In this document: positions 1-64,000 of the stretch, piece after piece | Numbering within the stretch: position 1 is the stretch's first letter | How the letters are laid out: the number at the start of each line of letters is the position of its first letter | Source of the DNA: Eledone cirrhosa | Lineage: Eukaryota | Length of the DNA: 64,000 bases | Assembly (NCBI GenBank): GCA_964016885.1 | Contig: OZ024750.1 | Span: forward strand, 52,514,001 to 52,578,000 | Direction: 5' to 3' | Program-made: the position numbers and the translations under genes | Notes under the pieces: generated by a model | What the model was told of the DNA's origin: nothing | Database searches by the model: none | Seen by the model: only the letters and a program-made list of their open reading frames with translations

Positions 1-3000
1 AGGTATCAGATATGATGTGGTATGAGATATGATGAGGTATGAGATATGAGGTGGTATAAGATATGATGTGGTATGGGATATGATGAGGTATGGGATATGA
101 TGTTGTAAGAGATATGATGAGGTATGCGATATGATGAGGTTTGAGATATGATGCAGTATGGGATATGATGAGGTATGAGATATGATGTGGTATGGGATAT
201 GATGTGGTAAGAGATATGATGTGGTAAGAGATATGATGTAGTATTACATATGATGTGGTATGGGATATGATGTGGTATGAGATATGATGAGGTATGAGAT
301 ATGATGTGGTATGGGATATGATGAGGTATGAGATATGATGTGGTATTACATATGATGTGGTATGGGATATGATGTGGTATGAAATATGATGTGGTATGGG
401 ATATTATGAGGTATGTGATATGATGTGGTATGAGATATGATGTGGTATGGGATATGATGAGGTATAGGGTATGATGTGGTATGGGATATGATGTGGTATG
501 AGATATGATGTGGTATCAGATATGATGAGGTATGAGATATGATCAGGTATCAGATATGATGAGGTATGAGATATGATGATGTATGGATATGATGTGGTAT
601 GAGATATGATGATGTATGGGATATAATGAGGTATGAGATATGATGTGGCATCACATATGATGTGGTATCAGATATGATGAGGTATCAGATATGATGTGGT
701 ATCAGATATGATGTGGCATCACATATGATGTGGTATCAGATATGATGTGGCATCACATATGATGTGGTATCAGATATGATGAGGTATGAGATATGATGTG
801 GTATCAGATATCATGTAGTATGAGATATGATGAGGTATGGGATATGATGTTGTAAGAGATATGATGAGGTATGCGATATGATGAGGTTTGAGATATGATG
901 TAGTATGGGATATGATGAGGTATGAGATATGATGTGGTATGGGATATGATGTGGTAAGAGATATGATGTGGTAAGAGATATGATGTGGTATTACATATGA
1001 TGTGGTATGGGATATGATGTGGTATGGGATATGATGTGGTAAGAGATATGATGTGGTAAGAGATATGATGTGGTATTACATATGATGTGGTATGGGATAT
1101 GATGTGGTATGGGATATGATGTGGTAAGAGATATGATGTGGTAAGAGATATGATGTGGTATTACATATAATGTGGTATGGGATATGATGTGGTATGAGAT
1201 ATGATGAGGTATGAGATATGATGTGGTATGGGATATGATGTTGTAAGAGATATGATGAGGTATGAGATATGATGTATGGGATATGATGAGGTGTGAGATA
1301 TGATGTGGTATGGGATATGATGTGGTATGGGATATGATGTGGTATGTGATATTATGAGGTATGTGATATGATGTGGTATGAGATATGATGTGGTATGGGA
1401 TATGATGAGTTATGGGATATGATGTTGTAAGAGATATGATGAGGTTTGAGATATGATGTAGTATGGGATATGATGAGGTATGAGATATGATGTGGTATGG
1501 GATATGATGTGGTATGAAATATGATGTGGTATGGGATATGATGAGTTATGGGATATGATATTGTAAGAGATATGATGAGGTATGAGATATGATGTGGTAT
1601 GAGATATGATGTGGTATGAGATATGATGAGGTATGAGATATGATGAGGTATAGGGTATGATGTGGTATGAGATATGATGAGGTATGAGATATGATGTGGT
1701 ATGAGATATGATGTGGTATGAGATATGATGAGGTATAGGGCATGATGTGGTATGAGATATGATGAGGTATGAGATATGATGAGGTATGGGATATGATGTG
1801 GTATCAGATATGATGTGGTATGGGATATGATGAGGTATGAGATATGATCAGGTATGAGATATGATGAGGTATGAGATATGATGAGGTATGGGATATGATG
1901 TGGTATCAGATATGATGTGGTATGGGATATGATGAGGTATGGATATGATGTGGTATGAGATATGATGATGTATGGGATATAATGAGGTATGAGATATGAT
2001 GTGGCATCACATATGATGTGGTATCAGATATGATGAGGTATCAGATATGATGTGGTATGGGATATGATGTGCTATCAGATATGATGTGGTATGCGATATG
2101 ATGTGGTATCAGATATGATGTGGTATGAGATATGATGAGGTATGGGATATGATGTGCTATCAGATATGATGTGGTATGCGATATGATGTGGTATCAGATA
2201 TCATGTAGTATGAGATATGATGAGGTATGGGATATGATGTGCTATCAGATATGATGTGGTATGCGATATGATGTGGTATGAGATATGATGTGGTATGAGA
2301 TATGATGTGGAATCAGATATGATGTATGAGATATGATGAGGTATGAGATATGATGTGGTATGAGATATGATATGGTATGAGATATGATGTGGAATCAGAT
2401 ATGATGTGGTATGAGATATGATGTGGAATCAGATATGATGTATGAGATATGATGAGGTATGAGATATGATGTGGTATGAGATATTATGTGGTATGAGATA
2501 TGATGTGGAATCAGATATGATGAGGTATGAGATATGATGAGGTATGAGATATGATGTGGTATGAGATATGATGTTGTATGAGATATTATGTGGTATGAGA
2601 TATGATGTGGTATGAGATATGATGAGGTATGAGATATGATGTGGCATGAGATATGATGTGGTATGGGATATGATGAGGTATGAGATATGATGTGGCATGA
2701 GATATGATGTGGTATGGGATATGATGAGGTATGAGATATGATGAGGTATGAGATATGATGTGGTATGCGATGTGACGTGTTAAGAGATATGATGAGGTAT
2801 GAGATATGATGAGGTATGAGATATGATGTGGTATGAGATGTGATGTGGTATGAGATATGATGTGGTATGGGATATGATGTGGTATGGGATGTGGTATGAG
2901 ATATGATGAGGTATGAGAAATGATGTGGTATGAGATATGGTGAGGTATGAGAAATGATGTGGTATGAGATATGATGTGGTATGAGATATGATGTGGCATG

Positions 3001-4555
3001 AGATATGATGTGGTATGAGATATTATGTGGTATGGGATATGATGAGGTATGGGATATGATGAGGTATGAGATATGATGAGGTACCAGATATGATGTGGTA
3101 TGGGATATGATGAGGTATCAGATATGATGTGGTATGAGATATGATGTGGTATGGGATATGATGTGGTATGAGATATGATGAGGTATGAGATATGATGAGG
3201 TATGAGATATGATGTGGTATGAGATATGATGAGGTATGGGATATGATGTGGTATGGGATATGATGAGGTATGAGATATGATGAGGTATGAGATATGATGA
3301 GGTATGAGATATGATGTGGTATGGGATATGATGTGGTATGGGATATGATGAGGTATGAGATATGATGAGGTATGAGATATGATGAGGTATGAGATATGAT
3401 GTGGTATGAGAAATGATGTGGTATGAGATATGATGTGGTATGGGATATGATGTGGTATGGGATATGATGTGGTATGAGATATGATGAGGTACCAGATATG
3501 ATGTGGTATGAGATATGATGAGGTATGAGATATGATGAGGTATGAGATATGATGTGGTATGGGATATGATGTGGTATGGGATATGATGTGGTATGGGATA
3601 TGATGTGGTATGGGATATGATGAGGTATGAGATATGATGAGGTATGAGATATGATGTGGTATGAGATATGATGTGGTATGAGATATGATGTGGTATGAGA
3701 TATTATGTGGTATGGGATATGATGAGGTACCAGATATGATGTGGTATGAGATATGATGAGGTATGAGATATGATGAGGTATGAGATATGATGTGGTATGA
3801 GATATGATGTGGTATGAGATATGATGAGGTATGAGATATGATGTGGTATGAGAAATGATGTGGTATGAGATATGATGTGGTATGGGATATGATGAGGTAT
3901 GAGATATGATGAGGTATGAGATATGATGTGGTATGAGATATGATGTGGTATGGGATATGATGTGGTATGGGATATGATGTGGTATGGGATATGATGTGGT
4001 ATGGGATATGATGTGGTATGGGATATGATGTGGTATGGGATATGATGTGGTATGAGATATGATGAGGTACCAGATATGATGTGGTATGAGATATGATGAG
4101 GTATGAGAAATGATGTGGTATGAGATATGATGTGGTATGAGATATGATGTGGTATGAGATATGATGTGGTATGAGATATGATGTGGTATGGGATATGATG
4201 TGGTATGAGATATGATGTGGTATGCGATGTGACGTGTTAAGAGATATGATGTGGCATGAGATATGATGTGGTATGAGAAATGATGTGGTATGAGATATGA
4301 TGTGGTATGCGATGTGACGTGTTAAGAGATATGATGTGGTATGGGATATGATGTGGTATGGGATATGATGAGGTACCAGATATGATGTGGTACGAGATAT
4401 GATGAGGTACCAGATATGATGTGGTATGAGATATGATGAGGTACCAGATATGATGTGGTATGGGATATGATGTGGTATGAGACATGATGAGGTATGAGAT
4501 ATGATGTGGTACGAGATATGATGAGGTACCAGATATGATGTGGTATGAGATATGA
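1..4555. repeat. 17-bp minisatellite (GATATGATGTGGTATGA)n, runs off the left edge
   Basis: The unit is read directly, and translations repeat every 17 aa (3 units). Variants are regionally clustered: GGTACCAG only after ~3080, GGAATCAG ~2310-2515. Variant blocks are re-used (~99-160 vs ~846-910; ~581-660 vs ~1937-2017). Confidence 0.97.
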
Positions 4556-5619
4556 TATATATATCGAAAAGCAGGAACTATTAACACAAACTTCTAGTTT
4601 TACGTACACATGGAATATAGGCAAGGGCCATGCAAAGCTGGTAATAAGGGCCTAAAGCTGGTAATGGATCCCTAATGGTATCTTGGGTTTAATCCTATTT
4701 CGGAATTTTATCAATTTATTACTTTGTTACCTGCTTTTTTTTGTTGTTTTTGTCACTCATTTTTAGGTAAATTCCCACGGTCTCTGTCAGGGTGGTCAAT
4801 AAATAAATAATAATAATTATTATTATTATTGTTATTGTTAATAAGTGAAATTGAGTAGACAGACTGTGCAAGAATTCGGTAAGATAGGATTGTATCTGTA
4901 TCTGTTACGCAATATATCTCTATATATGAGGAGGAAAGTACAAGAGTCGGCAATACTACAAAATAGAGTCGGATATGGTCGGCAATGATAAAATGAAACA
5001 TGATGGAACTGATAGTATTAATAGAATGAAAGTAAGTTTAACAAACAGCGAAATACGACACTGGAAAATGATGTCTTAATGAATTGCCAGACAATTTATG
5101 GGGAGAAATAACAGTTAAGAAAGTGTACGACAAACTGTCAAACTGCAGCAGGTATTTACACTCATGAAGCCATTATTAGCAGAACTTTGAAGAGCCCTAA
5201 CAACACAAATATACATACACAATAGTTCCTTTCAGTTTGTCGGCCTCATCCGACTCTATTTTAGTTCAGTTGATCGGAGTGTTCATCACCGAATCTGACG
5301 GAGGATCCATTTTACTTACTATTAGATTCACCTGGCCTCTGATCAAAGACATTCCAACTATAGTGAATCGATCTATTTTGAAACATTGTATATCTAGGTT
5401 AGATTATCCAATGAACTCTCCTTCTTTACCGGCAGATGGCTTCCTATATGAAGTCATGAAACACCGAAAAGGATCACTTGTTGGCCTTTGGTGCGTGTAT
5501 GTGTGAGAGAGACAGAAAGAAAGGTTTGTGTGTGTGTGTGTGTGTAAATGACCACACACACACATATATATATAACATGTTTGATGCTGGGATGAGATGC
5601 CGGTGTGTTGTGGTGATAA

Positions 5620-8600
5620 GATGGTGGTGTGGTGGTATGGTGGTGTGGTGTTGAGATGGTGGTGTGGTGTTGAGATGGTGGTGTGGTGTTGAGATGGTGG
5701 TGTGGTGGTGTGGTGTTGAGATAGCGGTATGGTGTTGAGATGGTGGTGTGCTGTTGTGGTGTTGAGATGGTGGTGTGGTGGTGTGGTGTTGAGATGGTGG
5801 TGTGGTGGTGTGGTGTTGAGATGGTGGTGTGGTGGTGTGGTGTTGAGATGGTGGTGTGGTGTTGTGGTGTTGAGATGGTGGTGAGGTGGTGTTGAGATGG
5901 TGTTGTGGTAGTGTGGTGGTGTGGTGTTGAGATGATGGTATGGTGGTGTGGTGTTGAGATGGTGGTGTGGTGGTGTGGTGTTGAGACGGTGGTGTGGTGT
6001 TGTGGTGTTGAGATGGTGGTGTGGTGGTGTGGTGTTGAGATGGTGGTATGGTGGTGTGGTGTTAAGATGGTGGTATGGTGTTGTGGTGTTGAGATGGTGG
6101 TGTGGTGTGTGGTGTTGAGATGGTGGGTGGTGGTGTGGTGTTGAGATGGTGGTATGGTGTTGTGGTGTTGAGATGGTGGTGTGCTGTTAAGATGGTGGTA
6201 TGGTGGTGTGGTGTTGAGATAGTGTTGAGTTGGTGGTGTGGTGGTGTGGTGTTGAGATGGTGGTGTGGTGTTGAGATGGTTGTATGGTGGTGTGGTGTTG
6301 AGATGGTGGTGTATTGGTGTGGTGTTGAGATGGTGGTGTGGTGTTGTGGTGTTGAGATGGTGTTGGGGGGGTGTGGTGGTGTGGTGTTGAGATGATGGTA
6401 TGGTGGTGTGGTGTTGAGATGGTGGTGTGGTGTTGTGGTGTTGAGATGGTGGTGTGGTGGTGTGGTGTTGAGATGGTGGTATTGTGGTGTTGAGATGGTG
6501 GTATGGTGTTGTGGTGTTGAGATGGTGGTGTGGTGTGTGGTGTTGAGATGGTGGGTGGTGGTGTGGTGTAGAGATGGTGGTGTGGTGTTGAGATGGTGGT
6601 ATGGTGTTGTGGTGTTGAGATGGTGGTGTGGTGTTGAGATGGTGGTGTGCTGTTAAGATGGTGGTATGGTGGTGTGGTGTTGAGATAGTGTTGAGTTGGT
6701 GGTGTGGTGGTGTGTTGTTGAGATGGTGGTGTGGTGTTGAGATGGTTGTATTGTGGTGTGGTGTTGAGATGGTGGTGTGGTGGTGTGGTGTTGAGATGGT
6801 GGTGTGGTGTTGTTGAGATGGTGTTGGGGTGGTGTGGTGGTGTGGTGTTGAGATGATGGTATGGTGGTGTGGTGTTGAGATGGTGGTGTGGTGGTGTTGA
6901 GATGGTGGTGTGGTGGTGTGGTGTTGAGATGGTGGTATGGTGGTGTGGTGTTGAGATGGTGGTATGGTGTTGTGGTGTTGAGATGGTGGTGTGGTGTTGA
7001 GATGGTGGTGTGGTGTTGAGATGGTGGGTGGTGGTGTGGTGTTGAGATGGTGGTGTGGTGGTGTGGTGTTGAGATGGTGGTATGGTGGTGTGGTGTTGAG
7101 ATGGTGGTGTGCTGTTGAGATGGTGGTATGGTGGTGTGGTGTTGAGATGGTGGTGTGGTGGTGTGGTGTTGAGATGGTGGTGTGGTGTTGAGATGGTGGT
7201 GTCGTGTTGAGATGGTGGTGTGGTGGTGTGGTGTTGAGATGGTGGTGTGGTGGTGTAGTGTTGAGATGGGGGTATGGTGGTGTGGTGTTGAGATGGTGGT
7301 GTGGTGTTGAGATGGTGGTGTGGTGGTGTGGTGTTGAGATGGTGGTATGGTGGTGTGGTGTTGAGATGGCGGTATGGTGTTGAGATGGTGGTGTGGTGTT
7401 GTGGTGTTGAGATGGTGTTGTGGTAGTGTGGTGGTGGGGTGTTGAGATGATGGTATGGTGGTGTGGTGTTGAGATGGTGGTGTGGTGGTGTGGTGTTGAG
7501 ACGGTGGTGTGGTGTTGTGGTGTTGAGATGGTGGTGTGGTGTAAAGATGGTGGTGTGGTGTAGAGATGGTGGTATGGTGGTGTGGTGTTGAGATGGTGGT
7601 GTCGTGTTGAGATGGTAGTGTGGTGGTGTGGTGTTGAGATGGTGGTGTGGTGGTGTGGTGTTGAGATGGTGGTGTGGTGTTGAGATGGTGGTGTGGTGGT
7701 GTGGTGTTGAGATGGTGGTATGGTGGTGTGGTGTTGAGATGGTAGTGTGGTGGTGTGGTGTTGAGATGGTGGTGTGGTGTTGAGATGGTGGTATGGTGGT
7801 GTGGTGTTGAGATGGTGGTGTGGTGTTGAGATGGTGGTGTGGTGGTGTGGTGTTGAGATTGTGGTGTGGTGTTGAGATGGTGGTGTGGTGTTGAGATTGC
7901 GGTGTGGTGTTGAGATGATGGTATGGTGGTGTGGTGTTGAGATGGTGGTGTGGTGTTGTGGTGTTGAGATGGTGGTGTGGTGGTGTGGTGTTGAGATGGT
8001 GGTATTGTGGTGTTGAGATGGTGGTATGGTGTTGTGGTGTTGAGATGGTGGGTGGTGGTGTGGTGTAGAGATGGTGGTGTGGTGTTGAGATGGTGGTATG
8101 GTGTTGTGGTGTTGAGATGGTGGTGTGGTGTTGAGATGGTGGTGTGCTGTTAAGATGGTGGTATGGTGGTGTGGTGTTGAGATAGTGTTGAGTTGGTGGT
8201 GTGGTGGTGTGTTGTTGAGATGGTGGTGTGGTGTTGAGATGGTTGTATTGTGGTGTGGTGTTGAGATGGTGGTGTGGTGGTGTGGTGTTGAGATGGTGGT
8301 GTGGTGTTGTTGAGATGGTGTTGGGGTGGTGTGGTGGTGTGGTGTTGAGATGATGGTATGGTGGTGTGGTGTTGAGATGGTGGTGTGGTGGTGTTGAGAT
8401 GGTGGTGTGGTGGTGTGGTGTTGAGATGGTGGTATGGTGGTGTGGTGTTGAGATGGTGGTATGGTGTTGTGGTGTTGAGATGGTGGTGTGGTGTGTGGTG
8501 TTGAGATGGTGGGTGGTGGTGTGGTGTTGAGATGGTGGTGTGGTGTTGAGATGGTGGTATGGTGTTGTGGTGTTGAGATGGTGGTTTGGTGTTGAGATGG

Positions 8601-11600
8601 TGGTGTGGTGTTGAGATGGTGGTATGGTGGTGTGGTGTTGAGATAGTGTTGAGTTGGTGGTGTGGTGGTGTGGTGTTGAGATGGTGGTATGGTGTTGAGA
8701 TGGTGGTGTGGTGGTGTTGTGTTGAGTTGGCGGTGTGGTGGTGTGGTGTTGAGATGGTGTGGTGTTGAGTTGGTGGTGTGGTGTTGAGATGGTGGTATGG
8801 TGTTGTGGTGTTGAGATGGTGGTTTGGTGTTGAGATGGTGGTGTGGTGTTGAGATGGTGGTATGGTGGTGTGGTGTTGAGATAGTGTTGAGTTGGTGGTG
8901 TGGTGGTGTGGTGTTGAGATGGTGGTATGGTGTTGAGATGGTGGTGTGGTGGTGTTGTGTTGAGTTGGCGGTGTGGTGGTGTGGTGTTGAGATGGTGTGG
9001 TGTTGAGTTGGTGGTGTGGTGTTGAGATGGTGGTGTGGTGTTGAGATGGTGGTGTGGTGTTGAGATGGTGGTATGGTGTTGAGATGGTGGTATGGTGTTG
9101 AGATGGTAGTGTGGTGGTGTGGTGTTGAGATGGCGGTACGGTGTTGAGATGGTTGGTGTGGTGTTGAGATGGTGGTGTGGTGTTGAGATGGTGGTGTGGT
9201 GTTGAGATGGTGGGTGGTGGTGTGGTGTTGAGATGGTGGTGTGGTGGTGTGGTGTTGAGATGGTGGTATGGTGGTGTGGTGTTGAGATGGTGGTGTGCTG
9301 TTGAGATGGTGGTATGGTGGTGTGGTGTTGAGATGGTGGTGTGGTGGTGTGGTGTTGAGATGGTGGTGTGGTGTTGAGATGGTGGTGTCGTGTTGAGATG
9401 GTGGTGTGGTGGTGTGGTGTTGAGATGGTGGTGTGGTGGTGTAGTGTTGAGATGGGGGTATGGTGGTGTGGTGTTGAGATGGTGGTGTGGTGTTGAGATG
9501 GTGGTGTGGTGGTGTGGTGTTGAGATGGTGGTATGGTGGTGTGGTGTTGAGATGGCGGTATGGTGTTGAGATGGTGGTGTGGTGTTGTGGTGTTGAGATG
9601 GTGTTGTGGTAGTGTGGTGGTGGGGTGTTGAGATGATGGTATGGTGGTGTGGTGTTGAGATGGTGGTGTGGTGGTGTGGTGTTGAGACGGTGGTGTGGTG
9701 TAAAGATGGTGGTGTGGTGTAGAGATGGTGGTATGGTGGTGTGGTGTTGAGATGGTGGTGTCGTGTTGAGATGGTAGTGTGGTGGTGTGGTGTTGAGATG
9801 GTGGTGTGGTGGTGTGGTGTTGAGATGGTGGTGTGGTGTTGAGATGGTGGTGTGGTGGTGTGGTGTTGAGATGGTGGTATGGTGGTGTGGTGTTGAGATG
9901 GTAGTGTGGTGGTGTGGTGTTGAGATGGTGGTGTGGTGTTGAGATGGTGGTATGGTGGTGTGGTGTTGAGATGGTGGTGTGGTGTTGAGATGGTGGTGTG
10001 GTGGTGTGGTGTTGAGATTGTGGTGTGGTGTTGAGATGGTGGTGTGGTGTTGAGATTGCGGTGTGGTGTTGAGATGGTGGTGTGGTGGTGTGGTGTTGAG
10101 ATGATGGCGTGGTGGTGTGATGTTGAGATGGTGGTGTGGTGTTGAGATTGTGGTGTGGTGTCGAGATGGTGGTGTGGTGTTGAGATGGTGGTGTTGAGAT
10201 GGTGGTGTGGTGGTGTGGTGTTGAGATGATGGTGTGGTGTTGAGATAGTTGTATGGTGGTGTGGTGTTGAGATGGTGGTATGGTGTTGAGATGGTGGTAT
10301 GGTGGTGTGGTGTTGCGATGGTGGTACGGTGGTGAGATGGTGGTATGGTGTTGAGATGGTGGTATGGTGGTGTGGTGTTGAGACGGTGGTGTGGTCTTGA
10401 GATGGTGGTATGGTGGTGTGGTGTTGAGATGGTGGTATGGTGGTGTGGTGTTGAGATGGTGGTGTGGTGGTGTTGTGTTGAGTTGGCGGTGTGGTGGTGT
10501 GGTGTTGAGATGGTGTGGTGTTGAGTTGGTGGTGTGTTGTTGAGATGGTGGTGTGGTGTTGAGATGGTGGTGTGGTGTTGAGATGGTGGTGTGGTGTAGA
10601 GATGGTGGTGTGGTGTAGAGATGGTGGTGTGGTGTAGAGATGGTGGTATGGTGGTGTGGTGTTGAGATGGTGGTGTGGTGTTGAGATGGTTGTGTGGTGG
10701 TGTGGTGTTGAGATGGTGGTGTGGTGGTGTGGTGTTGAGATGGTGGTATGGTGGTGTGGTGTTGAGATGGTGGTATGGTGGTGTGGTGTTGAGATGGTGG
10801 TGTGGTGTTGAGATGGTGGTGTGGTGGTGTGGTGTTGAGATGGTGGGTGGTGGTGTGGTGGTGTTGAGATGGTGGTATGGTGGTGTGGTGTTGAGATGGT
10901 GGTGTGGTGGTGTGGTGTTGAGATGGTGGGTGGTGGTGTGGTGGTGTTGAGATGGTGGTGTTGAGATGGTGGTGTGGTGGTGTGGTGTTGAGATGATGGT
11001 GTGGTGTTGAGATGGTTGTATGGTGGTGTGGTGTTGAGATGGTGGTATGGTGTTGAGATGGTGGTATGGTGGTGTGGTGTTGCGATGGTGGTACGGTGGA
11101 GAGATGGTGGTATGGTGTTGAGATGGTGGTATGGTGGTGTGGTGTTGAGACGGTGGTGTGGTCTTGAGATGGTGGTATGGTGGTGTGGTGTTGAGATGGT
11201 GGTATGGTGGTGTGGTGTTGAGATGGTGGTGTGGTGGTGTTGTGTTGAGTTGGCGGTGTGGTGGTGTGGTGTTGAGATGGTGTGGTGTTGAGTTGGTGGT
11301 GTGTTGTTGAGATGGTGGTGTGGTGTTGAGATGGTGGTGTGGTGTTGAGATGGTGGTGTGGTGTAGAGATGGTGGTGTGGTGTAGAGATGGTGGTGTGGT
11401 GTAGAGATGGTGGTATGGTGGTGTGGTGTTGAGATGGTGGTGTGGTGTTGAGATGGTAGTGTGGTGGTGTGGTGTTGAGATGGTGGTGTGGTGTTGAGAT
11501 GGTGGTATGGTGGTGTGGTGTTGAGATGGTGGTATGGTGGTGTGGTGTTGAGATGGTGGTGTGGTGTTGAGATGGTGGTATGGTGGTGTGGTGTTGAGAT

Positions 11601-14600
11601 GGTGATGTGGTGTTGAGATGGTGGTGTGGTGGTGTGGTGTTGAGATGGTGGGTGGTGGTGTGGTGGTGTTGCGATGGTGGTATGGTGGTGTGGTGTTGAG
11701 ATGGTGGTGTGGTGGTGTGGTGTTGAGATGGTGGGTGGTGGTGTGGTGGTGTTGAGATGGTGGTATGGTGGTGTGGTGTTGAGATGGCGGTATGGTGGTG
11801 TGGTGTTGAGATGGTGGTGTGGTGCTGAGATGGTGGTATGGTGGTGTGGTGTTGAGATAGTGTTGAGTTGGTGGTGTGGTGGCGTGGTGTTGAGTTGGTG
11901 GTATGGTGGTGTGGTGTTGAGATGGTGGTGTGGTGGTGTGGTGTTGAGATGGTGGTATGGTGGTCTGGTGTTGAGATGGTGGTGTGGTGTTGAGGTGTTG
12001 AGATGGTGGTGTGGTGCTGAGATGGTGGTATGGTGTTGAGATAGTGTTGAGTTGGTGGTGTGGTGTTGAGATGGTGGGTGGTGGTATGGTGTTGAGATGG
12101 TGGTATGGTGGTATGGTGTTGAGATGGTGGTGTGGTGTTGTGGTGTTGAGATGGTGGTGTGGTGGTGTGGTGTTGAGATGGTGGTATTGTGGTGTTGAGA
12201 TGGTGGTATGGTGTTGTGGTGTTGAGATGGTGGTGTGGTGTGTGGTGTTGAGATGGTGGGTGGTGGTGTGGTGTAGAGATGGTGGTGTGGTGTTGAGATG
12301 GTGGTATGGTGTTGTGGTGTTGAGATGGTGGTGTGGTGTTGAGATGGTGGTGTGCTGTTAAGATGGTGGTATGGTGGTGTGGTGTTGAGATAGTGTTGAG
12401 TTGGTGGTGTGGTGGTGTGTTGTTGAGATGGTGGTGTGGTGTTGAGATGGTTGTATTGTGGTGTGGTGTTGAGATGGTGGTGTGGTGGTGTGGTGTTGAG
12501 ATGGTGGTGTGGTGTTGTTGAGATGGTGTTGGGGTGGTGTGGTGGTGTGGTGTTGAGATGATGGTATGGTGGTGTGGTGTTGAGATGGTGGTGTGGTGGT
12601 GTTGAGATGGTGGTGTGGTGGTGTGGTGTTGAGATGGTGGTATGGTGGTGTGGTGTTGAGATGGTGGTATGGTGTTGTGGTGTTGAGATGGTGGTGTGGT
12701 GTGTGGTGTTGAGATGGTGGGTGGTGGTGTGGTGTTGAGATGGTGGTGTGGTGTTGAGATGGTGGTATGGTGTTGTGGTGTTGAGATGGTGGTTTGGTGT
12801 TGAGATGGTGGTGTGGTGTTGAGATGGTGGTATGGTGGTGTGGTGTTGAGATAGTGTTGAGTTGGTGGTGTGGTGGTGTGGTGTTGAGATGGTGGTATGG
12901 TGTTGAGATGGTGGTGTGGTGGTGTTGTGTTGAGTTGGCGGTGTGGTGGTGTGGTGTTGAGATGGTGTGGTGTTGAGTTGGTGGTGTGGTGTTGAGATGG
13001 TGGTGTGGTGTTGAGATGGTGGTGTGGTGTTGAGATGGTGGTATGGTGGTGTGGTGTTGAGATGGTGGTGTGGTGTTGAGATGGTAGTGTGGTGGTGTGG
13101 TGTTGAGATGGCGGTACGGTGTTGAGATGGTTGGTGTGGTGTTGAGATGGTGGTGTGGTGTTGAGATGGTGGTGTGGTGTTGAGATGGTGGGTGGTGGTG
13201 TGGTGTTGAGATGGTGGTGTGGTGGTGTGGTGTTGAGATGGTGGTATGGTGGTGTGGTGTTGAGATGGTGGTGTGCTGTTGAGATGGTGGTATGGTGGTG
13301 TGGTGTTGAGATGGTGGTGTGGTGGTGTGGTGTTGAGATGGTGGTGTGGTGTTGAGATGGTGGTGTCGTGTTGAGATGGTGGTGTGGTGGTGTGGTGTTG
13401 AGATGGTGGTGTGGTGGTGTAGTGTTGAGATGGGGGTATGGTGGTGTGGTGTTGAGATGGTGGTGTGGTGTTGAGATGGTGGTGTGGTGGTGTGGTGTTG
13501 AGATGGTGGTATGGTGGTGTGGTGTTGAGATGGCGGTATGGTGTTGAGATGGTGGTGTGGTGTTGTGGTGTTGAGATGGTGTTGTGGTAGTGTGGTGGTG
13601 GGGTGTTGAGATGATGGTATGGTGGTGTGGTGTTGAGATGGTGGTGTGGTGGTGTGGTGTTGAGACGGTGGTGTGGTGTTGTGGTGTTGAGATGGTGGTG
13701 TGGTGTAAAGATGGTGGTGTGGTGTAGAGATGGTGGTATGGTGGTGTGGTGTTGAGATGGTGGTGTCGTGTTGAGATGGTATTGTGGTGGTGTGGTGTTG
13801 AGATGGTGGTGTGGTGGTGTGGTGTTGAGATGGTGGTGTGGTGTTGAGATGGTGGTGTGGTGGTGTGGTGTTGAGATGGTGGTATGGTGGTGTGGTGTTG
13901 AGATGGTAGTGTGGTGGTGTGGTGTTGAGATGGTGGTGTGGTGTTGAGATGGTGGTATGGTGGTGTGGTGTTGAGATGGTGGTGTGGTGGTGTGGTGTTG
14001 AGATTGTGGTGTGGTGTTGAGATGGTGGTGTGGTGTTGAGATTGCGGTGTGGTGTTGAGATGATGGTATGGTGGTGTGGTGTTGAGATGGTGGTGTGGTG
14101 TTGTGGTGTTGAGATGGTGGTGTGGTGGTGTGGTGTTGAGATGGTGGTATTGTGGTGTTGAGATGGTGGTATGGTGTTGTGGTGTTGAGATGGTGGGTGG
14201 TGGTGTGGTGTAGAGATGGTGGTGTGGTGTTGAGATGGTGGTATGGTGTTGTGGTGTTGAGATGGTGGTGTGGTGTTGAGATGGTGGTGTGCTGTTAAGA
14301 TGGTGGTATGGTGGTGTGGTGTTGAGATAGTGTTGAGTTGGTGGTGTGGTGGTGTGTTGTTGAGATGGTGGTGTGGTGTTGAGATGGTTGTATTGTGGTG
14401 TGGTGTTGAGATGGTGGTGTGGTGGTGTGGTGTTGAGATGGTGGTGTGGTGTTGTTGAGATGGTGTTGGGGTGGTGTGGTGGTGTGGTGTTGAGATGATG
14501 GTATGGTGGTGTGGTGTTGAGATGGTGGTGTGGTGGTGTTGAGATGGTGGTGTGGTGGTGTGGTGTTGAGATGGTGGTATGGTGGTGTGGTGTTGAGATG

Positions 14601-17600
14601 GTGGTATGGTGTTGTGGTGTTGAGATGGTGGTGTGGTGTGTGGTGTTGAGATGGTGGGTGGTGGTGTGGTGTTGAGATGGTGGTGTGGTGTTGAGATGGT
14701 GGTATGGTGTTGTGGTGTTGAGATGGTGGTTTGGTGTTGAGATGGTGGTATGGTGGTGTGGTGTTGAGATAGTGTTGAGTTGGTGGTGTGGTGGTGTGGT
14801 GTTGAGATGGTGGTATGGTGTTGAGATGGTGGTGTGGTGGTGTTGTGTTGAGTTGGCGGTGTGGTGGTGTGGTGTTGAGATGGTGTGGTGTTGAGTTGGT
14901 GGTGTGGTGTTGAGATGGTGGTGTGGTGTTGAGATGGTGGTGTGGTGTTGAGATGGTGGTATGGTGTTGAGATGGTGGTGTGGTGTTGAGATGGTAGTGT
15001 GGTGGTGTGGTGTTGAGATGGCGGTACGGTGTTGAGATGGTTGGTGTGGTGTTGAGATGGTGGTGTGGTGTTGAGATGGTGGTGTGGTGTTGAGATGGTG
15101 GGTGGTGGTGTGGTGTTGAGATGGTGGTGTGGTGGTGTGGTGTTGAGATGGTGGTATGGTGGTGTGGTGTTGAGATGGTGGTGTGCTGTTGAGATGGTGG
15201 TATGGTGGTGTGGTGTTGAGATGGTGGTGTGGTGGTGTGGTGTTGAGATGGTGGTGTGGTGTTGAGATGGTGGTGTCGTGTTGAGATGGTGGTGTGGTGG
15301 TGTGGTGTTGAGATGGTGGTGTGGTGGTGTAGTGTTGAGATGGGGGTATGGTGGTGTGGTGTTGAGATGGTGGTGTGGTGTTGAGATGGTGGTGTGGTGG
15401 TGTGGTGTTGAGATGGTGGTATGGTGGTGTGGTGTTGAGATGGCGGTATGGTGTTGAGATGGTGGTGTGGTGTTGTGGTGTTGAGATGGTGTTGTGGTAG
15501 TGTGGTGGTGGGGTGTTGAGATGATGGTATGGTGGTGTGGTGTTGAGATGGTGGTGTGGTGGTGTGGTGTTGAGACGGTGGTGTGGTGTAAAGATGGTGG
15601 TGTGGTGTAGAGATGGTGGTATGGTGGTGTGGTGTTGAGATGGTGGTGTCGTGTTGAGATGGTAGTGTGGTGGTGTGGTGTTGAGATGGTGGTGTGGTGG
15701 TGTGGTGTTGAGATGGTGGTGTGGTGTTGAGATGGTGGTGTGGTGGTGTGGTGTTGAGATGGTGGTATGGTGGTGTGGTGTTGAGATGGTAGTGTGGTGG
15801 TGTGGTGTTGAGATGGTGGTGTGGTGTTGAGATGGTGGTATGGTGGTGTGGTGTTGAGATGGTGGTGTGGTGTTGAGATGGTGGTGTGGTGGTGTGGTGT
15901 TGAGATTGTGGTGTGGTGTTGAGATGGTGGTGTGGTGTTGAGATTGCGGTGTGGTGTTGAGATGGTGGTGTGGTGGTGTGGTGTTGAGATGATGGCGTGG
16001 TGGTGTGATGTTGAGATGGTGGTGTGGTGTTGAGATTGTGGTGTGGTGTCGAGATGGTGGTGTGGTGTTGAGATGGTGGTGTTGAGATGGTGGTGTGGTG
16101 GTGTGGTGTTGAGATGATGGTGTGGTGTTGAGATGGTTGTATGGTGGTGTGGTGTTGAGATGGTGGTATGGTGTTGAGATGGTGGTATGGTGGTGTGGTG
16201 TTGCGATGGTGGTACGGTGGTGAGATGGTGGTATGGTGTTGAGATGGTGGTATGGTGGTGTGGTGTTGAGACGGTGGTGTGGTCTTGAGATGGTGGTATG
16301 GTGGTGTGGTGTTGAGATGGTGGTATGGTGGTGTGGTGTTGAGATGGTGGTGTGGTGGTGTTGTGTTGAGTTGGCGGTGTGGTGGTGTGGTGTTGAGATG
16401 GTGTGGTGTTGAGTTGGTGGTGTGTTGTTGAGATGGTGGTGTGGTGTTGAGATGGTGGTGTGGTGTTGAGATGGTGGTGTGGTGTAGAGATGGTGGTGTG
16501 GTGTAGAGATGGTGGTGTGGTGTAGAGATGGTGGTATGGTGGTGTGGTGTTGAGATGGTGGTGTGGTGTTGAGATGGTAGTGTGGTGGTGTGGTGTTGAG
16601 ATGGTGGTGTGGTGGTGTGGTGTTGAGATGGTGGTATGGTGGTGTGGTGTTGAGATGGTGGTATGGTGGTGTGGTGTTGAGATGGTGGTGTGGTGTTGAG
16701 ATGGTGGTGTGGTGGTGTGGTGTTGAGATGGTGGGTGGTGGTGTGGTGGTGTTGAGATGGTGGTATGGTGGTGTGGTGTTGAGATGGTGGTGTGGTGGTG
16801 TGGTGTTGAGATGGTGGGTGGTGGTGTGGTGGTGTTGAGATGGTGGTGTTGAGATGGTGGTGTGGTGGTGTGGTGTTGAGATGATGGTGTGGTGTTGAGA
16901 TGGTTGTATGGTGGTGTGGTGTTGAGATGGTGGTATGGTGTTGAGATGGTGGTATGGTGGTGTGGTGTTGCGATGGTGGTACGGTGGAGAGATGGTGGTA
17001 TGGTGTTGAGATGGTGGTATGGTGGTGTGGTGTTGAGACGGTGGTGTGGTCTTGAGATGGTGGTATGGTGGTGTGGTGTTGAGATGGTGGTATGGTGGTG
17101 TGGTGTTGAGATGGTGGTGTGGTGGTGTTGTGTTGAGTTGGCGGTGTGGTGGTGTGGTGTTGAGATGGTGTGGTGTTGAGTTGGTGGTGTGTTGTTGAGA
17201 TGGTGGTGTGGTGTTGAGATGGTGGTGTGGTGTTGAGATGGTGGTGTGGTGTAGAGATGGTGGTGTGGTGTAGAGATGGTGGTGTGGTGTAGAGATGGTG
17301 GTATGGTGGTGTGGTGTTGAGATGGTGGTGTGGTGTTGAGATGGTAGTGTGGTGGTGTGGTGTTGAGATGGTGGTGTGGTGTTGAGATGGTGGTATGGTG
17401 GTGTGGTGTTGAGATGGTGGTATGGTGGTGTGGTGTTGAGATGGTGGTGTGGTGTTGAGATGGTGGTATGGTGGTGTGGTGTTGAGATGGTGATGTGGTG
17501 TTGAGATGGTGGTGTGGTGGTGTGGTGTTGAGATGGTGGGTGGTGGTGTGGTGGTGTTGAGATGGTGGTATGGTGGTGTGGTGTTGAGATGGTGGTGTGG

Positions 17601-20600
17601 TGGTGTGGTGTTGAGATGGTGGGTGGTGGTGTGGTGGTGTTGAGATGGTGGTATGGTGGTGTGGTGTTGAGATGGCGGTATGGTGGTGTGGTGTTGAGAT
17701 GGTTGTGTGGTGCTGAGATGGTGGTATGGTGGTGTGGTGTTGAGATAGTGTTGAGTTGGTGGTGTGGTGGCGTGGTGTTGAGTTGGCGGTGTGGTGGTGT
17801 GGTGTTGAGATGGTGGTGTGTTGTTGAGATGGTGGTGTGGTGTTGAGATGGTGATGTGGTGGTGTGGTGTTGAGATGGTGGTGTGGTGGTCTGGTGTTGA
17901 GATGGTGGTGTGGTGTTGAGGTGTTGAGATGGTGGTGTGGTGCTGAGATGGTGGTATGGTGTTGAGATAGTGTTGAGTTGGTGGTGTGGTGGCGTGGTGT
18001 TGAGTTGGCGGTGTGGTGGTGTGGTGTTGAGATGGTGGTGTGTTGTTGAGATGGTGGTGTGGTGTTGAGATGGTGGTGTGGTGTTGAGATGGTGGGTGGT
18101 GGTGTGGTGTTGAGATGGTAGTGTGGTGGTGTGGTGTTGAGATGGTGGTATGGTGGTGTGGTGTTGAGATGGTGGTGTGGTGGTGTGGTGTTGAGATGGT
18201 GGTATGGTGGTCTGGTGTTGAGATGGTGGTGTGGTGTTGAGGTGTTGAGATGGTGGTGTGGTGCTGAGATGGTGGTATGGTGTTGAGATAGTTTTGAGTT
18301 GGTGGTGTGGTGTTGAGATGGTGGGTGGTGGTGTGGTGTTGAGATGGTGGTATGGTGGTATGGTGTTGAGATGGTGGTGTGGTGTTGAGATGGTGGTATG
18401 GTGGTGTGGTGTTGAGATGGTGGTGTGGTGTTGAGATGGTGGTATGGTGGTGTGGTGTTGAGATGGTGGTGTGGTGGTGTGGTGTTGAGATTGTGGTGTG
18501 GCGGTGTGGTGTAGTGATGGTGGTGTGGTGTTGAGATGGTGGTATGGTGGTGTGGTGTTGAGATGGTGGTATGGTGGTGTGGTGTTGAGATGGTGGTGTG
18601 GTGGTGTGGTGTTGAGATGGTGGTGTGGTGTTGAGATGGTGGTGTGGTGGTGTGGTGTGGTGTTGAGATGGTGGTATGGTGTTGAGATGGTGGTATGGTG
18701 GTGTGGTGTTGAGATGGTGGTGTGGTGGTGTGGTGTTGAGATGGTGGTATGGTGGTGTGGTGTTGAGATGGTGGTATGGTGTTGTGGTGTTGAGATGGTG
18801 GTGTGGTGTGTGGTGTTGAGATGGTGGGTGGTGGTGTGGTGTTGAGATGGTGGTATGGTGTTGTGGTGTTGAGATGGTGGTGTGCTGTTAAGATGGTGGT
18901 ATGGTGGTGTGGTGTTGAGATAGTGTTGAGTTGGTGGTGTGGTGGTGTGGTGTTGAGATGGTGGTGTGGTGTTGAGATGGTTGTATGGTGGTGTGGTGTT
19001 GAGATGGTGGTGTATTGGTGTGGTGTTGAGATGGTGGTGTGGTGTTGTGGTGTTGAGATGGTGTTGGGGTGGTGTGGTGGTGTGGTGTTGAGATGATGGT
19101 ATGGTGGTGTGGTGTTGAGATGGTGGTGTGGTGTTGTGGTGTTGAGATGGTGGTGTGGTGGTGTGGTGTTGAGATGGTGGTATGGTGGTGTGGTGTTGAG
19201 ATGGTGGTATGGTGTTGTGGTGTTGAGATGGTGGTGTGGTGTGTGGTGTTGAGATGGTGGGTGGTGGTGTGGTGTAGAGATGGTGGTGTGGTGTTGAGAT
19301 GGTGGTATGGTGTTGTGGTGTTGAGATGGTGGTGTGGTGTTGAGATGGTGGTGTGCTGTTAAGATGGTGGTATGGTGGTGTGGTGTTGAGATAGTGTTGA
19401 GTTGGTGGTGTGGTGGTGTGTTGTTGAGATGGTGGTGTGGTGTTGAGATGGTTGTATTGTGGTGTGGTGTTGAGATGGTGGTGTGGTGGTGTGGTGTTGA
19501 GATGGTGGTGTGGTGTTGTTGAGATGGTGTTGGGGTGGTGTGGTGGTGTGGTGTTGAGATGATGGTATGGTGGTGTGGTGTTGAGATGGTGGTGTGGTGG
19601 TGTTGAGATGGTGGTGTGGTGGTGGGGTGTTGAGATGGTGGTATGGTGGTGTGGTGTTGAGATGGTGGTATGGTGTTGTGGTGTTGAGATGGTGGTGTGG
19701 TGTGTGGTGTTGAGATGGTGGGTGGTGGTGTGGTGTTGAGATGGTGGTGTGGTGTTGAGATGGTGGTATGGTGTTGTGGTGTTGAGATGGTGGTTTGGTG
19801 TTGAGATGGTGGTGTGGTGTTGAGATGGTGGTATGGTGGTGTGGTGTTGAGATAGTGTTGAGTTGGTGGTGTGGTGGTGTGGTGTTGAGATGGTGGTGTG
19901 GTGTTGAGATGGTTGTATGGTGGTGTGGTGTTGAGATAGTGGTGTGGTGGTGTGGTGTTGAGATGGTGGTGTGGTGTTGAGATGGTGGTATGGTGTTGAG
20001 ATGGTGGTGTGGTGGTGTTGTGTTGAGTTGGCGGTGTGGTGGTGTGGTGTTGAGATGGTGTGCTGTTGAGTTGGTGGTCTGGTGTTGAGATGGTGGTGTG
20101 GTGTAGAGATGGTGGTATGGTGGTGTGGTGTTGAGATGGTGGTGTGGTGTTGAGATGGTAGTGTGGTGGTGTGGTGTTGAGATGGCGGTACGGTGTTGAG
20201 ATGGTTGGTGTGGTGTTCAGATGGTGGTGTGGTGTTGAGATGGTGGTGTGGTGTTGAGATGGTGGTGTGGTGTTGAGATGGTGGGTGGTGGTGTGGTGTT
20301 GAGATGGTGGTATGGTGGTGTGGTGTTGAGATGGTGGTGTGGTGGTGTGGTGTTGAGATGGTGGTATGGTGGTGTGGTGTTGAGATGGTGGTGTGCTGTT
20401 GAGATGGTGGTATGGTGGTGTGGTGTTGAGATGGTGGTGTGGTGGTGTGGTGTTGAGATGGTGGTGTGGTGTTGAGATGGTGGTGTCGTGTTGAGATGGT
20501 GGTGTGGTGGTGTGGTGTTGAGATGGTGGTGTGGTGGTGTAGTGTTGAGATGGGGGTATGGTGGTGTGGTGTTGAGATGGTGGTGTGGTGGTGTGGTGTT

Positions 20601-23600
20601 GAGATGGTGGTGTGGTGGTGTGGTGTTGAGATGGTGGTATGGTGTTGAGATGGCGGTATGGTGTTGAGATGGTGGTGTGGTGTTGTGGTGTTGAGATGGT
20701 GTTGTGGTAGGGTGGTGGTGGGGTGTTGAGATGATGGTATGGTGGTGTGGTGTTGAGATGGTGGTGTGGTGGTGTGGTGTTGAGACGGTGGTGTGGTGTT
20801 GTGGTGTTGAGATGGTGGTGTGGTGTAAAGATGGTGGTGTGGTGTAGAGATGGTGGTATGGTGGTGTGGTGTTGAGATGGTGGTGTCGTGTTGAGATGGT
20901 AGTGTGGTGGTGTGGTGTTGAGATGGTGGTGTGGTGGTGTGGTGTTGAGATGGTGGTGTGGTGTTGAGATGGTGGTGTGGTGGTGTGGTGTTGAGATGGT
21001 GGTATGGTGGTGTGGTGTTGAGATGGTAGTGTGGTGGTGTGGTCTTGAGATGGTGGTGTGGTGTTGAGATGGTGGTATGGTGGTGTGGTGTTGAGATGGT
21101 GGTGTGGTGTTGAGATGGTGGTGTGGTGGTGTGGTGTTGAGATTGTGGTGTGGTGTTGAGATGGTGGTGTGGTGGTGTGGTGTTGAGATTGTGGTGTGGT
21201 GTTGAGATGGTGGTGTGGTGTTGAGATTGCGGTGTGGTGTTGAGATGGTGGTGTGGTGGTGTGGTGTTGAGATGATGGCGTGGTGGTGTGATGTTGAGAT
21301 GGTGGTGTGGTGTTGAGATTGTGGTGTGGTGTCGAGATGGTGGTGTGGTGTTGAGATGGTGGTGTTGAGATGGTGGTGTGGTGGTGTGGTGTTGAGATGA
21401 TGGTGTGGTGTTGAGATGGTTGTATGGTGATGTGGTGTTGAGATGGTGGTATGGTGTTGAGATGGTGGTATGGTGGTGTGGTGTTGCGATGGTGGTACGG
21501 TGGTGAGATGGTGGTATGGTGTTGAGATGGTGGTATGGTGGTGTGGTGTTGAGACGGTGGTGTGGTGTTGAGATGGTGGTATGGTGGTGTGGTGTTGAGA
21601 TGGTGGTATGGTGGTGTGGTGTTGAGATGGTGGTGTGGTGGTGTTGTGTTGGCGGTGTGGTGGTGTGGTGTTGAGATGGTGTGGTGTTGAGTTGGTGGTG
21701 TGTTGTTGAGATGGTGGTGTGGTGTTGAGATGGTGGTGTGGTGTTGAGATGGTGGTGTGGTGTAGAGATGGTGGTGTGGTGTAGAGATGGTGGTATGGTG
21801 GTGTGGTGTTGAGATGGTGGTGTAGTGTTGAGATGGTAGTGTGGTGGTGTGGTGTTGAGATGGTGGTGTGGTGTTGAGATGGTGGTATGGTGGTGTGGTG
21901 TTGAGATGGTGGTATGGTGGTGTGGTGTTGAGATGGTGGTGTGGTGTTGAGATGGTGGTGTGGTGTTGAGATGGTGGTATGGTGGTGTGGTGTTGAGATG
22001 GTGATGTGGTGTTGAGATGGTGGTGTGGTGGTGTGGTGTTGAGATGGTGGGTGGTGGTGTGGTGGTGTTGAGATGGTGGTATGGTGGTGTGGTGTTGAGA
22101 TGGTGGTGTGGTGGTGTGGTGTTGAGATGGTGGGTGGTGGTGTGGTGGTGTTGAGATGGTGGTATGGTGGTGTGGTGTTGAGATGGCGGTATGGTGGTGT
22201 GGTGTTGAGATGGTGGTGTGGTGCTGAGATGGTGGTATGGTGGTGTGGTGTTGAGATAGTGTTGAGTTGGTGGTGTGGTGGCGTGGTGTTGAGTTGGCGG
22301 TGTGGTGGTGTGGTGTTGAGATGGTGGTGTGTTGTTGAGATGGTGGTGTGGTGTTGAGATGGTGATGTGGTGGTGTGGTGTTGAGATGGTGGTGTGGTGG
22401 TCTGGTGTTGAGATGGTGGTGTGGTGTTGAGGTGTTGAGATGGTGGTGTGGTGCTGAGATGGTGGTATGGTGTTGAGATAGTGTTGAGTTGGTGGTGTGG
22501 TGGCGTGGTGTTGAGTTGGCGGTGTGGTGGTGTGGTGTTGAGATGGTGGTGTGTTGTTGAGATGGTGGTGTGGTGTTGAGATGGTGGTGTGGTGTTGAGA
22601 TGGTGGTGTGGTGTTCAGATGGTGGGTGGTGGTGTGGTGTTGAGATGGTAGTGTGGTGGTGTGGTGTTGAGATGGTGGTATGGTGGTGTGGTGTTGAGAT
22701 GGTGGTGTGGTGGTGTGGTGTTGAGATGGTGGTATGGTGGTCTGGTGTTGAGATGGTGGTGTGGTGTTGAGGTGTTGAGATGGTGGTGTGGTGCTGAGAT
22801 GGTGGTATGGTGTTGAGATAGTGTTGAGTTGGTGGTGTGGTGTTGAGATGGTGGGTGGTGGTGTGGTGTTGAGATGGTGGTATGGTGGTATGGTGTTGAG
22901 ATGGTGGTGTGGTGTTGAGATGGTGGTATGGTGGTGTGGTGTTGAGATGGTGGTGTGGTGTTGAGATGGTGGTATGGTGGTGTGGTGTTGAGATGGTGGT
23001 GTGGTGGTGTGGTGTTGAGATTGTGGTGTGGTGTTGAGATGGTGGTGTGGTGGTGTGGTGTAGTGATGGTGGTGTGGTGTTGAGATGGTGGTATGGTGGT
23101 GTGGTGTTGAGATGGTGGTATGGTGGTGTGGTGTTGAGATGGTGGTGTGGTGGTGTGGTGTTGAGATGGTGGTGTGGTGTTGAGATGGTGGTGTGGTGGT
23201 GTGGTGTTGAGATGGTGGTATGGTGTTGAGATGGTGGTATGGTGGTGTGGTGTTGAGGTGGTGGTGTGGTGTTGAGATGGTGGTGTGGTGGTGTGGTGTT
23301 GAGATGGTGGTATGGTGGTGTGGTGTTGAGATGGTTGTATGGTGGTGTGGTGTTGAGATGGTTGTATGGTGGTGTGGTGTTGAGATGGTGGTATGGTGGT
23401 GTGGTGTTGAGGTGGTGGTGTGGTGTTGAGATGGTGGTGTGGTGTTGAGATGGTGGTGTGGTGTTGAGATGGTGGTGTGGTGTTGAGATGGTGGTGTGGT
23501 GGTGTGGTGTTGAGATGGTGGTATGATGGTGTGGTGTTGAGATGGTTGTATGGTGGTGTGGTGTTGAGATGGTGGTATGGTGTTGAGATGGTGGTATGGT

Positions 23601-26600
23601 GGTGTGGTGTTGCGATGGTGGTACGGTGGTGAGATGGTGGTATGGTGTTGAGATGGTGGTATGGTGGTGTGGTGTTGAGATGGTGGTGTGGAGTTGAGAT
23701 GGTGGTATGGTGGTGTGGTGTTGAGATGGTGGTATGGTGGTGTGGTGTTGAGATGGTGGTGTGGTGGTGTTGTGTTGAGTTGGCGGTGTGGTGGTGTGGT
23801 GTTGAGATGGTGGTATGGTGGTGTGGTGTTGAGATGGTGGTATGGTGGTGTGGTGTTGAGATGGTGGTGTGGTGTTGAGATGGTGGTGTGGTGTTGAGAT
23901 GGTGGTATGGTGGTGTGGTGTTGAGATGGTGATGTGGTGTTGAGATGGTGGTGTGGTGGTGTGGTGTTGAGATGGTGGGTGGTGGTGTGGTGGTGTTGAG
24001 ATGGTGGTATGGTGGTGTGGTGTTGAGATGGTGGTGTGGTGGTGTGGTGTTGAGATGGTGGGTGGTGGTGTGGTGGTGTTGAGATGGTGGTATGGTGGTG
24101 TGGTGTTGAGATGGCGGTATGGTGGTGTGGTGTTGAGATGGTGGTGTGGTGCTGAGATGGTGGTATGGTGGTGTGGTGTTGAGATAGTGTTGAGTTGGTG
24201 GTGTGGTGGCGTGGTGTTGAGTTGGCGGTGTGGTGGTGTGGTGTTGAGATGGTGGTGTGTTGTTGAGATGGTGGTGTGGTGTTGAGATGGTGGTGTGGTG
24301 GTGTGGTGTTGAGATGGTGGTGTGGTGGTCTGGTGTTGAGATGGTGGTGTGGTGTTGAGGTGTTGAGATGGTGGTGTGGTGCTGAGATGGTGGTATGGTG
24401 TTGAGATAGTGTTGAGTTGGTGGTGTGGTGGCGTGGTGTTGAGTTGGCGGTGTGGTGGTGTGGTGTTGAGATGGTGGTGTGTTGTTGAGATGGTGGTGTG
24501 GTGTTGAGATGGTGGTGTGGTGTTGAGATGGTGGGTGGTGGTGTGGTGTTGAGATGGTAGTGTGGTGGTGTGGTGTTGAGATGGTGGTATGGTGGTGTGG
24601 TGTTGAGATGGTGGTGTGGTGTTGAGATGGTGGTATGGTGGTCTGGTGTTGAGATGGTGGTGTGGTGTTGAGGTGTTGAGATGGTGGTGTGGTGCTGAGA
24701 TGGTGGTATGGTGTTGAGATAGTGTTGAGTTGGTGGTGTGGTGTTGAGATGGTGGGTGGTGGTGTGGTGTTGAGATGGTGGTGTGGTGGTGTGGTGTTGA
24801 GATTGTGGTGTGGTGTTGAGATGGTGGTGTGGTGTTGAGATGGTGGTATGGTGGTGTGGTGTTGAGATGGTGGTGTGGTGTTGAGATGGTGGTATGTTGG
24901 TGTGGTGTTGAGATGGTGGTGTGGTGGTGTGGTGTTGAGATTGTGGTGTGGTGTTGAGATGGTGGTGTGGTGGTGTGGTGTAGTGATGGTGGTGTGGTGT
25001 TGAGATGGTGGTATGGTGGTGTGGTGTTGAGATGGTGGTATGGTGGTGTGGTGTTGAGATGGTGGTGTGGTGGTGTGGTGTTGAGATGGTGGTGTGGTGT
25101 TGAGATGGTGGTGTGGTGGTGTGGTGTTGAGATGGTGGTGTGGTGTTGAGATGGTGGTGTGGTGGTGTGGTGTTGAGATGGTGGTATGGTGTTGAGATGG
25201 TGGTATGGTGTTGAGGTGGTGGTGTGGTGTTGAGATGGTGGTGTGGTGGTGTGGTGTTGAGATGGTGGTATGGTGGTGTGGTGTTGAGATGGTTGTATGG
25301 TGGTGTGGTGTTGAGATGGTGGTATGGTGGTGTGGTGTTGAGATGGTTGTATGGTGGTGTGGTGTTGAGATGGTGGTATGGTGGTGTGGTGTTGAGATGG
25401 TGGTATGGTGGTGTGGTGTTGAGATGGTGGTATGGTGGTGTGGTGTTGAGATGGTGGTATGGTGGTGTGGTGTTGAGGTGGTGGTGTGGTGTTGAGATGG
25501 TGGTGTGGTGTTGAGATGGTGGTGTGGTGTTGAGATGGTGGTGTGGTGTTGAGATGGTGGTGTGGTGGTGTGGTGTTGAGATTGTGGTGTGGTGTTGAGA
25601 TGGTGGTGTGGTGGTGTGGTGTAGTGATGGTGGTGTGGTGTTGAGATGGTGGTATGGTGGTGTGGTGTTGAGATGGTGGTATGGTGGTGTGGTGTTGAGA
25701 TGGTGGTGTGGTGGTGTGGTGTTGAGATGGTGGTGTGGTGTTGAGATGGTGGTGTGGTGGTGTGGTGTTGAGATGGTGGTATGGTGTTGAGATGGTGGTA
25801 TGGTGGTGTGGTGTGGAGGTGGTGGTGTGGTGTTGAGATGGTGGTGTGGTGGTGTGGTGTTGAGATGGTGGTATGGTGGTGTGGTGTTGAGATGGTTGTA
25901 TGGTGGTGTGGTGTTGAGATGGTTGTATGGTGGTGTGGTGTTGAGATGGTGGTATGGTGGTGTGGTGTTGAGGTGGTGGTGTGGTGTTGAGATGGTGGTG
26001 TGGTGTTGAGATGGTGGTGTGGTGTTGAGATGGTGGTGTGGTGTTGAGATGGTGGTGTGGTGTTGAGATGGTGGTGTGGTGGTGTGGTGTTGAGATGGTG
26101 GTATGATGGTGTGGTGTTGAGATGGTTGTATCGTGGTGTGGTGTTGAGATGGTGGTATGGTGGTGTGGTGTTGAGATGGCGGTATGGTGGTGTGGTGTTG
26201 AGATGGTGGTGTGGTGCTGAGATGGTGGTATGGTGGTGTGGTGTTGAGATAGTGTTGAGTTGGTGGTGTGGTGGCGTGGTGTTGAGTTGGCGGTGTGGTG
26301 GTGTGGTGTTGAGATGGTGGTGTGTTGTTGAGATGGTGGTGTGGTGTTGAGATGGTGGTGTGGTGTTGAGATGGTGGTGTGGTGGTCTGGTGTTGAGATG
26401 GTGGTGTGGTGTTGAGGTGTTGAGATGGTGGTGTGGTGCTGAGATGGTGGTATGGTGTTGAGATAGTGTTGAGTTGGTGGTGTGGTGGCGTGGTGTTGAG
26501 TTGGCGGTGTGGTGGTGTGGTGTTGAGATGGTGGTGTGTTGTTGAGATGGTGGTGTGGTGTTGAGATGGTGGTGTGGTGTTGAGATGGTGGTGTGGTGTT

Positions 26601-28640
26601 GAGATGGTGGGTGGTGGTGTGGTGTTGAGATGGTAGTGTGGTGGTGTGGTGTTGAGATGGTGGTATGGTGGTGTGGTGTTGAGATGGTGGTGTGGTGTTG
26701 AGATGGTGGTATGGTGGTCTGGTGTTGAGATGGTGGTGTGGTGTTGAGGTGTTGAGATGGTGGTGTGGTGCTGAGATGGTGGTATGGTGTTGAGATAGTG
26801 TTGAGTTGGTGGTGTGGTGTTGAGATGGTGGGTGGTGGTGTGGTGTTGAGATGGTGGTGTGGTGGTGTGGTGTTGAGATTGTGGTGTGGTGTTGAGATGG
26901 TGGTGTGGTGTTGAGATGGTGGTATGGTGGTGTGGTGTTGAGATGGTGGTGTGGTGTTGAGATGGTGGTATGGTGGTGTGGTGTTGAGATGGTGGTGTGG
27001 TGGTGTGGTGTTGAGATTGTGGTGTGGTGTTGAGATGGTGGTGTGGTGGTGTGGTGTAGTGATGGTGGTGTGGTGTTGAGATGGTGGTATGGTGGTGTGG
27101 TGTTGAGATGGTGGTATGGTGGTGTGGTGTTGAGATGGTGGTGTGGTGGTGTGGTGTTGAGATGGTGGTGTGGTGTTGAGATGGTGGTGTGGTGGTGTGG
27201 TGTTGAGATGGTGGTGTGGTGTTGAGATGGTGGTGTGGTGGTGTGGTGTTGAGATGGTGGTATGGTGTTGAGATGGTGGTATGGTGTTGAGGTGGTGGTG
27301 TGGTGTTGAGATGGTGGTGTGGTGGTGTGGTGTTGAGATGGTGGTATGGTGGTGTGGTGTTGAGATGGTTGTATGGTGGTGTGGTGTTGAGATGGTGGTA
27401 TGGTGGTGTGGTGTTGAGATGGTTGTATGGTGGTGTGGTGTTGAGATGGTGGTATGGTGGTGTGGTGTTGAGATGGTGGTATGGTGGTGTGGTGTTGAGA
27501 TGGTGGTATGGTGGTGTGGTGTTGAGATGGTGGTATGGTGGTGTGGTGTTGAGGTGGTGGTGTGGTGTTGAGATGGTGGTGTGGTGTTGAGATGGTGGTG
27601 TGGTGTTGAGATGGTGGTGTGGTGTTGAGATGGTGGTGTGGTGGTGTGGTGTTGAGATGGTGGTATGGTGTTGAGATGGTGGTATGGTGGTGTGGTGTTG
27701 AGATGGTGGTGTGGTGGTGTGGTGTTGAGATGGTGGTATGGTGGTGTGGTGTTGAGATGGTTGTATGGTGGTGTGGTGTTGAGATGGTGGTATGGTGGTG
27801 TGGTGTTGAGGTGGTGGTGTGGTGTTGAGATAGTGGTATGGTGGTATGGTGTTGAGATGGTGGTGTGGTGGTGTGGTGTAGTGATGGTGGTGTGGCGTTG
27901 AGATGGTGGTGTGGTGGTGTGGTGTAGTGATGGTGGTGTGGTGTTGAGATGGTGGTATGGTGGTGTGGTGTTGAGATGGTGGTATGGTGGTGTGGTGTTG
28001 AGATGGTGGTGTGGTGGTGTGGTGTTGAGATGGTGGTATGGTGGTGTGGTGTTGAGATGGTTGTATGGTGGTGTGGTGTTGAGATGGTGGTATGGTGGTG
28101 TGGTGTTGAGGTGGTGGTGTGGTGGTGGTGTGGTGTTGAGATAGTGGTATGGTGTTATGGTGTTGAGATGGTGGTATGGTGTTGAGATGGTGGTATGGTG
28201 GTATGGTGTTGTGGTGTTGAGATGGTGGTGTGGTGGTGTGGTGTAGTGATGGTGGTGTGGTGTGGTGTTGAGATGGTGGTATGGTGTTGAGATGGTGGTA
28301 TGGTGGTGTGGTGTTGAGATGGTGGTATGGTGGTGTGGTGTTGAGATGGTGGTATGGTGTTGCGATGGTGGTATGGTGGTGTGGTGTTGAGATGGTGGTA
28401 TGGTGTTGAGATGGTGGTATGGTGGTGTGGTGTTGAGATAGTGGTATGGTGTTGAGATGGTGGTATGGTGGTGTGGTGTTGAGATGGTGGTATGGTGTTG
28501 AGATGGTGGTATGGTGGTGTGGTGTTGAGATGGTGGTGTGGTGTTGAGATGGTGGTATGGTGGTGTGGTGTTGAGATGGTGGTGTGGTGATATGGTGTTG
28601 AGATGGTGGTATGGTGGTATGGTGGTATGGTGGTGTGGTG
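5620..28640. repeat. 23-kb minisatellite of 19-bp (GATGGTGGTGTGGTGTTGA) and 27-bp (+GGTGGTRT) units with higher-order duplications
   Basis: Units are read directly. Rare variant landmarks recur at fixed offsets (5888, 2076, 767 bp). Confidence 0.97.
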
Positions 28641-28860
28641 ATCAGCTGTGTGGTCACTGCTGTGTAGAATGTAGGTGAAAGATTGGTGAGCCTGATACAG
28701 TGTGGCCAGAGAATGGAGGTGAGTGTTGATGCTGCTGAATCCTCAGGTCAGTCATTTACTCTGATCCCACAGCTAATGAGACATAGCGAACACAATATCA
28801 CAGAACTAAGTTACTAATTTATTAAATATAACTTTTGTCCAAATATCCACAGTTGAATTG

Positions 28861-30071
28861 TGTGGTGTTGTGTATCAGATGTGATGTGTGGTGCTGTGTA
28901 TCAGATGTGATGTGTGGTGTTGTGTATCAGATGTGATGTGTGGTGTTGTGTATCAGATGTGATGTGTGGTGTTGTGTATCAGATGTGATGTGTGGTGTTG
29001 TGTATCAGATGTGATGTGTGGTGTTGTGTATCAGATGTGATGTGTGGTGCTGTGTATCAGATGTGATGTGTGGTGTTGTGTATCAGATGTGATGTGTGGT
29101 GCTGTGTATCAGATGTGATGTGTGGTGTTGTGTATCAGATGTGATGTGTGGTGCTGTGTATCAGATGTCATGTGTGGTGTTGTGTATCAGATGTGATGTG
29201 TGGTGCTGTGTATCAGATGTGATGTGTGGTGCTATGTATCAGATGTGATGTGTGGTGCTATGTATTAGATGTGATGTGTGGTGCTGTGTATCAGATGTGA
29301 TGTGTGGTGCTGTGTATCAGATGTGATGTGTGGTGCTGTGTATCAGATGTGATGTGTGGTGTTGTGTATCAGATGTGATGTGTGGTGTTGTGTATCAGAT
29401 GTGATGTGTGGTGTTGTGTATCAGATGTGATGTGTGGTGCTGTGTATCAGATGTGATGTGTGGTGTTGTGTATCAGATGTGATGTGTGGTGCTATGTATC
29501 AGATGTGATGTGTGGTGCTGTGTATCAGATGTGATCTGTGGTGCTATGTATCAGATGTGATGTGTGGTGTTGTGTATCAGATGCGATGTGTGGTGCTATG
29601 TATCAGATGTGATGTGTGGTGCTGTGTATCAGATGTGATGTGTGGTGCTGTGTATCAGATGTGATGTGTGGTGTTGTGTATCAGATGTGATGTGTGGTGT
29701 TGCGTATCAGATGTGATGTGTGGTGCTATGTATCAGATGTGATGTGTGGTGCTATGTATCAGATGTGATGTGTGGTGTTGTGTATCAGATGTGATGTGTG
29801 GTGTTGTGTATCAGATGTGATGTGTGGTGCTATGTATCAGATGTGATGTGTGGTGCTGTGTATCAGATGTGATGTGTGGTGTTGTGTATCAGATGTGATG
29901 TGTGGTGTTGTGTATCAGATGTGATGTGTGGTGTTGTGTATCAGATGTGATGTGTGGTGCTATGTATCAGATGTGATGTGTGGTGCTATGTATCAGATGT
30001 GATGTGTGGTGCTATGTATCAGATGTGATGTGTGGTGCTGTGTACCAGATGTGATGTGTGGTGCTGTGTAT
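28861..30071. repeat. 26-bp minisatellite (TGTGGTGYTGTGTATCAGATGTGATG)n, ~46 copies
   Basis: Units start at 28861 and 28887 and so on. The array is highly homogeneous. Confidence 0.97.
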
Positions 30072-30828
30072 TTACTAAACTTTTACTAAACTTTTATTGA
30101 TGGCCTGGCAGCGAGAGAGACCAAGAGGGAGAAAGGCAGATGGAGAGTGAGAGAGAGAGACCACGAGGGGGAAAGGCAGAGGGGGGGGGGGGTAGAGAGA
30201 GAGATAGAGAGAGAACGAAGAGAGAGAGACAAAAGGGGCAGGTGTGTGAGACAGTTGACCACTACATCTTAGCTGGTCGGTAGGAACTGTACTACTATCA
30301 TGATTGACTGGGAACAGCTTGGTCCCATGAAAGTGTTATCTCAAAAAACTCTCTAGTTGTCCAGTTTCTCTGGAGACACTAATAACCGATTCACAATGGA
30401 AACTTATCTATGTGGCCACCATAAGTCAGTGGCCAGTTAATAATGTGAAACTATTGAGGAGAGAGTATCAAATTACTGCTACATTACATATATTTTCAGG
30501 AATAAACTTTTATTCACAGTTGTATAAAAAGAAATATAATAATATAATGCTTACAGAACGAAAGCACAAGCAAATATAATATATATAAAGGAAAGGGAAA
30601 GGAAAAACAAGAAAGAAAGAGGAAAAGATATCAGTTAAGGGTGAAAGCAGCGATTCTTTGCTTAAACTTTAATCTGTTATTTTAATATATATATATTAAC
30701 ATATAGTTAAGTTATTCCGGGTTGAATCGGAGGTAACCACAGTAAGTAAGGTACTCAATACATAGCAAAGTATAAAAGTTAGAGATAGAGTTTCTTCACA
30801 GGTAGAGAGAAGATAAAATAGATTTTAC

Positions 30829-30915
30829 CTGTCCATCTGCGAAGACTACATTTTCCTTCTTTTGTTTGTTATTTTCGCCCTTCTGTGATAAAGTAAGTTT
30901 TCCTTTGTTAGTCAT
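30829..30915 (-). CDS. Candidate first coding exon of an unidentified host gene (MTNKGKLTLSQKGENNKQKKENVVFADGQ)
   Basis: ACG-ATG-A start context (A at -3) and 29 open codons ending in phase 0 at a CAG|GTAAAA donor, in the only long non-repetitive island. No homology recognised. Confidence 0.3.
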
Positions 30916-31434
30916 CGTGAAAGAGATGCGGAGACAGACTGTCTGACAGTGTCACACAGAGACAGAGATAGAACCACGAATCTAATACAAAGATTTAGAT
31001 AATAATAGAGAGAAAAATGCAACAGTTTCCAGTAATAATTACACGGTTTAAGTCGACCAGCGAATAGGTATTTCGTCTGACTGACACAAAATTACGTTTC
31101 CCAGCAGCTAAACTTAAAGTACTTATTTGTCTGTATGTATATATATGAAAGTCAGTCAGTGAAATGAGACAAGTGTCTCGTGATAGGATATTATTTGTAG
31201 TGACAACTGCATTGGACAGTTAAATTATCTAGAGTGAAGGTGTGAGGGGAAACTACCTTCAGATGTAGGGTAGCAGTTATATCACTCACACAGATTAGGT
31301 AGTGTACACACATATATTGAATTAGTCATACGGGGATGTATTTATATCATATATGGCTACGCAAACCATAGATTTTTTTTTCGTTTTATTTATTTTGGTA
31401 GCTCCAGCGACTGGCTGCACCAGGTGCTGGAACG

Positions 31435-31725
31435 TGGTTGATAACATAGCATGTTCGAGCGAGGTCCCAGGTTCAATCCCACCGCCTGAGCAAGTGTCAT
31501 TTACTATAGCTTCAGGATAACCCGTCTTGTGAATGAAATTAGACAGAAACTATTTAGAAGACCGTCAAGATGGACGAAATATATCTGTAATTGTCACACA
31601 GTGTCATACTGAATCTTCTAGAAGATTAGGTTAAAGGTACACGTGTCTGTAGAATGCTCAGCCACTTACACGTTATTTTCACGAGCAGGCATTTCAGTTG
31701 AACAACTGAAACATTCATCTTGGAA
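31435..31725 (+). mobile_element. Degenerate tRNA-derived SINE (CORE-like) plus adjoining interspersed-repeat fragment
   Basis: B-box-like GGTTCAATCCC followed by CTGAGCAAGTGTCA (CORE-like) and ACTATAGC...AGACAGAAAC. Resembles octopus SINE sequence from memory. Confidence 0.5.
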
Positions 31726-31984
31726 ATCGATGGAGGCCCATTCCATATTTATTAGCGGTTCACAGCAAGACTGCCAGTCCACATCCGACATCTCTAATTT
31801 CTTTTATTTATTTGATTTATTTGTTCACTTCTTTATCTATTTATTTCGACAATTTCTCTATCATGTCACAAAGATATTACCTCTTCTCTCTCAATCTTCC
31901 ATTATTTCCTGGCAAGGGGTGTGACAAAACTGACTCCATAGTAGACAGGAGACCCACAGTATTCAACAGATCACAAATTATTAT

Positions 31985-32172
31985 TGGTGGATTGGCAGTA
32001 TCGGTAGAGAGTCGGACGCCATGCTTTGCCGCATAGAGTTACGGCCCTTGCCATTCTGAGTTCAAATCCCGCCGAGGTTAACTTTGCCTTTCATCCTTAC
32101 AGGGTCGATAAAATAAAGTACCAGTAATACATTGGGATAATTGTTGGCCTTGTGCCAAAAGTAGAAACAATT
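31985..32172 (+). mobile_element. tRNA-derived SINE, near full length (Meta-domain-like body)
   Basis: A-box-like TGGATTGGCAG, B-box GAGTTCAAATCCC, body GCCTTTCATCC...GGGTCGATAAAATAAAGTACCAG and tail GGCCTTGTGCCAAAAGTAGAAACAATT. Four further close copies are in the window. Confidence 0.85.
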
Positions 32173-32477
32173 TTTATTATTTTTTTTGTTATCATAAATA
32201 ATACACAAAGGTTCCGATTCTCGGCCAGGGGCCCACATAGAAACTTAATCCGCCCCTAGGCAAGGGACATTATGAGATAGTTGAAGTCTCAAGCCCAATG
32301 CCCAGAGGATCATCAGGTCGGAAATTATCCTGGTTTCATTGGCCTTAAGGTGATTGAAAAAAAAAAAAAAAACACAAAAAATTTCCTCCCCTCTCCCGGG
32401 AAGCTCACCTGTCGGGTAACCCAAGTTGCAGTGAAGCGTAGTCAATTGGGAGAAAAGGAGAGGGTGTATCGACCCTT

Positions 32478-32535
32478 GTACTTGACAGGACCATTATTTT
32501 ATCGAATCCGGAAGGACGAAAAGTCAAGTTGACCT
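32478..32535 (-). mobile_element. Old diverged SINE body fragment
   Basis: The reverse complement resembles AGGTYRACTTTGCCTTTCATCC...CGATAAAATAA...CCAGTCAAGTAC. Confidence 0.5.
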
Positions 32536-32882
32536 TATCGAAGACAAAAGATTAAATTACCGATGTCTGATCTTCTAATGATCGACACCATCTCCCACTC
32601 TCTGTCCCTTCTCCCTTCATCTTTCCCAATTCTCTCTAAAAATCCCGACCGCGGCGCCAAGCAGTTTCAGCTTGTGTGATCAGCAAGCCTTTCAAAGGTC
32701 AAAGGTATAGTGATATTTGTAGGGTAGGAAAAAATAGGTCACTGGTCTTGGTAGTGCTTTGCTTGTGTGTGTATCTATCTATCTATCTATATATTTAGCA
32801 TTATTTTGTTTTGACCTGTTTAGCTTGATTTGATTTTTGGCTTAGGTGGTTGATGCTTTCTTTACCACTATTTCAGTTTTGT

Positions 32883-33019
32883 AGTTACGTCCCTTTATGA
32901 TCTGAGTTCAAATCCCGCCGAGGTTGACTTTGCCTTTCATCCTTACGGGGTCGATAAAATAAAGTACCAGTAATGCACTGGGTGATTGCTGGCCTTGTGC
33001 CTAAAGTAGAAACAATTAT
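32883..33019 (+). mobile_element. 5'-truncated copy of the same SINE
   Basis: Near-identical to ~32035-32172 from the B-box to the tail. Confidence 0.88.
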
Positions 33020-33086
33020 TTCTGATTTTTGCGTTTCGTTTCGCCTTTTCTACCCGCCGAAATGCGATTCTCGCTAAATCTATATT

Positions 33087-33087
<1 letters not shown>

Positions 33088-33166
<79 letters not shown>
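33088..33166. repeat. (TA)n microsatellite; further long (TA)n tracts at 34497-34590 and 35763-35850
   Basis: Read directly. Confidence 0.97.
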
Positions 33167-33169
<3 letters not shown>

Positions 33170-34485
33170 GACCGTAGTGCCTTGCCCAAGGGAAACCCTC
33201 GCCAAGATGGAGCGCGCGCTCTGGGAAACCCTCGCCAAGATGGAGCGCGCGCTCTTCGTATTCCTTTGGAAGAGACGGGCTCCCTTGGTGAGGAGATCCA
33301 TCTGCTGTCAACACCCTTCGAAAGGAGGGCTGGGGATGCCGTGGCTAATGATGCGTAAACACGCATTAAGGCTACGGCACCTCCACGTATTCTTCACCGG
33401 TCAACCGGTGTGGGCATCGTTTGTGAGACGAACCTTTCCCAGACTCGTCTCACTCACCGAGCTGCAATCCTGGGTCAAGCAAAGACCGCGAAAACTGGGC
33501 GCCTGGCACACTGAGTGTGCCCAGGCGCTCACCGCCCTCTGGCAGGCGGATCCGGTTATCAGTGGAGACTCCACCGCAACATTCTATGGAGGGCTGGTAC
33601 GCAGCAGGTGCGATGACGCCCTCGGAGAAGCCCTAGACATGGAGGAAGACGAACTGGCCAGCCTGTTCGGTAGGACATTCAGCCCGGGACCTATGGACAA
33701 CTTCCAGAAGTCCCTGGCCTGGCAGTGCTACCGAGGGGCTCTACCCGTTCGAGAAAATCTCTACAGACACGGGCGCCAGGGTAGGGACCCCGCCAAAAAG
33801 ATCTGTCCCAGATGCGTGTGCGACGAGGAAACCGTTGCACACGCATTGGTACATTGCTCGGGCGTAGCCGATCTGTGGGGCTATGTCGAACAACTGCTGT
33901 CAAGGGTGGGACCGATCCGGTTGACCACCGAGTCTATTGTAATGATCAAGCCGCCTCACCCCTTCAAAGATGAAGGAGAGGCGGTGTTTCTGTGCGTAAT
34001 AGCCATGGTGAAAGAAGTTGTATGGTGGACGCGTCTAAAAGGACTGAGGTCAGGCACCTTTCTCTCTGGCCAACAACTGGTCCGTTTCTTCCGATATCAT
34101 TTCGGAAGAAGGATCAGGATGGAGAGAGAGGTGCTGCACCCCAGTCGTTTTTATGAAAGGTGGGTGAAAGTGGCGAGAATGGCCCGTGTGAATGGGCCTT
34201 CTCTTTACATAAGCCTGTAGGTGGAAAAGAGGAAGGAACGAAGGAGCACCCCCTCTCTGTGCTCCCGAGGAGAAGGGTTGCACACTTTTTTCGGGGGTGT
34301 GTGCGACCCCCCCAAGGCGCCTCCTCTCTATTGAGGATTCTGTTATAAATTTTATTTTTTGTTATATTTTATTTTATTTTTATATTTTGTTATTGCCTCC
34401 TCCATATTGAGAACGCCTTGTTTTGTAAACTCCCCCCATTGTACTTGTCCCACTTTTGATGCCCTGGTGGCAAATAAAAGAAACA
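33167..34485 (+). mobile_element. Tx1/L1-group LINE, 5'-truncated (ORF2 C-terminus + 3'UTR), inserted in (TA)n
   Basis: Open 347-aa frame 33177-34220 with a C-terminal zinc finger CPRC..ETVAHALVHC, homologous to the ORF2 end of 58303-63764. AATAAA at 34473-34478. Confidence 0.9.
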
Positions 34486-34495
34486 TATCTATCTA

Positions 34496-35090
<595 letters not shown>

Positions 35091-35132
35091 TATATATTTA
35101 TATATATATTTATATATATATTTATATATATA

Positions 35133-35578
35133 TTTATATACATTTTTTCTTCTAGCTTTAATTTTATACCTAATTGTGTATGGTTGACGATATATTTAAT
35201 CGATTTCCACGTGCTATTGAAATGCTAGGTAAATATTCTAGCTACCAGCCCACTCGCCGTAAGGCACCAATCACATTCTTTCTGACTTGACCACTACCAC
35301 GTCACAGTTCTTTGCCATTTTGAATTCGTTTCTGGCGGGGATCATTTAAGAAAAATCTTCGTCCAAGTGAGTTTGTTTCTTGATGATTTCGAAGCTCGAG
35401 AATTTATCCTTGATCGGATATTTCCAAAAGCGAATGAAACCCTAAGGGGTGGAAACATAATCCTGATATGTTTATATACATTTTTTCTTCTAGCTTTAAT
35501 TTTATACCTAATTGTGTATGGTTGACGATATATTTAATCGATTTCCACGTGCTATTGAAATGCTGGGTAAATATTCTA
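35133..35578. repeat. 108-bp direct repeat (35133-35240 and 35471-35578) around a 230-bp spacer
   Basis: One mismatch between the copies (CTAGGT vs CTGGGT). Confidence 0.85.
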
Positions 35579-35761
35579 TAGCTTTTGATCGCGAATAGAT
35601 GGCTGTTGTTTATTTATCTATTATTTCTTCATAGATGCCTTTTAATCTTATAGCCTGGTTTAATTGGTTTTTTGTGTGGTTGACTATGCTGATTGGGAGA
35701 GGAAATGGTGTATATATCTTATCAAATGATTCTATGGACATAATTTATAGTATAATTTATA

Positions 35762-35845
<84 letters not shown>

Positions 35846-35851
<6 letters not shown>

Positions 35852-36122
35852 GATATTAAATAAATGGAAACTATATTTATAAAACCATATTTATTTCATT
35901 ATATATATTTCAGGGATATCATATTAACAATATGCTATGCCTTCCTCAGACAAAATACAATATAAACAGTTTTATAGATAAATAGATTTGACATACCGTA
36001 CAACATCGACTTGTATTTGAAAAGTTGAATTGGCAGTGAATATACTCCAAATACTTGTCGAGTGCTTTTATATCAGTTATAAATATTTACTAGTTGTAAC
36101 CCAACAATTTAAATATAACTTT

Positions 36123-36125
<3 letters not shown>
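35846..36125 (-). mobile_element. Second, uninterrupted copy of the Penelope-like terminal fragment, flanked by (TA)n
   Basis: Colinear with 34593-34790 plus 35006-35090. CTGAGGA...GAAA on the minus strand (35949-35908). Confidence 0.6.
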
Positions 36126-36174
<49 letters not shown>

Positions 36175-36263
36175 ATGTAAAAGGTAAACAGAAATAACAA
36201 CAGAATCGGTACAGTATATGGAAGGTATATATTAGGTTAACGCTTGATATAGCAGGAAGAGGG

Positions 36264-36299
36264 TCTTAACGTTTCGGACGCTAGTCCTTCATCAGAAGA
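36264..36299 (-). ncRNA. Minimal type I hammerhead ribozyme motif (Penelope-associated type)
   Basis: Minus strand reads TCTT-CTGATGA-A-GGAC-TAGC-GTCC-GAA-ACGT-T-AAGA: stem I TCTT/AAGA, intact core, 4-bp stem II and a palindromic ACGT stem III. Confidence 0.75.
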
Positions 36300-36574
36300 A
36301 AGAATGAGAAATAAAATAGATTAAGGAGACGGGCGGGATGGAATTGGAAAAAATGTCCTTAGATAAAAATAATAGGTCCATTCATGTTGACATCTCTTAT
36401 ATATTTATATATATCATCTTCTCTCTCTCTCTCTCTCTCTCTCCGTGTGAGTCTGGGTGTTTTTATGTGTAGGTGTGTTTAAACACACACATGTACTGAC
36501 TGACAGTCGCACGTGCTCAAACACGCACAGGTATATATAGCCCAGTTAAAGGGCGGCAATTGTCTCACCGATGT

Positions 36575-37082
36575 ACACACACAGGTAAACGTAGATACAC
36601 ACACACGCACACACACCTATATATATATATATATATACATATACACTCGCATATACATATATATAGACATACGCGCACACACACCTATAGGTCCACATAA
36701 ACGTAGATACACACACACACACACCTATATATATATATATACATATACACTCGCATATACATATATATAGACATACGCGCACACACACCTATAAGTCCAC
36801 ATAAACGTAGATACACACACACACACATATAAGTTCACATACACGTAGATACACACACACACACACACACACATATAAGTTCACATACACGTAGATACAC
36901 ACACACACACACACACACATATAAGTTCACATACACGTAGATACACACACACACACACACACACATATAAGTCCACATGCACGTAGATACACACACACAC
37001 ACACACACACATATAAGTCCACATGCACGTAGATACACACACACACACCTATAAGTACTCTTAGATTTGGACACACACACAC
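36575..37082. repeat. Compound (CA)n/(TA)n tandem repeat with ACGTAGATACAC.../ATAAGTYCACAT anchors
   Basis: Read directly. Confidence 0.85.
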
Positions 37083-37187
37083 GAACCAATCGGAGAGTCT
37101 TCACACGGTCGCTCGAATTGCTAGAAATAGCAGCCAAAATTCGCTAAATTTACACGATACGGCGTTGAGATGATCACCACTGAACAT

Positions 37188-39068
37188 TACAGAGACTGAC
37201 GGGATGGATATATACACGGAGACTAACAGGACATATATATATACACGGAGACTAACAGGACAGATATATACACGGAGACTGACAGGACATATATATACAC
37301 AGAGACTGACAGGACATATATATACACGGAGACTGACAGGACATATATATACACGGAGACTGACAGGTCAGATATATACACGGAGACTGACAGGACAGAT
37401 ATATACACGGAGACTAACAGGACAGATATATACACGGAGACTGACAGGACCGATATATACACGGAGACTGACAGGACCGATATATACACGGAGACTGACA
37501 GGACATATATATACACGGAGACTGACAGGACATATATATATATACACGGAGACTGACAGGACTGATATATACACAGAGACTGACAGGACCGATATATACA
37601 CGGAGACTGACAGGACATATATATACACGGAGACTGACAGGACATATATATACACGGAGACTGACAGGACATATATATACACGGAGACTGACAGGACATA
37701 TATATATACACAGAGACTAACAGGACAGATATATACACGGAGACTGACAGGACATATATATACACGGAGACTGACAGGACTGATATATACACGGAGACTG
37801 ACAGGACTGATATATACACGGAGACTGACAGGACATATATATACACGGAGACTGACAGGACATATATATATATACACGGAGACTGACAGGACTGATATAT
37901 ACACAGAGACTGACAGGACCGATATATACACGGAGACTGACAGGACATATATATACACGGAGACTGACAGGACATATATATACACGGAGACTGACAGGAC
38001 ATATATATATACACGGAGACTGACAGGACATATATATATACACGGAGACTGACAGGACAGATATATACACGGAGACTGACAGGACATATATATACACGGA
38101 GACTGACAGGACATATATATATACACGGAGACTGACAGGACAGATATATACACGGAGACTGACAGGACCGATATATACACGGAGACTGACAGGACCGATA
38201 TATACACGGAGACTGACAGGACCGATATATACACGGAGACTGACAGGACATATATATACACGGAGACTGACAGGACATATATATATATACACGGAGACTG
38301 ACAGGACTGATATATACACAGAGACTAACAGGACAGATATATACACGGAGACTGACAGGACATATATATACACGGAGACTGACAAGACAGATATATACAC
38401 GGAGACTGACAGGTCAGATATATACACGGAGACTAACAGGACTGATATATACACAGAGACTGACAGGACAGATATATACACGGAGACTGACAGGACTGAT
38501 ATATACACGGAGACTGACAGGACAGATATATACACGGAGTCCTATATATACACGGAGACTGACAGGTCAGATATATACACGGAGACTGACAGGACAGATA
38601 TATACACGGAGACTGACAGGACTGATATATACACGGAGACTGACAGGACAGATATATACACGGAGACTAACAGGACTGATATATACACAGAGACTGACAG
38701 GATTGATATATACACAGAGACTGACAGGACTGATATATACATGGAGACTGACAGGTCAGATATATACACAGAGACTAACAGGACTGATATATACACGGAG
38801 ACTGACAGAACTGATATATACACGGAGACTGACAGGTCAGATATATACACGGAGATTGACAGGTCAGATATATACACGGAGACTAACAGGTCAGATATAT
38901 ACACAGAGACTGACAGGTCAGATATATACACGGAGACTAACAGGTCAGATATATACACAGAGACTGACAGGTCAGATATATACACAGAGACTGACAGGTC
39001 AGATATATACACGGAGACTAACAGGTCAGATATATACACAGAGACTGACAGGTCAGATATATACACGG
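37188..39068. repeat. 27-bp minisatellite (GGAGACTGACAGGACAGATATATACAC)n with variable TA tract, ~68 copies
   Basis: 9-aa periodic translations (IYTRRLTGQ) and a 330-bp internal block duplication (37531 vs 37861). Confidence 0.96.
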
Positions 39069-39340
39069 AACAGAAGAATCACCGGAGCATTTCACAAAAG
39101 AGGTGAACTTCGCCTTTCATTTTGCCAGGTGGGATAAAATAAAGTAGCACTCGTTCTTTAAAGGTGATTTGGTTGCTTGTGTGTGTGTGTGTGGGGGGGG
39201 GGTCACTGAAGATCGAAGGGGACCAAGCCGACCTCACTCCCATGCGTGGGTCCCTGTGAAAGCGTTTCTGATAATGCTTTGCTAATGAGGGTCTGTGTAT
39301 GGAAAAAAATATGAACGATAATATTACATACAACAACAAC

Positions 39341-39431
<91 letters not shown>

Positions 39432-39441
39432 TGCATGCATG

Positions 39442-40788
39442 AATGATGGCTGCAAACTCACGTTAAGAGTATAGCAATTACTTGTCAAATTCACATGTGC
39501 GACACTCGAATATGGCTTTTCAAGCCTGCTAGAGACTTGCACTCCTTGACACATTGACGACAACTATAGTTCTTCCTGGCCTCAGGTTGCCCGTGAACCT
39601 TCACATGCCACATTTTCAATACCTTGGAGATCATAGTTCACTGGTTCTCTCTGAACATTGCTGTGACTCTGATTCCTGAGACCAGATTTTCTCAAACACA
39701 CTTTTCTACTCTAAGGGCACACCAATTCAATGGAGACCCCGATCGTTTCATTTAGATACACCAAGGCATTGCTTACTCACATCCGGTTTGATCTTCTCGC
39801 AGTTTACGCGTCTGTTCTCAAAATTATGGACCCATCATTCACCATTCCATGCCAAGTTTCTCTTTCAAGAGCTTCTATCTCCTAGTCAGCCATCATCAAA
39901 CCAGTTTTTTCCAATGAGTCCTCTACAGTCTTTGAATCAGAGCTTTGGTTTGTGAGGTGGTCTCTTACCTTTACAGAGCTCGCCATACAAGAGTTGTTTT
40001 GGGACTCGATCATCATCCATTCTGCAGAGGTGTCCGGTCCATCGCAAACGCCGTTGGTAGATGATACTCTCAATGCTCCGACACTCACTTCTCTCAAGGA
40101 CCTCAACATCACTCACATGCATCTGCCACTTGATACCAAGCATCTTTCTGAGGCACTGTTACCGTTGCAGCCTATGGATATGCTGTTTGTAGGCAACCCA
40201 TGTCTTACATGCATACAGTAAAGCTGACAGTACATATGCAGCATACACTCTCACCTTGGTCTTCATTGTGATTCCTCGCCTGCACCACAGACGGTCGTTG
40301 AGCCTTCAAATGACTCACTTGCCTTAAAACACGTAGACCAACTTCTGTATCCAGAGAGCAGGTCACACTCAGAGTACTCCCCAAATACACAAATCTATCA
40401 GCAACCTTCAGCTTTTGACAGTATACATATATGGAGGGTTCATTGAAAACTTTATCCAAAGTAGGCTGGTACATGACGACAGTCTTCTTCAGACTGATTG
40501 TCAGTCCCAAAGCAATGTACACACTGGAAAAAGAATCCATAAGGTGTTGCATGTCACTCTGGGAGTGTGCAAAGAGATCACAATCATCTGCATATAAAGA
40601 TTCTCTGATCAAGGTACTCAGTACCTTCGTGTTGGCAGTGAGACGCCTGAGGTTGAACAACTTGCTGGAAGTGCGATATCTGAGATAGATACCGTGTTGG
40701 CAATCCCTGAAGGCCATGAAGAACACCATTGCGAAATACAAGGCAAACAGAGTTGGTGCAGGTATATCACCTTGCTTGACACCATTTT
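39442..40788 (-). mobile_element. RTE LINE family 2, 5'-truncated and degenerate
   Basis: RT motifs GVKQGDIPAP and LYADD, near-colinear with 50713-52067. 12-bp TSD CATGCATGCATG at 39430-39441 and 40789-40800. Confidence 0.93.
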
Positions 40789-40799
40789 CATGCATGCAT

Positions 40800-40874
<75 letters not shown>

Positions 40875-40875
<1 letters not shown>

Positions 40876-41388
40876 GCAGCGAAATCTGTCCACACCTTGA
40901 ACCTTGGGTGACACCTAAAGGTCAAACTCTAGGTCACCACCCTTTTGGTGTGAACAGGTTCATGTGTGGGCTATCCCCTCAAGGTGGGAGACAGAAAGCG
41001 ACAGGTATATAAAGCCTGTATCATCCCACCTTACATACAGAGAGATAGGAGCAGTACGCTATTACAAGCTATGTGAAAGATTCACCGCTATCTACAGGCC
41101 ACAGTGGTCTATAGTCAACTACAGACCATTCAGAGGTCTACAGACCATTACAACCCCCCCCACCCCCCTCTCTCTCTCTCTTGGTCTCAGACTACACCAG
41201 CCTCATGAACCAACAACAAAATAATATTGTCAACCTTCGCAACTCGTGGTAACTTCTTTATTGTTCTTTTTGACTGAAGTGAAGTAAACCTTTGTATATA
41301 TAAAGTAAATCAGCCATTCTTATTATTTCATCTAACAATCTTGTTATAATCATTCTAACAATTTCTTACTTATACCCTGCGTTAAACA
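40875..41388 (+). mobile_element. Possible solo LTR (~514 bp)
   Basis: Starts TGCAGCG and ends CGTTAAACA (degenerate TGTAACG/CGTTACA termini). TATATAAAG at ~41005, AGTAAA near the 3' part, flanks TATA/TACA. Confidence 0.4.
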
Positions 41389-41460
41389 TACATACATACA
41401 TACATACATACATACATACATACATACATACATACATACATACATACATACATACATACA

Positions 41461-44400
41461 TGATGGCTGTCCCCTCGTTATCGAGTATGACCATTGCACG
41501 AAAAAAAAAAATATTAATAACAATAATAATAATAATAACAACAATAATAATAACGACAACAACAACAATAATAATATACATATATATATATATATATATA
41601 CACACACGCGCACACATAAACATATCTATACACACACACACACACGATAGCAATTAACAGCGCTGCGATCGAATGTGGCTTTTTAGCCCAGCCAATGATC
41701 TAAATTGTCTTGCACAGAGTCGGCAACCAAAACATTCACTGGGAATAGCCGGCTGTAGTTGGAGTTCATGTACTTTTGCATGCTGCTTGAGCCCTCCTGC
41801 TGATTTACATTCTCTACCACATGTTTGGTAAGCATGATGAGTAGCATCTCCAACAGCAGCCTGGTAGTCAACCACTGGTCTTACTTTATGACTGCGAAGA
41901 TGACTTTCGAGTCCAGCTTTGCTTAGGCAGAGTCTCGCACAGACGCTGCATGTCAGCACCATAGGAGGACCCTCGCCGTCTGGAAGTGCAACAGCAATGC
42001 CCTTCCTCATATCCCGCTTTACTTTCTCGTATGCGATTCGAGATGCCTCAAAGGCAACTTTCCTCTCATATACAGTCTTTCTCCATTTATTACGATCAGC
42101 AGCAATATTTTCCCATGTATCAGCAGAGATGTTAGCATCTTTCAGAGAGGCTTTCAAGGAATCCTTATACCTCTTTTTTGGTTTATGTGGCGGTCGTTTT
42201 CCTTTAACCAACTCTCCATAAAAGAGTTGTTTTGGTATTCTAGAATCCTTCATCCTGGCAAGGTGACCACTCCAACGGAGTCGTTGCTTAAGCACAAGAG
42301 CTTCTATACTGTCACACATAGAGCTTTCCAAAATCTCGACATCACTGATGTGGTTCCTCCAGTGAACGCCATGGATCCGTCTGAGACACATCTGATGGAA
42401 ACGCTCCAATTGCTTAAGGTGGTGTTGATATGTGACCCAGGTCTCGCAGGCATAAAGAAGAGAAGAGAGCACACGTGCCTTGTACACCTTTACCTTTGTC
42501 CTCCTGCATATGTCTCGCCGACCCCAGAGTCGCCTTTCTAGCTTTCCGAAAACATCACTTTCTTTCCTAATCCTAAGTGAGATTTCACTGTCAAGGTTGC
42601 CGTATCGATCGACAGTGCTTCCCAGGAAGACAAACTGATCAACCACTCCAAGTCGTTTACCATACACATAGATATTTGGTTCACTGTACTGCTTACTAGG
42701 GGCAGGTTGGTACATGACGACGGTTTTCTTGAGACTGACAGTCAATCCTAGGGCAGTGCAAGCATCAGAAAATACATTCAAAATGTGCTGCATATCACTC
42801 TCTGTATGCGCTACAAGATCGCAATCATCTGCATACAAGAGATCTCTTATGATTGATGCAATACTTTTGTCTTTGCAGCAAAGCGCCTGATGTTAAATAT
42901 GCTGCCTGAGGTTCGATATGCAATACAGAAATGCAATACAGAAAACCATTGCAGAGTATATGGCAAACAGGGTCGGTGCTGGAATATCCCCCTGTTTCAC
43001 TCCATTTTTTACTGAGATAGGCTCCGACATGTTACCTCCTACATTAACCCAAGCCTTCATGTCGTCATGCAAAGACCTAACTAAAGCAAAGAACTTATCA
43101 GGGCAACCAAGTTTCTGGAGAACCTTCCATAATGCATTTCTGTTAACTGTATCGAAAGCTTTTGTCAGATCGACAAAAACCTGATACAGATCCAAACCTT
43201 GTTCCATGCACTTCTCCTGGAGCTGTCTAGCTGAGAAGATCATATCAGTAGTGCCGCGTCCAGCACGAAAACCAGATTGACTTTCAGGAAGAACACAATC
43301 TGCAATGTGTGTCAGCAGACGGTCCAGAAGCACCCTACATAAAACTTTCCCTGCGACAGAAAGCAATGATATACCTCTGTAGTTCCCACAATCATTCCTG
43401 TTACCCTTTCCCTTGTACAAGACCACCATTACTGCATCTCTCCAGTCCTCAAGTACGGATTCATTAGCCCATATCCTGCCAAACAAAGAGTGAAGATGTT
43501 GCAGGAGTCTCTCACCACCATATTGTAGGTGCTCAGCATGTATGCCATCCATACCTGGAGACCTTCCACTGTTCAGCTTCGAGATAGCCACTGCAACCTC
43601 CACAAGCGTCGGGGGTTTTGCGAGAGCTACTTTCACAGGACTTTCTGGAATGAGATTGAGGAAATCTTCATTGACGACAGACAGCTGATTCAAAAGATCA
43701 TCAAAGTGCTCTCGCCACCTTCGTAGAATTCCTTGTGAGTCACGAAGAAGTTCTTTGCCATCCTAGCTGCGAAGCGGTGTCACCAGAGAAGAAGACGGTC
43801 CATAAACCTCACGTAAGAGACTGTACAACAGCTTTGTGTTATTGGAATCTGACGCAGTTTGTATCTCATCAGCCTTCTCAATCCACCACTGATTCTTCAT
43901 CTGAGAAAGACTCCTCCTAACACGTGATTTCACATCCTTGAGTTCCTTATGCAACGTATTCTTCTCCTGTGGTTTTGCCGTCAAGTAGCGTGACAGAGCA
44001 CGCCTCTTATCAGCCAACAAGTCTTCTATATGTACATCATTCTCATTAAACCAGTCCTGATGTTTTCTCTGCACCAATCCCAGAACACGCATGCCTATAT
44101 CATAAACCGACCTTTTAAGGGTCGGCCAATCCTCAGCAAGATCTGCAACCTGCATCTCTTCTTGCAATGTCCTCTTCACATTTTTATCCTGAAGACGAGC
44201 AGCATTCAATCTTCTGGGCAGGGCAACACCAGGAGCCCGGATTTTACGTTTAGTGATTAGTTTCACTTTTGCGCGTACCAGGCGGTGGTCCGTCCAGCAC
44301 TCAGCTCCACGAAGAGCACGAATACACTGCACATCCTGTCTGTCACGCATCCTGACTAGGACGTAGTCCAAAAGATGCCATTCCTTAGATGCAGGATGCA

Positions 44401-45150
44401 TCCATGTGGTCTTGAATTTGTTCTTTTGTTGGAACATGGTGTTGGTAACACACAGATCCAGCTCCTCACACATCTGCAGCAGGAGCATACCATTGCTGTT
44501 ACACTTTCCCACCCCATGCCTTCCGATTACATTCCATGTGTTAAAATCCCTACCCACTCTAGCATTAAAGTCACCAAGCACGATGACTTTTTTTCTGCCC
44601 GAGGGATATTTCTTAAAACACATTTCAAGGCATGGTAAAAGGACACTTTTTCTTCATCGACAAAATTCATAGTTGGAGCATACACACTCACCAGGGTCGC
44701 ATATCTTCCTTTGTCCAGCGGAATTCTCATGGACATAAGACGCTCACTAATCCCTACTGGGAATTCTTCTAATTTATTCACAAGAACAGTCTTAACAACA
44801 AATACTACCCAAGCATCTCTTCTGGTTCCTTCATCTCTTCCTTTCCAGAAGAATGTATATTCTCCACAAAATTCTGTAAGATGACCATCTCCAGCTAACC
44901 TCGTCTCAGATAAAGCCACCATGTCAAGATCGTAATGGCGAAGCTCCTTTGCAACAAGAGCGGTCCTTCGTTCAGGACGCTCCAAGTAATCCCTGTCAAG
45001 CAGCGTCCGTACGTTCCAGCAGCCAAGACTAAATGCCTTGTTTGGCTCTATTACAGTGGCACGATGACGAGCGGGCCCAGGCTGTGATAACCTGGGGCCT
45101 CTGCCCTTATTGCCAATTATCTTTTTTGTTCCAGAACCTTTATTGCCAAA
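41461..45150 (-). mobile_element. RTE (BovB-like) LINE family 1, complete EN-RT-ZnF ORF with frameshifts; 3'UTR split by microsatellites at 41501-41642
   Basis: APE motifs GCWNVRTL, ALSETRL, GDFNARVG and TDHRL. RT motifs NYRGISLL, FVDLTKAFD, GVKQG and YADD. Three C-terminal C2H2-like fingers and a (TGTA)n tail. Confidence 0.93.
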
Positions 45151-45158
45151 TATCTCTT

Positions 45159-45187
<29 letters not shown>

Positions 45188-45190
<3 letters not shown>

Positions 45191-45283
45191 TGTTTCTACT
45201 TTTGGCAGAAGGCCAGAAAATTAGCCCAGTGTATTACTGGTACTCTATGTTATCGACCCCGTAAGGATGAAAGGCAAAGTTAA
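45188..45283 (-). mobile_element. 5'-truncated SINE within (AAT)n
   Basis: The reverse complement matches the SINE body and tail. Confidence 0.85.
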
Positions 45284-45338
45284 TAATAATAAAACTAATA
45301 ATAATAATAATACACTATTGATAATTCTTAATTAATGC

Positions 45339-46440
45339 TTTCTTTATTAACCACAAGGGCTTACACAAAGTAGACATTAAGGACAGTACAGGACAATACA
45401 GGACGGTACAAATGGAAAAAAGTTAATCAGGGCATCACCGAAGAGATAAGTGCTCGCCTTCAGCCCTTTCAAACGTGTCCACCATACTATCTCTTTCGCC
45501 ATGGCCACCAGACAGATAAAAACTGCCTGCCCTTCCCGGCTAAAGGAGGAGGGTGGGGCAATCCTCACGATGGACTCAGCTGATAGTTGGATCCGTTCTA
45601 AACGCGACAGCAGGTGTTCGACATAAACCCACAAGTCAGTAATGCTCGGACACTGGACGAGTACATGCAGGACGGTTTCGTCGCCCTGCGCGCATCTCGG
45701 ACATTCCCGGCTGATGGCACCTCCATTCCTGTAGAGTTTATCCCGAACTGGCAAAGCTCCTCGGTAGCACTGCCAGGCCAGGGATTTCTGGAAGTTGTCC
45801 ATAGGCCCCGGCCCGAAAGTTCTTCCAAAGAGATTGGCTAGTTGATTTTCGTCGACGCCTAGAGTTTCCCCAAGTACGTCGTCGCTCTTCCCCTCCACTA
45901 ATCCTCTATAGAACGCCAAGGTGGCTTTCCACCGATCACATTGCCCGATTGGTCGAGGGCTGTAGCGCCTGAAGACATTCCAGTCTCCAAGCGCTCCCTC
46001 TCGGTCTTCGCTTGACCCAGGACTGCAGCTCCGTCAAGGAGATGAGCTGGGGAAAGATGCGTCTAGCAAACGGCGACCACACCTGATCACCGTCGAGGAA
46101 GAGGTGGAGATGTCGTAGCCTGAGCGCGTGTCTGCGCATCATTAGCCACGGCATGCCCAGCCCTCTGCGTAGCGGGTGTTGACAGCAGATGGACCACCTG
46201 ACCATCGGAGCGCGTCCCTTCCACAAAAAGCGAAAGAGCGAACGCTCCAGCGCAGTCAGGCGAGGCTTAGGACAAGGCACGGCGGTTAGGCGGTAGTAGA
46301 TGACGGACGCGATGTACGCGTTAGCCACCTCCGCTCGACCTTTCAGGGATAGCTTCCTCTCCGCCCATTTCTGGGTGACAGAAGTCACCTCGTCCCAGTT
46401 TTTGTCTGTCTGGAGGTCCGGACCGAACCAGACCCCTAGC
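45339..46440 (-). mobile_element. Tx1/L1-group LINE, 5'-truncated, with an internal deletion near the 3' end
   Basis: LGVWFG...CPRCAQGDETVLHVLVQC. Ends in AATAAAGAAA. 9-bp TSD AATTAATGC at 45330-45338 and 46441-46449. Confidence 0.92.
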
Positions 46441-46700
46441 AATTAATGCAATCGTGCAATGCCTGTGCGTGACGAATATTTTTAAAGTGAGGAAAGACTG
46501 TGCACTTAGCCAATCCCACTCTCTGAGCGCCATTAGCTATAACCCGAAAAGAAGAAAAGATCAACATCATCGGTAACTACTGAGCCACAGGTTTTATGTC
46601 GGAGTTAACCCAGTTTTCTGAGATGCCTTCTCCTAGAAGAATGCCCTGACAAGGGCTAGGGGTTCTTCACTCCCAGTGGTTTAACTGCGCGAATGGTGTA
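46441..46700 (-). mobile_element. RTE family 1 5'UTR arm
   Basis: Homologous to the 5'UTR of the RTE at 54250-54378 (shared CAATCCCACTCTCTGAGC, CCCGAAAAG, TCAACATCATCGG) and to 49520-49705 and 63890-64000. Confidence 0.85.
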
Positions 46701-46910
46701 TTCAGCCCGATTTTTTCTCTGTCCCCGCGCATAAAAAAACAAAACACAACTCACTTATTGACACTTATACGTACGACATACACACACGCGCGCACACACA
46801 CATACATATGCGCGCACACACCAACACTCATACATACAAACACACACACGCTACTCACTTACACACACACATATATATATATATATATTACCGTCATTAC
46901 TGATACAAGA

Positions 46911-47064
46911 TTACAAGATTATGTCAACTGTTGACTTTCAAGAGCTCGGAGCGTGGAGAGCCATAGCTCTATGCTGTAAAGCAATTATAATAATACTGAA
47001 CTGTAACACGAACAGCTTCAACTATACGAACTCTTGAAAGTCAACAGTTGACATAATCTTGTAA
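46911..47064. mobile_element. 154-bp MITE-like element with perfect 34-bp terminal inverted repeats
   Basis: TTACAAGATTATGTCAACTGTTGACTTTCAAGAG at 46911-46944 and its exact reverse complement at 47031-47064. No clear TSD. Confidence 0.65.
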
Positions 47065-47117
47065 CATACATACATACATAGATACAAACACACCCACTTG
47101 GCAAAAAAACTAACGAC

Positions 47118-49429
47118 CAGAACCTGATGTATAAGATATATACAGCCTGCCTGAACCTATTCCTCCAAGATCACTGTGAAAATAATAACATCATCACAGA
47201 TGAACAAGCAGCTGGAAAGAAAGGGATTTGGGGATGTGCTGAACAACTCCTAATCAACAAAACTGCGATGTCGGAGGTGCGACAACTTAGGAGGAAAATG
47301 GCTACAGTCTGGCTGGACAACAGGAAAGCTTTCGATTCTGTTCTCCACTCTTGGATGATAGAGGCTCTCCAACTTGCTAAAGTCCCAGACATTATTGTCA
47401 GAGCCATAGAGAGGCTGTCTTCTTCTTGGGCTACTATCCTAAGGTTAAAGACAGAGAGGGGGGACTCTATTTTCACTGACAAAAAAAAATATTGCAGGGG
47501 TATATTTCAGGGGGACAGTCTCTCTGTGATATTGTTCATCTTGTCATTAAACCCCTTGTACTTTCTGCTCAAGAAATGTGAGGGATACATCATTGGCTCA
47601 TAGGAGGACAGAAATATGAACCTAACCCATAATTTCTCTGTGGATGACCTGAAACTCTATGCCAAGGACATGGATGGGATGAAGAAAAATCTTGACCTGG
47701 TTACAACGTTCTCAAAGGATGTAGGAATGGAGTTTGGCCAAGATAAATGCTCATATATGACTGTAAAGCGGGGTAAAACAATAACCCAATATAGCAACAT
47801 TGTCATCAATGGCATAACTGTTTCACCGATATCTGATGAGGACTGCTACAGATACCTGGGGATAGATGAGAACATATCCTATAATGGTATCTGTAATAAG
47901 GAACGCGTAATCAGGGAATACTACACCCGATTAAGAAAGATATGGTCCCCGGAACTCTCTGCGCAAAACAAAACAGTGGCTCACAATGTGTTTGCTGTGC
48001 CTGTCCTAACACCAACGTTTGGAATACTCAATTGGACGATAGACGAAATCCGAGCAGTTGATGTTGGAACTCGAAAAATACTGAACAACGCCGGAAACTT
48101 CCACATCAACAGTGACATAGACCGCCTTTACTTGAAACGTAAGTAGGAGGCAGAGGCCTAACATCAGTCCAGACAACATTTGAATGTCGCATCATATCTC
48201 TCCGACAACATCTACGAACCTCGAAGCGTAGGAACCCGTCTCTCGAGCAAGTCTATCTGCATGAAACAGATAAGATCATGAGAGTTGGGAAGGAACTCCT
48301 CGAGAGATATTCCCTGTGAGATAATCAAAAACTCACACCCAGGGATACGCTCAGCAGTATCGCAGTGAATTCATGGATGAAAAACTGTATGCTTATCAGC
48401 AAAAAATCATGCATGGATACGTTGCCAGGAAGCTCCAAAGTGAGAGTAATATAGATAAGGAAAGTAGTCTATCTTGGACCAACAACCGCTGTATTGGCTC
48501 CCACTTTGAAGGATATGCTTTTGCAATCCCAAAACAGGAGATTAACACGAAATACCTGATTCATAAAAGAGATAGGGATGCAGGCAAAACACCTAGATGA
48601 GTTAACAAGTGCAGACTGCAAAACTAACATCGAGGATATCGCCCATGTCATCAGCAGCTGTCCAAAGATGTCATCGCGGTACTATCTACCTATGAGGCAT
48701 GATGTAGTGGCCAAAACACTGTACAATGAAGTTCGTAAAAAAGATAGCCCCAATAATAAACACATTAAAAGCTACAGCAATGTGGAAGACATCCATGTAC
48801 ATAATATGAAAGAGTATTGGTGGAATGTTCCACTAAAAACCCCAATAAAATGCAGGCATAAGGGACCAGATATTATGATATGGGACAGGGAGAAGAAAAC
48901 ATGCACAGTAGTGGAAATTAGCTGCCCAGAAGATGCCAATATAACATCAAAGATTACTGAAAAGGAGAATATTTATGCAGAACTGATGAGAAATCTGCAG
49001 ATACTCCACCCTGATTACACCTTCAGATTTATGCCTGTGATTATTGGGACACTGGGATATGTTAGTAACTGCCTCAATACAAATCTTGAGAAGCTGGGCT
49101 TCACAGGAACAGAAAGAACACAACTAGTTAGGAAATTACAAGTACAATCCATTGATGGAACAGTAAAAATATGTAAAACATTCCAAACATTTTGCATCTA
49201 ATAACTGCATATACACATGTACAGATGCAAAGCATATACACATCCACACATACAACTCAAAACATACAAATCCACACATACAATAACATCCATATCTACA
49301 CATGCATGCATACATACATATCTACCTAGTTGATGTTGTGTAAATTCCAATGAGAGAGTCTTGTGTCTATGTTAGAAACCGACTCTCTCTCTATTGGCAA
49401 AACTTTGTGAAATTATAAAACCAGAAGAA
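47118..49429 (+). mobile_element. R4/Dong-clade LINE family A (RT + restriction-like endonuclease), 5'-truncated and degenerate
   Basis: RT motifs KAFDSV, GIFQGDSLS and VDDLKLY. C-terminal CCHC, RHD and PD-(x)n-E RLE motif. Ends AAAACCAGAAGAA(CATA)n. Confidence 0.9.
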
Positions 49430-49455
49430 CATACATACATAAACACATACATACA

Positions 49456-49705
49456 TGATGGCTGCCCCCTCGTTATCGAGTATGGCCATTGCATGATATA
49501 CCATTATTAATAATTATTAATTAATTCTATCGTGCAATGCCTGTGCGTGAAGATATTTCTTTTAAGTGAGGAAATCCCACTCTCTGAGCGACAGTAGCTA
49601 TAACCCGAAAAGAAGAAAAGATCAACATCATCGGTAACTACTGAGCCACAGGTTTTATATCGGAGTCATCCCAGTTTCCTGAGTTGCCTTCTCCTAGAAG
49701 AATGC
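49456..49705 (-). mobile_element. Bipartite non-autonomous RTE derivative (5'UTR part + AT-rich linker + 3' tail), family 1
   Basis: 5'UTR homology at 49528-49705 is joined via a 29-bp AT linker to the RTE 3' terminus at 49456-49498. (CATA)n on both flanks. Confidence 0.8.
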
Positions 49706-49721
49706 ATACATACATACATAC

Positions 49722-50385
49722 ATGGTGGCTGCCAACTCGTTTTCGAGTACGGCCACTACTTTATATCCATGTAGAAGAACCCCTACCGATGCGCTGAACG
49801 AGTGTGATTTTTTAGTCTAGCCAGCGACTTGAAAACTCTGGTACAAACACTACACTTGTGACAATTATTGACACATAGTGCTGGGCCCATGGTACCATGT
49901 GACGACAAGTGCAGAGAGATCTCCAGATATAAAGCAATGCCTGTGCGTGAAGCTTTTATAGTGAGCAAAGGCACTGCACAAAGCCAGTCCCACTCTCTTA
50001 ACCAAGATGATATTTACCAAAAAGAAGTCAACATCATTGGATACCATCAGAGTTGCAGGTGTTATATCAGAGTTTTCCTTCTCCTAGAATTCTGCCTTGA
50101 CAAAGACTAAGGGGTCATCTCTCTCGGTGATTTTGGATGGCCATTGATTCTTAAGAGTTCCTTTGCCCTTTGACAGGTTTTGTTTTTAGTCCTGCAGGAT
50201 GTCCAAAGTCACCCTCCTCACCAAGAAACCTTGGTGAGGTTGCCAGTTTAGTCGCCAACGACCCGACCATGAGACAGGTTGTACTGGGATACATGTTACC
50301 AGTAGCACTAACTGGTGACCAACTGGTGACCAACTGGTGACCAACTGGTGACCAACTGGTGACCAACTGGTGACCAACTGGTGAC
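49722..50385 (-). mobile_element. Internally deleted RTE family 3 element (long 5'UTR + last zinc finger + 3' tail)
   Basis: 5'UTR homology from 49920. C2H2 remnant CSVCTRVFKSLARLKNHTRSAH*. RTE-type terminal hairpin, an 11-bp tandem repeat at the 5' end, and (CATA)n on both sides. Confidence 0.8.
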
Positions 50386-50431
50386 ATACATACATACATA
50401 CATACATACATACATACATACATACATACAT

Positions 50432-50695
50432 ACAGTAAAAATATGTAAAACATTCCAAAAATGTTGTATCTAATAACATCTAATAACTGCATATACACAT
50501 GTACAGATGCAAAGCATATACACATGCACACATACACATCCACACATACAATAACATCCATATCTACACATGCATACATACATATCTACCTAGTTGATGT
50601 TGTGTAAATTCCAATGAGAGAGTCTTGTGTCTATGTTAGAAACCGACTCTCTCTCTCTATTGGTAAAACTTTGTGAAATTATAAAACCAGAAGAA
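50432..50695 (+). mobile_element. R4/Dong family A 3' fragment
   Basis: Matches 49159-49429. Confidence 0.9.
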
Positions 50696-50712
50696 CATAC
50701 ACACATACACAC

Positions 50713-53700
50713 ATGATGGCTGCAAACTCTGCCAAGAGTATTGCAATCGCTTGTCAGATTCAGATGTGGGACGCTCGGATATGGCTTTTCAAGCCTGCTA
50801 GAGACTTGCACTCCTTCACACACTGACGACAACTATGGATCTCCCTGGCTTGAGGTCCCGCATCAGGTTGCCCGTGAACCCTCACAACACCGTGGAGATC
50901 ATAGTTCACTGGTTCTCTTTGAACATGGCTGCGACTGTGGCTCCTGAGACCAGATTTGCTCCAGTACATTTTTCCACACTCAAGGCACTTCAATTCAATG
51001 GAGACACCGATCGTTTCGAGAGATTCACCAGGGCATTGCTTACGCATATCCCGTTTGATCTTCTCGTGTTCTATGAGTCTGTCCTCAAAATTATGGACCC
51101 CATCATTCACCATTCCACGCCAAGTCTCTCTTTCAAGAGCTTCTATCTCCTAGTCAGCCATCATCAAACTAGTTTTTTTCAATAAGTCCTTTACACAATC
51201 CTTGAATCGGAGCTTTAGTTTGTGTGGTTGTCTCTTACCCTCACAAAGCTCGCCTTACAAGAGTTGTTTTGGGACTCGATCATCATCCATTCTGCAGAGG
51301 TGTCCGGTCCATCGCAAACGCCGTTGGTGGATGATACTCTCAATGTTCCGACACTCACTTCTCTCAAGGACCTCAACATCACTCACATGCATCTGCCACT
51401 TGATACCAAGCATCTTTCTGAGACACTGCTGGTGAAACCGTTCCAGACTGTGGATATACCGTTTGTAGGCAACCCATGTCTCACATGCATACAGCAAAGC
51501 TGATAGTACACATGCAGCACACACTCTTACCTTGGTCCTCATTGTGATTCCTCGCTTGCACCAAAGACGGTCGTTGAGCCTTCCAAATGACTCACTGGCC
51601 TTAAAACACGTAGACCAACTTCTGCATCCAGAGAGCAGGTCACACTCAGAGTACTCCCCAAATACACAAATGTGTCAGCAGCCTTCAGCTTTTGACCGTA
51701 TACGTGTATGGAGGTTTCATTGAAAACTTTATCCAAAGTAGGCTGGTACATGACGACAGTCTTCTTCAGACTGATTGTCAGTCCCAAAGCAATGTACACA
51801 CTGGAAAAAGAATCCATAAGGTGTTGCATGTCACTCTGGGAGTGTGCAAAGAGATCACAATCATCTGCATATAAAGATTCTCTGATCAAGGTACTCAGTA
51901 CCTTAGTGTTGGCAGTGAGACGCCTGAGGTTAAACAGCTTGCCGGAAGTGTGATATCTGAGATAGATACAGTGTTGACAATCCTTGAAGGCCATGAAGAA
52001 CACCATCGCGAAATACAAGGCAAACAAAGTTGGTGCAGGTATATCACCTTGCTTGACACCATTTTCAACCTAGATTGGCTCAGACAGTTTACCTCCAACA
52101 TTCACCCATGCCTGCATGTCATCGTGGAAGAGTTTCAGAATATTCACAAACTTTTCAGGACAGCCCAATCTCTCCAAAATAATCCACAAAGCCTTCCGAT
52201 TAACGGTGTCAAATGCTTTGGTCAGATCGACAAAAACTTGGTATAAGTCCATGCGCTGCTCAATGCATTTCTCTTGAAGTTGTCTGGCCGAGAAGATCAT
52301 GTCAACAGTGCCTCTGCCATTCCTAAAGCCACATTGGGACTCAGGAAGTACCTCAACAGCAATGTGCTGTATCAATCTGTCCAACAATATCCTGCACAAG
52401 ATCTTCCCAGCCACAGATAGCAGTGAAATACCTCTGTAGTTGCCAGTCATCTTTGGCTCCCTTTCCTTTGTAAAGTACCACCATCAATGTATCTTTCCAA
52501 TCCTGTGGCACATCTTCTTCGTTCCAACCATTCACAAAGAGATCAGTGAGGCGGTTTAAGAAGTTATCACCAGCACACTTGAAAATCTCAGCACTCAGTT
52601 CATCCATTCCAGGTGACTTGCCGCTGTTTAATTTGGCAATGGCCTTCGCCACCTCATCAAATGAAGGAGGATCAGCCATTGCCAGCTTTGTAGGTCTGGA
52701 TGGAATCGACCCGATGAACTCATCACCAATTTCTGATGGTCCGTTGAGAAGCTCAACAAAGTGGTCATGCCACCTGATCAGGATTTCCTTCGGATCTCTG
52801 AGCAATCATTGCCGTTCCCGAAGCGAAGTGGTGATATTCGTGAACCGGTTGTACCATACACCTCCCTGAGCAGACTGTATAAGAGCTTTGTATCATGTCT
52901 ATCTGAGGCCTTCTGGATTTCATCAGCCTTTTGGCTCCACCAGGTACCCTGCATGGCTCTCAATCGATGTTGCACACGTGCCTTGATCTGCCTGAAGGTC
53001 CGGTTACTCCCGTCAGAACGTGTCTCACACAATAATGATGTCAGCACTTTTTGTTTCTCTTCAAGCAAAGTCTGGATCACTGGATCATTTTCATCGAACC
53101 AGTCTTTATGCTTTCTATTGGTATGACCCAAAAGTCCAGCACTAACATCATAGACGGTTTTCTTCAATGATTCCCAAGTGGTTTCACATTCCATCGACTC
53201 AAGGGACCTCGACAGCTCAGCTCTGACTTTCTCTGTTTTCAGACGAGCCACATTTAGTTGTTTTGGAAGTGCAACCTTCTTCCCCTTTACTTTGGGCTTC
53301 ACAGACAATGATCAGTCCAACATTCCGCACCTCGCAATACTCGAACCAATGTGATATCCCTGATATCACGTTTTCTCGTTAAAACGAAGTCAATAAGGTG
53401 CTACTTCTTGGAACCTGGATGCATCCAAGTTGTCTTATATTTGTCTTTCTGCTGAAAGAGCGTGTTCCCAACAACAAGATCCATCTCAGTGCACATCTGC
53501 AACAGAAGTAGACATTTGTTATTGCACTTACCTACTCCATGCCGGCCCATCACACTCCAAGCTTCCCAGTCATTACCAACACGTGCATTAAAATCACCAA
53601 GGATGACAATCTTGTCTGCATAAGGTATACCATGGATGACCTCTCTCAAAGACATGTAGAAACTTAGTTTTTCATCATCACTAGCACACATAGTAGGAGC

Positions 53701-54378
53701 GTACACACTGACCAGAGTCACAAAGCGGTTTTGAATCAGAGGGACTCTCATGGACATTATTCGATCATTGAATCCACGAGGAAGATTTTGCAGCTTTGAG
53801 ACGATTCCATTCCTGACAGCAAATGCGACCCCTACCTCTCTCCTACAACCCTCCGGTCCACCACTCCAATAGAAGGTATATCCTCCCTTCTGTGAATTGA
53901 CCCTCACCAGCCAATCTCGTTTTTGAAAGAGCAACGATGTCCATGCTATAGCGATCGAGTTCCCTTGACACCAAAGCTGATCTTTTCTCAGGACAAGTTT
54001 TACTGGACTGGGAATCCAGTAAAGTTCTCATATTCCAACATCCAATATTCAGAGGTTTGAACCTCCTTGCAGTTGTAGGATGACGACCGGGCCCACGCTG
54101 CGGTGCCATGGGACACCTGCAGGGCCAGACTCCTTCACATTAAGTTCCAGAGCCCTTACTGCCATTGAGCTCAAGGTTATCATCTGTCATCATAGAGTTT
54201 GTTGCACTTCTAGGCTACGGCCAGCCACACGAACCTGTAACAGGTCCTGAAACAAGCGATTCCTGTGCTTTGAGGGTTTTTTAAGTTGGGAAAGGCCTTG
54301 CACGCGACCAATCCCACTCTCTGAGCATCGAAAACACTACCCGAAAAGGAGAACTGGTCAACATCATCGGATACTTCC
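50713..54378 (-). mobile_element. RTE (BovB-like) LINE family 2, near full length, frameshifted
   Basis: ORF start MAPQRGP..IGCWNMRTLLD at 54109. Motifs GDFNARVG, NYRGISLL, FVDLTKAFD and LYADD, two C2H2-like fingers, stop at 50760-50762, and part of the 5'UTR retained. Confidence 0.94.
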
Positions 54379-54396
54379 AACACATGCATACATACA

Positions 54397-55938
54397 TATC
54401 AGTAATAAGGAACGCATAACCAGGGAATATTACACCCGATTAAGAAAAATATGGTCATCGGAACTTTCTGTGCACAATAAAACAGTGGCTCGCAATGTGT
54501 TTGCTGTGCCTGTCCTAACACCAACGTTTGGAATACTCAATTGGACGATAGACGAAATCCGAGTAATTGATATTAGGACTCGAAAGATTCTAAACAATAC
54601 CGGAAACTTCCACATCAACAGTGACATAGACCGCCTTTACTTGAAACGTAAGTAGGAGGTAGAGGCCTAACATCAGTCCAGACAGCATTTGAATGTCGCA
54701 TCATATCCCTCCGACAACATCTACGAACTTCAAAGCGAAGGAGCCCGTTTCTCGAGCAAGTCTATCTGCATGAGACAGATAAGATCATGAGAGTTGGGAA
54801 GGAACTCCTCGAGAGATATTTCCTGTGTGATAATCAAAATCTCACAGCCAGGGATGTCGCTCAGCAGTATCGCAGTGAATTCATGGATGAAAAACTGTAT
54901 GCTTATCAGCAAAAAATCATGTATGGATATGTTGCCAGGAAACTCCAGAGTGAGAGTAATATAGATAAGGAAAGTAGTCTATCTTGGACCAACAACCGCT
55001 ATATTGGCTCCCACTTTGAAGGATATGCTTTTGCAATCCCAAAACAGGAGATTAACACGAAATACCTGATTCACAAAAGAGATAGGGATGCAGGCAAAAC
55101 ACCTAGATGTGACAACAAGTGCAGACTCTGCAGAATTAACATCGAAGATGTCACCCATGTCACAGGCAGCTGTCCAAAGATGTCATCGCGGTACTATCTA
55201 CCTATGAGGCATGATGTAGTGGCCAAAACACTGTACAATGCAATCCGTAAAAAAGATAGCCCCGATAATAAACACATTAAAAACTACAGCAATGTGGAAG
55301 ACATACATATACATTATATGAAAGAATACTGGTGGAATGTTCCAGTAAAAACCCCAATAAAATGCAGGCATAACAGACCAGATATTATGATATGGGACAG
55401 GGAGAAGAAAGCATGCACAGTAGTGGAAGTTAGCTGCCCAGCAGATGCCAATATAATATTAAAGATTAGCGAAAAGAAGAATATTTATGCAGAACTGAGA
55501 AATCTGCAGATACTCCACCCTGATTACACCTTCAGATTTATGGCTGTGATTATCGGGGCGCTGGGGTATGTTAGTAATTGCCTCAATAGAAATCTTGAGA
55601 AGCTGGGCTTCACAGGAACAGAAAGAACACAACTAGTTAGGAAATTACAAGTACAATCCATTGATGGAACAATAAAAATATGTAAAACATTCCAAAAATT
55701 TTGCATCTAATAACTGCATATACACTTGTACAGATACAAAGCATATACACATGCACACATACAACTCAAAACATACACATTCAATAACATCCATACCTGC
55801 ACACACACGCATACATGCAGACATACATATCTACCTAGTTGAATGTTGTGTAAATTCCAATGAGAGAGTCTTGTGTCTATGTTAGAAACCAACTCTCTCT
55901 CTATTGGCAACAATTTGTGAAAATATAAAACCAGAAGA
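54397..55938 (+). mobile_element. R4/Dong family A, 5'-truncated
   Basis: Colinear with 47888-49429. Motifs CRLC..HVTGSC, RHD and HNRPDIMIWD..VEVSCP. (CATA)n on both flanks. Confidence 0.92.
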
Positions 55939-56006
55939 TACATACATACATACATACATACATACATACATACATACATACATACATACATACATACATA
56001 CATACA

Positions 56007-56050
56007 TGGCGATGGCTGCCCCCTCGTTATCGAGTGCGGCCATTGCGCGA
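56007..56050 (-). mobile_element. RTE family 1 3' terminus (left arm of a bipartite element whose 5' arm is at 63871-64000)
   Basis: Matches 41461-41501 and 49456-49498, with the CTCG-ATAA-CGAG hairpin and a (TGTA)n tail. Confidence 0.8.
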
Positions 56051-56052
56051 AA

Positions 56053-56110
<58 letters not shown>

Positions 56111-56121
56111 AATAATAATAA

Positions 56122-58166
56122 TACTGGAAGATTGTCATAAAAGGCACAAAAATCTTACTGGAAGATTGTCATAATAGACACAAAAATCTATCAATTGCTT
56201 GGATAGATTACAAAAATGCATTCGATAGTTTGCCACACAGTTGGATTGAAAAGTGTTTAGAGATTTTCAAAATATCTCCCGTTGTCAGGAGGTTTTTGTC
56301 ATTCAGTAAGAAGACATGGAAAACAACACTCCTTTTGAATAGTGAAAAAAAATCACTGGAAGCTGGAGAAGTTAATATTAATTGTGGAATGTTTCAGGGT
56401 GACTCTTTATCCCCGCTTTTATTCTGCATCGCGCTTATGCCATTAAGTAAAATGCTCAATGAAACAAAACATGGATATAAAGTCTATGACAAAACCATTA
56501 ATCACTTGTTCTACATGGATGACCTGAAATTATTTGCAAAAAATGATGAACAATTGCAAGGGCTATTATCCACTGTGGAGCAGTTCAGTGATGACATTAA
56601 AATGAAGTTTGGACTAGATAAATGCGCCAAAATTCACCAGAGGAAAGCTGCTGAAGAGTTCGGACATTAATCTTGATCGGGGGAATGTGATAAGAGAACT
56701 TGATCAAGAGGAAACTTACAAATATCTAGGTATTTGTGGAGGAGACGGAATCAAGCATTCGACAATGAGGGAGAGGATAAGGAAGGAATGTTACCGCAGA
56801 GTAAGAGCAATCTTAAGAACGGAATTGAATGCAAAGAATAGGATCGCTTGCCATACCAGTAGTAACCTACAGTTACAATGTCATCAACTGGTCAAGCACA
56901 GAGATCCGTAGGCTCGATACAAAAATTAGAAAATTCTTAACCATGCACAGAATGCATCACCCTAAGGCAGATACAGATAGAATATATCTCCCTATGAAAG
57001 AAGGAGGACGTGGGTTAATCCAGTTAGATATTGCTTTGAAAACTGCAACAATTGGATTATCTACATATCTAAGGGAGGCACATGATTGCATGATCAAACT
57101 CGTTTTGAAACACGAAAGCATCAAAAGATCATACTCCATTACAAAAGATGCACAAAGATACAGTAATGAACTACAAATTTCAGAAGTTCTATTTACTGCT
57201 GAAATGAAAAACACAGAAAAAGCAAAGCAGGTAAAAGTAACTGCAAAGAAAGAACTGCTACAGAAACTGGCTAAGAAATGGCAAGAAAAGCCTCTGTATG
57301 GAAAATACCCAGAAAGAGCTAACAATCCTGATGTTGACAAAACTTTAACCCATCGGTGGTTAGAATCCTCTGGACTGAAATTGGAGACTGAAGGACTGAT
57401 TATATCAGCACAAGATCAGTGTCTGCTAACAATAAAAAATGGATGCAACCCATTATGCCGTGTATGTAAAAAAACAACCAGAGACCATTGATCATATAAT
57501 TTCAATGTGCAGTCCTATAGCTCTAACCGAATACCTAAACAGGCATGACAGAGCTGCACAATACATACATTGGATAATGTGTAAGCATTTTGACCTGCCC
57601 CATCAAAAGAATTGGTGGGAGCATCAACCACCTCTCGTACTTGAAAAAGATCACATCTCAATCTTGTGGAACTTTAGCATCCAAACAGACCGAAAAATAG
57701 ATGCAAATAGACCTGATATAATACTGAAGGACTTTAAAAAGAGGGTATGCCTGCTAATTGCTAAGTCCGTTCCAATAGACAAGAATGTGTCTATAAAAAC
57801 ATTTGAAAAATTAAGCAAGTATAAAGACCTGGAGATAGAAATTGTAAAAATGTTGAAGTTAAGAACTAAAACAATACCAGTGGTTGTAGGCGCTCTGGGA
57901 ATGATACCTAAGGGGTCTAATGATTACTTATCCAAAATCCCAGGAAACCCGCGTATAGAAGAAATTCAAAAGATAGTACTAATGGGAACTGCCCATATAC
58001 TAAGGAAGATTCTGTCAATATAAGTACATCACAAGTCTAAACACCTAAAGATGCATGTGTGTGTGTATGTGTGTTCATTTCTTGAACATGGCGGACCTAG
58101 TTGTCTCTTGAGATTACTGGTTGTGACTTGGTGATGACTCGTATGAACATAAAGCAAGATAAATGC
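56122..58166 (+). mobile_element. R4/Dong-clade LINE family B, 5'-truncated, in (AAT)n
   Basis: Motifs AFDSLPHSW, QGDSLSP, YMDDLK, CRVC..DHIISMC, RHD and NRPDI; stop at 58021-58023. (AAT)n on both sides, as for TAA-targeting Dong elements. Confidence 0.9.
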
Positions 58167-58172
58167 AATAAT

Positions 58173-58265
58173 AATTGTTTCTACTTTTGGCACAAGGCCA
58201 GCAATTACCCAGTGCATTACTGGTACTTTATTTTATCGACCCCGTAAGGATGAAAGGCAAAGTTA

Positions 58266-58266
<1 letters not shown>
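58173..58266 (-). mobile_element. 5'-truncated SINE within (AAT)n
   Basis: Reverse complement of the SINE body and tail, with the same 5' breakpoint as 45188-45283. Confidence 0.88.
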
Positions 58267-58306
<40 letters not shown>

Positions 58307-58489
58307 TTTCTTTATTGGCCACAAGGGCTGACATCAAGAAAAACATTACAGACGGCACAGGACGGTACAGGAGAGTACGATGTGGGTTTTGTGCGTGTAA
58401 AGATTTTTATTATTTATATAAGAAAAGAAAAAAGGACATAGAAACATATATATATAAACAATAAAAATGAAAAATTCCCCAATAGGGGA

Positions 58490-61400
58490 ACAGCTGTTCA
58501 ACATAACTCCACAAGTCAGTAATGCACGGACACTGGACGAGTGCGTGCAGAACGGTTTCGTCGCTCTGCGCGCATCTTGGGCAGGTCCGTCTGACAGCAC
58601 TTCCGTGCCTGTAGAGTTTATCTCGAACCGGCAGTGCCCCCCGGTAGCACTGCCAAGCGAGGGATTTTTGGAAATTATCCATCGTCCCCGGCTCGAAAGT
58701 CCTCCGGTACAGACTGGTTAGTTCGACTTCGTTGATTCCCAGAGCCTCTCCGAGTGCGTCGTCGCACTTGCCCACCACTAATCTTCTATAGAACTCGAGA
58801 GTGGAAGTTCCACTGACCGCATTGCCCGCCTGGTAGAGGGCAGTGAGTGCCTGGCAACATTCCAGATGCCAGTCACCCAGTCTCGGTCTCTTCTTGACCC
58901 AGGACTGCAACTCAGTCAAAGAAACGAGCTGCGGAAAGGCCCGTCGGACAAACGGCGACCACACCTGTTCACCGTTTAGGCAGAATATCTGGAGATGCCG
59001 CATCCTCAGCGCGTGCCTGCGTATCATTAGCCACGGCATGCCCAGCCTTCCACGTAGAGGGTGCTGGCAGCAGATGGACCGCCTCACCAGCGGAACCTGA
59101 CCTCTCCACAAGAATTTGAAGAGGAGCCGCTCCAAGATGGCGAGGCACGAACGGGGGCAAGGGACGACAGTCAGACGGTAGTAGATGACGGACGCGATGT
59201 ATGCGTTCGCCACCTCCGCCCGACCTTTCAGTGATAGCTTCATCCCAGCCCATTTCTGGGTGAGACTGATTACCCTGCCCGTCACCTCGTACCAATTCTT
59301 ATCCACCTGGAGGTCTGGCCCGAACCAAACCCCTAGCAACTTTACCGGTCCGTCCGTCCAGCGCCTAACGACGCTGTTGGACGGCATGGACTTGCCTCTC
59401 CAGGTGCCGAGTTGCAAGCCTACTTACTTTCCGGGTTAAGTTTTGCTCCCGTCAACCTTTCATATTCCTCCAATAAGTTGCCGACCACCTCGATTTCTGA
59501 GGTGTCCGACACCATCACGGTGATGTCGTCCGCATAAGCCGACACAGCCTTTCCGCGTCCCGGTTCGAGCGGGATGCCCTGCAACAGCTCCAGCTTCCGC
59601 AGTAAAGGCTCGAGAGTCAATACGTACAGAAGGGAGGAGAGAGGGCACCCTTGACGGACCGATAGGGAGACCTGAAACGGTTCCGAGAGGTGGCCATTAA
59701 TTTTGACCATCGAACAGGCGCCGCTGTGCATTGCAGCGATCCAGACTCTGAAGACGGAGCCGAAGCCAGCCGCCCTGAGGAAGCCTCCAGGTACCGATGG
59801 TTGACCCTATCGAATGCTTTCGATTGATCTAAATTGATCAGAGTCCCACCGAAGCCAGGTTTACACCCTACCCTCTCTATGATGTATCGCATTAGGTGGG
59901 GGTTGTCGTGTATGGACCTGGTTGGGATTGCGCAAGTTTGCGCCTCCCCAAACAAATCCCCGACGACAAACGCCAACCTCTTCGCTAACACCCTGGCCAA
60001 AATCTTAAACTCTGTGTTGAGCAGAGTTATGGGCCGGAAATTGTCTAATGTGTACCTCTTGTTCTCGTCTTTCCTTATCAGCGTCACTACGCCCCGGCTC
60101 ACAGAACTGGGAATACTCCCGTTTTGCTGCCAGTTGCAGTAGAGGGCTTCGAGGAGATTGGAGAACAAGTCTGGCATATTTACGTAAAGCTCGTAGGGCA
60201 GACCATCCAAACCGGGTGACTTGCGCCTCATGCAGCCTACAAGGACATCCTGAATCTCGGCTGAAGTAATTGGCCTTTCGCAGCGCCCAGCGTCAACCGT
60301 CGAGAGTTGCGGCAAGCCATCGAGGTAGGGACTGAAGTCCGCCACCATCTCTGACCCGCCACTTCCCCCGAACAACCGAGCAAAATGTTGGTGAAAGGCC
60401 TCACACATCCTCTTGGAATCGCTCAGCTCGTGCGTCAAAGACCGAATCGTGGTTTTATTACCACGCTGCGCCTCTGCCACGCGGGCGCATCGAACAGCTT
60501 TGGTTCCCTCGTTTCTCAGGGCACGCGCCTTAGCTCTGACAATGCAACCTTCGTGTTTCGCATTGAAGAAATGGTGTAATGCCATTCTCGCCGCTAGCAC
60601 ATCAGTTGCAATGCCACTACCAATAGCCTCGTCTAACTTATCTACCAACTCCCCCTCCTTTCTATTTTTCTCTAATGCTACTTCTTTGCTAAACTCTATC
60701 GACATTACTCTAATCTCTCTTTTGAGAGCCCCCCACCAGTTGATGACTCCCCTTGTCAACTTTTTCTTAACTAAATTGTTGACCTGGGCCCTGTAAGCCT
60801 TACGTGCCGGAAATGACATGTTTAGCTTCCAGTAACCAGGTCCTAACCTACGCGTCTTATCTAGGTCGACCATACACATCACAAACTTGTGATCTGAATA
60901 GGCGACCGTTTCAAAACGTGGACAGCTTACTCTATTCCTGTCTATTTTCCTAATGAATATCCTGTCTATATACGATCTAGATGACCCTATGCGGTTAGCC
61001 CAGGTCCACACTGGCGCATTAGGGAAATCTAGTCGGTACCTGTCAGACAGTTGGAACTGGCTGATCAGGTTCTTGAGGCTTTTGCACCCCCCGCTCCTAT
61101 CGGATACTCCCACACAGTCCCAGCGTGCGTCTAAGATGCCGTTCCAGTCCCCCGCTAACAGTAAAGGGCGAGACGTACCCAGAAAGGCTTCCAGGCGTCT
61201 AAAGAAGTCCGGCCGTCCTGCCCCAGTAGGAGCATAGACGGCCACCAGTCTAAAGGCACCACCTTCATTATTGTTCACGTCTAGGACCACCAACTTCCCA
61301 TCCGGGTCCCAGAAGATCGACCTTACCTCGAGATCCAGGCCTTTCCTAAACAGCACTGCCACCCCTCCTCCCATTCCCGGTCGATGCAAAGATCTGATAG

Positions 61401-61561
61401 TCGTCGAAAATGGGGGCTAGTGCGCGCGTGTCGGAAATCCTGGTCTCGCTGACTGCAATTACATCCATTTCTATATACCTGAGGTCGTTGAGCAGGTGAC
61501 CCTGCTTCCTGGACGATCCCAGGCCTCGAACATTTAAACATCCTACTCTTAATACGGCCAT
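58490..61561 (-). pseudogene. Tx1 ORF2 (APE endonuclease-RT-zinc finger), frameshifted, C-terminus deleted
   Basis: Motifs MAVLRVGCLNVRGL, VYAP, GDWN, SYIDRIF, SDHK, NFRPITLLNTEFKI, LDQSKAFDRV, VRQGCPLS, AYADD and CPRC..HALVQC. Confidence 0.9.
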
Positions 61562-61690
61562 GTTGGCAGGTTAAACAGAGAGAGAGGAAGGTTTACTTAC
61601 CTTCCGGGCTCTTGTGAAGGTCGGGTTGTTCGACCTCCATAGTTAGTGGGGTTTCTTTTGGGAACCCCTTTAAAAGTCTTGAAGTGGGTT

Positions 61691-63312
61691 TTACGTTCGG
61701 GGTTCCCACGTCCCGAGGAAAGCTGTCTCGTATTTCTTTGAATATGTCCAGCGACATTCGCACCAGAACAAATCTTCCGGCACGCGAAATTTAAAAATTT
61801 CCCCCTCTTTTTGTATATTTTCACTTCGTGCTACGCGGGCCATCAGTTCCTTGTTGGCCCTCCTGACGAGCACGAAGTTTTTTATGTTTTGTTGGTGTGA
61901 TTTTATTTGTTTGCGTGGCTGTGGAGGTGATGGTTTTGGTGGTGTTGTTTCGGTTGTATCTGTGTTTGTTGTGAGTGCGGTGTCTGTGGTTTCAGATGTT
62001 TGTGTGTATATTTGTTCTTGCGTCTGTTTCGGTTGTTTGCGTTTGGGGGATTCTGGTGATGGTGATGGTGGTGTTGATGTTGGTGTTATTGGAGAGATGT
62101 TTGCGTGGGTGGTGTCTGCGTTTTTTATTGTGGGTGATTTTGAGCTTTGTTGAGTTTTTTTTTTCTTTTTGTGTTTCCTTTTTTGTATTTTGGGGGATTT
62201 TGGATTTCCCTCATCTTCACTACTGGTAGATGAGGGGTCTGTGTCTGTAAGTGTGTCTGTATGTATGTTTAAGGTTTTATTGGTGTGTGTATTTTTTTTT
62301 GGGGGGGGGGGATTTGACAGCTTTCCTCGTTTCCCCCCTGGGTGGTCAATGCTGGTGGTGATCTTTCTATTGGTGGTGTTGTTGGTGGTTTTGCCGGTGC
62401 AGGTGTTGGTTGTGGTCCTCGCCCCAGCGTCGGCAGCAGTGGAGCCTTTCGACCCCTTGCCTCTTTCAGCAGTTGAGGGCAGAAGGCTCGCAAATAGGGT
62501 TTTTCCCCACAAACAAAACACTGCGACCTTTTGCCTTCGGTCATAATATGAATGACAGTCCCATTCTGAAGTCGGATGTGGTCTGGGATTGTCTTCACAT
62601 TCTCGGGCCTGATCTGGAGAAGGATCTCCAGGTCAACCCCGGACCAGTCCTCTCTGGCCGTTCTGGTCACTTCTATAGGGACTGTATCCGTCCCCTCCAC
62701 AATCACACATCCCAGAAGCCACCACATGTCAAGTCCTGGTGGGATTCTGGGAATGCGGAGACGGGCCGTTCTTTTTCCCATGTGGGAGGGGTACATTATG
62801 ACCTTGCTGGTTTTGCAAGGAGTCATGGCGTGTTTCATCGCGAGGGCTTCTGACTTGAACAACACCGAAATGGTGCCGTACTGTCTGCCCCTCTCTATGT
62901 ACTGGGTGTCTTCTCTGATGCACCTCAGCGCGACTTCGACATATTCTTGTGGGATTAACGCTGCCCTTTTGGTTTGTGCTGAGATGCATCTATAATGCAC
63001 CGTTCTGCACCCCACTGCCTCAATAGCTTCTACCGGTACAGTTAAGTTGGCCCAAGTTTGCTCTTGCTTGATGAGCTTCCATGCCTGGGCCAACTTTTCA
63101 TCTTTGTTTGAGAGGTCCATGTTGAAGCATGGCCTCTTTTTTGCTGCTGCCGCAGCGAAAGTGGTCTTGTTTTCGTTGGGGGTGTTGTTGACGTTGTTCT
63201 TGTTGGTGTTGCTGTTAGCACAGTCGCTGTTATCATTGTTGTCTTTGTTGCCACCGTTGTTCTCGGTGCAGTTGGTATCGTTGCTGTTGGTGTTGTCGCT
63301 ATTTGTTTTCAT
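61691..63312 (-). pseudogene. Tx1 ORF1 (gag-like), one frameshift
   Basis: Lies upstream of ORF2. Asn-rich N-terminus, TFAAAAAK motif, degenerate zinc knuckle CFVCGEKPYLRAFC and a K/T/P-rich tail. Confidence 0.75.
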
Positions 63313-63785
63313 GTTAGTGGTGTTGATATTGTTGTTGTATTTGTTTTTGTTTTTTTGTTATCTGTATTTATCTGTATTTTTGTTATCTGTTACTGTCATT
63401 ATTTTTCAAATTAGAGTTCTTATTGGTATCATTGGTGTCTTTGTTTACCTTGTTTGTGGTGGTGTTTGTGTTATCAATGTGTGTTAATTTCGCTGCAGCG
63501 ATCCTTTCAACTTCTACGTCGTTGTCGCACGACAGCCGACATATCGCTGGGGGAGTGGCTCAGCCATGTTTTGTTTTCTTCGTAAATTTTTTAACATGTA
63601 AAAAAAAGTTCAAATATTTGGCCCAAATATTATACTTTCCCCTTCACGGGGCAAAGTCTAAGGGCTTATTTCCCTTACACAACAAGAAATATTTAACAAC
63701 AAATAATTTAAACAGGCAAATAAAGCGACTTACTGTGAGCGAGCAAAATACGTCCGCTTAGACCAATAATAATAATAATAATAAT

Positions 63786-63849
63786 AATTGTTTCTACTTT
63801 AGACACAAGGCCAGCAAATACCCAGTGCATTACTGGTACTTTATTTTAT
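63786..63849 (-). mobile_element. Short SINE 3' fragment within (AAT)n
   Basis: Reverse complement of ATAAAATAAAGTACCAG...GTAGAAACAATT. Confidence 0.85.
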
Positions 63850-63870
63850 AATAATAATAATAATAATAAT

Positions 63871-64000
63871 AACACTATTAATAATTACTAATTAATTCTA
63901 TCGTGCAATGCCTGTGCGAGAAGAATATTTTTAAAGTTAGGAAAGACTGTGCACTGAGCCAATCCCACTCTCTGAGCGACAGTAGCTATAACCCGAAAAG
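63871..64000 (-). mobile_element. RTE family 1 linker + 5'UTR arm, runs off the right edge
   Basis: Matches 49500-49612 and 45311-45338 plus 46441-46550. Confidence 0.85.

What the first reader, a model, noticed from the sequence alone, without database searches (positions are those of the whole stretch)
49456..54378. Covarying 5'UTR-3'UTR complementarity in three RTE families: candidate RNA panhandle that circularises the retrotransposon transcript
Seen (element sense = minus strand): directly after the conserved 5'UTR motif GCACAGG, each family has a different sequence, and each is complementary to the segment directly before its own 3'-terminal stem-loop. Family 1: CAUUGCACGAUA (49539-49528; also 63910-63899) with UAUC[G/A]UGCAAUG (49498-49487; partial at 41501-41492), 12 bp. 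Family 2: AAUCGCUUGU (54261-54252) with ACAAGCGAUU (50754-50745), 10 bp plus a few more past a 2-nt bulge, 3.5 kb apart across the whole ORF. Family 3: CAUUGCUUUAUAUC (49939-49926) with GAUAUAAAGUAGUG (49767-49754), 14 bp whose only two non-Watson-Crick positions are G-U, which points to RNA rather than DNA pairing. The adjacent terminal hairpin also covaries (CUCG-AUAA-CGAG, ACUCU-UGGC-AGAGU, ACUCG-AAAA-CGAGU). Both non-autonomous derivatives keep both arms. Established: LINE RTs recognise 3' stem-loops, and RTE-derived SINEs repeatedly retain 5'+3' UTR pieces. Inference: end-to-end pairing forms a composite RT-recognition or translation/TPRT switch that selects full-length RNA, which would explain why RTE derivatives are bipartite. 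I do not know of a description of this structure but cannot check the literature here.
Basis: partly seen in the sequence, partly recalled or inferred. Interest (0 to 1): 0.82.

Follow-up and report, generated by a model that had tools for sequence, protein, structure and literature searches.

The report
RTE retrotransposons pair their two ends
In RTE-type jumping genes, a short stretch near the front is complementary to a stretch 3.5 kb away at the tail, with different letters in each family; this likely clips the RNA's two ends into one handle for the element's copying enzyme, which would explain why their shortened parasites usually keep both ends.

Summary
All eight coordinates are confirmed. 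The complementarity is not chance. Across 13 RTE lineages (5 in this genome, 8 from metagenome contigs; RT identity 40-79%), the best helix between a lineage's own ends averages -13.4 kcal/mol, against -4.8 for mismatched ends; 0 of 200,000 permutations did as well. In 10 of 13 it sits in the same place. Of two further elements, one fits and one does not. Repbase consensus sequences in a paper supplement (BovB, RTE-1_PSi, RTE-3_AMi, several SINEs) show the same by eye.

New here: the conserved motif before the 5' arm covaries as a predicted H-type pseudoknot. The module is therefore pseudoknot + long-range helix + 3' hairpin + repeat tail. tRNA- and 5S-headed SINEs keep this module with loops as short as 4-6 nt, which points to recognition by the RTE protein rather than a promoter or translation role (inferred).

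There is no RNA evidence, and whole-RNA folding recovers the helix in only 6 of 11. Ten literature searches found no description; three key papers and a patent were unreadable. The scan's index held no earlier report of this feature.

The parts
50696..54378 (-). Family 2 autonomous RTE copy: single EN-RT-zinc-finger ORF, broken by stops and frameshifts; 5' end probably clipped
   Evidence: loose ends at 54378
54265..54318 (-). Family 2 predicted pseudoknot: stem 1 54318-54312 with 54291-54284 (one substitution in this copy); stem 2 54303-54300 with 54268-54265
   Evidence: read; covariation across 14 lineages
54251..54261 (-). Family 2 5' arm
   Evidence: 11 bp incl. one G-U
50744..50755 (-). 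Family 2 3' arm (50755-50745), just after the stop codon at 50762-50760
50722..50744 (-). Family 2 3'-terminal hairpin: 3-bp stem, internal loop, 4-bp stem, tetraloop
49715..50140 (-). Family 3 bipartite derivative (5' start approximate); family junction joins 5' UTR to the last ~189 nt with 3-nt microhomology
49942..49994 (-). Family 3 predicted pseudoknot: stem 1 49994-49989 with 49965-49960; stem 2 49980-49976 with 49946-49942
49926..49939 (-). Family 3 5' arm
49754..49767 (-). Family 3 3' arm (two G-U pairs)
49731..49753 (-). Family 3 3'-terminal hairpin
49440..49703 (-). Family 1 bipartite derivative (at least 2,547 copies in the genome), 5'-truncated, with a private 17-nt deletion in the pseudoknot loop
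49528..49539 (-). Family 1 derivative 5' arm
49487..49498 (-). Family 1 derivative 3' arm (one decay mismatch at 49494)
49464..49486 (-). Family 1 derivative 3'-terminal hairpin
46465..46520 (-).
46452..46461 (-).
41492..41501 (-). Family 1 autonomous copy 3' arm, 10/10 Watson-Crick to 46461-46452
41469..41491 (-). Family 1 autonomous 3' hairpin; its outer stem has a U-A pair where other F1 copies have C-G
63899..63969 (-). Further family 1 5' module (pseudoknot + arm 63910-63899); no 3' end seen in the 400 nt after it

Best explanation
RTE elements carry a family-specific, position-conserved complementarity between a segment of the 5' UTR and the segment before the 3' hairpin, and the helix it predicts likely assembles a split RNA signal that the RTE protein would bind to start reverse transcription. 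Shown: the order of parts is pseudoknot-like motif, 2-4 nt, 5' arm, then about 3.5 kb, then 3' arm, 0-3 nt, terminal hairpin, repeat tail; all three paired parts covary across lineages. Inferred: (1) the helix forms in the transcript and places the 5' pseudoknot next to the 3' hairpin, possibly stacked; (2) this composite, not the 3' hairpin alone, is the efficient template signal, much as the R2Tg 3' UTR carries a pseudoknot and a helix contiguously; (3) RNAs from 5'-truncated copies would lack half the signal, while internal deletions keep it, so only bipartite derivatives amplify; (4) scanning or elongating ribosomes would open the helix (in family 4 the 3' arm lies in the last codons), so the signal would be complete mainly on RNA no longer being translated. 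Step 4 is the weakest.
For: Cognate against non-cognate helix: -13.4 against -4.8 (sd 2.5) kcal/mol, 0/200,000 permutations, own partner best in 11 of 13 rows; 10 of 13 helices at the same offsets. The other three (F4, L051, L053; one subgroup, RT 77-79%) have, by eye, a 4-5 bp helix at that place, an internal loop and a 6-9 bp helix. Pseudoknot on a sequence-only alignment of 14: 87.5% paired, 16 double changes against 6.4, 0/500; one stem-2 pair is C-G in 6 and U-A in 6; slid controls 32-63% paired. L060 has a different motif with the same stem order and arm (by eye). By eye in the Kojima 2018 supplement (PMC5786205, parts 1-3 and 7 of 15): RTE-1_PSi 177-185 with 3726-3734, 9 Watson-Crick; RTE-3_AMi 282-291 with 3854-3863, 9 + 1 G-U, with a U-A to A-U change against PSi; BovB 812-821 with 3797-3806, 10 Watson-Crick, with an A-U to G-C change in BOVA2. 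SINEs with tRNA or 5S heads, which need neither a Pol II promoter nor translation (established), keep the module: as a hairpin with a 4-6 nt loop in SINE-1_Pmo, MonoRep87B and ManaSINE1, and in similar form in WALLSI2 and GymnSINE. ManaSINE1 keeps only the helix adjacent to the pseudoknot. In this genome, derivatives of four of five families keep both arms; 28 of 30 F1 and 28 of 30 F3 copies picked by their 3' end carry the 5' part. No family with a 3' end alone appeared among the 60 F2/F3 copies; two pairs of truncated copies share upstream sequence, one pair lying 3 kb apart. R2Tg precedent: PMC12222951, passages.
Against: No RNA structure, binding or transposition data. The whole-length MFE contains the helix in 6 of 11 elements; F1, F4, L051, L058 and L096 lack it. 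Weak single cases against shuffles: L051 74/500, L056 28/500, F5 27/500, L052 15/500; 20 of 156 non-cognate pairs are as strong as the weakest cognate; own partner best in only 8 of 13 columns. L085, a degenerate copy, has no helix at the anchored place. L060's strongest 3' partner lies inside the ORF, not the UTR. Pseudoknot stem 2 is near-palindromic; its cognate test was not significant (7,520/100,000), only 1 of its 5 pairs shows double changes, and the pair-type measures did not beat shuffles (117/500, 358/500). The shuffle control ignores relatedness. Plant Au-like and TS SINEs are described as sharing only the 3' end with RTE (PMC6007223 and PMC3747384, passages), so the 5' half may not be needed in every RTE lineage. 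The F1 and F3 samples were drawn with patterns that favour the derivative families. Young family 1 has a 4-bp local hairpin that competes for its 5' arm.
Confidence: 0.6

Rival explanations
1. The helix is real but controls translation or RNA stability (a closed-loop or translation-to-TPRT switch), not protein recognition.
For: The arm lies in the 5' UTR, about 70-110 nt before the ORF in F2 and F1; F4's 3' arm overlaps the last codons; F1 has an alternative local hairpin.
Against: Non-coding tRNA- and 5S-headed SINEs keep the helix and the pseudoknot motif. The distance from arm to ORF varies from about 70 to about 400 nt while the spacing to the pseudoknot and hairpin is fixed within a few nt. 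A stability role in SINEs is not excluded.
Confidence: 0.17
2. The pairing acts later in integration: it promotes template jumps or joins cDNA ends, and bipartite derivatives are a by-product of RT jumping across the loop.
For: Several SINE junctions fall within 2-6 nt of the arms. Family-2 deletion joints map to 50758-50760, just outside the 3' arm, though these probably represent mostly one derivative family. The F3 junction has 3-nt microhomology.
Against: The F3 junction lies well over 100 nt from the 3' arm and the F5 derivatives keep 256 and 344 nt between modules. A by-product does not explain matched changes in autonomous lineages. G-U pairs fixed in families would be A-C mismatches on the first cDNA strand.
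Confidence: 0.12
3. The 5' piece is kept because it is a DNA element (internal promoter or factor-binding site, as Kojima 2018 speculates), and the complementarity is a mechanical copy of one end onto the other without function.
For: Headless bipartite derivatives need their own promoter; PMC5786205 discussion raises transcription-related reasons.
Against: Stems covary rather than keep sequence. Helices contain G-U pairs, bulges and internal loops, unlike fresh inverted copies. Pol III-headed SINEs keep the piece.
Confidence: 0.07
4. Chance complementarity picked out after the fact.
For: Helices are only 6-16 bp, and some single cases are weak.
Confidence: 0.02

Closest known systems
Bipartite RTE derivatives and SINEs (Bov-A/Bov-tA, AfroSINE, WALLSI, AviRTE SINEs; PMC5786205 sections and supplement parts, PMC4844689 passages and supplement 5, PMC7245038 passages)
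   Same: Same clade, same 5'+3' UTR build; the 5' motif and 3' hairpin here resemble those of RTE-1_PSi and RTE-3_AMi by eye, and family 4's 5' UTR resembles AviRTE.
   Different: In the parts I read, these papers describe the bipartite build by sequence only. PMC5786205 says the reason is unknown, and a term search of its main text finds no hairpin, stem or end pairing.
3'-terminal stem-loop of stringent LINEs, including the RTE/Au-SINE hairpin (PMC6007223, passages)
   Same: A covarying hairpin just before the repeat tail.
   Different: There the signal is local to the 3' end; here a 5' UTR module is predicted to dock onto it from 3.5 kb away.
R2Tg 3' UTR element (PMC12222951, passages)
   Same: Pseudoknot plus helix plus A-rich single strand, bound by the protein to start TPRT.
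   Different: Contiguous within 67 nt of the R2 3' UTR, in an RLE-type element; in RTE the analogous parts are split between the UTRs. The analogy is of architecture, and no homology was tested.
Flavivirus genome cyclisation (5' SLA promoter with 5'/3' cyclisation sequences) and Ty1 CYC5/CYC3 pairing (both recalled, not read)
   Same: A polymerase signal near the 5' end is brought to the 3' end by long-range pairing.
   Different: RNA virus and LTR retrotransposon with other enzymes and priming; here a non-LTR element that uses TPRT.
5' self-cleaving ribozymes of RTE elements (HDV-like, recalled and cited in PMC5786205; twister in Perere-3, PMC8501958 passages)
   Same: A structured, pseudoknotted RNA in an RTE 5' UTR.
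   Different: This motif is internal, has one predicted pseudoknot without the HDV P3/P4 order (recalled), and has no Rfam ribozyme match at E up to 5.

Membership tests
RTE clade non-LTR retrotransposon | Single ORF with AP-type endonuclease then RT | tested here: met
   PF03372 and PF00078 in one 863-aa frame of F3 copy L036; RT and C2H2 fingers in the window F2 frames; open frames over 1,200 aa in F1-like hits
RTE clade non-LTR retrotransposon | Very short 3' UTR ending in simple repeats | tested here: met
   F2 stop 50762-50760, tail from ~50712; F1 has a longer, microsatellite-filled 3' UTR
RTE clade non-LTR retrotransposon | RT groups with named RTE references in a tree | tested here: inconclusive
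The tree groups F1-F5 with metagenome elements; F4's 5' UTR matches AviRTE consensus text by eye
Bipartite non-autonomous RTE derivative | 5' UTR piece joined to 3' end with the ORF deleted, amplified as a family | tested here: met
   F1 2,547 pattern matches, 28 of 30 with 5' arm; F3 28 of 30, nearly all at one junction; F2 and F5
HDV-like or twister ribozyme | Match to Rfam ribozyme models and their helix order | tested here: not met
   No ribozyme among 12 weak hits in window 46300-54600; helix order compared from memory
HDV-like or twister ribozyme | Self-cleavage | not testable with these tools
   Needs an in vitro assay
Long-range end-pairing replication signal (cyclisation type) | Complementary segments near both ends, conserved by matched changes | tested here: met
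Long-range end-pairing replication signal (cyclisation type) | Helix forms in the RNA and compensatory mutants rescue replication | not testable with these tools
   No RNA holder listed; MFE 6 of 11
Terminal inverted repeats of a DNA transposon or MITE | Inverted repeats at the very ends, no RT ORF or repeat tail | tested here: not met
   Arms are sub-terminal and flank an RT ORF; elements end in repeat tails

The most novel reading that the evidence does not exclude
The whole RTE clade, BovB included, uses a split template signal: a 5' UTR pseudoknot is delivered to the 3' hairpin by a family-specific long-range helix. The helix works as an end-to-end integrity check and is the reason RTE-mobilised SINEs keep being reborn as bipartite. 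It is a flavivirus-like cyclisation mechanism not described for any non-LTR retrotransposon, and it defines a minimal module of about 130 nt for RTE gene-writing templates.
Probability: 0.45. Interest if true: 0.9.

Novelty: new variant of a known kind. Interest (0 to 1): 0.78.

Why it matters
Why RTE-mobilised SINEs repeatedly keep a 5' UTR piece as well as the 3' end is stated as unexplained in PMC5786205. This finding gives a base-pair-level, directly testable answer, and it assigns 3' regions labelled 'unknown' there (MonoRep87A/B) to the same module by eye. It would extend end-pairing, known from RNA viruses and an LTR element (recalled), to LINEs. RTE-1_MD is used as a gene-writing platform with payloads between both UTRs, and its UTRs were improved by ancestral reconstruction and mutational screening (PMC13708176, passages). 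A defined helix and pseudoknot would give design rules and predict that arms can be swapped in pairs.

Tried and rejected
Ribozyme reading: rejected. Viral contigs: no relatives. Expression: no RNA holder listed, which is no evidence either way; contigs of organisms B and C covered family 2 too thinly to show arm changes. One search used a wrong anchor for F5 and an energy that allows large loops; it was replaced and is used only for the F4/L051/L053 helix layout. One search had a misplaced F4 row; replaced. The cognate test of pseudoknot stem 2 was not significant. The G-U versus A-C tally at the F1 CpG gave no support for strand bias. Rows left out: L092, L055, L165 and L113 (5' motif found or weak, but no matching far end in the same contig); L060 and L085 (different 5' motif, examined apart: one fit, one miss). 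L101/L072 pairs ends from two copies 85.5% identical. Literature searches found no description of the end pairing or of this pseudoknot. Gogolevsky 2008, Kramerov and Vassetzky 2011 and Ruminski 2011 were not held, and patent WO 2025/255548 cannot be read here; any of them may mention it. Supplement reading was partial: 4 of 15 parts for PMC5786205, and AviRTE full-length sequences were cut at 400 letters, so their 3' arms were not seen. Some feature coordinates were read by hand from the rulers and may be off by a base.
Full report
Setting. The window lies at G000:C10:52514001-52578000 in a 3.0 Gb assembly rich in microsatellites. The finding covers a broken full-length retrotransposon (family 2, F2) and two short elements (F3, F1), all on the minus strand. 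Pfam finds an AP-type endonuclease, RT and C2H2 fingers. The single ORF, short 3' UTR, repeat tail and by-eye likeness of both UTR motifs to named RTE families place them in the RTE clade; no tree with named references was possible.

Observation. Refinements: the F1 derivative's single mismatch is a minority variant (84 of 100 listed copies pair perfectly at that CpG; 2,547 exact matches in all). The 'partial' arm at 41501-41492 is a perfect 10-bp partner of 46461-46452 in the same interrupted autonomous copy. F2's outermost pair is uncommon in its family. Full-length F1, F2 and F3 copies carry both arms 3.5-3.9 kb apart.

Is it more than chance? I added two more families from this genome (F4, F5) and eight lineages from metagenome contigs; RT identities run from 40 to 79%. 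Windows were fixed by conserved flanks: 30 nt after the 5' motif and 35 nt before the terminal hairpin. The best contiguous helix averaged -13.4 kcal/mol for own ends and -4.8 (sd 2.5) for 156 mismatched pairs. No permutation of 200,000 matched this, and the own partner was best in 11 of 13 rows and 8 of 13 columns. In 10 of 13 the helix (8-16 bp) starts 2-4 nt after the motif and ends 0-3 nt before the hairpin. F4, L051 and L053 form one subgroup with a short helix at that place, an internal loop and a second helix, and they cross-pair with each other. Weak cases against 500 shuffles: L051 (74), L056 (28), F5 (27), L052 (15). Two elements with another 5' motif were examined apart: L060 fits at the anchored place (10 of 11 pairs by eye) although its strongest partner is in the ORF, and degenerate L085 does not fit. 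Four loci lacked one end and were left out.

Outside check. In the supplement of Kojima 2018 (PMC5786205; parts 1-3 and 7 of 15 read), by eye and without statistics: RTE-1_PSi 177-185 pairs with 3726-3734; RTE-3_AMi 282-291 with 3854-3863; BovB 812-821 with 3797-3806; RTE1_LA, RTE1-N1b_LA and RTE-11_AMi have two-part helices. Matched changes separate PSi from AMi, BovB from BOVA2, and RTE-11_AMi from SINE2_Gav. Mismatches exist too: one U-U in WALLSI1, an A-C and an A-A in SINE2-1_EC, and only a short helix in SINE2-2_ACar. I did not score the Ceph-SINE and HaSE tails. BovB-type elements have a different 5' motif, so the helix spans at least two motif types.

The upstream motif is structured. 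On a sequence-only alignment of 14 lineages, a stem of 7 bp crossed by a stem of 5 bp, whose 3' strand ends 2 nt before the arm, is 87.5% paired with 16 double changes against 6.4 in shuffles (0/500); slid controls give 32-63%. One stem-2 pair is C-G in six rows and U-A in six. Caveats: only that pair of stem 2 covaries, two of five measures did not beat shuffles, the shuffle ignores relatedness, and a cognate test of stem 2 was not significant. Rfam has no match to it, ribozymes included. The 3' hairpin (3-bp stem, internal loop, 4-bp stem, tetraloop) covaries strongly in 18 ends; such a hairpin is already described for RTE (PMC6007223, passages).

Derivatives. Bipartite forms of F1, F2, F3 and F5 all keep both arms. 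Among copies picked by the 3' end, 28 of 30 F1 and 28 of 30 F3 copies carry the 5' part, though these samples lean towards the derivative families. Of 30 F2 copies, 17 are 5'-truncated, mostly at scattered points, 8 run to the locus edge, 1 has an internal deletion and 4 were scored bipartite, 2 of them clearly. No amplified family with a 3' end alone appeared. In contigs of run X2, summed depth over the F2 end bins is roughly 20- to 100-fold that of the 5' ORF, and joints link 50758-50760 to 54192-54278; other families sharing the motifs contribute to that depth, and the joints are probably mostly one derivative family. In published SINEs with tRNA or 5S heads the arms close to a hairpin, with loops of 4-6 nt in SINE-1_Pmo, MonoRep87B and ManaSINE1, and ManaSINE1 keeps only the helix next to the pseudoknot.

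How it most likely works. Shown: order, spacing and covariation of the three parts. Inferred: the helix docks the 5' pseudoknot on the 3' hairpin to make the signal that the RTE protein binds before TPRT (0.6). The main reason is that non-coding Pol III SINEs, which need neither the LINE promoter nor translation, keep exactly this module at their 3' end. R2Tg uses a pseudoknot plus helix in its 3' UTR for the same step (PMC12222951, passages). Consequences, also inferred: transcripts of 5'-truncated copies are poor templates, internal deletions are good ones, and translation would open the helix. Against: no RNA data, the helix is in the whole-length MFE of only 6 of 11 elements though present in the F3 derivative fold, and plant RTE-related SINEs are described as sharing only the 3' end. 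Rivals: translation or stability control (0.17), a role in template jumping or cDNA joining (0.12; the F3 and F5 junctions lie far from the helix), a DNA-level promoter with a mechanical inverted copy (0.07), chance (0.02). That the pairing is real and selected I put at about 0.9.

What is known. Ten searches (listings and abstract starts) found no description. PMC5786205 (parts 2-4 of 5 read, plus a term search) calls the cause of bipartite derivatives unknown. Term searches of PMC7245038, PMC6007223, PMC3747384, PMC8501958, PMC13295347, PMC4844689 and PMC13708176 (passages only) showed none. Gogolevsky 2008, Kramerov and Vassetzky 2011, Ruminski 2011 and patent WO 2025/255548 were not readable and could mention it. 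Flavivirus cyclisation and Ty1 end pairing are recalled analogies. The scan's index returned no report with all my terms and no look-alike sequence; an unchecked note describes a different long-range pairing in another LINE (e1-7349909).

Verdict. Its function is untested. It is a new variant of a known kind (end-pairing replication signal), apparently undescribed in non-LTR retrotransposons, and it makes an open question testable with a handful of paired mutants. Interest 0.78.

Noticed in passing
L171-L177 (e.g. G000:C4:328594600-328600000): Family 4 has a 5' UTR very like the AviRTE consensus of birds and filarial nematodes (by eye); its RT is 77-79% identical to two metagenome elements. 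It may bear on the AviRTE horizontal-transfer story.
   Followed up: no
window ~50690-50440, ~49430-49160 and ~55700-56000: Three different RTE 3' ends (F2, F1 derivative and, from the translation, another F1 end) are each followed by the same ~250-nt sequence after their tails; possibly a shared target repeat.
   Followed up: no
window ~46440-45330: A ~1.1 kb fragment of another LINE type is nested in the 5' UTR of the F1 autonomous copy, just after its arm; similar pieces at 33078-34220 and 58410-59423.
   Followed up: partly
L184, L187, L188 5' ends: Family 1 is young, with many open frames over 1,200 aa. Its first ~100 nt hold several self-complementary stretches that could be a separate 5' structure; Rfam gave no ribozyme on the clipped window copy.
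   Followed up: no
window 5454-28747, 6-4650 and 37174-39137: Long 8/11-nt satellite and other minisatellites that give stop-free frames of thousands of codons.
   Followed up: no
window 34593-35005 and 46908-47067: Near-perfect inverted repeats (183-nt arms, 98%; and a ~160-nt hairpin with a weak miRNA-model hit), MITE-like.
   Followed up: no
window 47082-49201 and 54652-57491: Broken non-LTR elements with a restriction-like endonuclease motif (label recalled) flank the RTE cluster.
   Followed up: no
L131-L138, L144-L148, L163: RTE-like elements sit in contigs filed under bacterial genomes and MAGs, likely eukaryotic contamination.
   Followed up: no
L056 1590-1625 and 5135-5170: L056 has a second, adjacent 5'-3' helix that extends the pairing to about 22 bp over 30 nt; L052, L059, L096 and L101/L072 show shorter extensions.
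   Followed up: partly
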